A stretch of 64,000 nucleotides of DNA, taken from assembly GCA_041304825.1 (NCBI GenBank), contig JBFYMQ010000001.1, positions 375 to 64,374 of the forward strand. The letters are read 5' to 3'. Position numbers and translations under genes: made by a program. The notes under the pieces are model-generated. The model did no database searches. It was not told where the DNA came from and saw nothing but the letters and a program-made list of their open reading frames with translations. Within the stretch, counting starts at the first letter, position 1; each line of letters starts with the position of its first letter. The stretch comes from Thermoplasmatales archaeon (lineage in GTDB: Archaea > Thermoplasmatota > E2 > DHVEG-1). Shown here piece by piece: positions 1 to 64,000 of this stretch.

Positions 1-672
1 ATCAAATGATTTGGCAATTGGTAGGGATCTGATTTGTTGTGTTCGCCAGAGGTCTTTTGCATAGTTCGACATGACAAGAACATCAGACACATCGTTAATC
101 GTATGGTGTATTGCATCTGCCTCGATGACGACTGCTTTCTGTGGACCAACTACGAAAAGATTCTCTGAGACTCCGGTTGCATGAAGCTGGTCGACCGCTT
201 CAGCGGTGAGTAACAAGATAGCGTCATCTTCGGTATCAGCGGTCTGACATGCGTATCGAATCCAATCAAAATCATCCCATGCGTTCTTTGTCGGGTTTAT
301 CCATTTTGAAAGCGTGTCTGCATCACCAAAGGCTAAACCCGCATCAGTCAGAACCATTCCTGCTTTGACAATATCTGGGAGCGTGTCTCCTTGGGTTGCG
401 ACACCAATATAGGTATGGTTTACGATAAAATCCCAGGTTTTTCCGGTCCAGGGATGATGATAGGTATATCGTGTTCCTTTTGGAACTCTACATAGTACTT
501 GTAATCCATCTCTGCTTGGATCTCGGACTTTTAAGAGAAGACTATAATCTCCGGCTGTTGCAGCAGGTGTTATGACGATATCTTTGCAACTTTTTCCAAT
601 GGGGATCATTATAACGGAACATAAAAGGATGCATATGAAAAGATACGGTAGGGTCTTTTCCTTCTGTATCAT
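1..672 (-). CDS. Secreted Ntn-hydrolase-like protein (peptidase C69 / choloylglycine-hydrolase-like). The 3' end is outside the window.
   Basis: Read by hand on the minus strand from the ATG at 672 (not in the ORF track, since it runs off the window). It starts MIQKEKTLPYLFICILLCSVIMIPIGKSC, a signal peptide, and is followed by CKDIVITPAATAGDYSLLLKVRD. This matches the Cys-Ntn hydrolase start pattern C-x(9-12)-DGS/DYS-x-L-x-(A/V)RN/RD. Confidence 0.4.
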   Translation of the reverse strand, partial: MIQKEKTLPYLFICILLCSVIMIPIGKSCKDIVITPAATAGDYSLLLKVRDPSRDGLQVLCRVPKGTRYTYHHPWTGKTWDFIVNHTYIGVATQGDTLPDIVKAGMVLTDAGLAFGDADTLSKWINPTKNAWDDFDWIRYACQTADTEDDAILLLTAEAVDQLHATGVSENLFVVGPQKAVVIEADAIHHTINDVSDVLVMSNYAKDLWRTQQIRSLPIAKSFD

Positions 673-723
673 ATAGGAATAAAATAGGAACCCACGATAT
701 ATAAAAGTATGCTCCTAGAACGT

Positions 724-1611
724 TTATGACTCAGGAGCTTCTTCTTTCTTTTTCTTTGCTGTCTTCTTTGTTGTAGTTTTTTTCTTTGTCGCGGTCTTTG
801 CCTTCTTCTTTGGTTTTTCCGCTTTTTCCAAATCTTCAGCAGTGAGCTCTTCTTCGACAGGTTCTTCTTTTTCTTCTGCTGGTGTTTCAGTTACTGGTTT
901 TTCTTCGGTGAGTTCTTCTTCAGCAGGCACTTCTGATTCTTCTTTGGTTGGTTCTTGGGGTTGTTCCTCTGGTTTTTCTACTGGTTTTTCATCTTCGATA
1001 ATCACGGTTGGTAATCGAATGATTTCTGTTTTATTGACTTCAATGCGTTTTACTGGGTAATAAATCTTACAGTGCTTGTAAATCTCGCTGCCGGTTTTTC
1101 CATCAAGACAATCCTTGATAAAGGAATTCAGGGTTTTTACTTTTCCTTCCTTGGTGATGACGTCTTTCATGACGTTTCTGATGAGTTTCTTTTGTGAACT
1201 TTGTATCCGTTTCTCAGCAATCGCGAACGGTTTTACTCGAAGAAGCGCACCATCCCTGGTCTCAACGTCGAACACCCCATCTACTCGGGATTTTCTCCTT
1301 CGGATCATTCGTCTGAGATAGTCTGAGGTGAGCAGATGACCCTTCAGTTGGGTATGTGCCGTGTTCTGTTCGATTTTATCGATGCTAAACAGGAGTTTAA
1401 TATGAGATTTCCTGAAATCATTGGTGATGTCCTGTAGGGATACCTCGGTGACTCTACCGATGAGGCTTTCTGGAGTCTCTGCGAGCGTCTCAGCGACAGG
1501 GACATTGTTGAATAATGATGGTGCGAGTATGGTGTACCAGTTTTTTGCTTTCCATCGATCTTTGACTTTTCTGGTTGTCGTTCGTGCACGTGCTTTGGCC
1601 ATATTTATCAC
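724..1611 (-). CDS. rps3ae: 30S ribosomal protein S3Ae (eS1) with a roughly 90-aa E/K/P/T-rich C-terminal extension.
   Basis: The N-terminus MAKARARTTTRKVKDRWKAKNWYTILAPSLF is typical of S3Ae. The first ~200 aa align to the S3Ae family. The tail is low-complexity (EEKPV..., KKKAKTATKKKTTTKK). Confidence 0.85.
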   Translation of the reverse strand: MINMAKARARTTTRKVKDRWKAKNWYTILAPSLFNNVPVAETLAETPESLIGRVTEVSLQDITNDFRKSHIKLLFSIDKIEQNTAHTQLKGHLLTSDYLRRMIRRRKSRVDGVFDVETRDGALLRVKPFAIAEKRIQSSQKKLIRNVMKDVITKEGKVKTLNSFIKDCLDGKTGSEIYKHCKIYYPVKRIEVNKTEIIRLPTVIIEDEKPVEKPEEQPQEPTKEESEVPAEEELTEEKPVTETPAEEKEEPVEEELTAEDLEKAEKPKKKAKTATKKKTTTKKTAKKKKEEAPES

Positions 1612-1726
1612 TTATAAATATTGTAATTTTTTTATTAAGGGATTTTTGCAGTAATAGAGTTCTTATACTTAAATGCTACGAGGGTGTATCTCTTGGAAGA
1701 AAGCCCTATGGTAATATAAAGAGAGG

Positions 1727-2524
1727 TTAAAAAGCATCGATGATTCTGAGATGTTGCTTTTTTGCCTGTTTTTGTATTTCTTCTCTGATAATCCTGTAAT
1801 GATCCATTGGTTTTTGCATTGGTTTTGAAAACCTTTGATTGATCTGTGGGTCTTGTTGTAAGGTTTTTTGGACGTTTTCCAACACCCCAGGTTTTAGGTG
1901 TAACATATCGATCCAGATCTCCTGTGTACCTGCGTCTTTCATCATGTCAAGGAATTGAGGGATTTCCTCTACGGTCGTGGTCGGGTATACCGGTCCGAAG
2001 AACACCGCGGTTTTCAGACCTGCAACAACGCATTTTTGTAATGCGGTTATCCGGTCTTGAATCGAGGATGTCTGTGGTTCAAGAAGCCTGCGTTCATCCT
2101 CACGTAGTGTTCCGATGCTGAACATCACCTGTGAATCAGAAAATTGTTTGAGCAGATCGATATCTCGTATGACTAGAGCTGATTTTGTCTGGATGTGAAC
2201 CGGGAAATCATAGTGTAATAATTGTTCTAAACAATAACGAGTAAGTTTATATTTTTGTTCCAGTGGTTGGTATGGATCGGTGACTGTTGAGATGCCAACA
2301 ACACCTGGTTTCTTTTTTTTCAACTCATGTGACAAAACCATTGGAATATTTTTTTTGACCTTAAGGTCGTCTGCCCAGTGTTCCCGTGGTAGTCGTAGGA
2401 CGTTTGGTGCATAGCAATACGCGCAATTATGTTGACAGCCTCGGTATGGATTCAACGAATAAGTCAATCCAGGTAATGTTGATGCGGACAATGCGGTTTT
2501 ACATTCAATTTCTTCAACACTCAT
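1727..2524 (-). CDS. Radical SAM protein of the SplB-like family (COG1533, DNA repair photolyase-like).
   Basis: Carries the CQHNCAYC motif (CxxxCxxC) near the N-terminus. At 265 aa it is the size of SplB-like proteins. It lies 1 nt downstream of the Nre-like gene on the same strand. Confidence 0.65.
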   Translation of the reverse strand: MSVEEIECKTALSASTLPGLTYSLNPYRGCQHNCAYCYAPNVLRLPREHWADDLKVKKNIPMVLSHELKKKKPGVVGISTVTDPYQPLEQKYKLTRYCLEQLLHYDFPVHIQTKSALVIRDIDLLKQFSDSQVMFSIGTLREDERRLLEPQTSSIQDRITALQKCVVAGLKTAVFFGPVYPTTTVEEIPQFLDMMKDAGTQEIWIDMLHLKPGVLENVQKTLQQDPQINQRFSKPMQKPMDHYRIIREEIQKQAKKQHLRIIDAF

Positions 2525-2525
2525 A

Positions 2526-3818
2526 TTATCTCACCAGGAAATCCTCCAGTCGTCGCTGATACAGTTGATTTTTCAGCACCGCACTGTTTCGTATCCATCG
2601 CTGGATGGGGATATCCATGATTTCAGAGACATATACAAGTGATTCCTGGATCGTATCGAATTTTCTATACGGTTGGGTTAACGCATGCCGCACGCTTTCC
2701 CGTACATTCCACACACCAATCGGCATGATATATCCTGGGTGTGCTTCGCGGAGGATGACGACCCCTGCTTGTCTGCGTTCTTTAGTGAGGAGTTCGTTGA
2801 CTGCAAGTCTTGCGGCATAATAACACCCACCGATTTCAGCGTAGGTCGTTCGACCATCATAAAACTCATAGCTGTTGAAAATGGAAATGCTGGTTCCATA
2901 CTGGTTCCATGTTGTGTTTGGATACCATGCTTCAATAAGCTCGTATTGCCATTCTGAAGGCATCATCAGGATAATCCATCGATTATCATACTGGTTCAGA
3001 TAATATGCACGGGCCTCATTGATGAACGGGTAGGTTTTTGTTTTTTTCATTAGATCTGCACCAAGCGTTGAATCCACTGCGGTGATACTCCAGCGGGTTG
3101 GGACAAAGCGTCTGTTCTTTTTTATCCCAAAAGCTCCGACACTGAACGCACGTTGAATCTTTGAGATTAACACCCCGTTTTTATAGATATCAAGAATCGC
3201 ATCCCTTGCTTTCAGATCCGTATCGTAGTAGGCTTTTTCGATATGTTGCTCGTACTTGGGGTTTGTAATATCTAACGTTCTCAGGGGAGCAGACGGTCCA
3301 TGTGGTTGGACTTCGTCATAGAATGCTATCTTCCCATAGGGTTTTTTTTCAAATACGGCATCTGCAAACACAGCGTTCTTGGAGAGAGCAAGTTCTCGGG
3401 TGAATTCCACGATACGATGGGAGCTTTCAACGTTGGTCACATCGACTGTGAATTTCCCTCTGACGAGTTGACTGCGGAAATCCACGATTTCGTCCAGCGT
3501 TTTATGAAGCCATCGTTCAGGGGTGTCGATTTCTGAGGTGTCCCCCATCACCGGAGGAATCATTGGTCCTATGGCAACCTTTGGGTATCCGATCCGTCCA
3601 ATGAAAACACTCGGGGGTGATGCTCCTTCGAGTCGTAAACTATCAAGTAATGGTTTTGTCTTTACCTTGGCGTGATATCGGACGATTACTGGGCATCGGT
3701 TCTTACCGCATAAGAACTTGGTTCCTCGACAGAGAGCACAGACACTTGTTGATTCCTTTTTCACAGTAGGAACGAGTTTCTTTTGATTCTTCGTAGTGTT
3801 CTGCACCAAATCCCCCAT
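2526..3818 (-). CDS. Nre-family (NreA-like) putative DNA repair protein.
   Basis: The N-terminal Cys motif CALCRGTKFLCGKNRCPV (C-x2-C-x6-C-x4-C) and the 430-aa length are typical of archaeal Nre proteins. The family assignment is from memory of the motif. Confidence 0.45.
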   Translation of the reverse strand: MGDLVQNTTKNQKKLVPTVKKESTSVCALCRGTKFLCGKNRCPVIVRYHAKVKTKPLLDSLRLEGASPPSVFIGRIGYPKVAIGPMIPPVMGDTSEIDTPERWLHKTLDEIVDFRSQLVRGKFTVDVTNVESSHRIVEFTRELALSKNAVFADAVFEKKPYGKIAFYDEVQPHGPSAPLRTLDITNPKYEQHIEKAYYDTDLKARDAILDIYKNGVLISKIQRAFSVGAFGIKKNRRFVPTRWSITAVDSTLGADLMKKTKTYPFINEARAYYLNQYDNRWIILMMPSEWQYELIEAWYPNTTWNQYGTSISIFNSYEFYDGRTTYAEIGGCYYAARLAVNELLTKERRQAGVVILREAHPGYIMPIGVWNVRESVRHALTQPYRKFDTIQESLVYVSEIMDIPIQRWIRNSAVLKNQLYQRRLEDFLVR

Positions 3819-3917
3819 GGTTTTAACACTCTTTTATACTTTTATCGGAGAGCAGTGAAAGTATATAATCATTCTCTCCTCATCAGTGGTCAATAAATTA
3901 TAGGAACGGTAAATGTC

Positions 3918-4511
3918 TCATACGATTCGTCTCACCCAGCAGATGATGTGTTTCTCAATTGTGAACTGCGTATCGACGGTCCATCCGTCTCTCATGTAGA
4001 AATGATACGCTGGCCTGCTTGTATTTGTTGCACCAGTCACACCCCCGTACCCATTCTTTTTTGCATAGTCATATAAAAATTTCAGCATCGAACGACCATA
4101 TCCTTTTTGTTGGTCCTTTGACAAAGTTCCATAGAAAATCAATTCGAGGCATCGTTTCTCGTAGTCTGGTTTGTTCTTATTGTATGCCCAGAATTGATGG
4201 ACTCCTTTGTAGCCCAAGGTTCGAAGAACAGTCAACCCAAAAATAATGGTCCGAAAAAACTCTGGCTTACTATCAGAATCAATGCATATTCCAACGCAGA
4301 GAAAATCCTTGTCCTTTTTAATACCAAATGTTTTAATTGAACCACTTTTTTTGTACATGCTGAATATTTTTCGTATGATTATTCCAGTGTGCTTCGGTTT
4401 TTCCATCAGGGCAGGAACCTGAGGAGACTCTTGAAATGCTTTTATGATAATCTGCATGTATTCAGGTTCATCTCTTTCGTGTAACTCAATAACCTCATGG
4501 TCTTGCGACAT
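3918..4511 (-). CDS. GNAT family N-acetyltransferase.
   Basis: Has the acetyl-CoA binding motif QQKGYGRSMLKFLYDYAKKNGY (Q/RxxGxG/A). Confidence 0.55.
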   Translation of the reverse strand: MSQDHEVIELHERDEPEYMQIIIKAFQESPQVPALMEKPKHTGIIIRKIFSMYKKSGSIKTFGIKKDKDFLCVGICIDSDSKPEFFRTIIFGLTVLRTLGYKGVHQFWAYNKNKPDYEKRCLELIFYGTLSKDQQKGYGRSMLKFLYDYAKKNGYGGVTGATNTSRPAYHFYMRDGWTVDTQFTIEKHIICWVRRIV

Positions 4512-4540
4512 CCATGTATCACCTCTCCAGGTTGGAGCAT

Positions 4541-5413
4541 TTATTTTTTTTCTCCGATAGCACCGATGTAACGGTGGGTGATGGGAATGTACCCCTGTAG
4601 CTTATGACGGCGCTGAAGCAGTTCACCTGTTCGTCTAATGATCTTGTCTGTTTTGTCTGGTTCAACCATCTGAATGATCCCTGCTGAAACACCGGATCGA
4701 ATCAATTGCTCTATGGCCGTCTCCTTTCTATCGAATGGGAATGTTTTTTTTCCTTTCCAAGAATCATTGATTTGAAAACCGTTCATTCTCATCCTCTGAA
4801 CAAGAGTCCCGGTTGAAAGATAAAATTGTGGTTTGAGTAGTGAGACCAACGCTTGTGGTTCTTCTGATAATGCTATGAGAAAAAACAGGACAAACTCCCA
4901 GTTGGATAATACGCTGTTATCAATGATCCCTAATTTTCCATGATGTCGGAGGGTTCGAAAGATTTCATGAATGATCTGTGTGGGAAGATATCCAAAGCCC
5001 CATGCACAGGTGATACTATCATAGTGGTCTGAGGGCTGGTTTTTCAGAAACTGATACGCATCACCGGTGAGAAACTGACAGCAATCACCATATTTTTTTT
5101 TTGCCACGGCGATCATATGTTCCGATGCGTCAACCCCGGTGACATCCCCTGAGGTCATTTCAGAAAGCATTTGTGTGACAAAACCTGTTCCGCACGTCAG
5201 ATCAAGGCATCTTCCCTGTGTTGAGGGTTCTAATCTTTTGAGCATGTCCTCGGAAAGAGCGGACATGTACTGTGTCCAATACGAATCATAGAATGAAGCG
5301 ATCTCATTGTATCCTGTCTGTACCAGTGCCCGTGAACGATCTTCCTGGTTCAGATAGACCTCGAAAGAACGCAGACCAAGCTTGAACCAATGTTTATTAC
5401 GTATTTCTCTCAC
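4541..5413 (-). CDS. Class I SAM-dependent methyltransferase.
   Basis: Has motif I LDLTCGTGFVTQML and a post-I acidic residue (VTGVDASEHMI). Confidence 0.7.
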   Translation of the reverse strand: MREIRNKHWFKLGLRSFEVYLNQEDRSRALVQTGYNEIASFYDSYWTQYMSALSEDMLKRLEPSTQGRCLDLTCGTGFVTQMLSEMTSGDVTGVDASEHMIAVAKKKYGDCCQFLTGDAYQFLKNQPSDHYDSITCAWGFGYLPTQIIHEIFRTLRHHGKLGIIDNSVLSNWEFVLFFLIALSEEPQALVSLLKPQFYLSTGTLVQRMRMNGFQINDSWKGKKTFPFDRKETAIEQLIRSGVSAGIIQMVEPDKTDKIIRRTGELLQRRHKLQGYIPITHRYIGAIGEKK

Positions 5414-5480
5414 CTGTTTTTCATTTCGAGTTGTTGAGGCGTAAAAATAATCCAGGTTGTTATTAAAGTTTAGGATGTAT

Positions 5481-5876
5481 CTAGGAAATTTTCATCTTTC
5501 TTCGCAACGTTTCCAACCATGATGGGATCCCTTCGACGGTCCGACAGGTGCATCGATGGGCTAACGTCTGACGGTAACTGAGGTTGCACTCCACGCGGTT
5601 CTCAAGATGTTTCTTAATCGAGGAACCAAGCCTGCCCCCGCGCCAATCCCAATCGGTAAGCAGGATGATCTTTTGGTATTTCTGTGTGATGGTGTCACAG
5701 AAATCTGAGACCGATTGTCCTATGTTGAATCGGATGATCTCCCCGGTCATCTCAAGCTTGCGTAACGCGGCGATGTCCTTTTCTCCCTCTACGATGATCG
5801 GGACGGTTTTGTTCTCCTCCCGTAGCTCATTGAGTAGCTCGTCGAGTTCCTCGATTATTTGAAGGTCATCCATCAA
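5481..5876 (-). CDS. Small Toprim-domain protein.
   Basis: Has the Toprim signature IIVEGEKD ... LLTDWDWRGG within 131 aa. Confidence 0.65.
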   Translation of the reverse strand: MMDDLQIIEELDELLNELREENKTVPIIVEGEKDIAALRKLEMTGEIIRFNIGQSVSDFCDTITQKYQKIILLTDWDWRGGRLGSSIKKHLENRVECNLSYRQTLAHRCTCRTVEGIPSWLETLRRKMKIS

Positions 5877-6207
5877 GATACTCCTTGAGTTTTCCTTCTA
5901 CTGCATTCGAAGTGATATTCTTCAGGCAGACGGTTTTCTGTCGGTTTTTTTCGCCACTCAGAAGGGTCACCTCGTTTGAAGTAAGCTTGAAAAACCGTGC
6001 GATTGTTTCAAGGACCTCGGTGTTTGCGTTGTTGTCTTTTGCCTGCCCCTGAACCTTCATCTCAATGGAGGTTCTCCATTGATTATACGTGGCTGGAAAA
6101 ACAGTCTGAGCCGATCCTGGGATTACATGTAATCGAAGAAGAATTCCTTGCTTCGATGCTTTGATAGCATCCTTATACGACGTCATATGCACGAAAGAAT
6201 GTATCAT
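5866..6207 (-). CDS. DUF167 / YggU family protein.
   Basis: Matches the YggU pattern LLRLHVIPGS...EMKVQGQAKDNNANTEVLETIARFF...VTLLSGEKNRQKTVCL. Its end overlaps the Toprim start by 11 nt. Confidence 0.55.
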   Translation of the reverse strand: MIHSFVHMTSYKDAIKASKQGILLRLHVIPGSAQTVFPATYNQWRTSIEMKVQGQAKDNNANTEVLETIARFFKLTSNEVTLLSGEKNRQKTVCLKNITSNAVEGKLKEYLDG

Positions 6208-6563
6208 GGTTGAGTCAGTTTGAGAATGGCCTCAGCAAGATCCCCGTTCGTCTCCTTTAAAGCCTTCCGCACCTCTGCCTCTGATTTCCCGGTTTGCTCC
6301 ATGATTAATCTGATATCCTCTTTTTGAGTGTCTTGGGTTTCTGTGCCTCTGTTTTTCACTACTGGTTCGCCGATAATCTGAAACGTCTTCTGTCCCTGCG
6401 CCTCCATCACAGTGACCTCTGCGGTATCAAATACATATTCCTTTGTATCTGTCTGGATCAGTACTTTTTCTACGTTATCGATGTTCTTCACATTGATCCC
6501 GAAGCGTTTCATCATCTGGGCAAGCTGCCTACTATTCATCTTCCCTGGCATCATAGATAACAA
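6204..6563 (-). CDS. nac: Nascent polypeptide-associated complex protein (archaeal NAC alpha with a UBA-like C-terminus).
   Basis: Starts MPGKMNSRQLAQMMKRFGINVKNID, a NAC domain. The C-terminus EAEVRKALKETNGDLAEAILKL is UBA-like. It overlaps DUF167 by 4 nt. Confidence 0.8.
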   Translation of the reverse strand: MLSMMPGKMNSRQLAQMMKRFGINVKNIDNVEKVLIQTDTKEYVFDTAEVTVMEAQGQKTFQIIGEPVVKNRGTETQDTQKEDIRLIMEQTGKSEAEVRKALKETNGDLAEAILKLTQP

Positions 6564-6618
6564 ATCCTTAGATAGTTCCGAAGCGTATATAGAGTTCTAT
6601 TCGTTTAACATTTTTGGT

Positions 6619-7977
6619 ATGATTTCAGAAGCAGAAATGAAAGTCATCGATACCAACTCGGAATACGTTGGTGTACCAACTCTCCAACTCATGGAGAACG
6701 CGGGAAAAGGTGTTGCTGAGTTTGTAAGAAATACGGTCAAAGACACAAAGAAAAACATCCTTATCCTTTGCGGGACGGGTAACAATGGAGGAGATGGGTT
6801 TGTCGCGGCACGCTACCTCACTCAGTATTACAAGATCACCGTGTTTCTTGCAGGAACTGAGATTAAAACAGAGATAGCAAAGAAAAATTTTCAGAAACTC
6901 CAAACCTATGAAATAAAAATCTCTAACTCACTCGGAGATCTTGACAGACTTCTTGAAGAACATGATGTTGTCATTGACGGGCTTCTCGGAACTGGACTGG
7001 CTGGTGAACTGAAAGAACCATATATGACCCTTGTGAAAAAGATAAACGAAACAAAGGAAAAAATCATTATCTCCGTAGATGTCCCAACCGGTCTTAGCTC
7101 CACTCATAGACTAATTCCTGATTACACGGTCACATTTCATGATAAAAAAGAAGGGATGAACGAAAAGAACAGCGGAAAAACCATTATTATTGATATCGGC
7201 ATCCCTCAAGAGGCACTCACATATGTTGGACCTGGGGAACTTTCTGTGTACTATCCGCGTCCTGCAAAAAAATCGCACAAAGGCGAGAATGGAATCGTCC
7301 TTGTCATCGGTGGAGGCCCGTATATCGGAGCACCAGCCCTCAGTGGTCTTGCAGCCTTACGAACCGGTGTGGACCTTGTCTACATCGCGACACCACAACG
7401 ATCCTGGGAGTCTGTCGCTGCTTTTTCAATTCTAGGTCCAGGGCTAGGAACCGCACCTGAAACCGAGGAAGCAATCATCCTCTTAGTTCGACGCATCATC
7501 GCAGAAAAAAAACCAATAGTCTTAGATGCGGATGCCATCAAACCAATTGGAGAAAACCTCACGCTCATACAAAATTCCACAACCGTGGTCACCCCGCATG
7601 TCGGTGAATTCAAAAAACTCACAGGAATCACCCTCACACAGGACCTTGACAACCGCATAACTGTCGTAAAAGAATGGGCAAAAAAAATCGGAATAACGAT
7701 TTTCCTAAAAGGATACATTGACGTTTTAAGCAATGGAACAGACGTAAAACAAAATAATGTCCATAATGAGGCGATGACCGTGGGCGGAACTGGGGATGTC
7801 CTTGCAGGAATCATAGGAGCAATGCTTTCAAAAGGAGTACGACCGTTCGAGGCGGCCCGAGTCGCTGCGTTCCTGAATGGAGAGGCGGGAAACGAGGCGT
7901 TCCAGAAGAAATCCTATGGACTGCTTGCAACCGACATCATCGATGAAATCCCAAACGTCCTGAAAAAATATCTCTAA
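6619..7977 (+). CDS. nnr: Bifunctional NAD(P)H-hydrate repair enzyme Nnr (YjeF-N epimerase plus ADP-dependent dehydratase).
   Basis: ILILCGTGNNGGDGFVAARYL is the YjeF_N motif. The C-terminal GGTGDVLAGIIGAMLSKG is the carbohydrate-kinase motif. I trimmed the start to the ATG at 6619, because the track ORF beginning at 6412 overlaps nac on the opposite strand. Confidence 0.85.
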   Translation: MISEAEMKVIDTNSEYVGVPTLQLMENAGKGVAEFVRNTVKDTKKNILILCGTGNNGGDGFVAARYLTQYYKITVFLAGTEIKTEIAKKNFQKLQTYEIKISNSLGDLDRLLEEHDVVIDGLLGTGLAGELKEPYMTLVKKINETKEKIIISVDVPTGLSSTHRLIPDYTVTFHDKKEGMNEKNSGKTIIIDIGIPQEALTYVGPGELSVYYPRPAKKSHKGENGIVLVIGGGPYIGAPALSGLAALRTGVDLVYIATPQRSWESVAAFSILGPGLGTAPETEEAIILLVRRIIAEKKPIVLDADAIKPIGENLTLIQNSTTVVTPHVGEFKKLTGITLTQDLDNRITVVKEWAKKIGITIFLKGYIDVLSNGTDVKQNNVHNEAMTVGGTGDVLAGIIGAMLSKGVRPFEAARVAAFLNGEAGNEAFQKKSYGLLATDIIDEIPNVLKKYL

Positions 7978-8019
7978 ATCTTTTTTAATTACATCATAAC
8001 CACGAAGCTATGCTTCTCG

Positions 8020-8310
8020 TTATTCCCATATCGCTTTAACTTCCTGGTGTTTTACAAGCTCGCCAGCGACTTGGTACAACACCCATGCGAGGAACGCGGG
8101 TTGCTGTTTCATCTCCTCAGATAGCACAGAAGTGATCTTATCTTTCATCTCTTGTTCTATTCTATCAGGGTTTTTTGGCCATTCTGCATACTGATATTTC
8201 TTCATCCATTCCGCGGTCTGTTCAATCATCTCGGTTTTTCTATCAGCGATCTTCCGTACTGCTTTCTCTGTTTTTTTCACAAACACTCCAGATGATTTCT
8301 TTTCCCACAT
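8020..8310 (-). CDS. Hypothetical protein (96 aa).
   Basis: An ORF with no other ORF on the opposite strand. I recognised no motifs. Confidence 0.3.
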   Translation of the reverse strand: MWEKKSSGVFVKKTEKAVRKIADRKTEMIEQTAEWMKKYQYAEWPKNPDRIEQEMKDKITSVLSEEMKQQPAFLAWVLYQVAGELVKHQEVKAIWE

Positions 8311-8408
8311 TATTCCATCCTCACTTGAGATATCACTTAATACGATAAAAGTCTTTACTTAGCGATTAAAAAATACTTTTAAGAACCCATGCGCAATCAG
8401 CGGTTCGG

Positions 8409-9983
8409 ATGAAAAAAACCTATCTCTTCGCCGTCTTTCTCTTCGTCTTTTTCATATTTTCATCTTCAGCAACCGCTCTTTTTACATCCTCGTATACGTT
8501 GAAAGGATCTTTCACAAAGGAGACAGAAGTGTTTTTTATCGGAAAAACCACCATCAACGGAACATTTATTGGTCAACCTCTGGGTCACCTCGTTGATTCA
8601 TCTTTTGTTCAGCAGATGAATGGGTTTCCGCTCATTGGCGCGAGCACTATTACCGGTCTTGATACCGTAATCATTGCCGAAGACATTGATATTACCACAG
8701 TAACATCGCTTGAGGATTTCATTGTGAAATATTACGATCACATCACTACATATTCAGATGTTGATATTGTCACAGAGGATGGTCTGTTCCTTCTTGGCAT
8801 CAATGAAGGTACCATGAGTGTATCCACTATTCTTCCCTATGCGGTGACCACCATTGTTTCCCTTGAAATTGTACCTGAGAACATCACACGATTTTTTGTC
8901 GTAGGGACGAACCATCCACTCACCATGCATTGCACTGGTAACTTTGCAGTACTTACCACTCTTTCAGACACTAGCATCATTTCCATAAAAGGGAGAAACG
9001 ATAGAACACTTTGGAGCGGCGGATCACCGAACGATTACATCATCATACAGGATGATGCATTCTCTCTTACAAAAAACCCCTCCCTAACACTTCTTCCTTT
9101 AGTTGATACTCCATCGACAAACGAATTGACTGTTTCTGTTTTCCCAGCATCGCTCACTGATGTACGGATTGAACAACTCATACAAAATATCTCAACGATT
9201 CTCGGAAGCTTAGGAGATGATATGAGCTCTGAGATCCTTCAACGTATCAATGACTTGGATGCTTTCCTTCAGACCTCCTCCTCAATCGCAAATGGAGCAA
9301 TGATTCTTCAGCAAACAAATGATTCTGTGACTATTGATCATTCGACCCAACGGTTTTTTCCCATGGGATTTGTCCGTTTCGACAGTCTTGATATTACGAA
9401 ATTCGAGGAGTCTACTGGACCTACCATCAAAGGGGATTGCACCCTTTGTTATCTTGGAGATCATTTCTATAACCCGTCAGCGAAACGAAGTGTGGATGGA
9501 ATCGCGTTTCCGTACGAATTACTTTTCATCTGGATTCTTTCGCTCTCTGTCTTTCTTTATGTTCGGTTTTTCTTACGGCCTCCGGTTGACTTTACCTTTG
9601 ATCAGAAAATCAAACGATACGCTCTCTTTATCCACCTCTCTGCGCTGGTCATTGCATTTCTCCTCCTTGATTTGGAGGTCAACATCCTGTTTGGCATCAG
9701 CGCTCTCACCTCTCTGGTGTCGCAAGGTTTCTCAATGAGCACAGCAGTATTTTTCGTCTTAGAAGGTATCATCTGGGTTTTTGGGTTCTTTCTGTTAGCT
9801 ATCCCTCTGCAGCTTTTGTCATACGCAATCCTTCGATTCCTTGGTGTCGGGAAATGTGGGAACGGGTTATGGAAAGCTGTTGGTGACCTGTCAATCTGGG
9901 TGTTTAGCGGTTTTTATCTTCTTTTATTCTTTAACATTCTTCTCTCTGTGATTGATTTTAATAGTCTTTTTGCAATGGGCTGA
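8409..9983 (+). CDS. Membrane protein with an N-terminal signal/anchor, a ~350-aa extracellular domain and a C-terminal polytopic TM region.
   Basis: The N-terminus MKKTYLFAVFLFVFFIFSSSATA is hydrophobic. Several hydrophobic helices lie in the last ~170 aa. Confidence 0.5.
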   Translation: MKKTYLFAVFLFVFFIFSSSATALFTSSYTLKGSFTKETEVFFIGKTTINGTFIGQPLGHLVDSSFVQQMNGFPLIGASTITGLDTVIIAEDIDITTVTSLEDFIVKYYDHITTYSDVDIVTEDGLFLLGINEGTMSVSTILPYAVTTIVSLEIVPENITRFFVVGTNHPLTMHCTGNFAVLTTLSDTSIISIKGRNDRTLWSGGSPNDYIIIQDDAFSLTKNPSLTLLPLVDTPSTNELTVSVFPASLTDVRIEQLIQNISTILGSLGDDMSSEILQRINDLDAFLQTSSSIANGAMILQQTNDSVTIDHSTQRFFPMGFVRFDSLDITKFEESTGPTIKGDCTLCYLGDHFYNPSAKRSVDGIAFPYELLFIWILSLSVFLYVRFFLRPPVDFTFDQKIKRYALFIHLSALVIAFLLLDLEVNILFGISALTSLVSQGFSMSTAVFFVLEGIIWVFGFFLLAIPLQLLSYAILRFLGVGKCGNGLWKAVGDLSIWVFSGFYLLLFFNILLSVIDFNSLFAMG

Positions 9984-9986
9984 TGT

Positions 9987-10736
9987 ATGCAATTAACACT
10001 TCAACCACTCATGGACGAACCCGCTCTTCTGCTCAAGGAAAAAAAACTTCTGGTTATCGCAGATCTGCATATCGGAATTGAAAGTGAGTTACGAGAGAAT
10101 GGGGTGCAAGTCCCTTCTCAGACCAAGAGGATGGAAGAGCGGTTACTTTCGATTGTAATAAAAAATGAGGTCAGCGATATTATTTTTCTTGGGGATATTA
10201 AACATACTATCCCTTCTTCGACATATCAAGAACGAACTGATGTGAAAACCTTTCTTGCCATGATTCAATCATACAGCACGCTTCATGTACTGCCTGGGAA
10301 TCATGATGGGAACATTGATCGGTTACTCACACCAGGTATTCAGCTGCATCCCTCTGATGGATATGTGATTGAGGGAATTGGATTTACGCATGGTCATCGA
10401 AAACCATCCCTTGAGATCATGCAATGCGATCAGGTGGTCATCGGTCATTCCCATCCAACGGTGATGCTGATGGACCGTCTTGGGTACCGGACGTTTGAAC
10501 AATGTTGGGTACGGGGTCCGCCACTTTTCGAAGCATTGCACCAGAAATATCCTAACTCCCCAACCTCACAGATACTTCTGATGCCCGCATTTAATCCTTT
10601 ATGTGGGGGGACCGCGGTGAATCAAGATTCGCTCCTCGGACCGTTTAAATCCCTTATCGACGTTGATAACGCAGACCTTTATCTTTTGGACGGGTCATCG
10701 ATAGGCAAGGTAAAAGACCTGAAAGATTCAAGTTAA
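9987..10736 (+). CDS. Calcineurin-like metallophosphoesterase (COG1407-type).
   Basis: Has the motifs ADLHIG, LGDIKH, GNHDGN and GHSHP in the canonical order. Confidence 0.7.
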   Translation: MQLTLQPLMDEPALLLKEKKLLVIADLHIGIESELRENGVQVPSQTKRMEERLLSIVIKNEVSDIIFLGDIKHTIPSSTYQERTDVKTFLAMIQSYSTLHVLPGNHDGNIDRLLTPGIQLHPSDGYVIEGIGFTHGHRKPSLEIMQCDQVVIGHSHPTVMLMDRLGYRTFEQCWVRGPPLFEALHQKYPNSPTSQILLMPAFNPLCGGTAVNQDSLLGPFKSLIDVDNADLYLLDGSSIGKVKDLKDSS

Positions 10737-10794
10737 CCTTAAATACATCATGTAATATACGACACCGATTTACAACAACAGATATTGATGGCCT

Positions 10795-10971
10795 ATGGAG
10801 TTGAATCTCTCAGAGAAAGTCGGCAGCCTATTGCAGGCGGTATTCCTTCTTATTCTCCCCTGGGTTGTTCTTTTAATTGGTCTTGCGATACCATATGAGA
10901 ACGTTTGGTTTTACCTCTTATGCATCACCTGGTTTGGTTGTGGGCTCGTCTTCTTCAGCACCCTCAACTAG
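10795..10971 (+). CDS. Small hydrophobic protein (58 aa, two predicted TM helices).
   Basis: Hand-translated: MELNLSEKVGSLLQAVFLLILPWVVLLIGLAIPYENVWFYLLCITWFGCGLVFFSTLN. It falls below the track's 60-aa cutoff. Confidence 0.25.
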   Translation: MELNLSEKVGSLLQAVFLLILPWVVLLIGLAIPYENVWFYLLCITWFGCGLVFFSTLN

Positions 10972-11074
10972 CATGATAGAGGTTAACGCGTTTTTCTTCA
11001 AATCCAAAATCATTTTAATCATCGCAATAGGTAATTTTTACTAATGATTTTATTAAATTTCAAAAAATTGACAA

Positions 11075-12643
11075 CTACTGAAACACCAGGATAAATCGTA
11101 GTATCGGATATGCTCTTGGAAATCTTTCTAACAACCATTCGAGGAATCGGAAATGTAGTGGTTCATACGGCATTGTGACTGATAAGGTGCCCCAGTCGCT
11201 TTCTTGTTCATGGCTATCTCTTGCTTTCGCTTTGATTGTATACGTACCCTTCTTGTTCCAGGTGTGGTTCACGGTCTGTTGCTGACTAGATGGAAAAGGC
11301 CCAATCCATCCCGTATTTGTCTCATCACCCCAGTCAACGTAATAAGAGATGTTTTCATTTTCAGTATCGGTTGAACAAATTGTATAATTATAGAGTTGTT
11401 TTATCTTTCCACTTGATTCACCAGTGATAGTTGGTATTGTTGGTATTGAGTTATTAATGACATGTATTGCATGAAAATATGAGCCCCAGGTAGCGATGTA
11501 GATAGTCCCATCGGCATCTATCACGGGTGATGAATCCCATATTTCTGCTTCTGTATAGTATTTCCAATGAAGGGTTCCATCAGGATTAAGGGCATAGAGG
11601 TATCCGTCTTCTGAGCCACAGTAAATAATCCCATTTCTATCTATTGTTGGACTTGAGTAAATTGTTTTACCTGTTTGAAAGACCCATTTGATTGTCCCAT
11701 TCCTCGGGTATACACTAACTATTTTCCCATTTATTGAACCAATATAAATCATCCCATCAGCACCAATCGCTGGAGATGATCCATCGATATCATTACCAAC
11801 ACTCACCCTCCATTTCAGGTCTCCATTCGGATAGAGAGCGTACAAGTATTCGTCCCAGCAACCAAAATATATAGTGCCATCATCCGCAATAGCAGGAGCA
11901 CCCTGAATGCTATCACCAACTCTGTATCGCCAGTTCAGACCTCCATTTTGATTTATCGAATAGAAATAGTGGTCATCTGAACCGATATAGACTGTGCCAT
12001 CTTGTGCTATTGCAGGAGAGGAATACACCCAACTGTCTGTCTCGAATATCCATTTGATTGTCCCATTTGGGTATACAGCATAAACACTGCTACCTACTAC
12101 ATCTGCACTGTAAATAATTCCATTCTGGTCAATCGCTGGTGAACCTAATACCCAACCGGGTCCAAGATGAGTACACCATTTTAATGTTCCATTGGGATAC
12201 AATGCATAGAGGTCTCCTGCATCAGAACCGAAATAGATAGTACCATCCTCTCCAATCGCTGGCGATGATTTAACCCAATCACCTGTCTCGTAATACCATT
12301 TCACTGTCCCATTGGGATTTATGGCAATCAGGTTATTTAGAGAATAACTCAATAATCCTAGATAAATCGTCCCATCTTCACTTATCGCTGGGGTAGATAC
12401 AGATACATCTGTGTAAAGTTTCCATTTAATTTCTGGACAACTAAAGGTAATGTCTGGTCCATATGGACATCGTCCTGTACGTTGAGCATTGTAATGGAAC
12501 ATCGGCCAAGTGTTATTTTGCAGACCACTATCATTTAGTATCTCTGATTTGTCAGTATCAACAGATGTTTGATTTGATACACCCACAAAAGATGTCGATA
12601 ATAACAGGAATAGAACCAGTATCGAGATGAGGTGTTTCTTCAT
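11075..12643 (-). CDS. Secreted PQQ-like beta-propeller repeat protein with a C-terminal PKD-like domain.
   Basis: Has a signal peptide MKKHLISILVLFLLLSTSFVG. There are about 8 tandem repeats of the form DGTIYxGSxDGxLYALxPNGTLKW. The C-terminal segment YYVDWGDETNTGW...HTWNKKGTYTIKAKARD is PKD-like. Confidence 0.7.
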   Translation of the reverse strand: MKKHLISILVLFLLLSTSFVGVSNQTSVDTDKSEILNDSGLQNNTWPMFHYNAQRTGRCPYGPDITFSCPEIKWKLYTDVSVSTPAISEDGTIYLGLLSYSLNNLIAINPNGTVKWYYETGDWVKSSPAIGEDGTIYFGSDAGDLYALYPNGTLKWCTHLGPGWVLGSPAIDQNGIIYSADVVGSSVYAVYPNGTIKWIFETDSWVYSSPAIAQDGTVYIGSDDHYFYSINQNGGLNWRYRVGDSIQGAPAIADDGTIYFGCWDEYLYALYPNGDLKWRVSVGNDIDGSSPAIGADGMIYIGSINGKIVSVYPRNGTIKWVFQTGKTIYSSPTIDRNGIIYCGSEDGYLYALNPDGTLHWKYYTEAEIWDSSPVIDADGTIYIATWGSYFHAIHVINNSIPTIPTITGESSGKIKQLYNYTICSTDTENENISYYVDWGDETNTGWIGPFPSSQQQTVNHTWNKKGTYTIKAKARDSHEQESDWGTLSVTMPYEPLHFRFLEWLLERFPRAYPILRFILVFQ

Positions 12644-12886
12644 CTGTTTCTTCCGTATGAAATAAAAGTGTCCTTAATTATTTAAATCTTTGTTAGGATG
12701 AATGAGTGTTGTAGAAGGGATATAAACCTCCAGACTACTTCAACATGATTATCATGAAAAGGGATATTTTTAGAACCTCATCGACCATATAATCTACAGA
12801 AGAACAACAGAGGGGAAAAAAGTGAAATAAATCGATTCTATTAAAACAGAAATCATTTAAATCACCTACCTTATTCTGTTTTCCTG

Positions 12887-14521
12887 TTGATCGGGATGGT
12901 TAATTATATTATCGTCACAGGTGGAGTTATTTCTGGTTTAGGGAAAGGAATAACGACCGCATCGATAGGCAAAATCCTTGTAAATCATGGGTACAAAGTA
13001 ACTGCAATCAAGATCGATCCGTACATCAACTTTGATGCCGGAACCCTCCGGCCAACGGAACATGGTGAGGTCTGGGTTACAGAGGATGGAGGAGAAATCG
13101 ACCAGGACCTTGGGCATTATGAACGCTTCATAGATATCAACATCCCAAAATGTAATAATATCACCACCGGTCAAGTCTACAGCGCGGTTATCGAAAAAGA
13201 ACGAAACGGAAAATACCTTGGTAAGACCGTACAACCAATCCCACATGTGACTGATGAGATCAAACGACGGATCCGTTCACCAAGCGAGGAAACAAAATTT
13301 GATTTTGTCCTTGTTGAGATCGGTGGCACGGTTGGAGACTATGAGAACGTCTTGTTTTTAGAAGCAGTCCGTCAGATGAAGCACGAAGGAGAAAAAGTCA
13401 TCTACATCCATGTCACCTACGTACCTGTTCTAAAATCTCTTGGCGAGGCAAAAACCAAGCCTACCCAGCATTCCGTCAAACTCCTCAGAGAAATCGGTAT
13501 TCAACCTGATTTCATTATCACTCGTTCTGAAAAACCACTCGATGATGTGCGAAAGGAAAAAATCGCGTTGTTCTGTAATGTTTCTGGGGAAGACGTTATT
13601 TCTGATTCGAATATCGATAATGTCTACGGCGTCCCCTTATTGTTCGAAGAACAAGAACTCTGCATGAAGATACTTAAAAAACTCGGGTTACGCAAAGAGG
13701 AACATGATTTTAATGCATGGAAGAATTTTATCGCCAAAATCCGGAAAATGGATAAAAAAGTAAAAATCGGAATCGTCGGGAAATATTTTGATATCGGTGC
13801 GTTTAAGCTTTCTGATTCCTATATCTCTGTTATTGAGGCGGTAAAACATGCCGCGTGGAATAACAACGTCCGCCCAGAGATCGAATGGATAGACTCTAAG
13901 ATTTTTGAAAAACACCCACGCAAAATCGTTAATTTGAAAAAAGTTGATGCGATTATTGTTCCTGGTGGATTTGGTCTTTCCGGGGTTGAGGGAAAGATTG
14001 CGACCATCAAATACGCCCGTGAGAACAACATACCATATCTTGGGTTATGCCTCGGAATGCAGCTTGCTGTAGTTGAATATGCTCGAAATGTCTGTGGGCT
14101 AAAAGGTGCGAACACCACAGAGGTTGAAAAGAACCCGCCCTATCCAGTTATTGATTTCATCCCAGATCAAGTAAAAATCGTTACGGAATCCCGTTATGGT
14201 GCTACCATGCGACTTGGTGGATATCCCGCTATTCTCACCGATGGTTCAATGATAAAAAAATTATACAATGATCAGAACAAGGTCACTGAGCGTCATCGGC
14301 ATCGCTATGAGGTCAATCCAAAATACATCGAAATCCTTGAGAAAAAAGGTCTGCTCTTCACCGGTCGTTCTCCTGATGGGATTCTCATGGAGTTCATGGA
14401 ACTGCCCGGTCATCCGTATTTCACGGGGACCCAAGCGCACCCCGAGTTCAAATCCCGACCGATGAAACCCGCTCCCCTCTTCGACGGGCTCATCAAAGCA
14501 GCCAAGAAAAAGAAAGAATAA
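12887..14521 (+). CDS. pyrG: CTP synthase.
   Basis: The N-terminus YIIVTGGVISGLGKGITTASIGKIL is the CTP synthase signature. The C-terminal GATase motif GLCLGMQ is present. Confidence 0.95.
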   Translation: MIGMVNYIIVTGGVISGLGKGITTASIGKILVNHGYKVTAIKIDPYINFDAGTLRPTEHGEVWVTEDGGEIDQDLGHYERFIDINIPKCNNITTGQVYSAVIEKERNGKYLGKTVQPIPHVTDEIKRRIRSPSEETKFDFVLVEIGGTVGDYENVLFLEAVRQMKHEGEKVIYIHVTYVPVLKSLGEAKTKPTQHSVKLLREIGIQPDFIITRSEKPLDDVRKEKIALFCNVSGEDVISDSNIDNVYGVPLLFEEQELCMKILKKLGLRKEEHDFNAWKNFIAKIRKMDKKVKIGIVGKYFDIGAFKLSDSYISVIEAVKHAAWNNNVRPEIEWIDSKIFEKHPRKIVNLKKVDAIIVPGGFGLSGVEGKIATIKYARENNIPYLGLCLGMQLAVVEYARNVCGLKGANTTEVEKNPPYPVIDFIPDQVKIVTESRYGATMRLGGYPAILTDGSMIKKLYNDQNKVTERHRHRYEVNPKYIEILEKKGLLFTGRSPDGILMEFMELPGHPYFTGTQAHPEFKSRPMKPAPLFDGLIKAAKKKKE

Positions 14522-14527
14522 GACACA

Positions 14528-15550
14528 TCACATTGTTTTTGGCTCGAAAATCGTTTTATGCAACACCAGATTACTTGCGAAAAACCACAACGGCGGAATC
14601 AACGCAACAAGGATAATGTAGATGTTCAATGAACTCAGCATCACTGGTGTTGTTGCATACATGAAAATAACGATGATTCCAATACATTTTCTGATACGTG
14701 TTCGGTCAAAGGTCTTAATGGAATACAATTTATAAATCGAAAAGAACGTCGCAACCGCAAACACCACAAGCAATGCTATCTGCCAGAGGTTTGGATCTAA
14801 ACCAAGAAAAACAAATGGCAGAAAAATCAGGGCTATCCGCACAATCTCAATCAGATATCCTGTTGTCTTAAAAGAGACCGGTAAGGCAATGATGCCAGCA
14901 TAGACCTTTGCCCCAAGACGAATCGCAACAGTGTTTGCACTCCCCTGCTCATCATGATCAATATCTTTAATAGCGCCATTAATCATGTTCATGAAAAGAA
15001 CCTGGATCGCCCCGATGAGCGCCACAATATAGGCTAACCGGGTAGGTGTTCCGATGGTCGATGCACCAAATAAAATAAGGAAAAAAATTGCACTGGCAAC
15101 GACCAGATCCATCCCCGGGTATTTCTTACTTGCAATGTCGTACACTGTTGCAAAGAAATATGCGACGAGAAGGATACCGACAAGTACAAGGTATCGGAAA
15201 AGATCAGAAAAAAAGACAAAAGAAAGGAGAAATGAACCAATCATACAGGAAACCGCGAAGATCGCAGCACCTCTCCGAGTAATGCTTCCTCGAACCAATG
15301 GACGAGCTGAGAGATCTTTGGAGAGTTTATCCAGTCTGAAATCGATGACATCGTTAATCACAAATCCAAAAATATGAGCGAGACTACCGATGATAAACAA
15401 AATAAACAGCTTCCAGACGGCCAACGAGCCAACATCCCACATGGACAATGCACCAAGGACCGGGGCGACCGCTGTCAAACCCATATTGAAGAGACGTGTT
15501 AATTCAATATAATCCCGAAGCATCACCACAAAAGTAAACCGGAGGCCCAT
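14528..15550 (-). CDS. UbiA-family prenyltransferase (DGGGP-synthase-like).
   Basis: Has NDVIDFRLDKLSKDLSARPLVRGSIT (NDxxDxxxD...RPL). It is polytopic. Confidence 0.7.
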   Translation of the reverse strand: MGLRFTFVVMLRDYIELTRLFNMGLTAVAPVLGALSMWDVGSLAVWKLFILFIIGSLAHIFGFVINDVIDFRLDKLSKDLSARPLVRGSITRRGAAIFAVSCMIGSFLLSFVFFSDLFRYLVLVGILLVAYFFATVYDIASKKYPGMDLVVASAIFFLILFGASTIGTPTRLAYIVALIGAIQVLFMNMINGAIKDIDHDEQGSANTVAIRLGAKVYAGIIALPVSFKTTGYLIEIVRIALIFLPFVFLGLDPNLWQIALLVVFAVATFFSIYKLYSIKTFDRTRIRKCIGIIVIFMYATTPVMLSSLNIYIILVALIPPLWFFASNLVLHKTIFEPKTM

Positions 15551-15608
15551 AAAAATCCATCGGTTTATAACCTATAGCTTTTTATACCGATTTCTCTTTT
15601 TTTCCTCT

Positions 15609-16625
15609 GTGCTAGAAAAACTTCGCTCCTTTGCAGACATTGGTCGGACGCAAGGGATTACCACCTCTGCGTCTATCGCGATCGTTGGTGCCTTGACATC
15701 AACTGCACCAGTTGAATGGTACCATATAGTTTTTTTGACGATTCTTTCTATCTTCGCCCACATGGTTTTAAACACCTACATCGCGTTAGGTGACGTCGAA
15801 CTTGATGCACATACCTATGTTCCTTCAAGGAACCCGGTCATCAGCGGTCTTCTATCAAGAAAAGAAGCGATGCACTTCTTCTACGGAGGAACTCTCGTCT
15901 GTCTCCTTTTAATCGCCCTTCTCATTTTCTCTATCGATTATCTCTATGTCCTTCTGTGCTTTCTCTGCTCCATCCCTGCATTTGGATCCCTCATTTGGTA
16001 TGGTTGGAAAGGAAAAAAAGTCATACTGTCCTATGATTTCTCATTTTCGATATCGTATACTTTCTTTGTCCTCTTCGGAGTTTTTGCTGTTGGTGGAATG
16101 CCAACGGCATACACCTGGATTTTTATCGGGGTAGTCATCTTTGCGGCAACTGCGTTTGCCCAATGGGAAAACGGTTTAAAGGATGTTGATGCAGACCGGA
16201 GTGTTGGTGTAAAAAGCATTGCAGTCGTTACTCAAGTGAAAAACAACAAAAGACTCCATATAACACACCCATACTTCCTGTATGGATGCGTTTTAAAAAT
16301 CGGTTTCCTCCTTTGTAGTTTTCTTGGGTACTGGTACTCACAGAACATCTTCTATCTTCTTTTCTTTATATTGTATGGGATTCCCTCTCAGATTTACATC
16401 ATGTATCGATTTTTAGTGAAACACAAACCACAAGAGCACCGAAGAACGATTCTTCTGGATGTAACGTTTGCTGCTATCCTTGGATATTCAACAATCTATG
16501 GTTACACCGGAATCGGACCTATCGTGTTTCTGATCATCTATCTGATTGGTGGGTACCTGATTGGTTCATTGATCCAGTCAAACTGTGAATTTAAATTTGG
16601 TAGATTCTCATTCTCACCAAAATAA
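15609..16625 (+). CDS. Divergent UbiA-family prenyltransferase paralog.
   Basis: Has LNTYIALGDVELDAH and WENGLKDVDADRSVG, which are DxxxD-type motifs, in a polytopic membrane protein. Confidence 0.5.
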   Translation: MLEKLRSFADIGRTQGITTSASIAIVGALTSTAPVEWYHIVFLTILSIFAHMVLNTYIALGDVELDAHTYVPSRNPVISGLLSRKEAMHFFYGGTLVCLLLIALLIFSIDYLYVLLCFLCSIPAFGSLIWYGWKGKKVILSYDFSFSISYTFFVLFGVFAVGGMPTAYTWIFIGVVIFAATAFAQWENGLKDVDADRSVGVKSIAVVTQVKNNKRLHITHPYFLYGCVLKIGFLLCSFLGYWYSQNIFYLLFFILYGIPSQIYIMYRFLVKHKPQEHRRTILLDVTFAAILGYSTIYGYTGIGPIVFLIIYLIGGYLIGSLIQSNCEFKFGRFSFSPK

Positions 16626-16634
16626 AAAAAAATT

Positions 16635-18020
16635 CTATGATTTGTTTTTCAAGTAGGCATCTATTGCTCTTGCCGCTCGTTTTCCTGCTCCCATCGCAAG
16701 AATTACGGTCGCAGCACCAGTTGCAATATCACCACCAGCAAAAATCTTCGGGATCGATGTACGACCCTCCTCATCGGTGATGATATTTCCATGTTTGCCG
16801 ATTTTCAACTCCTTCATCGTCTGTGGGATTAACGGGTTTGGACTTTGGCCGATTGCGACAAGAGCAGTATCAATAGCTAACTTTTCTTCAGACCCCGGGA
16901 TGGGGATCGGTCGTCTCCTCCCAGACTCATCAGGCGCCCCTAATTGCATTTTCAGATATTCAACTTCTTTAAGGATTCCTTTCTCATCTCCAATGAATCG
17001 AATCGGAGCGATCAACAACTTGAAGATTACTCCTTCCTGTTTTGCATGTTCGATTTCCTCTGCTCTTGCAGGCATCTCAGTTTCTGTTCTTCGATACAGG
17101 ATATACGATTTCTCAGCTCCTAATCGTAACGAAGTGCGTGCACAATCCATGGCGACATTTCCTGCGCCGAATGTAACAACGACTTTACCCATTTTCACCG
17201 GTGTATCATATTCAGGAAATCGATATGCCTTCATCATATTGACCCTGGTGAGGAATTCATTTGCTGAATAGACCCCATCGAGGTTCTCACCAGGGATATT
17301 TAACCAATTCGGAAGACCCGCTCCCGTTCCAATAAAAACAGCATCATAATCGTTCATTATTTCTTGGACAGTAATGGTTTTTCCCACCACGATATCGTAG
17401 TGAATATTAACCCCGAGGCTTTTTATATATTCCACTTCAGATTTCACAATGGCTTTTGGGAGACGAAACTCTGGAATACCGTACATCAACACGCCACCAG
17501 GGTCATGTAGCGCTTCAAAAATGGTGACTGCATGCCCCATGCGTGCTAGATCCCCCGCACAAGTCAATCCTGCAGGACCTGAACCTACCACTGCGATTTT
17601 CTTGCCTGTCGATTCTGGTTTTTTTGGAGGTTTTTTTCCTTTCTCCCGTTCATAATCAGCAATAAATCGTTCTAAGCGTCCAATGCCAAGCGGTTCTCCG
17701 AGTTTTTTTAACGTACATTCTCCTTCACATTGATTCTCATATGGACAGACACGGCCAGAAATCGCAGGGAGATTATTTTTTGCTTTGATGACCTCTGCTG
17801 CTTTATCAAAATCACCCTTCGCTATACATGCGACAAATCCAGGGATATCAATCTCCACTGGACATCCTTTCATACATGGTTTATTTTTACATTGCAAACA
17901 ACGATTTGCTTCTTGGATAGCTATCTCTTTGCCATACCCAAAAGGAACTTCTTTAAAATTTTTAATCCGCTCACGTGGCGATTGCTCCGGCATCTCAGGC
18001 TTTGTCCTTCGAATACTCAT
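16635..18020 (-). CDS. nfnB: NfnB / SudA-like large subunit of NADH-dependent ferredoxin:NADP oxidoreductase (GltD family).
   Basis: Has IAVVGSGPAGLTCAGDLARMGHAVTIFE and VVTFGAGNVAMD. N-terminal Cys clusters are present for 2x[4Fe-4S]. Its start overlaps the nfnA stop by 4 nt (ATGA). Confidence 0.8.
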   Translation of the reverse strand: MSIRRTKPEMPEQSPRERIKNFKEVPFGYGKEIAIQEANRCLQCKNKPCMKGCPVEIDIPGFVACIAKGDFDKAAEVIKAKNNLPAISGRVCPYENQCEGECTLKKLGEPLGIGRLERFIADYEREKGKKPPKKPESTGKKIAVVGSGPAGLTCAGDLARMGHAVTIFEALHDPGGVLMYGIPEFRLPKAIVKSEVEYIKSLGVNIHYDIVVGKTITVQEIMNDYDAVFIGTGAGLPNWLNIPGENLDGVYSANEFLTRVNMMKAYRFPEYDTPVKMGKVVVTFGAGNVAMDCARTSLRLGAEKSYILYRRTETEMPARAEEIEHAKQEGVIFKLLIAPIRFIGDEKGILKEVEYLKMQLGAPDESGRRRPIPIPGSEEKLAIDTALVAIGQSPNPLIPQTMKELKIGKHGNIITDEEGRTSIPKIFAGGDIATGAATVILAMGAGKRAARAIDAYLKNKS

Positions 18021-18838
18021 TGAACATCAGCCAGCCTACAGGCCTCTCCTTCCGCATGAACAAAACGACGATTCCGCAGCATTAAGTTATCGTAGTCTAC
18101 TTTGTGGCCATCAAACTCAGGGCCATCAACACACGCAAACTTCGTCTTCCCATCAATCGAAACACGACATCCACCGCACATCCCGGTACCATCGACCATG
18201 ATTGGATTTAGACTAACCAGGGTTTTGATATTATATTTTTTTGTAAGGGTTGATACAACCTTCATCATGATGATTGGACCGATTGCCATGACCATATCCA
18301 CTTTATGTCTGTCGATCACCTGTTGGAGGACCTCACTGACAAAACCTTTGTGACCTTTGGATCCATCATCAGTCGCAATATACGATTCATCGGAAAACAC
18401 ATGGATCTCTTTTTCTAATAACAAGAGATCTGCTGTTTTTGCTCCGAGGATGGATATCACTCGATTTCCTCCTTGTTTTAATGCTTTTATAATAGGGTAC
18501 AAAGGTGCGATACCAACCCCTCCGCCAACGCAGACGACCGTTCCGTATTTCTTGACCTCTGATGGCATGCCCAGGGGTCCTGCAAAGTTTTCGATTGAAT
18601 CACCGACATTCAGCGCACCGAGTTGTTTGGTGGTTTTACCAACCTCAAGAAAAATAATGGTAATCGATCCTTCTTTTGAGTCAGAATCAGCAATCGTTAA
18701 CGGGATTCGTTCTCCTTTTTCATCAATACGTAAGATGATGAACTGACCGGGTAAAGCTTTTTGTGCGACCAGGGGTGCTTTAATCTTCATGAGTTTGACG
18801 GAATCTGATAATAATTTTTTTTCGATGATTTCATACAT
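18017..18838 (-). CDS. nfnA: NfnA / SudB-like small subunit (PyrK-like FAD/[2Fe-2S] oxidoreductase).
   Basis: Has a ferredoxin-reductase-type FAD/NAD fold, with a C-terminal CGGCRV...C [2Fe-2S] motif. Confidence 0.8.
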   Translation of the reverse strand: MYEIIEKKLLSDSVKLMKIKAPLVAQKALPGQFIILRIDEKGERIPLTIADSDSKEGSITIIFLEVGKTTKQLGALNVGDSIENFAGPLGMPSEVKKYGTVVCVGGGVGIAPLYPIIKALKQGGNRVISILGAKTADLLLLEKEIHVFSDESYIATDDGSKGHKGFVSEVLQQVIDRHKVDMVMAIGPIIMMKVVSTLTKKYNIKTLVSLNPIMVDGTGMCGGCRVSIDGKTKFACVDGPEFDGHKVDYDNLMLRNRRFVHAEGEACRLADVQ

Positions 18839-18965
18839 ACAGACACATCAAAGAATCAATCCTTTTAACCAGTATTTTCTATACGTCTTTAATAGTTTCT
18901 GATTTTTTATATTCCAATGTAAATATTGTATGAGTCTCCCTTGTGTTTTCATTTCTGAAGCACTC

Positions 18966-21900
18966 TTAGGTCTTGCCTGGTTTCAAGATGATCGCACGAC
19001 CTGATCGTCCATCTAATTTTATATGTAATGGTGCTGAGAAATGCACGTGATCTACGTATTTCATTTTTTTTGTGTGACGTTGGTTCTCTAACCATTCACA
19101 ATCGATATAACATGATTCGGAGTTCAACGGTATATCGATATATCCGATTCCATGGCTGATCATGTTCTGGAAGAAATGTGTCCCTTGTGATGGTTTAATA
19201 TTAAAGTTTTCAAGGGCGGTTTCGATGATGACCCGCGCACCAGAGATTTGCCCCCAGCGAACAGGAATCCCCAACCACCTATCTTGAGTTCCCCATCTAC
19301 CAGGACCCATGAGAAGGTACGGGGCAGCGGATGCAACAAGAGTCTTGTTGATATTTCCAATTTCTTCAGCGATTTCGACGGTTTTTGATGAGTCGAAACG
19401 ATCAGAAGGAACATAGACAACATCTTGGATTGTATGAATTAATCCATTCCCTAATGCACGATCGGAACGGATGAATATTTGCTTCTTTGCGATTTTGTTG
19501 TCCCATCCGATATCAAGTTGCTCGGTGGAGACGACGAATGGTCGAATCTGCAGTATGCCAAAAGTCGGCCGGGTACGTTTCTGTGGATCGATATTTACTG
19601 CAAACTCAAATTCAACTGGGCATCCCATGCCTTTTTGACCAAGCAGTAAAAGGTCCTTGAGTAATGGCGCGAGGGGGAATGCATCGTATTTGAGGATTCC
19701 TGCAAACGTGATTAAGGGAAGTCCTGTCTCAGATAACCCATCCCGGATAACTCCATCGTTTCTGTCATAGCTACTTGCGACCTGGTCTAGGGAACCATCG
19801 TTTCTGATATCGGTTGTTTGTAGTTTGAGAATATGATTATCTGACGGGTCACATAATTGGAAGTCTTTATTATGGGTGTTTAAAACGTACAGCTCTCGTT
19901 GTGTATGTTCCAGGACTAATTCTGGTGAGGAAAAATCAGGGTTAATCTCAGGATACTGTGGACTGAAGCGGAAGACTTTTTCTCCACCGACCACCGCTTT
20001 CCCAAGACCAACGGCAATGTTGATGATTCCCTCCTCGGGTGTCTGATAGGTGACCGGATAGAAATTATAAGATTTCGCGACCCCAGAAAACGTAGGATAA
20101 TATCGACCGTTAAATTCAGTTCCGACAAGCTCTTGGATGATCACTGCCATTTTTTCTTCTTCGATTTTCAATGACAGGGACTCCGCGTATGCCTTTGGTT
20201 CTCTGAAAAAAACAGATGCATACACAAGTTTAATCGCCTGACAGAGCTGGTTTAACCGATTCTCATCATCCTGATGATTGTTCGGTAACAAATACGTTGA
20301 ATACATCCCTGCGAACGGATGATTTTGATAATCTTCAAGCAGGCTTGACGACCGCACTGCAAGAGGTGTACGGAAATGGTGTAAAATCACTTTTAGTTTT
20401 TGTTTTAATTCGCCGCAGATACCACATTCGAGAAACGCATTGGCTATCTCAGAGTCAGTGAATTGTTCATTTTTAAAAAAGCGATGGAGATTATGATCTG
20501 AGATAAAACGATCAAATTCAAGTGTGCCGATGACGACGGTATTTGGTACCTTGATTAGTATATTCTTATATTTATCTTCTAATTTATAATGAGTTAGAAG
20601 TGATCGCATGAATGCAAGACCTCGACCTTTTCCGCCCAGTGAATCACCACGCAATCGGGTAAACGAGGAGTCAAACTCAAACTTCTGCTCATCGAAATCG
20701 GTGATAATCCCTCTCTGTTTACTCTTTCTGGCTTCGTTAAACACTGAAATTAGATATTCTCGAACCGCGTTCAGGTCGGAGAAATCAGACACTTTTTTCG
20801 GTCGTAATTCCTTCGCAAGATCAAATTCACAGCGAGCCATGAGCCAATTTGAGAAATGATTTCGCTCAGAATGGTACAAGAGGGATTCCATGGGTATTCT
20901 CTGGAGTGCTTCTTCAAACTCCCGCATGTTTGAAGCCCTCGCAATCTCCGTCGTTTGAATATGGAGTTCCTCTGGGCTTGAGTAAATAATTTTCTTTTTC
21001 TGTTGTTTTATGTCCTTTGGCAATAAAAACAAGAAATCACCAAAACCAAGATGATTCACGAGGAAATGCTGGAAGTCTTGAACCAATGTTGGTGATTTCT
21101 TATGTAAAAAATATGCATCTAATATGTCCGCTCTTTCTCGGTTAGCAAGATCAGTAGATTGCATCATGATAGGCAGATGGATGGAATCCTTTCGAATTAA
21201 CCGCGCAAACTCAAATCCTGCTGTGGGATTGACAGAACCGTCTTTTTTAAAGGTGACATCAGATAGTATTCCAAGGATGTAATCCTTATATTTTTTATAA
21301 TAATACATCGCTTCTTCAAATGTCTCTGCGAGCAGAATTTTCGGTCGCGCTCTCCGACGTAACTGTCGTTGCATCTCGTTGAGATCCTCAGAAAGAGACC
21401 GACGAGTCTGTTGTACAACTTCGGTATATAATATCGGGAGGAACATCGAGTAATGATAGATGGAATCTTCTACCATGATTATGACACGAACATTTCCATT
21501 GACTGTGTCATAACGGACGTTCATGCTGTCTTCAACGTATTTGATAATTGCAAGAAAGAGTGTTGGATCCCCCGTCCAGGCGAAGATTTTATCGACGCCT
21601 TCTTTGACATCCTCGCGGTCCTGAAACTGGTTGATATCCGCACGATCCGTCGCAAGTAAGACAATCGGTAATTCCGGGTGGAGTTTCTTGATTTTTTTTC
21701 CAAAATCGAAAGGGTCCATTCCAATGTTTTTCGCCATAGTGATTATCAAATCGTATCGGTGTTCCTTGATTTTGTGAATTGCTTTCTCCCCTGAAAAAAC
21801 TCTGGTTACCCGCGGTGGTTGGCTCAGCAGGAGATGCTGATACTGTCCAATAACAAGCTCTGCGATCAATCCTTCTTCTTCGATGGTAAACGCATCATAC

Positions 21901-22034
21901 AAACTAGAAACAATTAGAATGTCTTTTACTCTATAGGGCATGAGGGCATGGTAAATTTGTGTACCTTGGTCGTAGGTTCCTTCGAAATCATCTTGGATTC
22001 GTGAGCTATGAAATCCTGCCTCTTCCACTTTCAT
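18966..22034 (-). CDS. Large protein (1022 aa): tandem receiver-like (pseudo-REC) N-terminal domains plus a PPDK-type PEP/pyruvate-binding ATP-grasp-like domain.
   Basis: The C-terminal half has RGDSLGGKGRGLAFM and LAVRSSSLLEDYQNHPFAGMYSTYLL. These match the PPDK_N motifs GGKGANLAEM and VAVRSSAxxEDLPxASFAGQ. The N-terminal ~300 aa show CheY-like alternating beta/alpha patterns (VKDILIVSS..., VRVIIMVED...). Confidence 0.6.
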   Translation of the reverse strand: MKVEEAGFHSSRIQDDFEGTYDQGTQIYHALMPYRVKDILIVSSLYDAFTIEEEGLIAELVIGQYQHLLLSQPPRVTRVFSGEKAIHKIKEHRYDLIITMAKNIGMDPFDFGKKIKKLHPELPIVLLATDRADINQFQDREDVKEGVDKIFAWTGDPTLFLAIIKYVEDSMNVRYDTVNGNVRVIIMVEDSIYHYSMFLPILYTEVVQQTRRSLSEDLNEMQRQLRRRARPKILLAETFEEAMYYYKKYKDYILGILSDVTFKKDGSVNPTAGFEFARLIRKDSIHLPIMMQSTDLANRERADILDAYFLHKKSPTLVQDFQHFLVNHLGFGDFLFLLPKDIKQQKKKIIYSSPEELHIQTTEIARASNMREFEEALQRIPMESLLYHSERNHFSNWLMARCEFDLAKELRPKKVSDFSDLNAVREYLISVFNEARKSKQRGIITDFDEQKFEFDSSFTRLRGDSLGGKGRGLAFMRSLLTHYKLEDKYKNILIKVPNTVVIGTLEFDRFISDHNLHRFFKNEQFTDSEIANAFLECGICGELKQKLKVILHHFRTPLAVRSSSLLEDYQNHPFAGMYSTYLLPNNHQDDENRLNQLCQAIKLVYASVFFREPKAYAESLSLKIEEEKMAVIIQELVGTEFNGRYYPTFSGVAKSYNFYPVTYQTPEEGIINIAVGLGKAVVGGEKVFRFSPQYPEINPDFSSPELVLEHTQRELYVLNTHNKDFQLCDPSDNHILKLQTTDIRNDGSLDQVASSYDRNDGVIRDGLSETGLPLITFAGILKYDAFPLAPLLKDLLLLGQKGMGCPVEFEFAVNIDPQKRTRPTFGILQIRPFVVSTEQLDIGWDNKIAKKQIFIRSDRALGNGLIHTIQDVVYVPSDRFDSSKTVEIAEEIGNINKTLVASAAPYLLMGPGRWGTQDRWLGIPVRWGQISGARVIIETALENFNIKPSQGTHFFQNMISHGIGYIDIPLNSESCYIDCEWLENQRHTKKMKYVDHVHFSAPLHIKLDGRSGRAIILKPGKT

Positions 22035-22268
22035 ATCGTCACTTCATTAGGATATAATCCCAACAATCAAACAGCTGACACTATTAGAATTTTTTTATAG
22101 TTATCAGAATGGCCTTCATATCGCATAAACATTTTATTAGCAATAAAAACATGTGTCTATCACCTCATGATATATTTTTAAATAATCCAAATGGAATACC
22201 TATTATGAGATGATGGGATATTACAAATTACATTCAATGTCGATAGACTCGATGTTGAGGATTTATCT

Positions 22269-22718
22269 ATGACTGATGAGAGCGAAACACAAGAAAAAGG
22301 AAAAACAATGGAGAAAACAGATGAGGAATCATCTCATACTGGTTCTTCCGCAGACCGTCTTGGGGCGACACAAAAAGCAGCCTGTCAGCAAATCATCAAA
22401 TCAGTATGGACCCATGAACCCTGGTTATTTTTCAAAGTGATTGTAAAAAGCAATGAAGAGATGGGCGATTATATCGCGCTACATGGGTTAGTTCCTCAAA
22501 ACGAACTCCCGGTCCATTTACGATATAAAATCCCAGAAAACGAGATATGGATCAGAGAAAACGTCTATGCAGATCTCGAACGGCGTAAAAGCATTCTTGC
22601 TCATGAGTATGCAGAACTTGATTTAATGGTCACCCAGGGGATAACCTACAAAGAAGCCCATGAAAAAGCGGAGTTCATTGAGCACCTGTATTATCCCTCC
22701 GATCCAAATTTAAAATAA
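22269..22718 (+). CDS. Hypothetical protein with an acidic N-terminus.
   Basis: A 149-aa ORF with no recognised family. It contains HEYAE. Confidence 0.3.
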   Translation: MTDESETQEKGKTMEKTDEESSHTGSSADRLGATQKAACQQIIKSVWTHEPWLFFKVIVKSNEEMGDYIALHGLVPQNELPVHLRYKIPENEIWIRENVYADLERRKSILAHEYAELDLMVTQGITYKEAHEKAEFIEHLYYPSDPNLK

Positions 22719-22777
22719 CTGTCCCCTTGATAGCCGCAGAAGACAGGATTACTTAAAGAAATTCTTTGAACAATATC

Positions 22778-23308
22778 TTATTTTTTCATCTTCTGAGATT
22801 TTTTTTCCTGAATAAGCCACATGCCCTCAGGTGAAAACCCTAATGTTTTATAAAAATGGAACGCGGGATTTTTAAATGCGACGCCAACCCCAATGAAATC
22901 CACTCCATGTTTAAATAACTCCTCAATGAGAATATCGATGAGTTTACGACCAACCCCGCTGTTTCGATACTTCGGATGGATACAGAGCTCATCGACAAAC
23001 CCCATACGTTCGATAGCATATACAACCGCTTCGTCACGTTCCCCAACATGGCCTGTCGCCATGCCAATGATTTTATTATTATCCTGTGCAACAAAAAAAA
23101 ATTGATCGGGGTCTTGTAGAAGGTTTTTCTGCCGCTTGATGATATATTTTTTACATTGACTTTTTGGTTTCAGGGTGTCAAGATTCCCGCTATAATGGGT
23201 ATGCTCCAGTGATGAAATCCAATATAACTCAAAAAACTCGTTAAGGTCTTCCTCAGATCCCTTTCGTATTTTCACCGAAGTTTTTTTCATATTCATCGGT
23301 CCACTCAA
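22778..23308 (-). CDS. GNAT family N-acetyltransferase.
   Basis: Has HPKYRNSGVGRKLIDILIEE (motif A). Confidence 0.7.
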   Translation of the reverse strand: MSGPMNMKKTSVKIRKGSEEDLNEFFELYWISSLEHTHYSGNLDTLKPKSQCKKYIIKRQKNLLQDPDQFFFVAQDNNKIIGMATGHVGERDEAVVYAIERMGFVDELCIHPKYRNSGVGRKLIDILIEELFKHGVDFIGVGVAFKNPAFHFYKTLGFSPEGMWLIQEKKSQKMKK

Positions 23309-23371
23309 CTATTTGGATTCAATGGAATCGGAAGATGATAGTTAGGAAAAAAAAGAAAAAAAATCGTGTGA

Positions 23372-24751
23372 TTACACGATTCCCTGATCGAGCATCGCAT
23401 CAGCGACTTTGACAAATCCAGCGATATTTGCTCCTTTGATATAATCGATTTTATCCTTGGAGACTCTTCCGTATTTCACGCAGGCCTCGTGGATGTTCTT
23501 CATGATCTGATGGAGGTGTTTGTCGACTTCTTCTGCGGTCCAGTTCAGCCGCATACTGTTCTGTGCCATCTCAAGACCAGAGACTGCGACACCACCAGCA
23601 TTGACTGCTTTGCCAGGAGCGTACATCATTTTCTCTGTGGCGAATTTCGCGGCTTCATAGGTACATCCCATGTTGGAGACTTCAGCGACTAACATACAGC
23701 CGTTCTTTGCAAGCATTTTTGCATCGTCAAGATCTAGCTCGTTTTGGGTTGCACACGGCATTGCGATATCACATTTCACGTCCCAAGGTCTCTTATTTGC
23801 ATGGAATGGAACATTGAATTTCTTTGCAAAATCCTCGACTCGATCATTGTTTGAGGCGCGCATCTCTAGCATATATTCGATTTTTTCTCCTTTGATTCCA
23901 TCCTTATCATAGATATATCCATCTGGACCGGAGAGCGTGACAACTTTACCGCCAAGCTCATTTATCTTCAATGCACAACCCCAGGCGACATTCCCAAAAC
24001 CAGAGAGTGTCACGGTCTTGCCTTTGAAACTATCATTTTTCAATTTGAGCATCTCGGAGGCAAAGTAGACACCACCATATCCCGTGGCCTCAGGTCTGAT
24101 CAGGCTGCCGCCCCAGTTCATGCCTTTTCCAGTTAAAACACCAGTAAACTCGTTTCTTAATTTCTTGTACATCCCAAATAAATATCCGATTTCTCTGCCA
24201 CCGACACCGATATCACCAGCGGGAACATCCGTATTCGGGCCGACATGACGGAATAATTCCATCATAAAGGATTGACAAAACCGCATGATTTCCATGTCTG
24301 ATTTTCCTCGGGCGTTGAAATCAGAACCGCCTTTTCCGCCACCCATCGGTAACGAAGTCAGGCTGTTTTTAAAAATCTGTTCAAAACCAAGGAACTTCAA
24401 AATACTGAGGTTGACACTCGGGTGGAATCGCAGACCTCCTTTGTATGGTCCGATTGCGCTGTTAAATTCGACTCGATACCCGCGATTCACCTGGATTTCC
24501 CCTTTATCATCGACCCAGGGGACACGGAACATGATTGCTCGTTCTGGTTCTACGAGTCGTTCCAGAATTTTTGCTTTTTTGTATTTCGGATTTTTTTCTA
24601 TAAAGGGCATGACGCTTTCTGCGAATTCTTGAACCGCTTGATGAAATTCTTTTTCACCAGGATTTTTTTCCATGACTTTTTCCATGAATGTTTTCAAATT
24701 TTCATCCATAAGGATAGCCTCCAAATGTTCGTGGTCCGTATCAGCCTCCAT
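23372..24751 (-). CDS. gdhA: Glutamate dehydrogenase.
   Basis: Has KGGLRFHPSVNLSILKFLGFEQIFKNSLT...GGGKGGSDF, the GDH signature. Confidence 0.95.
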   Translation of the reverse strand: MEADTDHEHLEAILMDENLKTFMEKVMEKNPGEKEFHQAVQEFAESVMPFIEKNPKYKKAKILERLVEPERAIMFRVPWVDDKGEIQVNRGYRVEFNSAIGPYKGGLRFHPSVNLSILKFLGFEQIFKNSLTSLPMGGGKGGSDFNARGKSDMEIMRFCQSFMMELFRHVGPNTDVPAGDIGVGGREIGYLFGMYKKLRNEFTGVLTGKGMNWGGSLIRPEATGYGGVYFASEMLKLKNDSFKGKTVTLSGFGNVAWGCALKINELGGKVVTLSGPDGYIYDKDGIKGEKIEYMLEMRASNNDRVEDFAKKFNVPFHANKRPWDVKCDIAMPCATQNELDLDDAKMLAKNGCMLVAEVSNMGCTYEAAKFATEKMMYAPGKAVNAGGVAVSGLEMAQNSMRLNWTAEEVDKHLHQIMKNIHEACVKYGRVSKDKIDYIKGANIAGFVKVADAMLDQGIV

Positions 24752-24898
24752 TATTAAAATCTATGTATTAAAAAAGGGAAAAAATGATATCACCTCAATG
24801 ATTTTCTGTTAGGAATAAACCTCTCAATTCCCCGGTTTTATCGCAAGGTATTAATAGAGATTAAAGATTCAAAAATCAACTAACGGGGGACAAATTTC

Positions 24899-25363
24899 AT
24901 GAGGACAGCAGATATCGACAGAATTCTTAAAAAACATGATAATAAAAAATCTGCGTTAATACCGATTCTTCAAGATATACAATCAGAACATCGATGGCTG
25001 CCGTGTGAGACCCTTAAATATGTGTCTGAAAAACTAGACATTCCCCTCATCGATGTGTATAGCCTTGCCACATTTTATAAGTCATTTAGTCTGAAACCAC
25101 GGGGAAAACATGTTGTGACAGCATGTTGTGGAACCGCCTGTCATGTCCGAGGTGGTCCTAAAGTTTTACAAGAATTACAAAATGAATTACACATAGGTGT
25201 TGATGAGACAACACCGGATCAAAATTTCACATTAGAGACGGTTCGATGTCTTGGTGCTTGTGCACTTGGGCCACTTGTGGTCATCGACGGAAAATATCAT
25301 GGGCAGATGAACACAAAAAAAGTCGCTTCGACTTTAAAAAAATACTCAAAGAAAAAGAAATAA
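24899..25363 (+). CDS. NuoE/HoxE-like thioredoxin-fold [2Fe-2S] subunit.
   Basis: Has ACCGTACHVRG ... CLGACALGPLVVIDGKYHG. Confidence 0.8.
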   Translation: MRTADIDRILKKHDNKKSALIPILQDIQSEHRWLPCETLKYVSEKLDIPLIDVYSLATFYKSFSLKPRGKHVVTACCGTACHVRGGPKVLQELQNELHIGVDETTPDQNFTLETVRCLGACALGPLVVIDGKYHGQMNTKKVASTLKKYSKKKK

Positions 25364-25408
25364 CGCATGGTTCAACAACCTTAAAATTATCCGGATATGT
25401 GATAAAAA

Positions 25409-28400
25409 ATGAAAAAAATACAAACCGCTTCGGATCTCAAGGATGTCAGAGAAACCATTACGAAAAACACACGGAACGGAAAAACTATCGTCACACTCTG
25501 TGGTGGAACCGGCTGCCATGCTTCAGGATGTAGCACCGTTATCTCCGCATTTAAACGAGAACTGAAAAAACAAAAACTCAAGGATAAAGTTGACCTAAAA
25601 GTAACGGGCTGTCATGGTTTTTGTGAAAAAGGACCTATTGTCGTCCTTCATCCAAAAGGAATTTTCTACAAACAAGTAAAAGCTAAAGATGTAAAAGAAA
25701 TAGTTGAACAGACACTTCTCAAAGGTAAAATTGTTGACCGTTTACTCTACAACGATCCATTAACCGGGAAAAAAATCACCTTGGAAAAAGACGTACAATT
25801 CTACAAAGGACAGGAACGCATCGTCTTTGCTGACAACGGCTTGCTTGACCCCTATAAAATTGAGGATTTTATTGCTATTGGTGGATATACCGCTGCAGTC
25901 AAAGCACTGACTACTATGTCCCCGGAAAGAATCATTGATGAAATAAAAAAATCAGGGTTACGCGGACGAGGCGGCGCGGGGTTCCCCACTGGGGTGAAAT
26001 GGGAATCATGTCGAAACGCAAAAGGTTCAACAAAATATATCATATGCAATGCAGACGAAGGTGATCCCGGTGCGTATATGGACCGGAGTCTTATTGAAGG
26101 TAACCCCTTTAGTATCTTGGAAGGAATGTTGATCGGTGCGTTTGCTATCCATGCAAACCAGGGAATCATCTATGTTCGAGACGAATATCCTATCGCTGTT
26201 CAAACTATGAAAAACGCAATCACCCTTGCACGAAAATGGGGGTTCTTAGGTAAAAATATCCTTGACTCGGGTTTTGATTTTGATCTTTCGATTGTTCGAG
26301 GCGCGGGCGCTTTTGTCTGTGGCGAAGAAACCGCTCTTATTGCCTCTGTTGAAGGAAAAAAAGGAGAACCACGACAACGACCACCGTTCCCGACCCAAAA
26401 AGGACTCTGGGGGAAGCCGACGAACATCAACAACGTTGAGACCTGGGCAAATGTCCCCTATATCATCAACAAAGGATCAAAATGGTATTCGAGTATTGGA
26501 ACTGAAAAAAGCAAGGGAACCAAAATATTTTCACTTGTTGGGAAGATTAACAATACCGGTCTTGTTGAAGTTCCGATGGGAATCACACTTAAAGAAATGA
26601 TTTATAGTATTGGCGGTGGTATTCCTGAGGGTAAATCCTTTAAGGCGGTCCAAACCGGTGGACCATCAGGTGGCTGTATCCCTAAAGAACTACTCGAAAC
26701 CCCTATAGATTACGAGAAGCTCAAGGAAGTAGGCTCCATCATGGGATCTGGTGGTATGGTGGTGATGGACGAGGACACCTGCATGGTCGATGTTGCCCGG
26801 TATTTCCTTGAATTCCTTCAGGATGAATCCTGCGGGAAATGTCTCTCCTGTCGTGAAGGAACGAAACGGATGGCCGAAATCGTCACCGATATTACAAAGG
26901 GACAAGGGAAAGAAGGAGACATTGAGCTCTTACAGGAGCTTGCTACTGCCGTAAAAGATACATCGATGTGTGGTCTCGGTCAGACCGCTGCAAACCCGGT
27001 GCTGTCAACAATAAAGTTTTTCTCTGCTGAATACGAAACCCATATCATGGACCGGAAGTGTCCAGCGGGAGTATGCAGAGATCTTTATATCTCACCGTGT
27101 CAGAATGCATGCCCTGCTGGTATGAACGCACCAGGATATATTTCATTAATCGGCGAGGGGCGTTTTACAGAGGCTCTTGAACTAGCGCTTGATACAAATC
27201 CATTCCCCTCCGTCTGTGGACGTATTTGTGATCATCAATGTATGTTCAAATGTCGACGAAATCAGATAGATGAACCGGTCGCAATCCGATCACTCAAACG
27301 GTTCATCGGGGATTACGAAGAAAATGGGATAGATTATCCAAAAATCAAGCTCCCTACGTTCACCATGCCTTTCAAAGTAGCAATTGTCGGTGCAGGACCT
27401 GCTGGTCTGAGCTGCGCTTATTTCCTAGCTCGATTAGGATACAAACCAACCGTGTTTGAAAAACTCCCTGTTGCTGGTGGAATGATGGCGGTCGCAATCC
27501 CGGAGTATCGACTACCGAAAGCCATTTTGCAACGAGAAATCGATAACATAAAGAAACTTGGTGTGAATATCAAGTTGAATACCCAAGTTGGAGAAGATAT
27601 CACTATCTCCCAGTTATGGTCCCAAGGGTATCAGGCATTTTTTGTAGCCGTCGGAATGTATGGTGACAGAAATTTGGGTATCCCTGGGGAGAACCTGGAA
27701 AATGTTATTCAAGCAGTTGATTTACTCTCCGACATCAATCTGGACAAACCCGTTGTGTCACCCGCCGGCAAGAAAGTAGTCGTTATCGGAGGTGGAAATT
27801 CAGCAGTCGATGCTGCACGAACCATGCTACGCATGGGTGCAAGCAGCGTTGCCATCATCTATCGTCGAACCCGCAGAGAAATGCCAGCGTACGTCGAAGA
27901 AATCGAAGCCGCCGAACATGAAGGTGTACAAATCAAATTCCTCACCGCTCCTGAAAAAATCTTCGGTGAAAAAGGTAAGGTAAAAAGCATCGAATGCATT
28001 AAAATGCGACCAGGGGAATTCGACACCGAAGGAAGACAAAAACCAGTGCCTGTCAAAGACAGCAATTTTTTCATTGATGCGGACATTGTGGTCCCTGCGA
28101 TTGGAGAATTTTCCGATGTGTCTGGATTGTTCACCGGGCTTGATGTAGAGACGAACCGTGACGGGACGATTAAAACAGACAAACACGGCAGAACGAGTAT
28201 TCCTGGGTTATTCTCTGGAGGTGATGTCGTTTCAGGTCCTGCAACCGTCATCAACGCGATTGCATCAGGGGAGCGTACCGCAGTTACCATTGATCAATAT
28301 CTCACAAAAGATAGAACCAGAAAATATCCCTGGCGGGAGCATAAGAAAGTTGATACGTTTTTTGACCCGGAGGCAGAACCAGTCAGTTACCGGATGCAGA

Positions 28401-28567
28401 AACCAAAGACACTCTTACCTAAGGATCGACGAGGGTGTTTCGACGAAGTGGAGTTATCATTTACTCAAGCGCTTGCAAAAAAAGAGGCAAAACGATGCCT
28501 CCGCTGCGACCTTGAGCTTGAGTTACAAGAAAAACTGCAAAAAGAAAAACCATTGGAGGTGACGTGA
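25409..28567 (+). CDS. Fusion protein: NuoE-like [2Fe-2S] domain, then NuoF-like NADH/FMN/[4Fe-4S] flavoprotein, then GltD/NfnB-like FAD-NAD(P) oxidoreductase domain.
   Basis: Has CGGTGCHASGC...GCHGFCEKGP; GLRGRGGAGFPTGVKWESC; CGKCLSCREG; VAIVGAGPAGLSCAYFLARLGYKPTVFE; VVIGGGNSAVDAART. It is a single 1052-aa ORF. Confidence 0.8.
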   Translation: MKKIQTASDLKDVRETITKNTRNGKTIVTLCGGTGCHASGCSTVISAFKRELKKQKLKDKVDLKVTGCHGFCEKGPIVVLHPKGIFYKQVKAKDVKEIVEQTLLKGKIVDRLLYNDPLTGKKITLEKDVQFYKGQERIVFADNGLLDPYKIEDFIAIGGYTAAVKALTTMSPERIIDEIKKSGLRGRGGAGFPTGVKWESCRNAKGSTKYIICNADEGDPGAYMDRSLIEGNPFSILEGMLIGAFAIHANQGIIYVRDEYPIAVQTMKNAITLARKWGFLGKNILDSGFDFDLSIVRGAGAFVCGEETALIASVEGKKGEPRQRPPFPTQKGLWGKPTNINNVETWANVPYIINKGSKWYSSIGTEKSKGTKIFSLVGKINNTGLVEVPMGITLKEMIYSIGGGIPEGKSFKAVQTGGPSGGCIPKELLETPIDYEKLKEVGSIMGSGGMVVMDEDTCMVDVARYFLEFLQDESCGKCLSCREGTKRMAEIVTDITKGQGKEGDIELLQELATAVKDTSMCGLGQTAANPVLSTIKFFSAEYETHIMDRKCPAGVCRDLYISPCQNACPAGMNAPGYISLIGEGRFTEALELALDTNPFPSVCGRICDHQCMFKCRRNQIDEPVAIRSLKRFIGDYEENGIDYPKIKLPTFTMPFKVAIVGAGPAGLSCAYFLARLGYKPTVFEKLPVAGGMMAVAIPEYRLPKAILQREIDNIKKLGVNIKLNTQVGEDITISQLWSQGYQAFFVAVGMYGDRNLGIPGENLENVIQAVDLLSDINLDKPVVSPAGKKVVVIGGGNSAVDAARTMLRMGASSVAIIYRRTRREMPAYVEEIEAAEHEGVQIKFLTAPEKIFGEKGKVKSIECIKMRPGEFDTEGRQKPVPVKDSNFFIDADIVVPAIGEFSDVSGLFTGLDVETNRDGTIKTDKHGRTSIPGLFSGGDVVSGPATVINAIASGERTAVTIDQYLTKDRTRKYPWREHKKVDTFFDPEAEPVSYRMQKPKTLLPKDRRGCFDEVELSFTQALAKKEAKRCLRCDLELELQEKLQKEKPLEVT

Positions 28568-29268
28568 TGATTGAGATGTCACTTGATGGAATCCCTGTTC
28601 AGGTTGAAGAAGGATCAACGATTCTTGATGCTGCACGATTCTACGGAATAGAAATACCAACCTTATGTCATATGGACGGATTATCATCCTATGGTGCCTG
28701 TCGCCTATGCGTTGTTGAAATCGGCAAAGGAGAAAACGCAAAACTTGTCTCATCATGCACCTATCCAGCGGAGCAAGGATTGTTAGTTCGAACAAACTCG
28801 AAAAGGGTCGTCACTGCCCGGAAGATACTTGTCGAGTTGCTCGTAGCAATGTGCCCCTCCTCAAAAACCGTCCAAGATCTTGCGTCAGCTATGGAAGTAA
28901 CACAAGTGCGATTCAAGGTAGATCGAACGAACGATTGCATCCTTTGTGGTCTCTGTGTACGGATGTGTGAGGAGCAGATGATGGCAAAAGCAATCGGGTT
29001 TGTGAACCGCGGGAAGAACCGTAAAATAACCACCCCCTTTGATATGAAATCAGAGGTATGTCGAACCTGCGGTGGCTGTATGTATATTTGCCCTGCATGT
29101 GAGCTGCGTTGTCAAGGACCAAATGCAGAGACTGATCTGTGTAACGCATGTTTAAATGTTCAACCAGTATGTTTAAAGGAAGAGGATAACAAAATGTGCT
29201 TCCTTGAAACTTGCGGATGGTGTTATGAGGAATTAGGACGAAAGAAAAAGAAAATGGAGAAGAAATAG
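28567..29268 (+). CDS. NuoG N-terminal-like [2Fe-2S]/[4Fe-4S] ferredoxin-domain protein.
   Basis: Has GACRLCVVEI (plant-type 2Fe-2S) and further Cys clusters CILCGLCVRMC and CRTCGGCMYICPAC. Its ATG overlaps the upstream TGA (TGATG). Confidence 0.65.
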   Translation: MIEMSLDGIPVQVEEGSTILDAARFYGIEIPTLCHMDGLSSYGACRLCVVEIGKGENAKLVSSCTYPAEQGLLVRTNSKRVVTARKILVELLVAMCPSSKTVQDLASAMEVTQVRFKVDRTNDCILCGLCVRMCEEQMMAKAIGFVNRGKNRKITTPFDMKSEVCRTCGGCMYICPACELRCQGPNAETDLCNACLNVQPVCLKEEDNKMCFLETCGWCYEELGRKKKKMEKK

Positions 29269-29288
29269 ATGATTGGAGGGAAAAGAGA

Positions 29289-30869
29289 ATGTCATTAACA
29301 AAAATAAATGCATCTGCTGCAACGCTAAGTAAAAACAGAACTGAAGGAGCCATTAACACACTCAGTGGGATGTGTGCGACCTGTGTCGATGGGTGTATCG
29401 GCATGTGTGAAATAGGCAAATCCGCCTATCGTGGTCATGAGGTTATTTACCCACAGCCGTTTGGGATTATCACCTCGGCCTGTGAGAAGGTATACCCCGT
29501 TGACTTATCTCATTTCACGATCCTTGGTGGTGTTGTTGGTGCCTGGGGTATAGAGACGAATAGCGATCGGGCGATTTTCTCAAATGTGAACCTAGAGCGG
29601 ACTATCTGTAAGGAAAATCCTCTGAAGGTGAAGATGCCGATGATCATTCCAGGTCTTGGTTCTACGGCGATTGCGAAAAATAACTGGGAAGGTCTTGCGG
29701 TTGGTGCGGCAATCACCGGTATTCCCTTGACCATTGGTGAGAATGTCTGTGGTATGGATCCTGACGCGGAGTTCGTCAAAGGGAAAGTGAAGCATTCACC
29801 TGACCTCGAATGGCGAGTGAATCTCTATAAGAAATGGCAGCAGAAGGGGTATGGTGCCATTGTTGTTCAAGCTAACGTAGAAGATACCAGCCTTGGCGTC
29901 CATGAATATGCGATTTCAGATTTGGATGTTGATGCTGTTGAATTGAAATGGGGACAGGGCGCAAAGAACATTGGCGGTGAAGTAAAAATTAAAGAACTCA
30001 AGAGGGCACAGGAATTAAAGAAACGAGGCTATGTGGTACTCCCGGATCCAACTGATCCAAATATCATCGCTGCATTTGAAAAAGGAAGTTTCAGAGAATT
30101 TGAACGACATTCTCGTGTCGGTATGGTTTCCGAGGCTGGATTTATGAAACGTGTCAAGGAACTACGTGACTGTGGTGCGAAACGCGTTTTCCTAAAGACA
30201 GGTGCTTACCGGCCAGTCGCACTAGCACAGGCAGTGAAATTTGCATCGAAAGCAAAAATTGATTTACTGACAGTGGACGGTGCCGGTGGTGGTACCGGAA
30301 TGAGCCCTTGGCGTATGATGAATGAATGGGGCGTCCCACCAGTTGAACTTCATTCGATGCTGTACAAGTATGTCGATAAGCTCGCCAAGAACGGGGAGTA
30401 TGTCCCGGATATCGCGATTGCAGGTGGATTTACCTTCGAAGATCAAATTCTCAAAGGTCTTGCTCTTGGTGCTCCCTACTTTAAGCTTATTGGTATGGCC
30501 CGAGGGCCTCTTGCTGCAGCGATGGTTGGGAAAACCATAGGCAAGAAAATCAACGAATCCATAGTCCCTGTGTACATTGAACGTTTCGGCAATACTCCTG
30601 AGGAAATCTTTGTGACCGCCCCGGAATTGAAGAAAAAATATGGAAAAGACTTTGACAAACTCCCCACTGGTGCTATTGGTCTATATACGTATATGGAACG
30701 CTTGCATCAAGGGTTACGACAGATCATGGCTGGTTGTCGAAAATTCACCTTGGACTACATCTCACGAGATGATATCGCCTGCCTTACCAAGGAATCAGCG
30801 GACATCAGTGGTCTGCCGTACATCACGGATGTAGATGACAAAGAAGTCGCAAAAATACTTGGTGCTTAA
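29289..30869 (+). CDS. Glutamate synthase FMN-binding subunit (archaeal split GltB, domain 2). There is no amidotransferase domain.
   Basis: WGQGAKNIGGE and LTVDGAGGGTGMSP match the GltS motifs QGAKPGEGG and ISGHDGGTGASP. It has an N-terminal Cys cluster CATCVDGCIGMC and a GGAGG-like SD. Confidence 0.8.
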   Translation: MSLTKINASAATLSKNRTEGAINTLSGMCATCVDGCIGMCEIGKSAYRGHEVIYPQPFGIITSACEKVYPVDLSHFTILGGVVGAWGIETNSDRAIFSNVNLERTICKENPLKVKMPMIIPGLGSTAIAKNNWEGLAVGAAITGIPLTIGENVCGMDPDAEFVKGKVKHSPDLEWRVNLYKKWQQKGYGAIVVQANVEDTSLGVHEYAISDLDVDAVELKWGQGAKNIGGEVKIKELKRAQELKKRGYVVLPDPTDPNIIAAFEKGSFREFERHSRVGMVSEAGFMKRVKELRDCGAKRVFLKTGAYRPVALAQAVKFASKAKIDLLTVDGAGGGTGMSPWRMMNEWGVPPVELHSMLYKYVDKLAKNGEYVPDIAIAGGFTFEDQILKGLALGAPYFKLIGMARGPLAAAMVGKTIGKKINESIVPVYIERFGNTPEEIFVTAPELKKKYGKDFDKLPTGAIGLYTYMERLHQGLRQIMAGCRKFTLDYISRDDIACLTKESADISGLPYITDVDDKEVAKILGA

Positions 30870-30887
30870 GCACCATCTTTTTCTTTT

Positions 30888-31982
30888 TCATTCCTTATGC
30901 TTTAACCCATGGCCTGTTAATGGTAGAACAACCACCTGATTTTTGTGTAGATGATGTTTTTTAAGGGCTGCCAGAACGACAGCGGACGTCGGTTCAATAT
31001 AATATCCTTTTTTTCGTATGTAATAAAGTGCATCGAGAATCTCTTTTTCCGTTACAGTAAGTATATCTCCGTTTGTTTCTTTTACGGAATGCAGAATATC
31101 GTTTGCTCGTACAGGATTGCTTATCGCGATACCTTCTGCGATTGTCTCCTTTGGAGAATTACCGGATGTTGGCTCATCCTTGTTTTTCCATGCATTTGCT
31201 AATGGAGCGCAGTTCTCTGCTTGTACGCCGATAATCCTTGGGAGTTTATCGATAATATTTTCTTGTTGTAATTCCTTTAAACCGATATACGAGCCGTAGA
31301 GGAGAGTTCCGTTTCCAACTGGGATGATAAGAACATCGGGTGTTTTCCATCCAAGTTGTTCAACGATTTCAAAGATACATGTTTTTGTTCCATGGAAAAA
31401 ATAAGGGTTCCAATAGTGACTTGCGTAATAGGTTGTTTGAGCATGATTCCATGCAGCTAGTGCGGTATCCTTTCTACTCCCCTGTACAACATGCAGATGT
31501 GCACCGTATTGCTTGATTTGTATGAGTTTTTCTGGGGAGGTTTTTTCTGGGGTGTAGATATGACAATCGATTGATGCTTTTGCGCAGTACGCAGCTATCG
31601 CAGCACCTGCATTGCCTGAAGAGTCTTCAACGACTTTTTTAAGTCCTAGTTCCTTTATCTTACTGACTAACACCGATGCACCGCGGTCCTTATACGATCC
31701 GCTTGGGAAAAGATGCTCTTGTTTTAACAAAACTTTTTTACCAAACACCTCTTCTTGGATGAGGGGCGTGAATCCTTCATCAAACGAGATGATATGGCGA
31801 TCTTGGTTGATCGGAAGTGCTTCGCGGTATCGCCAGAGATTTGGTTTTCTTTTTTTGATGTTGCTTATTGGGAATCGTGCATGAAAATCGAGTGTCAATA
31901 ACCCGCCGCAGGTACAGTTCCATCTCGGTTCAGACGAGGAATATTCTGCATGACATGATTGGCATAGTAGTTTACTTTTCAT
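30888..31982 (-). CDS. thrC: Threonine synthase (short archaeal type with an N-terminal Zn-ribbon).
   Basis: Has FPSGSYKDRGASVLVSKIKELG (PLP Lys motif) and N-terminal CQSCHAEY...CTCGG. Confidence 0.8.
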   Translation of the reverse strand: MKSKLLCQSCHAEYSSSEPRWNCTCGGLLTLDFHARFPISNIKKRKPNLWRYREALPINQDRHIISFDEGFTPLIQEEVFGKKVLLKQEHLFPSGSYKDRGASVLVSKIKELGLKKVVEDSSGNAGAAIAAYCAKASIDCHIYTPEKTSPEKLIQIKQYGAHLHVVQGSRKDTALAAWNHAQTTYYASHYWNPYFFHGTKTCIFEIVEQLGWKTPDVLIIPVGNGTLLYGSYIGLKELQQENIIDKLPRIIGVQAENCAPLANAWKNKDEPTSGNSPKETIAEGIAISNPVRANDILHSVKETNGDILTVTEKEILDALYYIRKKGYYIEPTSAVVLAALKKHHLHKNQVVVLPLTGHGLKHKE

Positions 31983-32086
31983 TACAGGATTGATTTTCAG
32001 AACCCTATGTAAATGTTTTGTTCAGACTACGAAATGAAAGAATAAAAACACGAACCTTGTGTTTTTATGAGGAAAGAACTTTCTTC

Positions 32087-34807
32087 TTACATTCTAATGT
32101 AGAACAACAGAATCGTTGCATTCTGGGTCATGGTCACCGAGCTGTAGGAATGTGATGCTGAAACGGTGATGCTGGTTTTTCCGAACCCAAGAATCAAATC
32201 AGAACTAATCGTTCGTTCTCCACCAGGTGCGATACTTAACAGGCTCCCACTTGTCTGTTTCCCGATAAATACATTACCTGAGAGGGTGATATTCCATTGT
32301 ACGTTGGTAATATCGATGACACCAGTGTTTTTGACCACTGTTTTAATTTTGAAAAAACCGCCAGAAACCAAACCTATCTCAAGTTGGGGAGCGATGATCG
32401 TGATATCAAAGGCTTCTGACCAATCGCTTTCAGCACCTATTAGATTTTTTGCTTTCGCAGTGATTGAATAATTACCTTCCTCCGACCAAGTATGTGAGAG
32501 GAGAACAGGAACTCCTGAGGCAGAGGGACCAAACCATTCCTGATGACTTCCATCTCCCCATTCGACCCAGTAAAACAGGTTTGAATTGCCTGGATCAGTG
32601 GTGACGAAGGTGAAATCCATCTGCCGTCCAACATCCCCTTGCGTTGATCCGTTGATCTCTGGTGGGAACGGTGCGGAGAGCACAGGGCTAACCACCAAGG
32701 CATAGTCTGCGTCTAATTCTGGTGTTTCGATATGAGAATCCTGGATTATCTCATCTGCAGACACCTGAACGGTCCATGTTCCTACTTCAGGGTTCTGTAC
32801 AAAGACACATTCGACCGTATCTTTCGTATCAGCAGCTCCATCTGGCTGAGACCATACACCATTCTTAAGACCATTATTCCCCCAGTATATCACATCAGAT
32901 GGAGAAATGACCTTCAAGCTTAAATCATTAATTCGGTGCTGTGTTTGAACACTGGGATTTCCCGCAGGATCTGCATAGGTCATTGTGACCTTCAGGTATG
33001 GTGAACCGGACTCAACCGCAACCATGTGGGTTGATACATCAAAGGGTTCAAGGACATCTGTTTCATCTATGATATAGAAATTATCTCGTAAATCATATAA
33101 GTTCTTCTCAGACGGCATCCCCCATCCTTGATGCATGCGGGTTTTATCCTCTGTAGTGCCATTAAAAGGATATTGATCCGCTGTGTTGATCATCATCGCT
33201 TTTGCCGTCGTCATATGAGGCCGGTTCTCAAAAACCGTTCCTTCCGGGTCAACCTCGTTTCCAAAGATACCATCAGACCACATCTGATAGAATAACCCGA
33301 AATGACCAGCGATGATGGGTGTTGCTCCGCTCGTACCGCCAAAGCCATCAGTATATGCGGTCGGACTCCCTGAGGTTGTGGTAAATATCATGTCATAAAA
33401 AGAACAGAGGTCAGGTTTAATTCTCCCATCAGTGGCAGGTCCAATGCTTGCCCCATAACTCCATTCATCATCGGTTTTTATCAATGTATCATAGTGGTAG
33501 ATACCTCCGCCAGAGACGATGTTCTTCGCCCATGCCTGTGGTCTGGACATCTGATCACCAGCATTGCTTTGTGATTGACAATGAAGCACATCAAAATCAA
33601 TGAGCGCTGAATCGGTATCTGCGGATATCGTGGTGTACTGGGTTGTCCGATCGCTTCCTACACTTGAAGTCTCAAACACACCATAGTATGGATCTTGAAC
33701 CAACTCTCCTGTGTGGAGATATCGATTCGTTCCCTCTAGTCCGATATAATTATAATCCCCGACAATCCCTTGTCCTTCAGGTAACATCCCACGACCCTTT
33801 GGGTTACCGGTTCCATCTCCAAAGACGATCCCTGAGGTTGAGGCACCATGGGAATCACTGCCGACGTTCCCATGGAGGATTAATGGACGTGATTGAAAAT
33901 CGACATGAGCGAGATTAAATCCCGCATCGAAAACCTCCCCTCGGACACCGCTTCCGTTATACCCTGCAATAGATTCGATATAGTCTGCACCCCCGATTTC
34001 CCGTGCGATATCCATATCAGCTTCATAGGGACTCCAACGGTCGACAAACAACACTTCATCCCAGCGTATGAGCAGGAATAGTTGATCGGGTGATAAGGTA
34101 GCCTCAATGAGGAATTTCCCTGCATCCCCCTTGTTGACTCTTCCACCTATTGATTTGATTCGTTCAGTAACAATGGTTTTTTGTTCTGTTGAAAGCACCT
34201 GGATGTTGTATTGTTGGAGGGGATAGCTTTGATAAGCGTTTTCGAGGTTCTCAAGCAGAAATTCCTCAAGCCGGTACGCGGGGTGATAAAGCCCAATCCA
34301 ACGTACATACGGCAGTGTTTCAACCTCTGTTCGTATTGATTTACTCATCTCTACAAGATAGGCGTATTGAGCGATATAATGACGCACGATGCCACCGCAT
34401 GCAGTAATCGCTGCTTGGTATTCTTGAAGTGGTTGTGTAAAAAACTGGACAATATACAGATGGGTATCCTCACTTGCGGTTAAAAGTGGTTCAATGGATG
34501 GTTCTCCCGTCAAAGGATCGAAATACGCATACCGCAGACCAATTTCGTAGGATGGTTGAACGGTTCTTACATATGTTTTTCCACTATCTAAACTGATTGA
34601 ATAAAACGGTACTATCTCACCATTGTCAAGTTGTTCATCCCATAATTTGACGAGAACTGATGAATCAGGTAAAGTGATACATCGTTCATTAACGACGTTA
34701 CTATCTGGTTTGAAAAACACAGTATTTCCGGTGGCGTTCAATGCTGTCGGAATGCACAATGCACTGACGATGAGGCTTATTATTATATATTTTATTCTTC
34801 TATTCAT
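32087..34807 (-). CDS. Secreted subtilisin-like serine protease (S8) with a PKD-like domain and extra beta-rich C-terminal domains.
   Basis: Has a signal peptide MNRRIKYIIISLIVSALCIPTALNA and the subtilase Ser motif GTSGATP. The PKD-like segment is YWVEWGDGSHQEW...HTWSEEGNYSITAKAKN. Confidence 0.75.
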   Translation of the reverse strand: MNRRIKYIIISLIVSALCIPTALNATGNTVFFKPDSNVVNERCITLPDSSVLVKLWDEQLDNGEIVPFYSISLDSGKTYVRTVQPSYEIGLRYAYFDPLTGEPSIEPLLTASEDTHLYIVQFFTQPLQEYQAAITACGGIVRHYIAQYAYLVEMSKSIRTEVETLPYVRWIGLYHPAYRLEEFLLENLENAYQSYPLQQYNIQVLSTEQKTIVTERIKSIGGRVNKGDAGKFLIEATLSPDQLFLLIRWDEVLFVDRWSPYEADMDIAREIGGADYIESIAGYNGSGVRGEVFDAGFNLAHVDFQSRPLILHGNVGSDSHGASTSGIVFGDGTGNPKGRGMLPEGQGIVGDYNYIGLEGTNRYLHTGELVQDPYYGVFETSSVGSDRTTQYTTISADTDSALIDFDVLHCQSQSNAGDQMSRPQAWAKNIVSGGGIYHYDTLIKTDDEWSYGASIGPATDGRIKPDLCSFYDMIFTTTSGSPTAYTDGFGGTSGATPIIAGHFGLFYQMWSDGIFGNEVDPEGTVFENRPHMTTAKAMMINTADQYPFNGTTEDKTRMHQGWGMPSEKNLYDLRDNFYIIDETDVLEPFDVSTHMVAVESGSPYLKVTMTYADPAGNPSVQTQHRINDLSLKVISPSDVIYWGNNGLKNGVWSQPDGAADTKDTVECVFVQNPEVGTWTVQVSADEIIQDSHIETPELDADYALVVSPVLSAPFPPEINGSTQGDVGRQMDFTFVTTDPGNSNLFYWVEWGDGSHQEWFGPSASGVPVLLSHTWSEEGNYSITAKAKNLIGAESDWSEAFDITIIAPQLEIGLVSGGFFKIKTVVKNTGVIDITNVQWNITLSGNVFIGKQTSGSLLSIAPGGERTISSDLILGFGKTSITVSASHSYSSVTMTQNATILLFYIRM

Positions 34808-34973
34808 ATAAATCCCCCTTCGAATTATTTTTCTTAACTAGATTATAGAGTTATTTAATACGGAGCCTCTAGTTAAATATTCCTATACGCTGTCTTTCGA
34901 AAAACTTTTCAGTATATACAGATAATACCTGGAAAGCCTCTTATTTATATTGGAAAAAATAAGACCTTCGATA

Positions 34974-34992
34974 AGTTATTAATACGGAATCT
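34974..34992 (+). promoter_or_regulatory. Putative BRE/TATA promoter element of glnA.
   Basis: AAGTTATTAATACGGAATC lies 60-80 nt upstream of the glnA start. A near-identical copy at 34848-34867 serves the divergent S8 protease gene. Similar AGKT-TATTAAWA-GRGA motifs occur upstream of the nuoE-like gene (24846-24863) and albA (37277-37295). Confidence 0.4.
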
Positions 34993-35051
34993 TTATACAG
35001 ACTAAATGACAGAAATGAATCATTTTTGTCCTTAAAAATAAGATCAAACAG

Positions 35052-36410
35052 GTGAGGAACATGATCAGTACATACACGATGAAATCATTAAACAAGGAAT
35101 CTGTCTTAGCAATGGTACGGGAAAATAATGTCCTTTTCGTTCGTTTACAATTTATTGACATTCTTGGAATGCCTAAGAACATTGTCATACCGGTCAATGG
35201 GCTTGAGTCTGCCTTAGATGAAGGCGTCCCTTTTGATGCATCATCAATCGCTGGGTACGCAACGATTGAAGAATCAGATAAAATCGCAAAACCAGATCCT
35301 TCAAGTTTTGTGATTCTCCCCGAATGCGTTGAAGAAAGAAAAACCGCAAAACTCAATTGTGATATCTATGAGCCAAACGGGAAACGATTCGAAGGTGATG
35401 TTAAATATATTTTAGAAAAAATGGTAGAAAAAGTAGCGAAAATTGGCTACATCTACAATACCGGCCCTGAATGTGAGTTTTTTTTGTTTAAAAAAAATGG
35501 TGAAAACTCAACCGTCATTCCAAATGACACCGCCGGGTACTTTGATTTATCACATCGTGATCTTGCTGAAGGCGTCCGAGCTGATATTTCTTTAGCGTTG
35601 GAGGCTGTTGGAATCCAACCGTATACCGCTCACCATGAATGTGCGGATGGTCAGCAAGAAATTAACTTTAATTACGCAGATGCCATCACCACAGCTGACC
35701 GAGTGATTACTCTCAAATATATTACAAAGGTCATTGCAACAAAACATAATCTCCATGCATCTTTCATGCCAAAACCCCTCTATGGACAATGTGGTTCTGG
35801 TATGCATACCCATCAATCGCTCTTTACGTTAGACGGCTCGAATGCATTCTATGACCCTACGGATAAAAACCAGTTAAGTCCTGTGGCGTACCAATTTATT
35901 GCAGGTCTGCTGAAATATATCAAAGAGTTTTCCTGTGTGTTAAATCAAACCGTGAATTCCTACAAACGATTGGTTCCTGGCTATGAAGCACCAACTTATA
36001 TTGCTTGGGCGAACCGGAATCGCAGCGCGTTGATCCGTATCCCTTCGAAACGGGGAAAAAGCACGCGGTGTGAACTTCGAAACCCTGATGTTGCTTGCAA
36101 TCCTTATTTAGCATTCTCTGTGATGCTTGCAGCAGGCTTACGAGGAATCGAAGATAAACTTGAGGCACCAGCCCCTGTTGAGAAGAATATCTATGCATTG
36201 TCAGAAGAGGAACGTCAAAAATACGGTATTGAGCAGCTCCCGGAAAGTCTTGGACATGCGGTAGCGGTGATGAGCAAAAGTAGCCTGGTACGAGAAACAC
36301 TGGGTGACCATATCTTTGAGAATTTAATTCATGTGAAACGAAAAGAATGGGATGCCTATCGGTTACAAGTGACGAAATGGGAAGTGGATACGTATCTTCC
36401 TCTTCTTTAA
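35052..36410 (+). CDS. glnA: Glutamine synthetase type I.
   Basis: The GS beta-grasp and catalytic domain are conserved throughout (NGKRFEGDV..., MHTHQS, NRSALIRIP). Confidence 0.95.
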   Translation: MRNMISTYTMKSLNKESVLAMVRENNVLFVRLQFIDILGMPKNIVIPVNGLESALDEGVPFDASSIAGYATIEESDKIAKPDPSSFVILPECVEERKTAKLNCDIYEPNGKRFEGDVKYILEKMVEKVAKIGYIYNTGPECEFFLFKKNGENSTVIPNDTAGYFDLSHRDLAEGVRADISLALEAVGIQPYTAHHECADGQQEINFNYADAITTADRVITLKYITKVIATKHNLHASFMPKPLYGQCGSGMHTHQSLFTLDGSNAFYDPTDKNQLSPVAYQFIAGLLKYIKEFSCVLNQTVNSYKRLVPGYEAPTYIAWANRNRSALIRIPSKRGKSTRCELRNPDVACNPYLAFSVMLAAGLRGIEDKLEAPAPVEKNIYALSEEERQKYGIEQLPESLGHAVAVMSKSSLVRETLGDHIFENLIHVKRKEWDAYRLQVTKWEVDTYLPLL

Positions 36411-36474
36411 AGTAAAGACGATCACACTACCAGATAATTTTTTTTCCTTTTCTGTGTTAAAGAAACGTTATTAA

Positions 36475-36948
36475 TTGGAGAACGTATTCAGGGATGTTAC
36501 GGGTGTACCTATGGGTTTCGAAATGCAAATTGTCAGCAACACGCCGCTCACCGGTGAGGAAGATTTTGATACTGCCGCGAAGATGTTCTTCGAACAAATC
36601 GGGTATCTTTCGAAAGGCTCTGATCCTCTGATTCCGTATCAGATATTTGCAGATTTTTTCCTTAAACATCCAACGAAGGCATGGTTTGTTGATGATATCG
36701 CGGCGACATTGAAAACTTCTCGACCAACGGTCTATCGGCACCTCAACAAACTGAAAGGGTTTGATATCCTTGAGGAAGTCTCCGTGTTTGATGAAGTCTC
36801 AAAACAACAGAAAAAAGCCTATCGATTGCGATACGGGAATTTTGAAAAAGCCTGGAATTTCGTTGAAGCACATATTAAAGTAGCAGTTGAGAATTACGGC
36901 AAGACTGTCGAACATCTTCAACGACTCATCGAAACAAAAAGGAAGTGA
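36475..36948 (+). CDS. Putative winged-HTH transcriptional regulator.
   Basis: Has the HTH-like segment IAATLKTSRPTVYRHLNKLKGFDILEE. It lies 64 nt downstream of glnA on the same strand. Confidence 0.4.
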   Translation: MENVFRDVTGVPMGFEMQIVSNTPLTGEEDFDTAAKMFFEQIGYLSKGSDPLIPYQIFADFFLKHPTKAWFVDDIAATLKTSRPTVYRHLNKLKGFDILEEVSVFDEVSKQQKKAYRLRYGNFEKAWNFVEAHIKVAVENYGKTVEHLQRLIETKRK

Positions 36949-36952
36949 AGCA

Positions 36953-37240
36953 ATGGATAAAAAAGAAGACTGGAAACTCAGTGAAGGATCACGCTATAAG
37001 ATTCTATCCATAGGTGGACGGGATAGCTCTTTGGAAACAGAGGGAGTGTTTCGCGGGTATGCCACGATAGGGATCGAAGAAGCAGGTCTTATGATTGAAC
37101 TGTCCTCAGAACACAAAGACGGCGGGGAAAAGCTTCGTATCGTCCCGCTACATGCGATTTTGGCTATTGATGTTCTTGACGTAAAACCCCATGAAGGGCA
37201 AGATGAGGAGAAAGAACCAAGCGGGCATTATTACGGATAA
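36953..37240 (+). CDS. Hypothetical protein (about 95 aa).
   Basis: The ATG at 36953 is preceded by AAAGGAAG. The track ORF extends further upstream, overlapping the regulator. Confidence 0.3.
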   Translation: MDKKEDWKLSEGSRYKILSIGGRDSSLETEGVFRGYATIGIEEAGLMIELSSEHKDGGEKLRIVPLHAILAIDVLDVKPHEGQDEEKEPSGHYYG

Positions 37241-37360
37241 AACAATCAAACACCATCCCGATTTCCTCTAAAAAAAACAAAACGTTTATTAAAGAGGAAT
37301 GACTTTTCATTTTCCAGAGGACCAAGAAGCAAACCATTTTTCCGGGGAGCAAGATTTGGT

Positions 37361-37678
37361 ATGTCTACGGATGAGAAAAGGAAAATAGACACCGACAGTA
37401 ACATTATCTATGTCGGAAATAAACCACCAATGAATTATGTCATCGCCATCATGGCGCTTTTAAACTCAGGGAACTTTACCGAAGTGGTGCTCAAAGCTAG
37501 AGGAAATGCAATCAGCAGGGCAGTCGATGCAGCAGAAATAACCCACAACCGGTTTTTAACCAACGCCGAGGTAAAAAGCATCGAGATTGGAACTGAGGTT
37601 GTGACCAATGAGGATGGCCGAAAATCAAATGTCTCCTCGATTGAAATCTGTCTTGCGATGAAAAAAACAGAGAAATAA
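37361..37678 (+). CDS. albA: DNA/RNA-binding protein Alba.
   Basis: Has NIIYVGNKPPMNYVIAIMALLNSGNFTEVVLKARGNAISRAVDAAEI, the Alba signature. Confidence 0.85.
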   Translation: MSTDEKRKIDTDSNIIYVGNKPPMNYVIAIMALLNSGNFTEVVLKARGNAISRAVDAAEITHNRFLTNAEVKSIEIGTEVVTNEDGRKSNVSSIEICLAMKKTEK

Positions 37679-37773
37679 CATAAAGAATCTTGCTCTTTTT
37701 TATTTATTTTTTATAACAAACTGAGGAGATTTTTCCTAGTAAAAAATACTAAATACAGGATGAGAATGCATCC

Positions 37774-40632
37774 TTGCCCATGAAATCAGTTTTTGACCTT
37801 CTAAATCCCTGCATTAAAGAATTACTCTCTGCGAACAACATAGAACATCCAACAGAACCACAACAAAAGGCAATACCCTCTGTTCTCAGCGGCCGTCATG
37901 TGCTTTTGATAGCCCCAACTGGGTTGGGAAAAACAGAATCAGCCTTGCTTCCCATCTTTCATCAGTATTTGCTTACAAAAGAATCCTCCTTTCCCGAGAA
38001 AACCGTACGAGGGATTTCGATTCTTTATATTACACCATTACGAGCATTAAACCGGGATATGCTCCGTCGGACGTTCGACTGGGGAAAACATCTTGGCATC
38101 TCTGTAGCGGTCCGTCATGGAGACACCCCGGACAGCGAACGAGCCAAACAAGCGCGGTCCCCACCAGATATGCTGATAACGACTCCTGAGACATTGCAGA
38201 TTCTTTTCACAGGGAGACGTCTGCGGAAGCATCTCAGCTGCGTTCGTTGGGTTGTCATTGATGAAGTCCATGAGCTGGCCAATGATGAACGAGGAGCCCA
38301 GCTTGCGGTCGGTTTAGAACGATTGCTGGAAGTTACAAAACAGGCAGGTCATGAGTTCCAGAGAATTGGTCTTTCCGCCACCGTTGGTCTTCCTGGTGAA
38401 GTGGCACGATATCTCGGTGGGAAAGAAAAAAAATTGTTTCGTCCCGTTGAAATTCTCCTAATCGATGTCACAAAACATATAGATATCAGAGTCGAAATGC
38501 CATCTGTTAAAAAACAGGATTATCCATTAGCAGAACGATTATCCATGGAACCAACATCCTTTGCGCTGCTACGGCGGTGTAAAGAACTCATCGATGAACA
38601 CACTTCCACCCTCTTATTCATCAACACAAGAGACGGAGCCGAGATTCTTGCATCACGGTTTCACCTCTGGCATGATGATCAGAAAATCGGTGTTCATCAT
38701 GGTTCATTATCAAAACATGCGCGCATCGAGGCAGAAAACGAGTTTAAAAACGGAACGTTGAAAGCATTAGTATGCACCTCGTCTCTTGAGCTTGGGATCG
38801 ATGTGGGTGATACTGATTTTGTGATTCAATACAACTCTCCAAGGGAAATCACCCGCCTCGTCCAACGGATTGGTCGATCAGGCCACCGGGTCGGCCAGAC
38901 ATCCACAGGGATGGTTCTTGCAACAAACCCTGAAGACCTTTCAGAAAGCTTAGTGATTGCTCGTCGGGCACTGACTGGTACGTTAGAACAGTTTCTGGTA
39001 CGGCAAAACCCGCTCTCAGTTCTCTCCAACCAAATAATTTCACTTGCATTGGAATATGGGCGAATCAAAGCAAAAACCGCCTATGAAATCATCACGCAGT
39101 CCTACCCTTTTTCAACTCTTTCATGGGATCTTTTTCAATCGGTGGTGTCTCAATTAAAGGATCAAAGGTCGATATGGTTAGAGGAAGAACAAAACGAAAT
39201 AATCATAGTGAAACGAACAAATTCACGGCATTATTTCCTTGATAACATCTCGATGATCCCTGATGAAAAAACATATCCGGTTATCGATATTAGTACGAGG
39301 AAATCCATAGGCACCCTTGATGAAAGCTTTGTTCTAAGTTCTGGGTTTGAGGGAGAAAAATTTATCCTGCGTGGAAGACCATGGATGATTATCAAGCGAG
39401 AAGACAACGAGTTGTTAGTCTCGCCGATAAAAGAAATCGGGACGATCCCCTCATGGGTCGGTGAGGACATCCCAGTACCGTTTGAAGTCGCTCAAGAAGT
39501 CGGGATGTTACGGAGATTTGCTGCTGACAACAAAGAACTCACCCAATACCCTAGTAATACCGAAACCATGAAGAAATTCATCGCATACATCGCAACTCAA
39601 AAAAAAGCAGGATTTGTTGTCCCTGATGATGCCACAGTTACCATCGATGTCGAGGACAAAACCATGGTCCTAAACACTTGTTTTGGTACGAAAGTTAACG
39701 AGACGTTGGGGCGGTTAATTTCTGCGATGCTTGCACAAGCTATCGGTGAAAGTATCGGCATTAATAGCGATGCATATCGAATTAATCTCGAACTACCAGG
39801 CCGTATCCCACCTGAACGTATCAAAGAAATCCTGTGTACCATTAAACCGGACACGTTAGAATATCTGATGAAAACGATTCTACAAAATTCCACGTATCTC
39901 CGCTGGCAACTCGTTCATGTTGCGCGAAAATTCGGTGCATTACGAAAAGACTTTGATTATAAGACCGTAGGGATGAAACGATTATTCGGTCTTTTTGAAC
40001 AATCGTTAATCCTTGAAGAGGCATTGGATAAACTTCTCTGGGAGCGTATGGATATCGAACATACGGTTCAGATATTACAAAAAATACAGAACGGTGATAT
40101 CGCGATCCATATCCAAGGATTATCCCCGATAGCACTTACGGGATTTGAAACAATCCGTGGACTAATGGTTCCTCAGCGTGCAGACCGATCGATTCTGATG
40201 GCGTTGAAGAAACGTTTGGAGGATGCAGATGTCACCATGGTATGTACCAATTGTCATCGCTCCTGGAATACGGTTGCAGGTCGGATTTCTTTACAACCAA
40301 CGTGTTCTCGGTGTGGCGCGATTAAAATCGCAGTGGTTCGACGGTACAATAAAAAGTTTCTACCACTGATTTCAAAGAAACATCGAAGCGCGGAAGAAAA
40401 CAAAGAGGTCCGACGTTTACATAAAAACGCAAGCCTCGTCCTAAGCTATGGGAAATTTGCTGTCCTTGCACTGGTGGGACGTGGGATCGGTCCTGATACA
40501 GCAGCACGGATCCTCGGTCGGTTCAATAAACTTGAACTAGTAAAATCTGAGGAGCAGGAAATAAAATTTTTACGGGACATCTTACAAGCAGAGCTGCAGT
40601 ACGCGAAAACACGTGGCTTTTGGGATTCGTAA
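37774..40632 (+). CDS. Lhr-like ATP-dependent DEAD/DEAH-box helicase with a C-terminal Zn-ribbon.
   Basis: Has APTGLGKTE (Walker A), VVIDEVHEL (DEVH) and a helicase C domain. The C-terminus has CTNCHRSW...CSRCGA. Confidence 0.75.
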   Translation: MPMKSVFDLLNPCIKELLSANNIEHPTEPQQKAIPSVLSGRHVLLIAPTGLGKTESALLPIFHQYLLTKESSFPEKTVRGISILYITPLRALNRDMLRRTFDWGKHLGISVAVRHGDTPDSERAKQARSPPDMLITTPETLQILFTGRRLRKHLSCVRWVVIDEVHELANDERGAQLAVGLERLLEVTKQAGHEFQRIGLSATVGLPGEVARYLGGKEKKLFRPVEILLIDVTKHIDIRVEMPSVKKQDYPLAERLSMEPTSFALLRRCKELIDEHTSTLLFINTRDGAEILASRFHLWHDDQKIGVHHGSLSKHARIEAENEFKNGTLKALVCTSSLELGIDVGDTDFVIQYNSPREITRLVQRIGRSGHRVGQTSTGMVLATNPEDLSESLVIARRALTGTLEQFLVRQNPLSVLSNQIISLALEYGRIKAKTAYEIITQSYPFSTLSWDLFQSVVSQLKDQRSIWLEEEQNEIIIVKRTNSRHYFLDNISMIPDEKTYPVIDISTRKSIGTLDESFVLSSGFEGEKFILRGRPWMIIKREDNELLVSPIKEIGTIPSWVGEDIPVPFEVAQEVGMLRRFAADNKELTQYPSNTETMKKFIAYIATQKKAGFVVPDDATVTIDVEDKTMVLNTCFGTKVNETLGRLISAMLAQAIGESIGINSDAYRINLELPGRIPPERIKEILCTIKPDTLEYLMKTILQNSTYLRWQLVHVARKFGALRKDFDYKTVGMKRLFGLFEQSLILEEALDKLLWERMDIEHTVQILQKIQNGDIAIHIQGLSPIALTGFETIRGLMVPQRADRSILMALKKRLEDADVTMVCTNCHRSWNTVAGRISLQPTCSRCGAIKIAVVRRYNKKFLPLISKKHRSAEENKEVRRLHKNASLVLSYGKFAVLALVGRGIGPDTAARILGRFNKLELVKSEEQEIKFLRDILQAELQYAKTRGFWDS

Positions 40633-40688
40633 GGACCTGTAGTAATATTTATATGATATATGTATATATTATAATGCGGTGATAATAG

Positions 40689-41429
40689 ATGAAGAGACGG
40701 ATCATTTTAGGAAGTATTATGGCTGTTTTTTTAGTCGCGCTTGTGCCAGCGACAAATGCAATTGAATTTCACTCAGTAGACAGAGAATCGACAAGAGCAC
40801 TCATCTCATATGAACAGATTAAAGATATGGATACTGAAGCACTCGTTGCTTTTATCCTGATTCTTTCCAACGACTATCCAGGGCTTTCTGAGAAATTTCA
40901 AAACGCTGTGAAGGATATCGAAAACACACCATTGGATGCAAACCATCAAAGGTCCATTTTAAATGAAAAAAATCAGGAACCCCGGCAGCGTGATGACAAT
41001 CAAACAATCCTTGAAAAAATATTTTGGAAAATATATAACTATCGAGTGTTCCGTTTGTTAATCAGTCTTCTTTTGTTCATCAAATTCCAGTCAAAATTCA
41101 CTCTTATGCGTACGACGACCTGGGGTATACGACTGCTTCGATGGATGAAAATAGGAATTCTGCTCGGTTTTATCGATCCATCCGAAAAGCCTCCTCAGAC
41201 ACCTGATATCGGTTTTCAACAGGATGAAGCGAATAATACCTTGACGGTTACCTACACCACTGCTGATGATATTCTTTGGAGTGATATCTCTGAGATCGGA
41301 GCCGGTAGCTGCGATCTTTTCCTGGAGGGGAACGTGACTGCAGGTGATATGATAACGAATTGTACAGGAATTATTGTACTACAATATGTCCCTACCTACG
41401 AAATTCTCGGTGTTTACGAGTTTGACTAG
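40689..41429 (+). CDS. Hypothetical secreted/membrane protein.
   Basis: Has a signal peptide MKRRIILGSIMAVFLVALVPATNA and an internal hydrophobic helix. Confidence 0.4.
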   Translation: MKRRIILGSIMAVFLVALVPATNAIEFHSVDRESTRALISYEQIKDMDTEALVAFILILSNDYPGLSEKFQNAVKDIENTPLDANHQRSILNEKNQEPRQRDDNQTILEKIFWKIYNYRVFRLLISLLLFIKFQSKFTLMRTTTWGIRLLRWMKIGILLGFIDPSEKPPQTPDIGFQQDEANNTLTVTYTTADDILWSDISEIGAGSCDLFLEGNVTAGDMITNCTGIIVLQYVPTYEILGVYEFD

Positions 41430-41546
41430 GAATCATAAATAACAAAAAAAAGATCGTTCATATTCAAAATTAATACACTCTTCTGAAATTTTTTTTCTCT
41501 TCATAGGACGAAGGCTTTTTACCTCAAGGTAGTATACCGCCAACGA

Positions 41547-43133
41547 ATGTCGTTTCACCAGGATATCATTGAACAGATTCTTTCAAAGAAAATCCAGTCA
41601 AAAGACGAACTGCATAAAGTCAAGGTTATCTTGTGTAAAAAATACAAACTTCGGACAATACCTCGCGACAGTGAAATCCTTGCAAACCTCCCTGCCGATC
41701 AGCTGGAGAACGGAGTAGCGCATTCCTTGCTTCGGAAAAAATCGACCCGTACGTTATCCGGTGTTGCTGTGATTGCTGCCATGACGTCACCAGCGACCTG
41801 TCCGCATGGAAGATGCGTCCCCTGCCCTGGTGGCCCTGAGCGGAACACACCGCAAAGTTACACCGGATATGAACCCGCTGCCATGCGTGCCTGCTGTAAT
41901 AATTTCGATCCGTTCCTGCAGGTCCGCAGTCGCGTCGAACAGCTCCATGCCATCGGACATGTGACCGATAAAGTTGATTTGATCATCATGGGTGGAACGT
42001 TTACTGCTCGCATCCCAGAGTATCAACAATGGTTCGTGAAACGATGCTACGATGCTCTGAATAATCAACGATCAACCTCGTTAGACCATGCGAAAAAGAA
42101 AAACGAGGTCGCTGCATCTCGATGCATTGGCCTGACTGTTGAGACCCGCCCGGACTGGTTTCGATTACAACAGGTTGATTACGCGTTGGATCTTGGGGCT
42201 ACCCGAGTCGAATTAGGAGTCCAAACCATCGATGATGAGGTCTTATACAGGATCAAACGAGGACATACGGTTTCTGATTCTATTGCTGCGACACATATCG
42301 CAAAAGATGCTGGTCTGAAGGTCTGTTATCATATGATGCCTGGCCTCCCAGGCAGTTCAGAAAAAAAAGACCTCGACTCATTTCATACTATCTTTACTGA
42401 TGAACGGTTCAAACCTGATATGATAAAGATTTATCCGACACTCATTATCAAAGGCACACCACTGTATGATCTCTGGAAAGATGGAGCATATGAACCGCTT
42501 ACGACAGAACACGCCTCACATCTTATCGCTACGGTTAAAAAGGATGTCCCTGAATGGGTCCGAATCCAACGGATACAACGAGACATCCCTGCCCAGGAGA
42601 TTTGCACAGGAATTAAAAAAAGCAATCTACGACAATATGTTGAGGCGGAGATGCAGAAACGTCATACTTCCTGCCGATGTATCCGCTGTCGAGAAATTGG
42701 ACATGTCTCCCGGGAGAAAACACAGAATGTCACTGATCAGTCTCTTCATTGTGTACAGCGTCGATACAAGGCAAGCAGCGGAGATGAGTTTTTCATTTCT
42801 CTGGAGGATAGCACACAGGATGTTATCGTCGGCTATATTCGATTACGAGATATTGTTCATCCGCATCGTCCCGAACTTCAAGTAGAGCCATGTATGATTA
42901 TCCGGGAGCTTAAGGTTCTTGGACGTGAGACGTCCCTTGGGAAGCGGACCTCCGAGGCTTATCAGCATCGAGGATTCGGAAAAAAACTTCTCTCTGAAGC
43001 GGAACGTATTTGTTTTGAGCAGTTTGGAAAAAAACGATTGTATGTGCTTAGTGGAGTCGGCGTCAAACCATACTATCGGAAATTAGGTTTTACTGATGAT
43101 GGGACCTACCTCTCGAAGGTAATACCTGCATAA
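41547..43133 (+). CDS. elp3: Elp3-family tRNA uridine(34) acetyltransferase (radical SAM plus GNAT).
   Basis: Has the radical-SAM Cys cluster CPHGRCVPCPGGP and a C-terminal GNAT (HRGFGKKLL). Confidence 0.9.
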   Translation: MSFHQDIIEQILSKKIQSKDELHKVKVILCKKYKLRTIPRDSEILANLPADQLENGVAHSLLRKKSTRTLSGVAVIAAMTSPATCPHGRCVPCPGGPERNTPQSYTGYEPAAMRACCNNFDPFLQVRSRVEQLHAIGHVTDKVDLIIMGGTFTARIPEYQQWFVKRCYDALNNQRSTSLDHAKKKNEVAASRCIGLTVETRPDWFRLQQVDYALDLGATRVELGVQTIDDEVLYRIKRGHTVSDSIAATHIAKDAGLKVCYHMMPGLPGSSEKKDLDSFHTIFTDERFKPDMIKIYPTLIIKGTPLYDLWKDGAYEPLTTEHASHLIATVKKDVPEWVRIQRIQRDIPAQEICTGIKKSNLRQYVEAEMQKRHTSCRCIRCREIGHVSREKTQNVTDQSLHCVQRRYKASSGDEFFISLEDSTQDVIVGYIRLRDIVHPHRPELQVEPCMIIRELKVLGRETSLGKRTSEAYQHRGFGKKLLSEAERICFEQFGKKRLYVLSGVGVKPYYRKLGFTDDGTYLSKVIPA

Positions 43134-43138
43134 ACGGT

Positions 43139-43151
43139 ACTGTTTTTTTTA
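43139..43151 (+). terminator. Oligo-T archaeal terminator after elp3.
   Basis: A T8 run sits 8 nt after the stop. Confidence 0.5.
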
Positions 43152-43216
43152 AAAAATTATATAAAGCTGTGTTGATTTCTTCGTTTACAACCACATTGGT
43201 TGGGGGAGAGTTATTC

Positions 43217-43354
43217 ATGTCCGAATTCATATGGCATTGGACAAAAGAAAATAAAAAGATATATACAACGCAAGTAGACCTCGCAGAAAAAGCAATGAAA
43301 GATGGTTTCTTGGTCATGGGCGCTCGTATCTACCCCAATAACATAGAGCGATAG
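43217..43354 (+). CDS. Small hypothetical protein (45 aa).
   Basis: The ATG is preceded by GGGGAG. It sits between two T-run terminators. Confidence 0.2.
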   Translation: MSEFIWHWTKENKKIYTTQVDLAEKAMKDGFLVMGARIYPNNIER

Positions 43355-43437
43355 ACAGCATTTTTTTTTCCCTCCTTCTTTTTTTTTTTCATTTACGGAA
43401 GATTTTTATCTGTCCTTGTATTTCGCCATCTTACAAT

Positions 43438-44058
43438 ATGACTAAGATAAACTATAATGAATTACTGAAACGAGTGCATAGTGCGACGGTAAAAGAACGT
43501 GTCAATGATGATCGTTTTAAAGTCCCAAAAGTCGATGTGTTCTATGAAGGGAACACCACGGTTTTGAAAAATTTTGATAAAATCATTGATGTGTTAAGTC
43601 GTGATGCAGATCATTTTTTGAAATTCTTACTTGGTAGTGTTGGTACTGCTGGTGACATCTCCAGCGGTCGTGTTATTTTTCAGGGGAAAATCCCGATTAA
43701 AACGATTCAAGATAGACTCGATGAATATGTTAATACCTATGTGATTTGTTCTGAATGCAATCGCCCTGATACCCATTTATTAAAAAAGGATCGCACTCTT
43801 TTAATTCGTTGCGATGCCTGTGGCGCATTCCGTTCAATCGGCTCTATGAAAAAGAGGAAAACAGTGGTTCCAAGCGAGGTTTTCAAGGAAGGGGAGAGTT
43901 ACGAGCTGACGATTAAGGATATTGGCAAAAGGGGTGATGGTGTTGCGTTTTTTGATAAATACGTTGTCTATATCCCCGGGGCGATTAAGGGAGCTACCGT
44001 GAAGGTAAAGATAGAAAAAATTTCTGGTACGGTTGCTTTCGGTCGTGTCGTGCCATGA
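43438..44058 (+). CDS. eif2b: Translation initiation factor 2 subunit beta fused to a C-terminal TRAM domain.
   Basis: The aIF2-beta core has the Zn ribbon CSECNRPDT...CDACGA. The C-terminal ~65 aa, ESYELTIKDIGKRGDGVAFFDKYVVYIPGAIKGATVKVKIEKISGTVAFGRV, match the TRAM consensus. Confidence 0.85.
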   Translation: MTKINYNELLKRVHSATVKERVNDDRFKVPKVDVFYEGNTTVLKNFDKIIDVLSRDADHFLKFLLGSVGTAGDISSGRVIFQGKIPIKTIQDRLDEYVNTYVICSECNRPDTHLLKKDRTLLIRCDACGAFRSIGSMKKRKTVVPSEVFKEGESYELTIKDIGKRGDGVAFFDKYVVYIPGAIKGATVKVKIEKISGTVAFGRVVP

Positions 44059-44383
44059 GGTCCTCTGCTTTTTATAAGAAATTAAAAATTAAAAATGCAT
44101 TACACGTGTCAGTACGTGCATTAGTACCTGCATACCTCTATGCATTGTATCAATTTTTTTGCAGATCTCCAGATATAAAACCAGCATTTTTTCATAAAAA
44201 AAACACGTTGCTTGGTCTGTCGTATTGAACCTGAAATATAGAAAATTATTTAAACACAAGTACGTTTTCGTTCTATGTTTGTCTGACAAATGATGTCGTT
44301 CGGCGTTTATTGACGCCGGCAATATGCGTATCTGACGCAACAATGACATCATTATGACAAGCACGATGAATGTGAGGAGAACT

Positions 44384-44611
44384 ATGGAAAACGACCGCAT
44401 AACAATCCGATTGCCTCAAATCGATCTTAGACAAATCGACCTTTTAATTCGACTTGGAGAATTTTCAACGCGATCTGAGGTATTACGGCATGCGGTAAAA
44501 GAATATATAGAAAATCACACAACCCGTATTCTTGCAAAAGCCGACAAATTCAAGAAAATTCAAGAATTGGAAGCTGCGGCCGCTGCTATAGAACCTTACA
44601 TGAAAAAATAA
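44384..44611 (+). CDS. Ribbon-helix-helix (CopG-like) DNA-binding protein.
   Basis: MENDRITIRLPQIDLRQIDLLIRLGEFSTRSEVLRHAVKEYIE gives a beta-strand followed by two helices. There is a GAGGAG SD before the ATG at 44384. Confidence 0.5.
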   Translation: MENDRITIRLPQIDLRQIDLLIRLGEFSTRSEVLRHAVKEYIENHTTRILAKADKFKKIQELEAAAAAIEPYMKK

Positions 44612-44651
44612 TATCAATGTAAAAGCAGGGGATGGGATGCACCCCTTTAGT

Positions 44652-44678
44652 GAAGGCCGTCTTTTCCAGACGGCCTTC
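44652..44678 (+). promoter_or_regulatory. Perfect 11-bp GC-rich stem-loop between the RHH gene and ftsZ.
   Basis: GAAGGCCGTCT-TTTCC-AGACGGCCTTC. It lies 30 nt upstream of the ftsZ ATG. No T-run follows. Confidence 0.5.
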
Positions 44679-44707
44679 CCAACTACCAGAATAGGAGGAA
44701 CGAAGAA

Positions 44708-45838
44708 ATGGCCGAAAATAAAATGCAAATGCAGTCCTTTGTTGAGGCTGCTATAGAAAATAAAGTACATGAGGAAAGCAAGCAGAAGGTTGATAACGGA
44801 CTCTTTGGTAATGCTCGTATTGTAATTGTTGGTTGCGGTGGAGCCGGAGGAAACACCATCACCAGACTTCACAAATTAGGGGTAAAAGGAGCAGAAACCA
44901 TTGCTATCAACACCGATAAAATAGCTCTTGATCTTGTCGATGCCGATAAAAAACTTCTCATCGGGGAAAGCCTGACCCGTGGACTTGGTGCTGGAGGATT
45001 CCCCGAACAAGGTGAACGCGCTGCACGAGAATCAAGCAGGGCACTTGAGGAAATGCTCACTGGTGCAGATTTAGTCTTTGTGTGCGCGGGAATGGGTGGT
45101 GGTACCGGGACCGGTTCAGCCCCTGTCGTTGCAGAGATTGCAAAGAAACTCGGGGCAATTGTCACCTGCATGGTTTCCACTCCGTTCAATGTGGAGCGGG
45201 CTCGATTAGTAAAGGCAGATGAAGGCCTTGACAAACTGCGAGTTACTGCAGATAGCACGGTTGTTCTTGATAATAACCGATTGCTTGAATTCGTACCAAA
45301 CCTCCCAATTAACCAAGCATTTTCAGTTATGGATCAATTGGTCGCAGAAACCGTGAAGGGAATCTCCGAAACCATTTCAATACCATCATTGATAAATCTT
45401 GATTTTGCTGATATGAAAGCGGTCATGGATTCTGGCGGTCTGTCTGTCATGCTTTGGGGCGAAGCTGATGAAGATGCTGGAGTAGACACAATCGTTAAAG
45501 AAGCCTTGAATCACCCACTACTGAACGTAGATTACCATGGCGCTCACAGTGCACTTGTTCACATCACTGGCGGACCCAACATGAGTCTAAAATATGTTCA
45601 AGACGTCGCCAAAGCACTCACCGAGGATATGGACTGTTACTCCAATGTTATCCTAGGAGCACGTGTGGATCCTGGGTTTGAAGGAAAATGCAGAGTCATG
45701 GCAATCATGACCGGTGTTCAATCAGCAAATCTGTTAACATCACGACCGGAACGACGCACGAACCCGACAGCACCAACGATTCCCCAACGAAAAGTCATGA
45801 CCAACCCCAAAGTCGGAAACATCGACTTTGTCCGGTAA
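44708..45838 (+). CDS. ftsZ: Cell division GTPase FtsZ.
   Basis: Has [10 protein letters not shown] and the tubulin signature [10 protein letters not shown]. There is an AGGAGG SD 8 nt upstream. Confidence 0.95.
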
Positions 45839-45858
45839 ACAAGAAAGCTTCCCACAGC

Positions 45859-45889
45859 TTTTTTTTTTTTTTATTTATTTCTTTTTTTT
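45859..45889 (+). terminator. Oligo-T terminator after ftsZ.
   Basis: Has a T14 run followed by further T-runs (agctttttttttttttatttatttcttttttttg). Confidence 0.6.
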
Positions 45890-45974
45890 GATTTCAATTC
45901 TCTGATTAGATTTTTATCAATACTGAGAACCAATCTAAGTTTTATAGTACATGTAATATTCCATTCTTCAGTAT

Positions 45975-46048
45975 GGGCCTATGAGGTAGTCTGGATATCC
46001 TTCCGGCCTTCGGAGCCGGATACTGGGGTTCAAATCCCCATAGGTCCG
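45975..46048 (+). tRNA. tRNA-Arg (anticodon TCG). No CCA is encoded.
   Basis: Folded by hand. The acceptor is GGGCCTA/TAGGTCC, with a G3-T70 wobble. The D-stem is AGG/CCT with GG in the loop. The anticodon stem is CCGGC/GCCGG with loop CTTCGGA. The T-arm is TGGGG-TTCAAAT-CCCCA. The discriminator is G. Confidence 0.8.
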
Positions 46049-46105
46049 CTTAATCTTTTTAAAGAACACAATAATACTTATGAATGAGACTCTTCGGAGG
46101 AACAC

Positions 46106-46651
46106 ATGGTCGAACAACTACAGATACGAAGCATTTCGTTTGACACGTCATTCTTACTCAAGGATGATCCATCCATCGATCAAGTCATTAAAGCAATAGC
46201 ACGTGACCGTATTTCTTGTTTCGTGACAGCAACGGTCGCCTCTGAACTAGAGCAGTTGAAGATCTGGGGTCGTATCACTGAATCGACATACAAGAAAGCA
46301 ATAAAACGTTGGATGCGTGCCCATGCGACTGCCATTGATTTTAAAAACCGATTCCTTTCTGACACCCTGGGTCAAACGTGCCTTCGTTCTATGGAGAACC
46401 ATGGAATTGACTCAAAGCACGTGATAAATGATTGTAACATTCTAGTCTCAACTCTTAAGAACGGTGTCGATCTGTTCCTTTCTGAGGATTTTCATTTCAC
46501 CTCAGCGATTACCAAAGAAGTCATCAGTGAAGTAAAAAATGCTGCGTGCTTAGAATACTCTTTGATGTGCACTGCACAGCTCTACAGCATTGATGCAAAA
46601 ACATTTCTCAAAACATATACGAAAGGGTTCATCGATCTTGAAACCATCTGA
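46106..46651 (+). CDS. PIN-domain protein (181 aa).
   Basis: Four acidic positions occur in PIN order: SFDTSFLL, VASELE, INDCNIL and LSEDFHF. Confidence 0.5.
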   Translation: MVEQLQIRSISFDTSFLLKDDPSIDQVIKAIARDRISCFVTATVASELEQLKIWGRITESTYKKAIKRWMRAHATAIDFKNRFLSDTLGQTCLRSMENHGIDSKHVINDCNILVSTLKNGVDLFLSEDFHFTSAITKEVISEVKNAACLEYSLMCTAQLYSIDAKTFLKTYTKGFIDLETI

Positions 46652-46962
46652 TTACACATGCGTCAAAACCTCAGAAAAGAACCTCACCGCCCCAAAAGGT
46701 AAGGAAGGAGGGGAAACGAAGCACGCAGCCACGCGCCACACCGACGCAACGCAGACACGCGACACCAGCGTCACCGGAAGACAAGAGCGCAGATCGGGAA
46801 GACAAGACCCCACCGAACGTCGCCCTTCCTCACCACTCCTCTATTCTCTCCTTCAATCTATTTAAATACATCGCGGGAAAATCCCAAAATGAAAAAGTCA
46901 CTGATTTGAACCAATCAATTTTTAAATCCTAATCCTATTGAGAACAATCTTTCTTTCATGAT

Positions 46963-48105
46963 ATGAGCGTAACAATTGGTTTTGTCGTCAATCCCATTGC
47001 TGGGATGGGTGGCCGAGTAGGACTCAAAGGCACAGATGACGTCCTTGACAAAGCAGTCAAGCTAGGCGCCCACCCTATCGCTCGACAGAAAGCTGAAGAG
47101 ATGCTCCGTGAATTCTCCAAGTTTTCATCGAATCACGCAGAGATTGTCTGGGTCACCTGCGACGGAGACATGGGAAACAATGAACTAGAGACTGTCGGAA
47201 TAAAAAATAAACAGATCGTCTACTCCCCGTCTGGAACTACCACCTCAGCAAATGACACCAAGAATGCTTGTAAAAAATTCATTGAATCTCCTCCAGATCT
47301 ACTCGTCTTCTGTGGTGGTGATGGGACAGCACGAGATATCTTCACAATAATCGATAAGAAGATCCCACTTCTTGGCGTGCCATCTGGCGTCAAAATGCAT
47401 TCTGGTGTCTTTGGAATCACTACGAATGCGACCGCGAAAATGCTCTGGGAGTTCATCAATAAACGACTGACCATTGGTGATGCTGAAATCATGGACGTTG
47501 ATGAGGAACTTTACCGGAAAGGGGAATGGAAGGTTCGATTGTATGGCATCGCAAAAGGCATCGTTGAACCAACCTACATACAAGTGGGGAAATCTTGTTT
47601 TGAATCAGTCTCAGACGATGAAGTAAAAGACGAACTGGCAGACCATGTCAAAGACGAACTAGAAAAACATCAGGATTGGTTGTTTTTGTTTGGTACAGGT
47701 GGGACGATTGACTATATTGCAAAGAAGCTCAATATTGAACACACCTTGCTAGGCATTGATGCAGTATATCAAAAAAAGCTCCTGGCAAAGGACGTCAACG
47801 AAGAACAAATTCTCCAGCTTTTAAAAAAATATCCTAACGTAAAAATTCTTCTTAGCCCCATCGGCGCGCAGGGTTTTATCCTTGGCCGTGGGAACCTTCA
47901 ACTCAGCCCTACGGTCATTAACAAAATAGGGATAGAAAATATCATCGTCGTCTCAGCTCCCTCGAAACTGATTCATACTCCTGTTCTGCGTGTTGACACC
48001 GGGGATAAGCGACTTGATCATCGTTTCGCAAACCAGGGATACCTCCTGGTGATTATCGGATACCGTCTCAGCAGGGTTGTGAAGCTTCAAACCAACAGCT
48101 TTTAA
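46963..48105 (+). CDS. ATP-NAD kinase / DAGK-superfamily protein (COG3199-like).
   Basis: Has the GGDGT motif (VFCGGDGTARDI) and the N-terminal IGFVVNPIAGMGG. Confidence 0.45.
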   Translation: MSVTIGFVVNPIAGMGGRVGLKGTDDVLDKAVKLGAHPIARQKAEEMLREFSKFSSNHAEIVWVTCDGDMGNNELETVGIKNKQIVYSPSGTTTSANDTKNACKKFIESPPDLLVFCGGDGTARDIFTIIDKKIPLLGVPSGVKMHSGVFGITTNATAKMLWEFINKRLTIGDAEIMDVDEELYRKGEWKVRLYGIAKGIVEPTYIQVGKSCFESVSDDEVKDELADHVKDELEKHQDWLFLFGTGGTIDYIAKKLNIEHTLLGIDAVYQKKLLAKDVNEEQILQLLKKYPNVKILLSPIGAQGFILGRGNLQLSPTVINKIGIENIIVVSAPSKLIHTPVLRVDTGDKRLDHRFANQGYLLVIIGYRLSRVVKLQTNSF

Positions 48106-48162
48106 TATCGGAATCTTATTTCCTGACCCCCTTGGGGACGTATCATTCTTGGAGGTAACATA

Positions 48163-49359
48163 ATGACACAAATTACAAAAAGAAACGCAAATAAATTTTT
48201 AAAAGACGAATACGATGAGTTAGTAAAAAATCATTTTGAGTGGAACATCCGAATTCTTGAGAGCGGTTCTCAGCCTCATTCTATTGTCAACGGTAAAGAA
48301 GTTATCATGATGTGTTCGAATAACTATCTTAATCTGAGCAACCATCCACGCCTTATCAAAGGAGCTATCGATGCTGCAAAGAAATATGGTGCCGGGTCTG
48401 GTTCTGTTCGAGCGATTGCCGGAACCCTGCAAATTCATACCGAAGTCGAAAAACGACTCGCAAAATTTAAAAGAACAGAATCTTCCTTGATTTACCAAAC
48501 CGGTTTTGCTGCAAATTCAGGTTTGATTCCCCAGCTTGTTGGTGAAGGCGATATTGTCATCAGCGATGAGCTTAACCATGGGAGCATCATTGACGGTGTC
48601 CGGCTCACCAGAGCTGATCGGGCGATTTACAAACATCGTGACATGAGTGACCTTGAACGGGTGTTGAAGGATGCGGATAAGAAATATCGTCGGATCCTCA
48701 TCATCAGCGATGGAGTCTTCAGCATGGATGGAGACATCGCCCCGATGGATAAGATTGTAAAACTAGCCAATGAGTTTGGAGCGATGACCTATGTTGATGA
48801 TGCTCATGGAGAAGGGGTCATCGGAGAGGATGGCCGTGGTATTGGCGCGCATTTCCATATCGAAGGAAAAATTGATGTGGAGATGGGAACGTTTAGTAAG
48901 GCATTTGGTGTCGTCGGTGGTCTCATCGCCGGCAGTCAAGACTTGGTGAACTTCGCGTATAACAAATCACGAACCTGGTTGCTCTCAGGATCACATCCCC
49001 CTGCAGTCTCTGGTGCTCAGCTTGCAGCTATCGATGTGCTTGAAACAGAACCAGAACATGTCAAAAGACTCTGGGATAATACAAAATATTTCAAGAAAGA
49101 ACTAAACTCCTTAGGGTTTAACACCGGGAACAGTGAGACACCCATTACGCCAGTCATTGTTGGAGACTCTGGAAAAGCAAAAGAACTCAGTAATAAACTC
49201 TATGATGAAGGCGTTTTTGCACTCCCCATTGTATTCCCGATGGTCGCACGGGATAAAGCTCGCATTCGAACCATGATGAACGCAGGTCTCACAAAGAAGG
49301 ATTTAGACTTTGCATTAGATAAATTCGAAAAACTAGGAAAGCAATTATCAATCATCTAA
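48163..49359 (+). CDS. kbl: Glycine C-acetyltransferase / 2-amino-3-ketobutyrate CoA ligase (AOS family, PLP-dependent).
   Basis: Has the AOS-family fold with GTFSKAFG (PLP Lys). At 398 aa it aligns end-to-end with Kbl/BioF. Confidence 0.75.
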   Translation: MTQITKRNANKFLKDEYDELVKNHFEWNIRILESGSQPHSIVNGKEVIMMCSNNYLNLSNHPRLIKGAIDAAKKYGAGSGSVRAIAGTLQIHTEVEKRLAKFKRTESSLIYQTGFAANSGLIPQLVGEGDIVISDELNHGSIIDGVRLTRADRAIYKHRDMSDLERVLKDADKKYRRILIISDGVFSMDGDIAPMDKIVKLANEFGAMTYVDDAHGEGVIGEDGRGIGAHFHIEGKIDVEMGTFSKAFGVVGGLIAGSQDLVNFAYNKSRTWLLSGSHPPAVSGAQLAAIDVLETEPEHVKRLWDNTKYFKKELNSLGFNTGNSETPITPVIVGDSGKAKELSNKLYDEGVFALPIVFPMVARDKARIRTMMNAGLTKKDLDFALDKFEKLGKQLSII

Positions 49360-49477
49360 ATGAAAAAGAGGAGATCGTGATATACGAATCTCCTCACATC
49401 AACACTCCACAAAGTATATATAAAAGATATGAGATTCGTTATCCAGTATTTTTCTGGTGTTTACTGGAGAGTAATTT

Positions 49478-50110
49478 ATGACAGAAGATTTAAAGAAAAC
49501 TGGTACGACAATTCTTGGAATGGTCTGTAAAGACGGTGTTGTAATCGCAACAGAAAGAAGAGCGACAATGGGGAACCTCATTGCCCATAAAAGCACAAAA
49601 AAACTGTATCAAATCGATAACCATCTCGCACTTGCGACGGCAGGGCTTGTCGGTGACCTGCAAGTTCTATCCCGGTATCTGAGTGCAGAGACGAAATTGT
49701 ATAGCTTAAAACGAGATGTAGAAATGTCTGTGCAAAGCGCAGCGACTCTCATGTCAAATATCTTGAACTCCCGGAAATTCTATCCCTATTATGTACAATT
49801 GATTCTTGGTGGATGGGATTCTGCCGGAGGACATGTCTATTCATTGGATGCAGCTGGTGGTTCTATCCCTGATAAATACACAGCCGGTGGATCTGGTTCA
49901 CCTTATGCGTTCGGTGTGTTAGAGGACTCTTTCCACGATGATTTAACCGTCAATGAGGGTATCGATCTTGCGTTACGAGCGGTTACTGCTGCGATGGGCC
50001 GAGATTCAGCCTCGGGAAACGGAGCTGATGTGGCAGTGATCACTGAGAAAGAATTCAAGATGATATCTGAAGATGAAATTAAGAAACGTTTGCAGAAGAT
50101 GGGGAAGTAA
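49478..50110 (+). CDS. psmB: Proteasome subunit beta.
   Basis: Has a propeptide then TTILG (Thr1), and GVVIATERRATMGNLIAHKSTKKLYQID. Confidence 0.9.
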   Translation: MTEDLKKTGTTILGMVCKDGVVIATERRATMGNLIAHKSTKKLYQIDNHLALATAGLVGDLQVLSRYLSAETKLYSLKRDVEMSVQSAATLMSNILNSRKFYPYYVQLILGGWDSAGGHVYSLDAAGGSIPDKYTAGGSGSPYAFGVLEDSFHDDLTVNEGIDLALRAVTAAMGRDSASGNGADVAVITEKEFKMISEDEIKKRLQKMGK

Positions 50111-50190
50111 CAATCCGTATTCTCAAAGGATAATTATCAGATAGAAACATGTTTAAGGATTCGTTTTACAAGCTTTAAAAAGGGTAGATT

Positions 50191-52101
50191 ATGACCGTTG
50201 ATGATGTTTTAGCAGAGATACGAGGCAAGATACGAAGCTCCATACCAGCAAGTGTTGACATCTCCGAAGTGGAATTCGAAGGCGCACTCCTGGTTATTTA
50301 CACAAAGACACCAGATAAATTTGCCAATAACAAGGATTTAGTAAAGAATATGGCGAAAAGTCTGCAGAAACGCATTGTGGTCCGTCCTGATCCTTCGGTT
50401 CTCACTGATATTGATATCGCAGAGAAGAAAATAAGACAGATCATTCCAAAGGAAGCAGAAATAACAAACATTTATTTTCAACCTGATGTCGGCGAAGTCA
50501 CCATTGAAGCGTTAAAACCTGGAGCTGCAATAGGGCGGGAAGGCCAACTCTTAAACGAGATACGCAAAAAGATCAACTGGGCACCCAGCATTGTTCGAGC
50601 ACCACCGATTCAATCAAAAACCGTACAGGAGATACGCGGGTACCTCCGTTCAATGAGCGATGAACGGAAGGATATTCTACGGAAGATAGGTCGGAAGATC
50701 CATCGTGGCTCTTCAACAGGGGAGAAATTCATCCGTATGATCGCCTTAGGTGGGTTTCGAGAGGTCGGTCGATCCTGTTCGATGTTACATACACAGGATA
50801 GCAAAGTATTGATCGACTGTGGTATTGATGTTTCATCGGATAACAACGGATCGCCCTACATTCATATGCCTGAGGTTCTGCCGTTGGAAAAAATTGATGC
50901 GGTGGTCATCACTCATGCACATCTTGATCACTGTGGCCTTGTCCCGATCCTCTACAAATATGGATATGATGGGCCTATCTATTGTACACCACCGACACGA
51001 GACCTGATGACCCTGCTACAAATGGATTATATTAAAGTAGCAGCTGCAGATGCAAAAAAGGTTCCGTACTCCTCTGAGAATATTCGCAATGTGATTAAAC
51101 ATTGTATCGTCATGGGCTATGGGGATACGACCGATATCACCCCTGATATCCGACTCACCTTCCATAACGCGGGTCATATCCTTGGGTCCTCCATTTGTCA
51201 TTTCCATATCGGTGACGGATTATACAACATCGCATTCTCCGGTGATATTAAGTTTGAACGCACCTGGTTATTCAATCCAGCAATCAACCATTTTCCTCGT
51301 GCAGAGGCTCTGGTCATCGAATCAACTTATGGAGGACACGATGATTTCCAGCCAAGCAGAAAAGAAGCAACAGACCGGTTGAAAGATATCATTCGCACCG
51401 CTGTTAAGAAAAAAGGGAAAGTCCTTGTTCCAGTTTTTGCTGTCGGGCGAAGCCAGGAAGTCATGATCGTCCTGGAAAACCTGGTGAAAATGAAGGAAAT
51501 CCCAGAGGTCCCCGTCTATCTTGATGGGATGATCTGGGAGGCGACCGCGATTCATACTGCGTATCCTGAGTATCTCAATAACAAACTTCGAACCCAGATA
51601 TTCCAACAGGGGGACAACCCCTTACTTTCAGAGATTTTCAAACGCGTCGATAGCGGCGAGATGCGGGAAAAAATCCTTGGGGAGAAAGATCCCTGCGTGG
51701 TGCTTGCCACTAGTGGTATGATGAACGGTGGTCCTGTCATGGAGTACTTCAAACACTGGTGCGGTGAAGCCAAAAACACGCTGGTCTTCGTCGGGTATCA
51801 AGCCGAGGGAACCATCGGTCGGCGGGTTCAACGTGGTGCAAAGGAAATACCTATGAATGTCGGAGGTAACATCGCCAGCCTACCCGTTGAGATGAACGTT
51901 GAAACCTGTGATGGGTTCTCAGGACATAGCGACCGAAGGCAACTTGTCGGGTTCATCAACAATATGTCACCGCGTCCGGAACGGGTCGTGTTTGGCCATG
52001 GTGAAGAATCAAAATGCGTTGATCTGTCATCGACCATTCATAAGCGACTCAACATGAACACCGCAGCCCCCTTCAACCTGGAGAGCATCCGATTCGTTTA
52101 A
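50191..52101 (+). CDS. fttA: aCPSF1 / FttA transcription termination factor (KH-KH, then metallo-beta-lactamase, then beta-CASP).
   Basis: It is 636 aa. Two N-terminal KH-like segments are present. It has HAHLDHCG (MBL motif 2) and the beta-CASP motifs. Confidence 0.9.
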   Translation: MTVDDVLAEIRGKIRSSIPASVDISEVEFEGALLVIYTKTPDKFANNKDLVKNMAKSLQKRIVVRPDPSVLTDIDIAEKKIRQIIPKEAEITNIYFQPDVGEVTIEALKPGAAIGREGQLLNEIRKKINWAPSIVRAPPIQSKTVQEIRGYLRSMSDERKDILRKIGRKIHRGSSTGEKFIRMIALGGFREVGRSCSMLHTQDSKVLIDCGIDVSSDNNGSPYIHMPEVLPLEKIDAVVITHAHLDHCGLVPILYKYGYDGPIYCTPPTRDLMTLLQMDYIKVAAADAKKVPYSSENIRNVIKHCIVMGYGDTTDITPDIRLTFHNAGHILGSSICHFHIGDGLYNIAFSGDIKFERTWLFNPAINHFPRAEALVIESTYGGHDDFQPSRKEATDRLKDIIRTAVKKKGKVLVPVFAVGRSQEVMIVLENLVKMKEIPEVPVYLDGMIWEATAIHTAYPEYLNNKLRTQIFQQGDNPLLSEIFKRVDSGEMREKILGEKDPCVVLATSGMMNGGPVMEYFKHWCGEAKNTLVFVGYQAEGTIGRRVQRGAKEIPMNVGGNIASLPVEMNVETCDGFSGHSDRRQLVGFINNMSPRPERVVFGHGEESKCVDLSSTIHKRLNMNTAAPFNLESIRFV

Positions 52102-52140
52102 ACAATATCAAGAGCGATAACCTGGAAAACAAGCGGAAGA

Positions 52141-53331
52141 TTACAAAAGTATTGCTTCTTTTCGTCCTATGAGTAAAACCCCAAGATAGGTTGGGACTTC
52201 TTGTGCTCCTTGCTCTAAATGATATCTCTGGTTTTTCATTTCAATAGTCACCTCTCGTTGCACAAGGATCTTCACAGGGTCTTCAGATAAAACGACTGCA
52301 TCCTGAAGGGGATCAAAGTCCTTTAAATCATCCACTTCTATTTTCACGACCTTCAACCCAGTTTTCCCATGAAGCGATGACGGTAATCTGATAAGTCGTT
52401 TCACATCACAGGTGACCGGTTCATCAGTTTCTCCGGCACTGAGAGACACTGCTGTTTTTCGTAACGCACTATTTAAAAAAAACTTCCTGATGGTCTTTGA
52501 CTGGTCAAGCAACCCGTCCTTAATCCGTCTCACTCTCTCCTCTGAAAGCTCCTGAACAAGTCGTTCTGCATCATGCGGACTCACCCCGTATTCCTCTAGT
52601 TTTTTCTCAGGATTCTCACTTTTTTTGATTTCATTGACCAGATCAATGATTCCTCGACTGATCCTACCTTTCCATCCATCTTGATCCGGGGTGGGCATCT
52701 TAAGGCTTTTTCCGCCAGCAAACGAGAAACTTCCATAGCTTTTTCTACTGGTAGCCTGTTCATGGAAGATAAGGGAATCCTGCAGATCACGTCCTGTGAT
52801 GTAATCAACAATCTCCCGTCGTTCGTTACTATCCAAATCGAGAATCGCTGGATCCTTTACATGACAATGATACCCTCTCCCTCCACTGAAATACAGCTCC
52901 ATATATTTTTCTTTAAACCCGAAATCCCCCAGTAAAAACTCATGAATCAATTTAATAAATTCTTTTTTTACTTCAACAAGGGATTCGACATACCCCATTT
53001 TATCCGCGTTTGGGAGATGATCAGAATCCAAATCGAAGATCAGCTCAGCACCCATCCAGAGTTTATCAGGCATTTTCGCAGCATCAGGATGCTGGTAATA
53101 CGCCGATGAATAATACGCATGCTGCGGGGCTCGTTCCTCTAGGAAATTCCAAATCATCTCTCGTTTCTCAAAACCCAGGTGTCGAATCATCCCTTTCCCG
53201 CCGAAAAGCAGGAAAGCAAATTCCCTACGTCCAAAGCGATCTGGAAGCTCTATCGTATTTGATGCATAATAGGCTTGAAACGTGCTTTTCAGAAATTCAA
53301 TTGACTTTTGAACTGAAGGTTCATCTCCCAT
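52141..53331 (-). CDS. priS: DNA primase small (catalytic) subunit PriS.
   Basis: Has GRREFAFLLFGG, ELIFDLDSDH (catalytic Asp pair) and SGGRGYHCHV. Confidence 0.8.
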   Translation of the reverse strand: MGDEPSVQKSIEFLKSTFQAYYASNTIELPDRFGRREFAFLLFGGKGMIRHLGFEKREMIWNFLEERAPQHAYYSSAYYQHPDAAKMPDKLWMGAELIFDLDSDHLPNADKMGYVESLVEVKKEFIKLIHEFLLGDFGFKEKYMELYFSGGRGYHCHVKDPAILDLDSNERREIVDYITGRDLQDSLIFHEQATSRKSYGSFSFAGGKSLKMPTPDQDGWKGRISRGIIDLVNEIKKSENPEKKLEEYGVSPHDAERLVQELSEERVRRIKDGLLDQSKTIRKFFLNSALRKTAVSLSAGETDEPVTCDVKRLIRLPSSLHGKTGLKVVKIEVDDLKDFDPLQDAVVLSEDPVKILVQREVTIEMKNQRYHLEQGAQEVPTYLGVLLIGRKEAILL

Positions 53332-53419
53332 GGTAAGAAATCACAATATCGTACCGGTGTATAATCTTTATCCATATCAGGAGATAAAGTTTTATTAACA
53401 GCAGACATTACCCTGTGCT

Positions 53420-54598
53420 ATGGGTAGTATTATTGAAGATGAATTATTCTCATCGTCTGTCATTAAGGATCTTCACGTGCTTGATTTTGATTACATCCCA
53501 AGCGAGCTACCCCATAGAACCGAGCAACTCAAAAAACTTGCTCAGATGTTCAAACCGGTTTTTGTCAACATCGCACAAAATGTGCTCATCCGCGGACCTG
53601 TCGGAACCGGTAAAACAGCCATGACGAAATATTTCTGTCAGTCGCTTGTTCAGATTGCGCGAAATCAAGGCAAGATACTCGAATATGTACATATCAATTG
53701 CAGAAAACGATCCACCGATGCAATGGTCTTGCTTGGCATATTAAGTCATTTTGATTCACGGTTCCCTGACCGGGGTTTTTCAGTGCAGGAGATGTTACAA
53801 ATCCTTCGTACGCATCTTCAGCGGAAAGAATCGCAGCTTCTTCTTGTGCTTGATGAGGTTGATGCGTTGGTAAAAAAAGGAAAATCGAATCTGATCTATG
53901 ATCTCACCCGGTTTAATGATGAGACTACAAAAACCGGGAATTCTGTCTCGGTTATCATGATTTCACAAAAGGATGTGTTCACCGAGCTGGAAGCAGCAGC
54001 GCTTAGCACGTTTAAACGCAGCAACACCATCGTCCTGGAGAAATATGTCCGTGACGAGTTGTATGATATCATACAACAGCGAGTGCGTCTTGCATTCCAT
54101 GCAAACACCGTTCGTTCTGAGAGCATCGAGCTTATCGCTGATATCGCCAGTGAATACGGAGACGCACGCTTTTCCATTGAACTCCTCTGGAAAGCAGGCA
54201 TGTATGCTGATGAGAAACACGTAAAACAGGTGATACCTGAGCACGTGCGTGCCGCTAAAGCAGAAACATACTCGGTCGTTACTGAGACAAAGTTAAAGAA
54301 TCTGGGCAAACATCAATTGCTCACCTTGCTTTCGATTGCCAAACGATTGCAAAAGGAGGATACAGCGTATGCAAACACAGGGGAAGTGGAGAAAACCTAT
54401 GCGATCACCTGCGAGGAGTACTCTGAGGATGCAAGGGCTCATACGATGTTTTGGAACTATCTGAAAGAAATCGAACTTGCTGGTTTCATCAGACTAAAGC
54501 CTTCAGGGAAAGGCCAGGTGGGGAACTCACAGTTTATCTCTCTTCCAGACATCCCTGCTGAGGTCTTACGCGTTAAACTAGAGGAGCTTCTCGCATAA
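53420..54598 (+). CDS. cdc6: Orc1/Cdc6 replication initiator.
   Basis: Has Walker A IRGPVGTGKTAM, AAA+ motifs and a C-terminal winged helix. Confidence 0.9.
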   Translation: MGSIIEDELFSSSVIKDLHVLDFDYIPSELPHRTEQLKKLAQMFKPVFVNIAQNVLIRGPVGTGKTAMTKYFCQSLVQIARNQGKILEYVHINCRKRSTDAMVLLGILSHFDSRFPDRGFSVQEMLQILRTHLQRKESQLLLVLDEVDALVKKGKSNLIYDLTRFNDETTKTGNSVSVIMISQKDVFTELEAAALSTFKRSNTIVLEKYVRDELYDIIQQRVRLAFHANTVRSESIELIADIASEYGDARFSIELLWKAGMYADEKHVKQVIPEHVRAAKAETYSVVTETKLKNLGKHQLLTLLSIAKRLQKEDTAYANTGEVEKTYAITCEEYSEDARAHTMFWNYLKEIELAGFIRLKPSGKGQVGNSQFISLPDIPAEVLRVKLEELLA

Positions 54599-55279
54599 GT
54601 TGATGAGAGGGCAGCTGCTGCAGCTTGGTTTTTTCTTCCAGCAGTGTTGTTTTGCAAGCTTTACAAGCAGCGCATGGAATTCTTTGTAGGTGGATGTTCG
54701 TAGGTTATCTGGGACTATTGATGAAAGCTCATTTCCAAAAAAATGTTGGATATCATCATAGGAATCAGTTGATACCGGCAATGGGAACCGTCGGCATATC
54801 CGTTTTGTATACGCATCAACAACAAAAACAGGATGATCACCGGCATACAGGAGAATAGAATCCGCTGTTTCAGGACCAATCCCGGGTAAGGATAAAAGCT
54901 CAAGACGGATGTCTGAGGTGTCCTGTGAGAAAAACTTCTGCAGATCCCCTGTGTATTCTTTTTCAAGATATGATGCGATGAACTTGAGTCGCTGTGCTTT
55001 TTGATTGAAGAACCCGGAGGATTGTATCATGATTCTGAGGTTTATTTCCTCAACATGTGTCAATGCAGGAATGGTGAAGGTTCTTTGTCTCTTGAGATTC
55101 TCAAGAGCTTTTTCAACGTTCGTCCACGCTGTGTTCTGAGTAAGAATCGCACCAATAATGATTTCAAAACGAGGGTCGCTATGTTGTTTCTGGTGGTACT
55201 TCTTATCGACAGGCCACCAGTGTTGTTGCCCAAAAGCTTTTAATAAAATCTCATAAAGATTCTTTACTGAAGTCGCCAT
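54578..55279 (-). CDS. nth: Endonuclease III-like HhH-GPD DNA glycosylase with a [4Fe-4S] loop.
   Basis: Has HhH LPGIGPETADSIL and C-terminal CWKKKPSCSSCPLINLC (C-x6-C-x2-C-x5-C). Its 3' end overlaps cdc6 by 21 nt, convergently. Confidence 0.8.
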   Translation of the reverse strand: MATSVKNLYEILLKAFGQQHWWPVDKKYHQKQHSDPRFEIIIGAILTQNTAWTNVEKALENLKRQRTFTIPALTHVEEINLRIMIQSSGFFNQKAQRLKFIASYLEKEYTGDLQKFFSQDTSDIRLELLSLPGIGPETADSILLYAGDHPVFVVDAYTKRICRRFPLPVSTDSYDDIQHFFGNELSSIVPDNLRTSTYKEFHALLVKLAKQHCWKKKPSCSSCPLINLCEKLL

Positions 55280-55299
55280 CGCAGCTCATCCTAGCTGTT

Positions 55300-55929
55300 T
55301 TAGAGGTTTTTTTCCACAATACTAAGGATTTCCGTGGATTTTTGCATAGCGATTTGCAGGAGTTCATGTAACTCAGTCGTAACCTGCTGGGTATACTCGG
55401 TGTCCTTTATGGAACTCAGATTAATCCGCACATTCAACATCGCAGCCTGCACTCCTGTCTGAGCCATCAAGGCTGATACTGCTGCATCGCTAACCGAATT
55501 TTTATTACCCTTTTCTGCAACGATATATGCGACATCAAGAATCTGAACACATTTTCGTGCAGTCTGCAGGGGGACCTCCGCTGCTTGTTTAAAGGCAGCT
55601 TGCATCGCGTTTCTTCTCTGCTCTTTTTGATCCTCTGTTTCTTTTGGCATTTTTAATGCCTTCATGACCTCATTAAACGCATCGGTATCCTCATCAACGA
55701 GATCCGTAAGATCCTTCCTGAGTTCTTCACTTTTCTCCAATGCCTCTGCGATTTCGTCCTGCACGGATTCATATCCTTGTTTTGCTTTGGTGAGGTTGCA
55801 GACCATTGATGTTAACGCAGCTCCAAGCGCTCCTGCGAGTGCAGCAACACTCCCTCCTCCTGGTGCAGGGCTGTTGGAAGCAACTTCATCGAGGAACATT
55901 TTTATATTCTGTTTGACGAGTTTTGTCAT
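55300..55929 (-). CDS. Formiminotetrahydrofolate cyclodeaminase (FTCD C-terminal-domain protein).
   Basis: Has PAPGGGSVAALAGALGAALTSMV, the FTCD_C signature. I took the start at MTKLVKQ (55929), not the track's upstream TTG/GTG-type start. Confidence 0.7.
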   Translation of the reverse strand: MTKLVKQNIKMFLDEVASNSPAPGGGSVAALAGALGAALTSMVCNLTKAKQGYESVQDEIAEALEKSEELRKDLTDLVDEDTDAFNEVMKALKMPKETEDQKEQRRNAMQAAFKQAAEVPLQTARKCVQILDVAYIVAEKGNKNSVSDAAVSALMAQTGVQAAMLNVRINLSSIKDTEYTQQVTTELHELLQIAMQKSTEILSIVEKNL

Positions 55930-55934
55930 GGGAA

Positions 55935-56843
55935 TCACTTCTTTATTTCTAAGAGTCGTTTTTCTAAGACCTGATCGACGGTGAATTTCTCCAATCGGAG
56001 GTAATGGGTTGCGCAATCAACTAATGCTTCTAGAGGGAGTAACCCGACAATCTCGCTACCGATGATTGGTACCCCATAGCGTTCTGCTTCGTTTTTTATG
56101 GTCTCAAATACCCGAAAGATCGATGTTTTTTGGTAGTTCGTCAGATTCATTGAGACCTGGACGATGCCTTTTTCTTTAATCTCAAATCCTTTTGCTTTCA
56201 CGTACCGGTACCCCCCGCTGCTATGACGCACTACTTTTGCTATCTCATCTGCTATCTTTATGTTGGTTGTACCAAGGTTGACATTAAAGGCGATAAGGAA
56301 AAATCGTGCTCCGACAGCGGTCGCCCCTGCAGTGGGATGTATTTTATTTGGGCCATAATCCGGTACTTTCTGAGGGTTTTTCCCAATCTCTGCTTTGAGT
56401 CCTTCATATTCTCCTCGTCGTACATCAGCAAGGTTTCGTCGGTCCTCTCGTTTCGCTGCTTCTTCATACAAATAACAGGGGACGTTGGTTTTCTCTGAGA
56501 ATTCCTTTGCAAAGTCATTGGCTAGTTGTACACATTCACTCATACCAACTTCTGTGATTGGGATGAAGGGGACGACATCGATTGCCCCCATGCGTGGGTG
56601 CTCCCCCTTGTGTTTATTCATATCAATTAGTTCGACACATTTCAGAGCGATTTCTAAGACTACGACCTTGACTGCTTCAGGGGGACCAATCAAGGTGACA
56701 TCGGTACGGTTATGATCCGCATCAGGGGTAAAATCCAGCAATGTAACGTCTGGATGATTCAGTATCAAGGTATGGATCGTGTCAATCGTTTGTTTATTTT
56801 TTCCTTCGCTGAAATTAGGAACACATTCTATGAGCCGAGCCAT
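55935..56843 (-). CDS. ftcD: Glutamate formiminotransferase.
   Basis: Starts MARLIECVPNFSEGKN, which is formiminotransferase-N, and aligns along the full length. Confidence 0.8.
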   Translation of the reverse strand: MARLIECVPNFSEGKNKQTIDTIHTLILNHPDVTLLDFTPDADHNRTDVTLIGPPEAVKVVVLEIALKCVELIDMNKHKGEHPRMGAIDVVPFIPITEVGMSECVQLANDFAKEFSEKTNVPCYLYEEAAKREDRRNLADVRRGEYEGLKAEIGKNPQKVPDYGPNKIHPTAGATAVGARFFLIAFNVNLGTTNIKIADEIAKVVRHSSGGYRYVKAKGFEIKEKGIVQVSMNLTNYQKTSIFRVFETIKNEAERYGVPIIGSEIVGLLPLEALVDCATHYLRLEKFTVDQVLEKRLLEIKK

Positions 56844-56901
56844 AGGTGGTCACCGTAAACCTTAATCAAAGGTCCTTCATTTAACCATTTGGGAACATCT
56901 T

Positions 56902-58119
56902 ATGCAAGAGGTCGATCTCCTAATCACTCATGCAGGTGAGCTGCTTACCTTAAAAGGACCAAAAAAACCACGAACACGGGGCCAGATGAGGAATCTTGGT
57001 ATCATCAAGAACGGTTCGATTGCGATTCAGGATGGCCTGATCGTCGATGCGGGACGAAATCTTCGGTACAAAGCAGAAACAGTGATAGACGCCTCTGGAA
57101 AACTGGTGATGCCTGGTTTTGTCGATCCTCATACCCATGTGGTGTTCGCCGGGTCTCGAGAGTTTGAACTGGACCTGAAGCTTGCGGGCATCCCGTATTT
57201 GGAGATTCTCCGACGTGGTGGAGGGATTTTTTATACCGTGGAAAAGACCCGGAAAGCCTCTCCGGATCAACTGCTGTTGCAAAGCAAGAAACGTCTTGAT
57301 ACGATGCTGCGACATGGTACTACGTCGTGTGAGATGAAAACTGGGTATGGACTTGATGTTGAAAACGAACTGAAGCTGCTGAAGGTGCAGAAGAAACTCG
57401 CGCAGATTCATCCCATGGATCTTGTGTCGACGTTTCTGGGTGCGCATGCGATCCCAGAACACATGAGTACAAATGATTATGTTAACACCATCATAAAAGA
57501 GATGCTTCCGAAGACCAAAGGTCATGCCCGGTTTTGTGACGTGTTTTGTGAAAAAGGTGTTTTTACCGTTACCCAAGCTAGAAAGATCCTTTTAGCGGCG
57601 AAACAGTATGGTCTTCTGCCGAAGGTTCATGCCGATGAGATTGTTGAAACCGGTGGAGCGTTGCTTGCTGCAGAGGTTGGTGCGATCAGCGCGGATCATC
57701 TTTTACAATCATCAGAGGCTGGGTTACGAGCTTTAGCGCAGAAATCCATCATCGGAGTGCTTCTGCCTGGCACACCATTCTGTTTGATGATGGAGCGGTA
57801 CGCCCCTGCACGAAAGATAATAGATGGTGGTGTCCCTGTTGCGTTAGCGACTGATTTGAACCCGAACTGTTGGACGGAAAATATGCAAATGATCATTCAA
57901 CTCGCCTGTCTGAAAATGCAGATGACCCCTGCAGAAGCGATCACTGCATCGACGTTTAACGCTGCCTGTGCCATTGGGATGCAACAGTCCATCGGAAGTC
58001 TTGAGAAAGGCAAACAAGCTGATATTCTCATCCTGGATTGTCCGAACTATCAGTTCCTTCCCTACCATTTCGGAGTGAATATGGTTGAAACCGTGGTAAA
58101 AAAAGGCTTGATTCTCTAA
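56902..58119 (+). CDS. hutI: Imidazolonepropionase.
   Basis: Has GFVDPHTHVVFAGSR (amidohydrolase metal motif) and matches HutI along its length. Confidence 0.9.
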   Translation: MQEVDLLITHAGELLTLKGPKKPRTRGQMRNLGIIKNGSIAIQDGLIVDAGRNLRYKAETVIDASGKLVMPGFVDPHTHVVFAGSREFELDLKLAGIPYLEILRRGGGIFYTVEKTRKASPDQLLLQSKKRLDTMLRHGTTSCEMKTGYGLDVENELKLLKVQKKLAQIHPMDLVSTFLGAHAIPEHMSTNDYVNTIIKEMLPKTKGHARFCDVFCEKGVFTVTQARKILLAAKQYGLLPKVHADEIVETGGALLAAEVGAISADHLLQSSEAGLRALAQKSIIGVLLPGTPFCLMMERYAPARKIIDGGVPVALATDLNPNCWTENMQMIIQLACLKMQMTPAEAITASTFNAACAIGMQQSIGSLEKGKQADILILDCPNYQFLPYHFGVNMVETVVKKGLIL

Positions 58120-58137
58120 TTTTCCTTATTTTTTTCT
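58120..58137 (+). terminator. Oligo-T terminator after hutI.
   Basis: The T-rich stretch ttttccttatttttttcttg lies immediately after the stop. Confidence 0.45.
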
Positions 58138-58216
58138 TGTAAAAAGAATAATATAATACCAGATAATAATTATTCCTAGAGAATTATTTTAAAAAAATGG
58201 AGGTTTCGTCGCTTCA

Positions 58217-61200
58217 ATGGTGGCAAAAACGATACGTGTTTCAATCCTGATAGGAGTCTTCCTTTTTTCCATATTGCCACATCAGGTTTCTACAGGGCAA
58301 GATGACTGGTGGAATGAGACATGGTCGTTTCGCCAGGAAATACTCCTGGGTTCTCTCACAAGCGAAGTATCTGTAGCATACCAACCTATCGATATTCCTG
58401 TTCGCTTTGATTCTCCCTGTTGGGTCTTAAATGAAACACATCATTCTGTTAGGGTAATCTGCCAAAGCACAAAGGAGGATCTCGAACTGGAATCACAACT
58501 CTATGATCTTAAGTATTCTGACGAGACTCATATTACAACCTGTAATCTTGTCTTTTTGATTCCGCCTCAGACCGATGGAAAAGAACGTTTTTACATGTAT
58601 TACGATGAGGCACAAACCACTCCCCCCAGTTATTCTGATCATGTCTCCATTGTGGATTCCTCGTATTTCTATGAGCCGATCCCGGGGTATCCTTTAGAAT
58701 CTCACTTCTATAAAATCATTCAACATGATGCCATCCCCTACGTAGTGGCACAAGAAGGCAAATTCCTTTGGTATACCACCTCACAGTGTGTCACAAAACT
58801 TATAGAAGGTTCAACAGAAGTAGTCCCGAAAAACGGAGAAGCGATCGCATCGTTTGAATACGCGTACTATTACGGGGATGAAATGTGGCAGTATAGTTCG
58901 ACAAGCCAAGAACTCGTTGCCAAAGAAATCCTCTGCGATGGAAACCTTATGGTCTCCTGTAAAATACTCAGCAAATCAACAGAGGGAGACCTACAGACCA
59001 CCGCTGTGTACAAATACTATTATTGCCCGACATTCTCTGAACGTATCCAGGTCCATGTGATTCATGAGGCGTTAGAAGAATGCCACGTTTATGAGGATGC
59101 CAACACCGATGGATTATTTGCCTCTATGCAGTGTGGTGGGATACGAAGCGCGTCCATTTCAGAATTGAATTTTGGAGAAATCTATCCGTATACCCATTTC
59201 TATTCCGAACAAAACACTGTTGAGCAATATCAAGTAGATCTGCACCCAGAATATACGCAAGAAAACCCGGTGCTTTGGTTAATTCAAACACTAGATGATG
59301 TTGATATAGGGCAGAACGCATGGGTCTCGTTTGATGAAGGCGCTACAGGCAATGTCCATGCATTAATCTTCGGTTCGTCCTCTGTTGTCAAAGCAGGAAT
59401 AGACGAGCGTGATGGGATACAATTGAAGGCGTACGAGTCGAATTATCCACATCTGCCTGGTTTGGACTACACGGTCGCTTCCGTGGAATGCACACGAAAC
59501 GCCTATGAAAAAAACATTTCAGGAAAAGATACTGTTATCCCAAAAGGCTTCATCGCTGAATTTGATGCGGAGTTTTTTTCCTCACCAACAGATGGGTATC
59601 ACTCCGCGGAGGAAGAAGCACGTCTTTTTCAGATCCTTGCACAGCTCAAACCATCAATAAGAGACCATCACACTGATGAAGATGAAACATCTGTGGGTCG
59701 TTTCTCACTCATGGTTTCTGTTCATACTGCTCCCTCGTTTCCTTTTGGATCTGTGCTCTCAGCAATCACAGGACGCAACTTCCCCTACATAACCGTTGAA
59801 GCATATCGTGAAAACGAATTACTCTATTCTGGTACAGCATGTCGGTTACCCTTCAAAGGCTCGGTTTCCTCAGAAGGATCGTCATTAAAAGAACGCATCT
59901 CAGATGCTCTTCATCTGTTTGACCTTCGTAATATCTCCTTATGGAAACGGTTCCATTTCCAAGCACTTGAAGCAGGACGATACGTTATAAAAGTGTTTAA
60001 GGACAACACCCGGGTGGGCAACGAACGACATTTCATTGGGGTAGAGGTCTTTGATCTTACAGAAGATTCATCGATCCATGTGTTCTGTAAACCACAGGGT
60101 TCGTGTCAGGTCAGCCTTGTTGATCAGCAAGGTCTTGGTATCAATGATGCTGAAGTGATGTTACTGAAGGATGGGCTGGTGATTGCCCAGAATACTACTA
60201 ATGAAGATGGAGCGGCTCATCTTACTGCGCCATGCGATCGTAAAGGTTCTTATCAGCTCACCGCAGTCTATAAAGGTTTTGAGGTGATGAATGAGTCAAT
60301 ACGGTTACGATACAACCGAATAGTAGTTCCTCTAAAGAAATCAGTGGTCCTTGATCAGTACGACTGGATGGTTACCCTGCAAGACCTATGGGGTTTAACA
60401 CCAGATGTTGATGTCACACCAAGATTAACAAGCGCTGCGATGCAGACTCCCACCGTGATTTTACCAACACAAAACACCAAGAGTTCCTATCAATTTACCG
60501 AGTTACCTCCTGCGACGTATCAGCTTCAAATCCAATTTAAGTCCTTTGTTATAGACAAAGAAGTGACCATCCCTTCCGATGATGCTTCGCTAGTGTTTCC
60601 AGCGACATATCCTGTCTCATTCCATGTATTTGATGCACGAGGTTCGGTACTAGAGGGTGTCAATGTTGAGATGAGCCGTGAGGGAAAGACACAGAAGATA
60701 CTCAGCAATGGTTCTCAGGCTGTTTTTTCTATTCCTCCGGGTCTTTATGTAGTGAAAGTGATTTCTCAGGCTGAGATTATTGGTCAGAGATCCCTCAAAG
60801 TGATTGGTGAGCGAAATGTGGACCTAATCACAAAACAGGAGCCAGTGTTTCCACTGTTATGTCTGGTCGTTTCGGCTAGTTTAATTTTGCTTGGATTCGT
60901 GGTAGGCATCAAAAAGAACGAACTATTGTATCCTCTTTTACTTCTTCTAGTAAGTGTTTTGCTGATATCACTGGTATCGCCCTGGTGGACATTGCAAGGA
61001 TCCTCCGGAGACATTCAGACATCATCAACCTTGTATCTGATACCATTCAATCTTGTTTCAACCACAACTGCACCACAGGTAATCGCGGGAGAGCTTTCGT
61101 TTATACCTGAGAATTTTATGACCATCATGATGATCATTCCGATTATTGCAGTCTTCGTTGTTGGGCTTGCTATCTTCGCTTTCACTTTCAAAAGAATACG

Positions 61201-61489
61201 TAAAAAAAACTGGCAGATTTTCCTTCTGATTGGAGCATTGGTTCTGTTTCTCTCCTCGTTGGTTTTATTTATCATAGCGATGTCTGCTTTCGTAGAAGTC
61301 GGTGTTGGAAGCTTCATTGGACAGGGAACGATCGATGTTTCGGTCCACGGCAAAGAAATGGTTATCCCTGTGGTATGTGATTGGGGGCCAGCACTTGGAT
61401 TCTGGTTGAATGTACTGGCAAGTCTATTGCTGTTATCTATGATACTACTCTTGTATCAAAAAAAGAAAAAAAGGATTCGGTTATTGTAG
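58217..61489 (+). CDS. Large surface protein (1090 aa) with a signal peptide, CarboxypepD_reg-like beta-sandwich repeats and a C-terminal multi-TM anchor.
   Basis: Has a signal peptide MVAKTIRVSILIGVFLFSILPHQVSTG. The repeats VSLVDQQGLGINDAEVMLLKDGLV...GSYQLTAVYKGFEV and SFHVFDARGSVLEGVNVEM...GLYVVKV are CarbopepD_reg-like. Four or five hydrophobic helices follow residue 870. Confidence 0.5.
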   Translation: MVAKTIRVSILIGVFLFSILPHQVSTGQDDWWNETWSFRQEILLGSLTSEVSVAYQPIDIPVRFDSPCWVLNETHHSVRVICQSTKEDLELESQLYDLKYSDETHITTCNLVFLIPPQTDGKERFYMYYDEAQTTPPSYSDHVSIVDSSYFYEPIPGYPLESHFYKIIQHDAIPYVVAQEGKFLWYTTSQCVTKLIEGSTEVVPKNGEAIASFEYAYYYGDEMWQYSSTSQELVAKEILCDGNLMVSCKILSKSTEGDLQTTAVYKYYYCPTFSERIQVHVIHEALEECHVYEDANTDGLFASMQCGGIRSASISELNFGEIYPYTHFYSEQNTVEQYQVDLHPEYTQENPVLWLIQTLDDVDIGQNAWVSFDEGATGNVHALIFGSSSVVKAGIDERDGIQLKAYESNYPHLPGLDYTVASVECTRNAYEKNISGKDTVIPKGFIAEFDAEFFSSPTDGYHSAEEEARLFQILAQLKPSIRDHHTDEDETSVGRFSLMVSVHTAPSFPFGSVLSAITGRNFPYITVEAYRENELLYSGTACRLPFKGSVSSEGSSLKERISDALHLFDLRNISLWKRFHFQALEAGRYVIKVFKDNTRVGNERHFIGVEVFDLTEDSSIHVFCKPQGSCQVSLVDQQGLGINDAEVMLLKDGLVIAQNTTNEDGAAHLTAPCDRKGSYQLTAVYKGFEVMNESIRLRYNRIVVPLKKSVVLDQYDWMVTLQDLWGLTPDVDVTPRLTSAAMQTPTVILPTQNTKSSYQFTELPPATYQLQIQFKSFVIDKEVTIPSDDASLVFPATYPVSFHVFDARGSVLEGVNVEMSREGKTQKILSNGSQAVFSIPPGLYVVKVISQAEIIGQRSLKVIGERNVDLITKQEPVFPLLCLVVSASLILLGFVVGIKKNELLYPLLLLLVSVLLISLVSPWWTLQGSSGDIQTSSTLYLIPFNLVSTTTAPQVIAGELSFIPENFMTIMMIIPIIAVFVVGLAIFAFTFKRIRKKNWQIFLLIGALVLFLSSLVLFIIAMSAFVEVGVGSFIGQGTIDVSVHGKEMVIPVVCDWGPALGFWLNVLASLLLLSMILLLYQKKKKRIRLL

Positions 61490-63034
61490 TTTACGCAGTT
61501 GTTTTTCCTGTTCTCTTTTTATTTTCGCCAATACCTTATCCTTGGTGATATCTCCGATTGGGGCGATGGGTTTTACGATAGGTTCTTTTGGTTTTTTCTC
61601 TTGTTTTTTTAGACGAACAGCTTGTTTTTTCTTTGGTTTCTTCTTTGGTTTTCCTGCGGCTTTGAACGATGCCTGCAGTTTTTTGAAAAAAGATGAAATG
61701 ATATTTTTTGATTTTTCTTCCGTGGTTTTTACTCGGAACTGTCTCTTTTCTTGTTTGTACGACAGCAGCGCTGATTTGTATTCATCCTGCATCATGATAC
61801 GTTCTTGCTCATACGCGTTTTTGTCAGTCCGTTTGAGTTCAGCAAGGTGTTGTTGTTCCTCAGGCAGTTTCCAGGGTTTCTCTGGTTTCTTTCGAATCGT
61901 TTCAGAGGCTTTTCGTCGCCAATATAACAAAATAATAACAACGAATATTATGATTAATCCAGCCCCAAAGATATATGTAGCGTTTTCTTCAGAGACATAC
62001 AAACCCTGGGTTTCGAGCATGATATTTTGTGTTGCGATTGTGACATTTGGTTGATCGGTGGAGAATGCCTCAAGAGTGATTGAATGTAGCGTCCCTGTAT
62101 CTAGGAAATTATTGGGACTTGCGACTCCAATGAATAACTGTCCTTGTTCTCCAGGCGAAAGAGTTATTGTGTTGTTTTGTGTCAATCGAAGAAGAGATCC
62201 GTTTTCACTTTTTGCTCTGAAGCTGATGGTATCATTGTAGTTCCCATAACTTTGAACTAGAACTGGGATGGAGACAACGTCGTTTGGTGAGAGTTTTCCT
62301 GGGGGTAAGGCATTGATTTTTACAGAATGGAATGGTTTTACTTTCACAAGGAGGTCAACAAAGTAATAATCGGTAAGGACTTTTCCGCTGTTTTTGCCAA
62401 ATCCTCCGAATAATGCGGCTGGGAACCAACCAAGCGGACTAAAAGGAAATGAATATGTTCCTTTAAAAATCCCTAATATTGTGTTATCCAACCCTTCTGG
62501 AAACCATAAGTTTTTGATCGCCCATGTGTCAGCAATTCTAATCCGAAGTGTCGTACTTTGAATCGTCTCGCTTGCTTGCGGTGGCGAATATAATGCTATC
62601 GAGACATTGGTTATTGCAGCGACTCCTTCCTGCTGGATGATTAATGGGGGATCAAAGTTGACAAACCAACCACCAGAATTACCATCGGGAAATTCGACAG
62701 AATAACTCAAAATACGTTGAGTTAAAAACCATCGAGTTAGTCCTGCTGAAAAATTACCGGTTTCAATGTCGATGTTTCCAAGTTGTATTGTCACCTTTTC
62801 GTTATATCCTATCGTAATATTATTAGGTACAGCTTTGAATCCCTCGGCAAAGCTGACTATCGTGACTAACGATCCATAAAGAGCTCCGATAGCATTAATT
62901 AAAGGGAATTTCCACCCTGTCTTCGGAGTTGCTGCCTCGGTGAGTTGAACCTGTGCACAAATAATGGGGCAGAGGAGTAATGCAACGATGACGAAACTAA
63001 TGCTTTTATTGAGTTTTATAGGAATTTCCCCCAT
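61481..63034 (-). CDS. Membrane-anchored surface protein with a long K/E/P-rich cytoplasmic tail.
   Basis: Has a signal/anchor, a ~330-aa extracellular domain, the TM helix IIIFVVIILLYW, and a tail with KKPKKKQAVRLKKQEKKPKEP repeats. Confidence 0.45.
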   Translation of the reverse strand: MGEIPIKLNKSISFVIVALLLCPIICAQVQLTEAATPKTGWKFPLINAIGALYGSLVTIVSFAEGFKAVPNNITIGYNEKVTIQLGNIDIETGNFSAGLTRWFLTQRILSYSVEFPDGNSGGWFVNFDPPLIIQQEGVAAITNVSIALYSPPQASETIQSTTLRIRIADTWAIKNLWFPEGLDNTILGIFKGTYSFPFSPLGWFPAALFGGFGKNSGKVLTDYYFVDLLVKVKPFHSVKINALPPGKLSPNDVVSIPVLVQSYGNYNDTISFRAKSENGSLLRLTQNNTITLSPGEQGQLFIGVASPNNFLDTGTLHSITLEAFSTDQPNVTIATQNIMLETQGLYVSEENATYIFGAGLIIIFVVIILLYWRRKASETIRKKPEKPWKLPEEQQHLAELKRTDKNAYEQERIMMQDEYKSALLSYKQEKRQFRVKTTEEKSKNIISSFFKKLQASFKAAGKPKKKPKKKQAVRLKKQEKKPKEPIVKPIAPIGDITKDKVLAKIKREQEKQLRKLQ

Positions 63035-63067
63035 TGCTTTAAAGGAAGATGTATATGTTTTGAGTTT

Positions 63068-64000
63068 TTATTTTCTTTTCCGTAAGAACGTCATGATTAC
63101 AAGTACCAGTCCTAAGGCACCGATAAACGCGATAGATTCGAATCCGGGGGTTGAAAACCCTCGACTTTCAACTAGGAATGTTGCGTAGATAATTTCGCCC
63201 TTTTTCGTGTAATCATCGTATTTTACTGGCTGCATGGAAACCGTAATGGTTTTTTCATCATTGTGATATCCGAAATTTTTTGGTGGTTTTATCACAAGAT
63301 ATGCTGTGTTGCTAGATCCTTCTCCTTCCTCAAGGATGATTTGGTCTGTCACAATTGCATTCCAGTCTTTGGGTGTATTGACAACAGTGAGCAATACGAC
63401 AGTTCTTGCATTACCAAGGTTGGTTACCTGAATGGGGAAAACTGCTGTATCCAATGGCCCTATTTTTTTGGTATTGGTCTCTGGTAAGGTTGGTTGAATT
63501 AACGGTTTATATTCTGGAACGAAATTAAGGGTAAATTCTTGTGTGAAACCTTCAATGAGTCCAGCTTTTTTTGCTGTTGCTTTTAATTTTATATAACCTA
63601 GTCCGTATGCGGGTGCATCATCTGCCACTTGCAGTGATATTGATGTATACACATAGGTTGTTTCTCCGGGTTGAACTGTTGTAGATAAGGTACCTTGTCC
63701 GATAGTTGCTGTAACCCATGTTGGGGTCTCAACAATTTCAACAGATATTACAATTACCTTATTAGCATACACTCTAATCATGCCTTCACCAAAGACACCT
63801 CTTGTGACGGTATGTGAAATGGTTAAGTCTAACGATCGTAATGCCCCACGTGGTACAACCGGCTGTTCAGTCTGATTCGTTCTCCATGAAACTGTCAATA
63901 CACTTTGAAGATCGAAGATAAGACCTGCTGATGTGGTGGGGAGTGCAGCAACAATAACACTGATAAAGACTAGTCCCGTAACGATACTTGCTTTTACCGC
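63068..64000 (-). CDS. Surface/membrane-anchored protein. The 5' end is outside the window.
   Basis: The track ORF begins at a TTG at 63898. The frame stays open upstream to the window edge and encodes a hydrophobic segment ...LVFISVIVAALPTTSAG. There is a C-terminal TM plus RKRK. Confidence 0.45.
   Translation of the reverse strand, partial: AVKASIVTGLVFISVIVAALPTTSAGLIFDLQSVLTVSWRTNQTEQPVVPRGALRSLDLTISHTVTRGVFGEGMIRVYANKVIVISVEIVETPTWVTATIGQGTLSTTVQPGETTYVYTSISLQVADDAPAYGLGYIKLKATAKKAGLIEGFTQEFTLNFVPEYKPLIQPTLPETNTKKIGPLDTAVFPIQVTNLGNARTVVLLTVVNTPKDWNAIVTDQIILEEGEGSSNTAYLVIKPPKNFGYHNDEKTITVSMQPVKYDDYTKKGEIIYATFLVESRGFSTPGFESIAFIGALGLVLVIMTFLRKRK

What the first reader, a model, noticed from the sequence alone, without database searches (positions are those of the whole stretch)
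18966..22034. 1022-aa protein joining tandem receiver-like domains to a PPDK-type PEP/pyruvate-binding ATP-grasp domain
Seen: the C-terminal half carries the two hallmark PPDK_N motifs, GGKGRGLAFM and AVRSSSLLEDY..FAGMYST. The N-terminal ~300 aa look like two CheY-like receiver folds. The first appears to lack the phospho-acceptor Asp (DLIITMA), and the second retains an Asp (GILSDVTF). There is no recognisable His-containing mobile domain or PEP-utilising TIM barrel. Established: the PPDK N-terminal domain is an ATP-grasp nucleotide-binding module found in PEP synthase, PPDK and rifampicin phosphotransferase. Inference: this may be a signalling-regulated ATP-dependent phosphotransferase or kinase of unknown substrate. 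It is encoded immediately downstream of, and convergent with, nfnAB, and has its own promoter region at 22035-22268.
Basis: partly seen in the sequence, partly recalled or inferred. Interest (0 to 1): 0.6.

Follow-up and report, generated by a model that had tools for sequence, protein, structure and literature searches.

The report
Glutamate-dehydrogenase-linked response regulator with ATP-grasp output
This archaeal gene encodes a member of a very widespread but uncharacterised family of signal-receiver proteins whose output is a PEP-synthase-type ATP-binding module, and in about half of genomes across Bacteria and Archaea it sits right next to glutamate dehydrogenase, so it probably controls or partners that enzyme.

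Summary
The 1022-aa ORF (18966-22034, minus strand) and both PPDK_N motifs are real. Profile comparison confirms two receiver folds. REC1 (31-175) never has the phospho-acceptor Asp. REC2 (180-328), which Pfam misses, keeps E189/D190/D259/S293/K312. The ATP-grasp core (464-839) keeps its catalytic residues. The full architecture is conserved to about 33% identity, with relatives in at least 596 species representatives across many bacterial and archaeal phyla.

The main new result is gene linkage. A glutamate dehydrogenase gene is the immediate neighbour in 40 of 77 genome loci, and lies within 600 bp in 34 of 80 independent metagenome loci. Two distantly related GDH classes are involved. Two-component genes, or a fused weakly GAF-like sensor, accompany some members.

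Best reading: a response regulator whose ATP-dependent phosphotransfer output acts on GDH or the glutamate/2-oxoglutarate node. The substrate is unknown and no paper was found.

The parts
18966..22034 (-). Whole gene: 1022-aa REC(Asp-less)-REC-DUF5752-PPDK_N(ATP-grasp)-CTD protein
   Evidence: ORF list and translation. Full-length homologs at 58-90% identity and down to about 33% identity.
21510..21944 (-). REC1 (residues 31-175): aspartate-less pseudo-receiver. S43/S44 replace the acidic pair and M100 (21735-21737) sits at the phospho-acceptor position.
   Evidence: Pfam Response_reg over residues 67-131, 28.5 bits, below the gathering score. Profile hit to 3hv2, E 2e-6. hhalign probability 97.3% with M100 on CheY D57. 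Position 100 is never Asp in 68 diverse members.
21051..21497 (-). REC2 (residues 180-328): cryptic canonical receiver with a ~25-residue insertion after beta1. Key residues are E189/D190, D259 (21258-21260), S293 and K312.
   Evidence: hhalign probability 96.7%, E 4.6e-10, placing D259/S293/K312 on CheY D57/T87/K109. Conservation: D259 62/68, S293 63/68, K312 66/68, and 60/60 each in Bacteroidales members. PleD tandem-REC Foldseek hits. The first half (176-232) is poorly modelled.
20649..21044 (-). DUF5752-type helical module (residues 331-462) with a conserved H..RN.FS.W motif (S395 and W397 invariant)
   Evidence: Pfam PF19027: 25.2 bits against GA 23 on the full protein, 32.3 bits on the isolated domain; 39/40 and 18/22 members match. 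Domain profile hits OrfY of Thermoproteus tenax (PDB 4cso) at E 1.3e-7.
19518..20645 (-). PPDK_N ATP-grasp nucleotide-binding domain (residues 464-839). Key residues are K469, R561, E808, E810, Q829 and R831.
   Evidence: Pfam PF01326, E 1e-38. Profile hit to rifampin phosphotransferase 5hv6, E 9e-13. Foldseek hits 5hv3 (E 8e-9) and HpeI 9goj (E 3e-8). Residues invariant or nearly so.
18969..19508 (-). Family-specific C-terminal domain (residues 843-1022): alpha/beta fold with G910-P-G-R913-W-G, E938, and S-Q-G951-T-H953-F-F. The H953 codon is 19176-19178.
   Evidence: AlphaFold model pLDDT 88.8, pTM 0.88. No significant PDB fold match: best E 0.06, TM below 0.3. No PDB sequence match. Not similar to swivel domains. 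H953 present in 67/68; R913, E938 and G951 in 68/68.
23372..24751 (-). Glutamate dehydrogenase (family-I hexameric type), the conserved genomic partner. It is two genes upstream on the same strand.
   Evidence: Pfam ELFV_dehydrog_N and ELFV_dehydrog. Closest solved structures are C. symbiosum NAD-GDH 1bgv (E 4.5e-174) and E. coli NADP-GdhA 3sbo. 58-70% identical to most of the target-adjacent GDHs in other phyla; a second class is about 28% identical.
16635..18838 (-). NfnA-like (18017-18838) and NfnB/GltD-like (16635-18020) pair, directly downstream and co-directional
   Evidence: Pfam FAD_binding_6/NAD_binding_1/DHODB_Fe-S_bind, and Fer4_20/Pyr_redox_2. The same pair follows the target in L084 directly and lies further downstream in L001.
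24899..30869 (+). NuoE-like, NuoF-GltD fusion, Fer2_4/Fer4 and Glu_synthase-domain genes, divergent from GDH. These are recurrent companions of the GDH-target pair.
   Evidence: Pfam. The NuoE-like and NuoF-type genes lie next to GDH/target in L001, L082, L083 and L084.
22035..22268 (.). AT-rich divergent intergenic region upstream of the gene (29.5% G+C) with a TATA-like 'ctataaaaaaatt'; putative promoter
   Evidence: Sequence and composition. Function not tested.

Best explanation
The gene encodes an atypical two-component response regulator with an enzymatic output.

Shown:
- The domain order is Asp-less receiver, canonical receiver, DUF5752 helical module, PPDK/PEPS/RPH-type ATP-grasp domain, and a family-specific C-terminal domain carrying one near-invariant histidine.
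- The phospho-acceptor set of REC2 and the ATP-binding residues are conserved.
- The family is widespread and strongly linked to glutamate dehydrogenase genes, often together with NAD(P)H/ferredoxin flavoproteins, peptidases and aminotransferases.
- Some members are accompanied by two-component genes or carry a fused sensor module.

Inferred mechanism:
1. A histidine kinase phosphorylates D259 of REC2. The kinase is encoded nearby in some lineages. In other lineages the same weakly GAF-like sensor module is fused directly to the protein.
2. The REC1/REC2 pair then rearranges or dimerises, as the true-plus-pseudo receiver stem of PleD does, and switches on the ATP-grasp domain.
3. By analogy with every characterised PPDK_N enzyme, the ATP-grasp domain transfers a phosphoryl group from ATP to a carrier histidine. 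The best candidate is H953, which sits at the N-terminus of a helix in the C-terminal domain, 122 residues after R831.
4. The phosphoryl group then passes to the final acceptor. The most likely acceptor is glutamate dehydrogenase itself, which would be post-translational control of the enzyme. A ligand at the glutamate/2-oxoglutarate node is the alternative.

In the window organism (Thermoplasmatota) the gene lies in a GDH - target - NfnAB cluster, consistent with control of amino-acid/glutamate catabolism and its redox balance.
For: - Architecture and conservation.
- Receiver folds and alignment of the phospho-site.
- ATP-grasp similarity to RPH, HpeI, PEPS and PPDK.
- GDH linkage in genome loci: GDH is the immediate neighbour in 40/77 loci spanning Thermoplasmatota, Asgard archaea, the FCB group, Acidobacteriota, Myxococcota, Proteobacteria and Planctomycetota. 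No other neighbour family exceeds 14/81 loci.
- Two GDH classes only ~28% identical to each other are both found adjacent, sometimes flanking the gene.
- Tandem target copies flanked by GDH copies occur.
- The linkage is confirmed with independently called, Pfam-annotated genes.
- The linkage replicates on metagenome contigs: 34/80 within 600 bp, and 17/42 when both flanks are at least 1.5 kb.
- Input side: two-component genes lie within two genes in 9/81 loci. The ~130-aa sensor module of the Cloacimonas kinase is homologous (30% identity, E 1e-13) to the 1, 2 or 4 copies fused N-terminally in Bacteroidales, Prolixibacteraceae and alphaproteobacterial members. Those fused members still keep D259 and H953 in 60/60.
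Against: - No biochemical or genetic datum exists for any member. The literature searches found only a 2015 domain census.
- The C-terminal domain is not detectably related to the swivel phospho-His domain by fold or by profile. The H953 carrier role therefore rests on conservation, position and a local motif resemblance only.
- About half of the loci have no GDH within 6-8 kb.
- The window itself has no histidine kinase detectable with the cluster-2 queries, and GDH is two genes away rather than adjacent.
- There is no co-divergence between target and adjacent GDH sequences (r = -0.06).
- The full-length model is of low confidence (pLDDT 67, pTM 0.45), so inter-domain geometry cannot be used.
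Confidence: 0.5

Rival explanations
1. Signal-regulated metabolic dikinase. The ATP-grasp/CTD module phosphorylates a small molecule of glutamate or amino-acid catabolism, bound by the DUF5752 module or the C-terminal domain, rather than a protein. The receivers only tune the flux.
For: - All characterised PPDK_N enzymes act on small molecules: PEPS, PPDK, RPH, PigC/RedH, and HpeI-type or phenylphosphate synthases. This is family knowledge; the structural neighbours are.
- The neighbours are metabolic enzymes: GDH, aminotransferase, M24 and S9 peptidases, and NfnAB/NuoEF-like flavoproteins.
- DUF5752 also occurs in OrfY, which I recall as belonging to a trehalose-synthesis operon (memory; the fold link is).
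Against: - No recognisable substrate domain is present: no TIM barrel and no RIF-binding-type domain.
- No known step around glutamate or 2-oxoglutarate needs a dikinase.
- A tandem receiver input and fused sensor arrays are more typical of regulators than of pathway enzymes.
Confidence: 0.2
2. Self-contained, non-canonical His-to-Asp relay. The ATP-grasp domain autophosphorylates H953, which passes the phosphoryl group to D259 of REC2 in the same protein or dimer. The protein would then be a new kind of 'histidine kinase' built on an ATP-grasp instead of a Bergerat fold, and would signal to GDH by protein-protein contact.
For: - H953 and D259 are both conserved in almost every member.
- Most loci (72/81) have no two-component gene within two genes, and the window has no kinase detectable with the cluster-2 queries.
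- In some lineages sensor modules are fused directly to the protein, as they are in sensor kinases.
- No separate output domain of known function is present.
Against: - The receivers are N-terminal to the catalytic module, which is the response-regulator layout.
- Canonical kinases, one of them carrying the same sensor module, sit in some clusters.
- There is no precedent for ATP-grasp-to-receiver transfer.
- The carrier role of the C-terminal domain is itself unproven.
Confidence: 0.12
3. The linkage to GDH reflects only co-regulation or inherited or laterally transferred synteny. The protein is a signalling ATPase or kinase with an unrelated target.
For: - About half of the loci lack a nearby GDH.
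- There is no co-divergence signal.
- The window GDH is separated from the gene by a variable slot: a GNAT plus a small ORF here, an asparaginase-like gene in L084.
- The archaeal GDH is 58-70% identical to the bacterial target-adjacent GDHs, so the module may spread by transfer.
Against: - Immediate adjacency in 40-52% of loci across more than a dozen phyla and both prokaryotic domains, in variable orientations and orders, is far above the roughly 0.1-0.2% expected for a given gene pair (my estimate for 1-3 GDH genes in about 3000 genes).
- It holds for two GDH classes that are only ~28% identical.
- Duplicated target copies are each next to a GDH copy.
Confidence: 0.15
4. It is simply a PEP synthase or pyruvate phosphate dikinase, as some automatic annotations name relatives.
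For: Some sources name relatives 'phosphoenolpyruvate synthase/pyruvate phosphate dikinase' or 'pyruvate, phosphate dikinase'. The PPDK_N domain is present.
Against: - There is no PEP-utilizers mobile domain and no PEP/pyruvate TIM barrel in any of 40 members.
- NCBIfam PEP synthase equivalog scores are 20-52 bits against cutoffs of 598-1063, and cover only residues ~490-685.
Confidence: 0.01

Closest known systems
Rifampicin phosphotransferase (RPH; PDB 5hv1-5hv6, 5fbs) and PEP synthase / PPDK
   Same: Same PPDK_N ATP-grasp nucleotide-binding domain, and these are the best fold and profile matches. The GGKG, RSS, E-x-E and Q-x-R motifs are kept. A conserved His lies about 120 residues after the Q-x-R motif, similar to PPDK R337 to H455 (the PPDK residue numbers are from memory).
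   Different: - No detectable swivel phospho-His domain (PF00391).
- No TIM-barrel or rifampicin-binding domain.
- It has two N-terminal receivers, a DUF5752 module and an unrelated 180-aa C-terminal domain.
HpeI (PDB 9goj) and phenylphosphate-synthase-type split dikinases
   Same: A PPDK_N ATP-grasp that does not carry the swivel His domain in the same arrangement. HpeI is the second-best fold match. These enzymes show that the ATP-grasp can work with a phospho-carrier supplied separately (family knowledge).
   Different: Those are small stand-alone subunits of catabolic enzymes with a partner subunit encoded alongside. Here no PEP-utilizer partner gene is found in any locus, and the domain is embedded in a signalling protein.
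PleD-type response regulators (tandem true plus pseudo receiver with an enzymatic output)
   Same: Two consecutive receiver folds, one phosphorylatable and one not, precede a catalytic output. PleD chains align over about 325 columns.
   Different: The order is reversed, with the pseudo-receiver first. The output is an ATP-grasp instead of GGDEF. REC2 carries a ~25-residue insertion.
REC-PPDK_N architecture in the aspartate-less receiver census (Maule et al. 2015, PMC4395418)
   Same: This is the same family as seen by Pfam: Response_reg~PPDK_N, 18 sequences, 100% aspartate-less, from Bacteroidetes, Acidobacteria and Spirochaetes.
   Different: The census recorded only the Asp-less REC1 and gave no function. 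It did not report the second, intact receiver, the DUF5752 module, the C-terminal domain, the archaeal members, or the GDH linkage.
OrfY of Thermoproteus tenax (PDB 4cso) / DUF5752
   Same: Residues 331-462 are one copy of the helical module with the RN(D/H)FS.W motif. OrfY contains two copies.
   Different: OrfY is a small stand-alone protein of unknown function. Here the module is a linker or adaptor between the receivers and the ATP-grasp.
AceK (isocitrate dehydrogenase kinase/phosphatase), a functional analogy only
   Same: A dedicated regulator encoded beside the branch-point dehydrogenase it controls. This is the kind of relationship proposed here for GDH.
   Different: There is no sequence or fold relationship. 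Whether GDH is modified at all is untested.

Membership tests
Response regulator receiver domain (PF00072): REC2, residues 180-328 | (beta/alpha)5 CheY-like fold | tested here: met
   hhalign probability 96.7%, E 4.6e-10, over beta2-alpha5. PleD tandem-REC Foldseek hits. The beta1/alpha1 part (176-232) is poorly modelled, and Pfam alone does not detect it.
Response regulator receiver domain (PF00072): REC2, residues 180-328 | Phospho-acceptor Asp, acidic pair, conserved Thr/Ser and Lys | tested here: met
   E189/D190, D259, S293 and K312 align to the corresponding CheY residues. Conservation in 68 diverse members is 66, 58, 62, 63 and 66 respectively, and 60/60 for each in Bacteroidales members.
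Response regulator receiver domain (PF00072): REC2, residues 180-328 | Phosphorylated by a histidine kinase or by small phospho-donors | not testable with these tools
   Only indirect evidence: two-component genes within two genes in 9/81 loci.
Aspartate-less (pseudo) receiver: REC1, residues 31-175 | Receiver fold lacking the phospho-acceptor Asp | tested here: met
   hhalign probability 97.3% with M100 on CheY D57. Position 100 is M, T, F, V, S or L and never D in 68 members. The acidic pair is replaced by S/A/C and S/T.
PPDK_N ATP-grasp (PF01326) | Profile match above the gathering score over the whole domain | tested here: met
   133.8 bits against 27, covering profile positions 2-315 of 328. 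40/40 members match.
PPDK_N ATP-grasp (PF01326) | Nucleotide/Mg-binding residues (PPDK K22, R92, D321/E323, Q335, R337; numbers from memory) | tested here: met
   K469, R561 and Q829 are 68/68. E808, E810 and R831 are at least 90%, with R831 replaced by K in Bacteroidales members. The correspondence to PPDK residues is by motif, not by a computed structural superposition.
PEP synthase / PPDK / RPH dikinases | Swivelling phospho-histidine domain (PEP-utilizers, PF00391) | tested here: not met
   - No Pfam hit in 40 members.
- The C-terminal domain model has no PDB fold match.
- The profile search against PDB sequences found nothing.
PEP synthase / PPDK / RPH dikinases | Substrate domain (PEP/pyruvate TIM barrel PF02896, or the rifampicin-binding domain) | tested here: not met
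   No Pfam match. NCBIfam equivalog scores are far below their cutoffs and are confined to residues ~490-685.
DUF5752 (PF19027) | Profile match above the gathering score | tested here: met
   25.2 bits on the full protein and 32.3 bits on the isolated domain, against GA 23. 39/40 and 18/22 members match. OrfY 4cso at E 1.3e-7. Only about half of the 208-position profile is covered (one repeat).

The most novel reading that the evidence does not exclude
The family is a dedicated, signal-controlled GDH kinase/dikinase. That would make it a previously unrecognised post-translational control system for glutamate dehydrogenase, shared by many anaerobic and sediment Bacteria and Archaea. It would use a PPDK-type ATP-grasp together with a new, non-swivel phospho-histidine carrier domain (H953). 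A still bolder variant is that H953~P feeds the protein's own receiver Asp, making it an ATP-grasp-based histidine kinase.
Probability: 0.25. Interest if true: 0.85.

Novelty: new variant of a known kind. Interest (0 to 1): 0.68.

Why it matters
Glutamate dehydrogenase sits at the junction of carbon and nitrogen metabolism. It is the entry point for amino-acid fermentation in the peptide-degrading sediment archaea and in the FCB-group bacteria that carry this gene.

Apart from indirect systems in a few model organisms, little is known about how prokaryotic GDH is controlled after translation. A family present in at least ~600 species representatives, with more than 7,800 90%-identity clusters detected, is encoded next to gdh in about half of the cases and is wired to two-component or fused sensors. 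That gives a concrete and testable candidate regulator.

It would also extend the repertoire of response-regulator outputs to PPDK-type ATP-grasp phosphotransfer, and it would add a new conserved domain with a candidate catalytic histidine.

It may also bear on an old observation: Bacteroides thetaiotaomicron GdhA activity depends on trans-acting gene(s) downstream of gdhA (Baggio and Morrison 1996). I could confirm only the title of that paper, and I could not test any connection to this family.

Tried and rejected
1. **C-terminal domain as a PEP-utilizer swivel domain.** The idea came from the local resemblance of SQGTHFFQNMISHGIGYIDI to GGxTSHAAIVARExGIPAVV, and from the R831-to-H953 spacing. 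It survives only as a functional analogy.
3. **Co-evolution of target and adjacent GDH.** The mirror-tree correlation on BLAST identities was r = -0.06, so there is no signal.
4. **The Bacteroides thetaiotaomicron lead.** The 1996 paper is not held. BT1971, a locus tag I recalled as lying beside gdhA, is a catalase. A Bacteroidales-seeded homolog search returned only MAG proteins and no cultured Bacteroides. The lead is unverified.
5. **Fusion partners as functional clues.** The N-terminal extensions have no Pfam domain at E <= 1e-4. They proved to be tandem copies of a weakly GAF-like sensor module, which informs about the input, not the substrate.
6. **Literature.** Nine full-text searches (DUF5752; PPDK_N plus response regulator; PF01326 plus PF00072; GDH plus dikinase plus receiver; OrfY; and others) found no study of the family.
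7. **Histidine kinase in the window.** None was found by tblastn with the kinase and two-component queries from other loci.
8. **Local PEPS/PPDK/EI genes** for building a genuine swivel profile: none in the window or loci.
9. **REC2 by simpler tests.** Pairwise or shallow-profile tests were only marginal. The deeper profile was needed.

Full report
**1. The observation**

The window holds an uninterrupted 1022-codon ORF at 18966-22034 on the minus strand.

Pfam places PPDK_N (PF01326) on residues 464-839 with E = 1e-38. It gives only a sub-threshold Response_reg hit on residues 67-131 (28.5 bits against a cutoff of 30.2). It also gives an unexpected DUF5752 hit on residues 357-457 (25.2 bits against 23).

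NCBIfam models for PEP synthase, PigC/RedH and rifampicin phosphotransferase touch only residues ~490-685, at 20-52 bits against cutoffs of 600-1350. No characterised enzyme therefore aligns full-length.

The nfnAB-like pair (16635-18838; Pfam) is on the same strand and downstream of the gene, separated by a 127-bp AT-rich gap. The genes are co-directional, not convergent.

**2. Anatomy**

A 40-sequence alignment of close homologs (58-90% identity) and a 68-sequence alignment of 50%-cluster representatives (31-51% identity) define five modules.

*REC1 (residues 31-175).* This is a receiver fold. hhalign against a receiver profile, built from CheY plus response regulators in the fetched loci, gives probability 97.3% (E 1.7e-11) and puts M100 on CheY D57. 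Position 100 is never Asp in 68 members, and the acidic pair is replaced by S/A/C and S/T. REC1 is an aspartate-less pseudo-receiver.

*REC2 (residues 180-328).* Pfam does not see it, and shallow tests were only marginal. The deep profile gives probability 96.7% (E 4.6e-10), with D259, S293 and K312 on CheY D57, T87 and K109.
- The C-terminal domain and the DUF5752 region, run as negative controls, score below 1%.
- Conservation among 68 diverse members: E189 66, D190 58, D259 62, S293 63, K312 66.
- All five residues are 60/60 in a Bacteroidales clade.
- Foldseek of the full-length model also finds the tandem-receiver protein PleD over about 325 columns.
- A ~25-residue insertion after beta1 probably explains why Pfam misses the domain. 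This part is also poorly modelled (pLDDT below 50 for residues 176-232).

*Residues 331-462.* This is one copy of the DUF5752 helical module. The isolated domain scores 32.3 bits, 18 of 22 diverse members match, and the domain profile hits OrfY of Thermoproteus tenax (PDB 4cso) at E 1.3e-7. The hit aligns to both internal repeats of OrfY around the RN(D/H)FS.W motif. Its function is unknown.

*Residues 464-839.* This is the ATP-grasp domain.
- The best fold matches are rifampicin phosphotransferase (5hv3/5hv6, E ~1e-8) and HpeI (9goj), followed by PPDKs.
- The profile hits RPH at E 9e-13.
- K469, R561 and Q829 are invariant, and E808, E810 and R831 nearly so.
- By motif these correspond to PPDK K22, R92, D321/E323, Q335 and R337. 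Those PPDK numbers come from my memory of the C. symbiosum literature, not from a computed superposition.

- It has invariant R913, E938 and G951, a GPGRWG loop, and H953 in 67 of 68 members, within S-Q-G-[ST]-H-F-F.
- Modelled alone it is confident (pLDDT 88.8, pTM 0.88), and H953 sits at the N-terminus of a helix.
- It has no significant match among solved structures: best E 0.06, all TM-scores below 0.3.

**3. Is the C-terminal domain the missing phospho-histidine domain?**

Three things suggested it. The domain sits directly after the ATP-grasp. H953 lies 122 residues after R831, compared with 118 in PPDK. And there is a local pattern of [ST]-H, then a helix, then G-I-x-x-[IV].

The family therefore fails the defining feature of PEPS/PPDK/RPH-type dikinases. 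It can be said to resemble them only in its ATP-grasp. H953 remains the best candidate carrier by conservation alone.

**4. Distribution**
- The word-indexed search returned 7,892 hits at E <= 1e-3. The best 120 were all 928-1052 aa, almost all 1002-1052 aa.
- The exhaustive search of 50%-identity representatives found 1,119 proteins at E <= 1e-30. Most of the best 150 are aligned from about residue 25 to about 1020, down to 32-33% identity.
The 80 kept come from Thermoplasmatota, Heimdall- and Hermodarchaeota, Ignavibacteria, Bacteroidota, Cloacimonadota, Calditrichia, Zixibacteria, Gemmatimonadota, Eisenbacteria, KSB1, Acidobacteriota, Myxococcota, Alphaproteobacteria, Clostridia, Actinomycetota, Planctomycetota and Riflebacteria. 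A Bathyarchaeota member is P0080.
- The window's closest relatives (74-90% identity) are unnamed metagenome proteins and proteins from Euryarchaeota/Thermoplasmatota MAGs.
- Nearly all carriers are MAGs.
- The only literature trace is the 2015 census of aspartate-less receivers. It lists Response_reg~PPDK_N with 18 sequences, 100% Asp-less, from Bacteroidetes, Acidobacteria and Spirochaetes. That is consistent with Pfam seeing only REC1.

**5. Genomic context: the main new finding**

I called ORFs crudely in 81 loci and clustered them by BLASTP. One neighbour family stands out: glutamate dehydrogenase.
- GDH is present in 44 of 77 loci that have a full-length target, and it is the immediate neighbour in 40.
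- Across those loci there are 52 adjacent target-GDH pairs: 26 upstream on the same strand, 15 downstream on the same strand, and 11 on the opposite strand. Gaps are mostly 0-300 bp.
- The next most frequent cluster occurs in only 14 loci.
- All 61 cluster members are GDH homologs. Most are 58-70% identical to the window's own GDH, and a second class of about 415 aa is only ~28% identical.
- Both classes occur next to the target, sometimes flanking it (for example GDH-453 - T - GDH-415). The link is therefore to GDH function, not to one lineage.
- Tandem target copies lie beside or between GDH copies in L016, L055, L068 and L082.

Independently called, Pfam-annotated genes confirm the pattern.
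- Thermoplasmatales CP070798 has glutamine synthetase (opposite strand), GDH, T, a NuoE-like gene, and an NfnAB-like pair further downstream.
- A Bacteroidales contig has GDH | T(long) - T - GDH - NuoE-like - NuoF-like.
- Bathyarchaeota SMTZ-80 has T - x - GDH - NuoE-like - x - a NuoF-GltD fusion of 1051 aa.
- An 84%-identical relative of the window has GDH - x - T - NfnA - NfnB, with the NuoE/NuoF-GltD/Glu_synthase genes divergent from GDH.
- The window has the same set: GDH at 23372-24751, a GNAT and a small ORF in a variable slot, T, and NfnAB. On the other strand it has NuoE-like, the 1052-aa NuoF-GltD fusion, an Fe-S protein and a Glu_synthase-domain protein.

The linkage replicates on an independent collection. 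Of 80 metagenome loci, 40 have a GDH, and in 34 it lies within 600 bp. Among the 42 loci with at least 1.5 kb on both sides, 23 have a GDH, and in 17 it lies within 600 bp. For a genome with 1-3 gdh genes in about 3000 genes, chance adjacency would be roughly 0.1-0.2% (my estimate).

Other recurrent neighbours are an aminotransferase and M24 and S9-type peptidases, which fits amino-acid catabolism.

The window GDH is a family-I hexameric enzyme. It is about equally close to the NAD-specific C. symbiosum enzyme and to NADP-specific E. coli GdhA, so cofactor preference cannot be read off.

Two caveats apply. About half of the loci have no GDH nearby. And target and adjacent-GDH identities do not co-vary (r = -0.06).

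**6. The input side**

A heterogeneous cluster of two-component genes occurs in 14 loci, and within two genes of the target in 9. It includes HisKA and HisKA_3 kinases and NarL-, NtrC- and OmpR-type regulators.

Bacteroidales, Prolixibacteraceae and some alphaproteobacterial members are 1150-1560 aa because they carry 1, 2 or 4 tandem copies of a ~130-aa N-terminal module. That module is homologous (30% identity, E 1e-13) to the sensor region of the HisKA kinase in the Cloacimonas cluster T-T-GDH-HK-NtrC. The kinase copy is weakly GAF-like, below the Pfam cutoffs.

The same sensor is thus wired either through a kinase or by direct fusion. This supports the view that the receivers are the input and the ATP-grasp/C-terminal module is the output. 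Even the fused forms keep D259, S293, K312 and H953 in 60/60.

The window protein has no such module, and the window has no kinase detectable with these queries.

**7. Mechanism**

*Shown.* The domain order, the conserved phospho-site and ATP-site residues, the conserved histidine, and the GDH and two-component/sensor linkage.

*Inferred.*
1. Phosphorylation of D259 rearranges or dimerises the REC1/REC2 stem, as in PleD.
2. This activates the ATP-grasp domain.
3. By analogy with all characterised PPDK_N enzymes, the ATP-grasp loads a carrier histidine. H953 is the candidate.
4. The phosphoryl group then goes to GDH (preferred) or to a metabolite at the glutamate/2-oxoglutarate node.

I put about 0.5 on this overall picture. 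Within it, I put roughly 0.25 on GDH itself being the phospho-acceptor.

*Rivals.*
- A regulated small-molecule dikinase (0.2).
- Linkage without a direct functional relation to GDH (0.15).
- A self-contained ATP-grasp to His953 to Asp259 relay (0.12).
- A bona fide PEP synthase or PPDK (about 0.01; refuted by domain content).

**8. Comparison with what is known, and novelty**

The protein works like a response regulator with an enzymatic output, in the PleD-like layout. Its catalytic core resembles the ATP-grasp of RPH, HpeI, PEPS and PPDK.

It is a member of the receiver and PPDK_N superfamilies. It is not a member of the PEPS/PPDK/RPH dikinase family in the strict sense, because the swivel His domain and the substrate domain were tested and not found.

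The bare architecture was catalogued in 2015, so the family is not unknown. The following appear to be unreported in the literature available here:
- the second, intact receiver;
- the C-terminal domain with its conserved histidine;
- the DUF5752/OrfY link;
- the sensor fusions;
- the archaeal members;
- and, above all, the pan-phylum linkage to glutamate dehydrogenase.

I rate it a new variant of a known kind, with interest 0.68. A specialist in two-component signalling or nitrogen metabolism would want to test it, and the experiments are simple.

One old observation may be relevant. Baggio and Morrison (1996, J. Bacteriol. [quoted passage not shown] I confirmed only the title, through the reference list of PMC4539542. 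The paper is not held. I could not show that Bacteroides encodes a family member, so this remains a lead and not evidence.

Noticed in passing
window 24899-30869 (+): A gene set of a NuoE-like 2Fe-2S protein, a 1052-aa NuoF-like plus GltD-like fusion, a Fer2_4/Fer4 protein and a 526-aa Glu_synthase-domain protein, divergent from GDH. The NuoE-like and NuoF-type genes recur beside GDH and the target in Bathyarchaeota (L083), Bacteroidales (L082) and Thermoplasmatota (L001, L084). It may be a flavin-based NAD(P)H/ferredoxin (Bfu/Stn-like) or archaeal GOGAT-like complex coupled to GDH.
   Followed up: partly
window 22269-23308: A variable slot lies between GDH and the target. Here it holds a GNAT acetyltransferase (22778-23308, minus strand) and a Pfam-less 149-aa ORF (22269-22718, plus strand). 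In the 84%-identical relative L084 the slot holds an asparaginase-like 162-aa gene instead.
   Followed up: partly
L044, L046, L049, L059, L062, L078, L080, L081, and L016 15363-16511: A ~130-aa, weakly GAF-like sensor module occurs in 1, 2 or 4 tandem copies at the N-terminus of long family members. It occurs once at the N-terminus of a HisKA kinase in a Cloacimonas target-GDH cluster. Its ligand is unknown and it has no Pfam family above cutoff.
   Followed up: partly
PDB 4cso (OrfY) versus window 20649-21044: OrfY of Thermoproteus tenax contains two internal repeats (residues ~46-113 and ~134-213) of the same RNDFS.W helical module that occurs once in the target. DUF5752 therefore seems to be a duplicated unit.
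   Followed up: no
window 23372-24751 versus L-series GDH genes: The archaeal GDH is 58-70% identical to most target-adjacent bacterial GDHs, whereas the target itself is only about 40-45% identical to its bacterial relatives. This suggests either strong constraint on GDH or lateral spread of gdh between domains.
   Followed up: no
window 11075-16625: A secreted PQQ-like beta-propeller repeat protein (11075-12643), a probable CTP synthase (12887-14521) and two divergent UbiA-family prenyltransferases (14528-15550 and 15609-16625). The UbiA pair and the CTP synthase lie in the same order in the relative L084.
   Followed up: no
L082 7001-13702; L016, L024, L055, L068: Tandem duplicates of the target gene occur, often a long sensor-fused copy followed by a short copy. 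In L082, L016, L055 and L068 they lie beside or between GDH genes; L024 has no GDH nearby.
   Followed up: partly

Follow-up and report, generated by a model that had tools for sequence, protein, structure and literature searches.

What kind of enzyme is encoded where relatives of the NADH-binding subunits of bifurcating hydrogenases lie directly upstream of a glutamate synthase-like FMN protein? This question is raised by four genes in the window analysed here, a stretch of 64,000 nucleotides from a Thermoplasmatales archaeon (GenBank assembly GCA_041304825.1, contig JBFYMQ010000001.1, positions 375 to 64,374). A first-pass annotation had proposed an NADH-linked, possibly bifurcating 2-oxoglutarate-aminating enzyme, in which an Stn-like module replaces or extends the GltD partner of glutamate synthase. 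Profile searches, structure comparisons and related loci were here used to follow up this proposal.

Organization of the locus

ORF calling placed four tightly packed genes of the same direction at positions 24899-30869 of the plus strand (Table 1), with intergenic gaps of 45 nt (ORF1-ORF2) and 20 nt (ORF3-ORF4) and with a TGATG at 28565-28569, in which the TGA stop of ORF2 overlaps an ATG of ORF3. A GGAGG is located ahead of the ORF3 start at 28555-28559, and an in-frame GTG for ORF3 is present at 28564. All coordinates and features of the operon given in the first-pass annotation were reproduced by ORF calls and domain searches, and the neighbouring gdhA, glnA and NfnAB-like genes were confirmed. 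The operon is placed between gdhA and glnA and shares an intergenic region of 147 nt (24752-24898) with the divergent gdhA.

Table 1. Coordinates of the four genes, their predicted domains and motifs, and neighbouring genes in the window
Feature	Position	Strand	Description
ORF1	24899-25363	+	154 aa; BfuC/NuoE/HydC-like thioredoxin-like [2Fe-2S] subunit
ORF2	25409-28567	+	1052 aa; BfuB/NuoF/HydB-like with in-frame NfnL/GltD-like FAD-NAD(P)H module
ORF2 N-terminal domain	25469-25711	+	Thioredoxin-like [2Fe-2S], B5-type; residues 21-101, Cys31/36/68/72
ORF2 NuoF core	25853-27046	+	NADH/FMN site, SLBB, B1 [4Fe-4S]; Cys475/478/481/521
ORF2 B2-site motif	ends at 27076	+	His545...Cys551-PAGV-Cys556, directly after NuoF core
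ORF2 C-terminal module	27074-28513	+	NfnL/GltD-like; 2x[4Fe-4S] Fer4_20, FAD GAGPAG at residue 661, NAD(P)H GGGNSA at residue 794
ORF3	28564-29268	+	234 aa; short BfuA/NuoG-N/WorA-like iron-sulfur connector
ORF4	29289-30869	+	526 aa; divergent GltS-synthase-like FMN TIM-barrel protein
ORF4 4-Cys motif	29373-29408	+	Cys29-x2-Cys32-x3-Cys36-x3-Cys40; N-terminal; predicted [4Fe-4S]/electron entry site
ORF4 QGAKNIGGE	29955-29981	+	Residues 223-231; aligned with GltB QGAKPGEGG
ORF4 DGAGGGTGMSP	30276-30308	+	Residues 330-340, FMN-phosphate loop; aligned with GltB GYDGGTGASP
gdhA	23372-24751	-	NADP-specific glutamate dehydrogenase; Pfam ELFV_dehydrog; NCBIfam PRK09414, 733 bits (cutoff 536)
glnA	35052-36410	+	Glutamine synthetase; Gln-synt_C, E 2e-125
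NfnAB-like pair	16635-18838		Separate, 7 kb upstream of the operon

Conservation of gene order and of the ORF2 fusion

Gene order in related genomes, a check proposed with the first-pass annotation, was analysed in the 80 most similar loci, the best 80 of at least 543. Among these, the full order ORF1-2-3-4 was found in 53 of the 54 loci with enough flanking sequence, the single exception merely having a larger gap, and in 73 of the 74 with sufficient flank for this pair the ORF4 ortholog is immediately preceded by ORF3. The related loci span more than 20 archaeal and bacterial phyla, including Thermoplasmatota, Methanophagales, Altiarchaeales, Omnitrophota, Zixibacteria, Aminicenantes, Bacteroidota, Planctomycetota, Chloroflexota and Firmicutes. 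The operon is conserved in hundreds of species, far beyond chance.

ORF2 occurs in two natural variants, fused (33) and unfused (20) among the loci with the full operon. An assembly or frameshift error joining two genes, an a priori possibility in metagenome-derived sequence, is refuted for practical purposes: fused ORFs of 1001-1079 aa share the same in-frame junction (…CPAxVC[K/R]xxxxSPCQ…) in 39 independent loci from many phyla, and HydB with a C-terminal GltA/GltD-like domain has been reported for hybrid hydrogenases of Thermoplasmatota (PMC11216029). The fusion is therefore genuine and conserved. At the position of the module, the unfused orthologs have CxxCxxCxxxCP...CxxCxxCxxxC, so that about 40% of the orthologous operons carry the canonical ferredoxin-like 2x[4Fe-4S] domain of BfuB instead. 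This B3/B4 domain is required by the definition of the Bfu core (PMC9304861); the unfused orthologs thus fall within that definition, while the fused BfuB of the window is without the domain. Since the GltD-like domain is optional, the conserved core is Bfu plus ORF4, and of the earlier proposal the Stn/HydBC-like module stood and the extended GltD did not.

ORF1 to ORF3 resemble the subunits of bifurcating enzymes

ORF1 belongs to PF01257 (E 1.9e-51), and its top PDB matches are HydC subunits of bifurcating hydrogenases (8a6t_C, E 3e-43; 7t2r_C); Cys76/81/117/121 are 100% conserved in 30 orthologs. In ORF2, Pfam detected a partial PF01257 (residues 21-101, E 5.7e-10), Complex1_51K, SLBB, NADH_4Fe-4S, Fer4_20 (556-638, E 3e-23) and Pyr_redox_2 (655-954, E 2e-38) in this order. 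The N-terminal domain aligns with the N-terminus of HydB (7t2r_B), and in ortholog alignments C68 and C72 are 88-100% conserved, C31 and C36 just 24-50%. Whether the orthologs are fused or unfused, the Cys and His residues of the NuoF core (TIGR01959 nuoF_fam, 502 bits) and of the B2-site motif behind it show 96-100% conservation, and the counterpart of CPAGVC in A. mobile HydB is CPAKIC. Residues 28-559 scored 625-756 bits against the solved bifurcating BfuB subunits 7t2r, 7q4v, 9mqx, 8a6t, 9n5u, 9bov, 8oh5 and 7p5h, with 756 bits for A. mobile NiFe-HydB (7t2r_B), and 400 and 386 bits against the non-bifurcating FdsB and Nqo1; by these scores the core resembles bifurcating BfuB far more than NuoF/FdsB. 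The C-terminal module, with conserved Cys564/568/607/611/615/1030/1033, matched C. saccharolyticus NfnA (9bov_A, residues 562-1034, 392 bits) and, judged by its matches, is nearer the NfnL/NfnA/'GltA' type than true GltD.

ORF3 comprises Fer2_4 (E 2e-17), 2x[4Fe-4S] and a Cys-rich C-terminal tail. Its top PDB match is 9mqx_A (E 4.8e-34), the WorA subunit of WorABCSL (9MQX; PMC12318220). In 63 orthologs, C35/46/49/65, C125/128/131/135 and C166/169/172/176 are 100% conserved, and eight more C-terminal Cys (179-220) 95-100%. The best PDB matches of ORF1, ORF2 and ORF3 are hence all subunits of bifurcating enzymes, which bears out the Bfu-type assignment.

The same genes could also encode a linear, non-bifurcating NADH/NADPH-dependent glutamate synthase-like enzyme without ferredoxin, the NuoEF-like module serving as a diaphorase, the role of HoxEFU in NAD-reducing hydrogenases and of FdsBG in formate dehydrogenase. 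With NADH as donor, the reduction of 2-oxoglutarate/NH4+ is exergonic and can proceed uncoupled, ORF2 of the window has no B3/B4 domain, and in NCBIfam ORF1 matched HoxE best and ORF3 matched HoxU best; however, both matches are far under their cutoffs (157 versus 224; 119 versus 333). Besides the closeness to bifurcating BfuB, ORF2 has retained both the B2-site motif and the 2Fe-2S domain at its N-terminus, two features that non-bifurcating homologs are without (PMC9304861), and the unfused orthologs keep a ferredoxin-binding domain. The linear enzyme is thus considered unlikely.

ORF4 is a remote relative of the glutamate synthase FMN domain

PF01645, the glutamate synthase FMN family to which the first-pass annotation had assigned ORF4, was the only Pfam family matched (E 4.6e-16, 59.4 bits versus a cutoff of 20.4), which agrees with the absence of a glutaminase domain noted before. 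The match covers residues 280-400 only, the FMN-phosphate half of the barrel. PF01645 was matched by 21 of 23 family members and, over the whole family, scored clearly above FMN_dh and IMPDH. Orthologs in the 80 loci, which come from many phyla, are 68-96% identical, and none of the other three proteins is as well conserved as ORF4. The motifs QGAKNIGGE and DGAGGGTGMSP are invariant or nearly so among homologs; the former was aligned to 'IKVAQGAKPGEGG' of E. coli GltB (greedy hhalign) and the latter to the GltB FMN domain by BLASTP, hhalign and hmmsearch. Cys29/32/36/40, the sole conserved Cys of ORF4, are 100% conserved in 78 sequences and probably form a [4Fe-4S] electron entry site, in a region poorly modelled by AF2 (pLDDT <50).

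The AF2 model (pTM 0.72) is a TIM barrel of the generic FMN type. Its neighbours in structure comparison were IDI-2, alpha-hydroxy-acid oxidases/dehydrogenases, IMPDH and FabX, and GltS was not among them; neither phmmer nor a profile search gave a PDB match, and no NCBIfam model matched. The ORF4 profile matched GltB with 74% probability over about 90 residues (hhalign), and in a control IMPDH (GuaB) as strongly. By profile comparison, ORF4 is only remotely GltS-like. These results also fit a Bfu-type complex whose kinship with PF01645 reflects shared FMN-barrel ancestry only, and whose substrate is another 2-oxo, imino, hydroxy-acid or enoyl compound or an N-alkyl amino acid; other PF01645 members, such as N-methylglutamate synthase subunit C, are not known to be GOGATs. 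A different substrate is possible but less likely, because besides the PF01645 scores the QGAK...GG and an upstream GE motif were aligned with the synthase site of GltB, about 60% of the operons have a fused GltD-family module, and the only recurrently adjacent metabolic genes are those of glutamate/glutamine metabolism. The substrate is probably 2-oxoglutarate/glutamate.

Because of its invariant 4-Cys motif and because it has no pyridine-nucleotide domain, ORF4 would need an Fe-S redox partner, and the extra conserved C-terminal Cys are found in ORF3. This argues against ORF1-3 being a self-contained Nfn/Stn-type NADH:NADP+ (ferredoxin) transhydrogenase with which an independent ORF4 is just co-transcribed. 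In the fused variant, such an enzyme would have the domain content of NfnABC, pairing a site for NADH with an NfnL-like one for NADPH/FAD, and could draw NADPH from the neighbouring NADP-GDH, yet in unfused operons ORF4 is still immediately downstream although the NADPH module is absent. Given also the high conservation of ORF4, the short adaptor-type ORF3 and the separate NfnAB-like pair, this arrangement is very improbable.

Genomic context

The nitrogen-gene context recurs: among the best 80 of at least 543 loci, 15 have a GDH gene no more than 10 kb away from the operon and 5 have glnA nearby. The proximity of gdhA and glnA supports a glutamate link, at the level of gene neighbourhood, and the GDH genes could be adjacent on account of NADPH coupling instead of a substrate in common. 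Upstream sigma-54 regulators in bacterial loci are generic members of the NtrC family and not assignable to NtrC. Pfam detected neither GATase_2 nor GXGXG in any scanned ORF of the window; the scan took in one ORF of 149 aa and 41 of the 48 that reach 150 aa (4 of the 7 others overlap scanned genes). Nor was a glutaminase/GXGXG gene found in the operon or among the conserved neighbours of related loci. A GOGAT-type, glutamine-dependent reaction is therefore unsupported. GltS-like synthase domains normally perform poorly with ammonia. One ORF4 paralog adjoins a gene with a class-II amidotransferase domain.

Proposed enzyme

The four genes are best explained, with a probability of roughly 0.5, as one soluble, multi-subunit iron-sulfur flavoenzyme of the Bfu (HydABC/NfnABC) type with ORF4 as catalytic subunit, most likely acting on 2-iminoglutarate/glutamate, and with NADH bifurcation as a plausible mechanism; the Bfu identity is supported by ORF2, which has the N-terminal 2Fe-2S domain, the B1 ligands and the B2-site motif. 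ORF1 and the N-terminal 550 residues of ORF2 would form an NADH-binding FMN/[4Fe-4S]/[2Fe-2S] core, from which ORF3 would relay single electrons via a [2Fe-2S] and two [4Fe-4S] clusters, its Cys-rich C-terminus probably docking the catalytic subunit. Electrons would enter ORF4 by the 4-Cys cluster and reach FMN in the barrel, where 2-oxoglutarate and free ammonia would most likely be converted via 2-iminoglutarate to glutamate, or the reverse. Beside NADH, the third partner is probably NADP(H) in the fused variant, in which ferredoxin possibly docks at the two [4Fe-4S] clusters of the module, and would be ferredoxin in unfused orthologs. Overall, the oxidation of NADH could plausibly send electrons both to 2-oxoglutarate/NH4+, the high-potential couple, and to ferredoxin or NADP+ as an acceptor of lower potential. 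A glutamate-forming, bifurcating function is plausible; we infer complex formation, substrate, direction and bifurcation alike.

Comparison with known systems

No description of a Bfu module combined with a GltS-like FMN subunit was found in the literature searched, and the operon looks like an undescribed enzyme class, a variant of the Bfu family. Its presumed core is the site of bifurcation in solved relatives, and high-potential third substrates are known for Bfu enzymes, namely H2O2 and menaquinone (PMC9304861, Table 1). As a short BfuA of the adaptor type, ORF3 resembles WorA, whose role is to serve an additional catalytic module. In contrast to Stn/NfnABC, in which the GltD-like domain is part of BfuA, it is here part of BfuB, where it takes the place of the ferredoxin-like B3/B4 domain of canonical BfuB. 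The 3Fe-4S cysteines, the glutaminase domain and the GXGXG domain of GltS are all absent from ORF4, whereas the QGAK and FMN-phosphate motifs of GltS are kept and an invariant N-terminal 4-Cys motif of its own is added.

Operon organization and domain content

Four co-directional genes, whose positions agree exactly with those of the first-pass annotation, are separated by intergenic gaps of 45 nt and 20 nt and by a TGATG stop/start overlap of ORF2 and ORF3 at 28565-28569, with GGAGG located just 5′ of the overlap. The domain content read earlier from the sequence was borne out by Pfam and NCBIfam scans of the ORFs. ORF1 is a complete thioredoxin-like [2Fe-2S] protein of the NuoE/HoxE/HydC type (PF01257, E 1.9e-51). 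In ORF2, Pfam places a partial second thioredoxin-like [2Fe-2S] domain at the start (residues 21-101, partial PF01257), followed in order by the NuoF FMN/NADH domain (Complex1_51K), an SLBB domain and the NuoF [4Fe-4S] domain (NADH_4Fe-4S), and at the end by Fer4_20 (GltD/DPD-type 2x[4Fe-4S], residues 556-638) and Pyr_redox_2 (FAD/NAD(P)H, residues 655-954). ORF3 consists of a plant-type [2Fe-2S] domain (Fer2_4) and a 2x[4Fe-4S] domain, and ORF4 is a GltS-like FMN protein.

Positions of the operon genes and of further features of the window
Feature	Position	Strand	Length	Remark
ORF1	24899-25363	+	154 aa	
ORF2	25409-28567	+	1052 aa	
ORF3	28564-29268	+	234 aa	
ORF4	29289-30869	+	526 aa	
Response-regulator receiver + PPDK_N (PEP-utilising, ATP-grasp) protein	18966-22034	-	1022 aa	
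Threonine-synthase-like PLP enzyme	30888-31982	-		NCBIfam 277 vs threonine synthase cutoff 301
Subtilase-like protein, secreted/surface	32087-34807	-	906 aa	weak Peptidase_S8 match
Cyclodeaminase FTCD_C	55300-56016	-		Pfam domain
Formiminotransferase FTCD_N/FTCD	55935-56843	-		Pfam domain
Imidazolonepropionase-like amidohydrolase	56902-58119	+		
CarboxypepD_reg/Big_1 protein, secreted/surface	58217-61489	+	1090 aa	

Conservation of the operon and the two forms of ORF2

In a scan of one genome per species, relatives of ORF4 turned up in at least 543 species, and the operon statistics were compiled by tblastn with the four proteins as queries for the 80 most similar loci. ORF3 is located directly upstream of ORF4 in 73 of the 74 loci with enough flank, and the full co-directional set ORF1-ORF2-ORF3-ORF4 is present in 53 of 54 loci, the exception (L017) differing by a 700-nt spacer only; the gene order, proposed as a check when the operon was first noticed, is thus conserved in related genomes. 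Among the 80 loci, the carriers include archaea (Thermoplasmatota, Methanophagales (ANME-1) and Altiarchaeales) as well as bacteria of the Omnitrophota, Zixibacteria, Aminicenantes, Acetothermia, Aerophobetes, KSB1, Latescibacterota, Ignavibacteria, Bacteroidota, Planctomycetota, Chloroflexota, Firmicutes, Actinomycetota, Desulfobacterota, Myxococcota and others. The closest relatives of the window are Thermoplasmatota MAGs with ORF4 identities of 96% and 90%.

Two architectures of ORF2 were found. The fused form (1001-1079 aa, 39 loci) ends in the NfnL/GltD-like module and shows the same junction as the window protein (…CPAxVC[K/R]xxxxSPCQ…), while the unfused form (612-680 aa, about 28 loci) ends in a ferredoxin-like CxxCxxCxxxCP…CxxCxxCxxxC domain. 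The GltD-like module takes the place of the ferredoxin-like domain at the same position of ORF2, and it is missing from about 40% of the orthologous operons. A frameshift or assembly artefact, which had been considered as an explanation of the NuoF::GltD fusion, was rejected because the same junction is conserved in 39 loci; the fusion is real. It follows from the two architectures that the conserved core comprises the NuoE-, NuoF- and NuoG-N-like parts together with ORF4, the GltD-like module being exchangeable and optional.

ORF4 is the most conserved subunit, the median identity to the window protein over the 80 loci being 70% for ORF4, 61% for ORF3, 58% for the NuoF part, 54% for ORF1 and 43% for the GltD-like part. 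Archaeal and bacterial ORF4 orthologs are 68-77% identical, above every partner subunit, which indicates a very strong constraint. Judged from these sequences, the whole operon has probably moved between the domains repeatedly.

The electron-input module

The ORF1-ORF3 module was compared with all PDB chains and with the sequence features of the electron-bifurcating Bfu (BfuABC) family. Residues 28-559 of ORF2 matched HydB of the A. mobile NiFe-HydABCSL complex (7t2r_B) with 756 bits and the other solved BfuB subunits (HydB of A. woodii, T. kivui and T. maritima; WorB; NfnB/StnB of T. sibiricus, C. saccharolyticus and S. ovata) with 625-738 bits, compared with about 400 bits for FdsB and 386 bits for Nqo1 as non-bifurcating proteins. 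The top PDB matches of ORF1 are HydC/BfuC chains, and its ligands of the BfuC C1 [2Fe-2S] site (Cys76/81/117/121) are 100% conserved. ORF2 has conserved ligands of the B1 [4Fe-4S] cluster (Cys475/478/481/521), as expected for the NADH/FMN part of BfuB. The N-terminal 2Fe-2S domain and the B2 site distinguish bifurcating BfuB from non-bifurcating homologs (Schut et al. 2022, PMC9304861), and both are present in the window ORF2. The B2-site motif (His545/Cys551/Cys556, CPAGVC) is 96-100% conserved; the N-terminal B5 domain contains Cys31/36/68/72 in the window, but conservation of C31 and C36 is only 24-50% in the alignments, and some orthologs may therefore hold a metal centre other than 2Fe-2S at B5.

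ORF3 qualifies as a BfuA subunit: its top PDB match is WorA (9mqx_A, 247 aa, E 4.8e-34), the ligands of its [2Fe-2S] and 2x[4Fe-4S] clusters are 100% conserved, and eight more conserved Cys residues are located in the last 55 residues. This is the layout of WorA, which serves as a short BfuA in the tungsten aldehyde oxidoreductase WorABCSL and docks the catalytic module through the zinc finger and the adaptor helix of its Cys-rich C-terminus. The motif H-x3-C-x2-C-x5-C was absent on reading the ORF3 sequence, and the cluster set is therefore unlike that of long BfuA subunits.

By its sequence, the ORF1-ORF3 module is a relative of the Bfu enzymes and resembles a member of that family. The unfused orthologs (about 28 operons) contain the ferredoxin-like B3/B4 domain and thereby display every sequence-level feature of Bfu members; the window ORF2 has Fer4_20 and Pyr_redox_2 instead and hence represents a variant rather than a canonical member. 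A linear, non-bifurcating enzyme, to which the replaced ferredoxin-like domain of the window protein might point, is unlikely in view of the two BfuB hallmarks and of the higher scores against bifurcating chains.

In the PDB, the C-terminal module of ORF2 (residues 562-1034) has its closest counterpart in the NfnL-like part of NfnA from NfnABC (392, 367 and 342 bits), followed by NfnB/NfnL of NfnSL (333 and 312 bits); among the NCBIfam models, the 'gltA'/PRK12771 type fits it better than true GltD. The FAD fingerprint GAGPAG, the NAD(P)H fingerprint GGGNSA and the conserved cluster Cys residues are all present. In NfnABC, the NfnL-like module lies within BfuA and the ferredoxin-like domain is kept on BfuB (PMC12018979); in the window, it is ORF2 (BfuB) that carries the NfnL-like module and lacks a ferredoxin-like domain, and ORF3 (BfuA) is free of such a module. 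The Stn-like character suggested in the first-pass annotation thus holds for the presence of NuoE-, NuoF- and NfnL-like parts and not for their arrangement, the NfnL-like module being attached to BfuB and optional. These shared parts are what would speak for ORF1-ORF3 as a stand-alone Nfn-like enzyme with ORF4 as an unrelated neighbour, a reading made highly improbable by the nearly invariant linkage of ORF3 and ORF4. A HydB with a C-terminal 'GltA domain' was already reported in Thermoplasmatota hybrid hydrogenase complexes, for which this domain was proposed as the low-potential acceptor site (PMC11216029), and the fusion as such is therefore no novelty.

The ORF4 family

PF01645 ('conserved region in glutamate synthase') is the sole Pfam match of ORF4 (59.4 bits vs a gathering cutoff of 20.4), spanning only residues 280-400, equivalent to profile positions 186-303 of 369; no NCBIfam model matched. 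This places ORF4 in the glutamate-synthase FMN family and agrees with the earlier statement that it has no glutaminase domain. PF01645 was matched by 21 of 23 ORF4 family members (best E 1.4e-17), FMN_dh and IMPDH by three members each (at 7e-5 and 7e-4). At least 8000 clusters at 90% identity match ORF4, the best 120 homolog clusters, from both domains of life, being 73-92% identical; in the library of 50%-identity representatives only 1080 clusters match at E<=1e-3, among them a few paralogous clades at 32-52% identity.

Searches of all PDB chains with phmmer and with a family-profile hmmsearch returned no GltS or other meaningful chain for ORF4. With default hhalign, the family aligned to the FMN domain of E. 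coli GltB over about 90 residues, the probability being 9% for the shallow alignment and 74% once paralogs were included; in the control with the same ORF4 profile, E. coli IMPDH reached 71%, and LldD and PyrD gave no score. As IMPDH scores like GltB, hhalign was dropped as proof of GltS specificity; by itself it fails to single out GltS, whereas the Pfam scan does. A greedier hhalign spans the whole barrel, pairing ORF4 'ELKWGQGAKNIGGE' with GltB 'IQIKVAQGAKPGEGG', 'IGENV' with 'GEGGE' and 'DGAGGGTGMSP' with 'GYDGGTGASP', and aligning the QGAK motif of ORF4 with GltB. The residues which we take to form the GOGAT synthase site are Gln969 and Lys972 of QGAK, Gln978 and Arg992 (Azospirillum/Synechocystis numbering). 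Q223 and K226 of the ORF4 QGAK motif are conserved, E231 or V232 occupies the Gln978 position, and R246 is invariant and one residue out of register with Arg992. In fold searches, an AF2 model of moderate quality (pLDDT 67, with an unmodelled N-terminus) matched FMN barrels of a generic kind.

Three structural hallmarks of the GOGAT alpha subunit were not found. The GltS [3Fe-4S] ligands C-x5-C-x4-C are absent, GltB 'LGCKYLRICHLNNC' aligning with a Cys-free part of ORF4 (about 409-425). Neither a GXGXG (PF01493) domain nor an Ntn class II amidotransferase was detected in ORF4, in the operon, in the Pfam-scanned ORFs of the window or among recurrent neighbours in the 80 loci. The only conserved Cys residues of ORF4 form the pattern C29-x2-C32-x3-C36-x3-C40, which is invariant in 78 sequences. 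Its sequence features mark ORF4 as an FMN TIM-barrel enzyme from the PF01645 lineage, with a putative Fe-S entry site of its own; it retains the QGAK synthase-site motif and yet is no canonical GOGAT subunit. With generic FMN barrels as structural neighbours and IMPDH scoring like GltB, a substrate other than 2-oxoglutarate/glutamate is a possible reading; the PF01645 match and the QGAK motif point to the glutamate couple.

In some genomes a second ORF4 paralog (49-57% identical) is located near the operon, in tandem in Altiarchaeales (L035:8266-11859), between two IclR regulators in Dethiobacter (L071:4129-5712) and, in a single case from the Desulfatiglandales (L059:2997-4643), adjoining a GATase_6/7 (class-II amidotransferase-domain) gene. 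The gene contexts of the distant paralogs P0121 and P0123 are unrelated and uninformative.

Gene neighbourhood

The nitrogen-related surroundings first seen in the raw sequence were recovered: an NADP-type gdhA (Pfam and NCBIfam) is divergent from the operon, glnA follows about 4 kb downstream and an NfnAB-like pair (16635-18838) lies 7 kb upstream. This pair is directly adjoined by an unusual receiver + PPDK_N fusion. The threonine-synthase-like gene and ORF4 are transcribed towards each other, and their stop codons lie only 18 nt apart.

Recurrent neighbours were determined by unbiased clustering of all ORFs in the related loci. Glutamate dehydrogenase is encoded near the operon by 17 genes in 15 loci, including both NADP-GdhA and archaeal/GdhB types, and glutamine synthetase in 5 loci. 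In bacteria, an upstream, co-oriented NtrC-family sigma-54 response regulator (20 loci) and sensor kinase (16 loci) were found. Their assignment as NtrC/NtrB was rejected, given that the AtoC, NtrC and ZraR models score alike and all below cutoff; as the regulators are not assignable to NtrC proper, only glutamate dehydrogenase and glutamine synthetase were counted as functional hints. In 10 bacterial loci (e.g. L053:4727-5182), the gene that directly precedes the NuoE-like one encodes a small Cys-rich protein (about 117-150 aa), which has no Pfam or NCBIfam match and may be an extra subunit or a maturation factor. The NuoE-like subunits of many bacterial loci (e.g. L053:5237-6085) have a C-terminal extension of about 130 aa without a Pfam match (282 aa vs 154 aa in the window).

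The gene content of the window is archaeal (aIF2-beta, FttA, Elp3, Cdc6, primase). The region 55300-58119 resembles a histidine-utilisation gene set, a route ending in glutamate. The formiminotransferase, cyclodeaminase and amidohydrolase genes and the secreted proteases fit a peptide-degrading archaeon with glutamate as a metabolic hub; the large CarboxypepD_reg/Big_1 protein also accords with peptide degradation. Four ORFs of 246-524 aa (8409-9983, 61481-63034, 63068-63898 and 40689-41429) have no Pfam match.

Proposed reaction and implications

The observed parts list, ligands, relatedness and conservation of the operon were used to draw up a candidate mechanism. The four proteins would form one complex in which NADH binds at the BfuB FMN and single electrons pass from B1 via the ORF3 clusters to the 4-Cys cluster and the FMN of ORF4, where 2-iminoglutarate made from 2-oxoglutarate and free ammonia would be reduced. 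The 2-oxoglutarate/NH4+//glutamate couple has a potential near -0.12 to -0.14 V, so that NADH-driven amination would yield enough energy for a second electron pair. This pair would be transferred to ferredoxin via B2-B4 in the unfused form, and to NADP+ via the NfnL-like clusters and FAD in the fused form. We assign a probability of about 30% to the resulting reading, in which the operon would encode an unrecognised, widespread electron-bifurcating glutamate synthase catalysing ATP- and glutamine-independent, NADH-driven amination of 2-oxoglutarate with free ammonia under co-reduction of ferredoxin or NADP+. The sequence data agree equally well with the reverse, confurcating direction, in which reduced ferredoxin would pull the oxidation of glutamate with NAD+ as acceptor; the lactate dehydrogenase/Etf complex is an analogue of such ferredoxin-pulled confurcation. 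Menaquinone and H2O2 were proposed as high-potential third substrates for other Bfu classes (PMC9304861). The 13 third reactions listed in the Bfu papers include none with an amino acid, and the 2-oxoglutarate/glutamate couple is absent from them.

If the operon does encode an electron-bifurcating glutamate synthase, nitrogen assimilation and energy conservation would be directly coupled in anaerobes belonging to more than 20 phyla. A complex working as proposed would add an amino-acid/2-oxo-acid couple at about -0.1 V as a new class of Bfu third substrate, and it would provide a route of glutamate synthesis or oxidation avoiding both GDH-type hydride transfer and the ATP cost of GS-GOGAT. Even with a substrate other than 2-oxoglutarate, the ORF4 proteins make up a large family of uncharacterised enzymes. 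Uncultured anaerobes of sediments and the subsurface (Thermoplasmatota, Aminicenantes, Zixibacteria, Omnitrophota, Bacteroidota, Planctomycetota and others) commonly carry the operon. As its parts are currently annotated as 'NuoE', 'NuoF', 'NAD(P)-binding protein' and 'FMN-binding glutamate synthase family protein', the operon is probably misinterpreted when the metabolism of these groups is reconstructed. The two naturally occurring variants, with a ferredoxin-like domain or an NfnL-like NADPH module at the same BfuB position, are a ready-made experiment on the wiring of the low-potential branch of Bfu enzymes.

Comparison with known systems

No description of the gene combination was found in the searched papers on Bfu, Nfn, ANME, Chloroflexi and other subjects. 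The 2022 Bfu survey left out metagenomic sequences and demanded a ferredoxin-type domain in BfuB, criteria by which most of these operons would have been missed. The 'GOGAT' operon GSU1235-1239 of G. sulfurreducens differs in gene content, as judged by its published annotation, and we suspect that it is a split GOGAT.

The HoxEFU diaphorase of NAD-reducing [NiFe] hydrogenases has NuoE-, NuoF- and NuoG-N-like subunits of similar sizes, and HoxE and HoxU are the top NCBIfam names of ORF1 and ORF3, both well below cutoff (156.7 vs 224 and 119.4 vs 333, respectively); ORF2, however, is nearer to bifurcating BfuB. The group F hybrid [FeFe]/[NiFe] hydrogenase of Thermoplasmatota (Greening et al., Cell 2024, PMC11216029), likened here by its description, shares the kind of NuoF/HydB::GltD-like fusion and the phylum, whereas the fused protein is partnered by a hybrid hydrogenase there and by a GltS-like FMN protein here. 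Sporomusa-type Nfn (NfnABC/StnABC; PDB 8OH5, 9BOV, 9N5U) has the NuoE-, NuoF- and NuoG-N-like parts and the NfnL/GltD-like FAD-NADPH module in common with the operon, in which, by contrast, the module is located at the C-terminus of BfuB, BfuA is short and a fourth, GltS-like subunit is present.

In WorABCSL (PDB 9MQX) and NiFe-HydABCSL (PDB 7T2R) of A. mobile, BfuC, BfuB and BfuA likewise exchange electrons with a separate catalytic module; HydB of the latter is the closest match of the NuoF part of ORF2, and the short WorA of the former that of ORF3 including the Cys-rich C-terminus. Compared with these two complexes, a single FMN/4-Cys GltS-like protein replaces the tungstopterin WOR or the NiFe hydrogenase, and the window BfuB carries an NfnL/GltD-like FAD module in place of the ferredoxin-like domain. 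With the synthase/FMN domain of GOGAT alpha, including split archaeal GOGATs and F420-dependent GltS, ORF4 shares PF01645, the QGAK...GG and GE motifs and the FMN-phosphate loop, and a GltD-family domain is likewise encoded in the operon of ORF4. The GltS synthase core is served by varied electron-input modules, namely NADPH-GltD, ferredoxin and F420.
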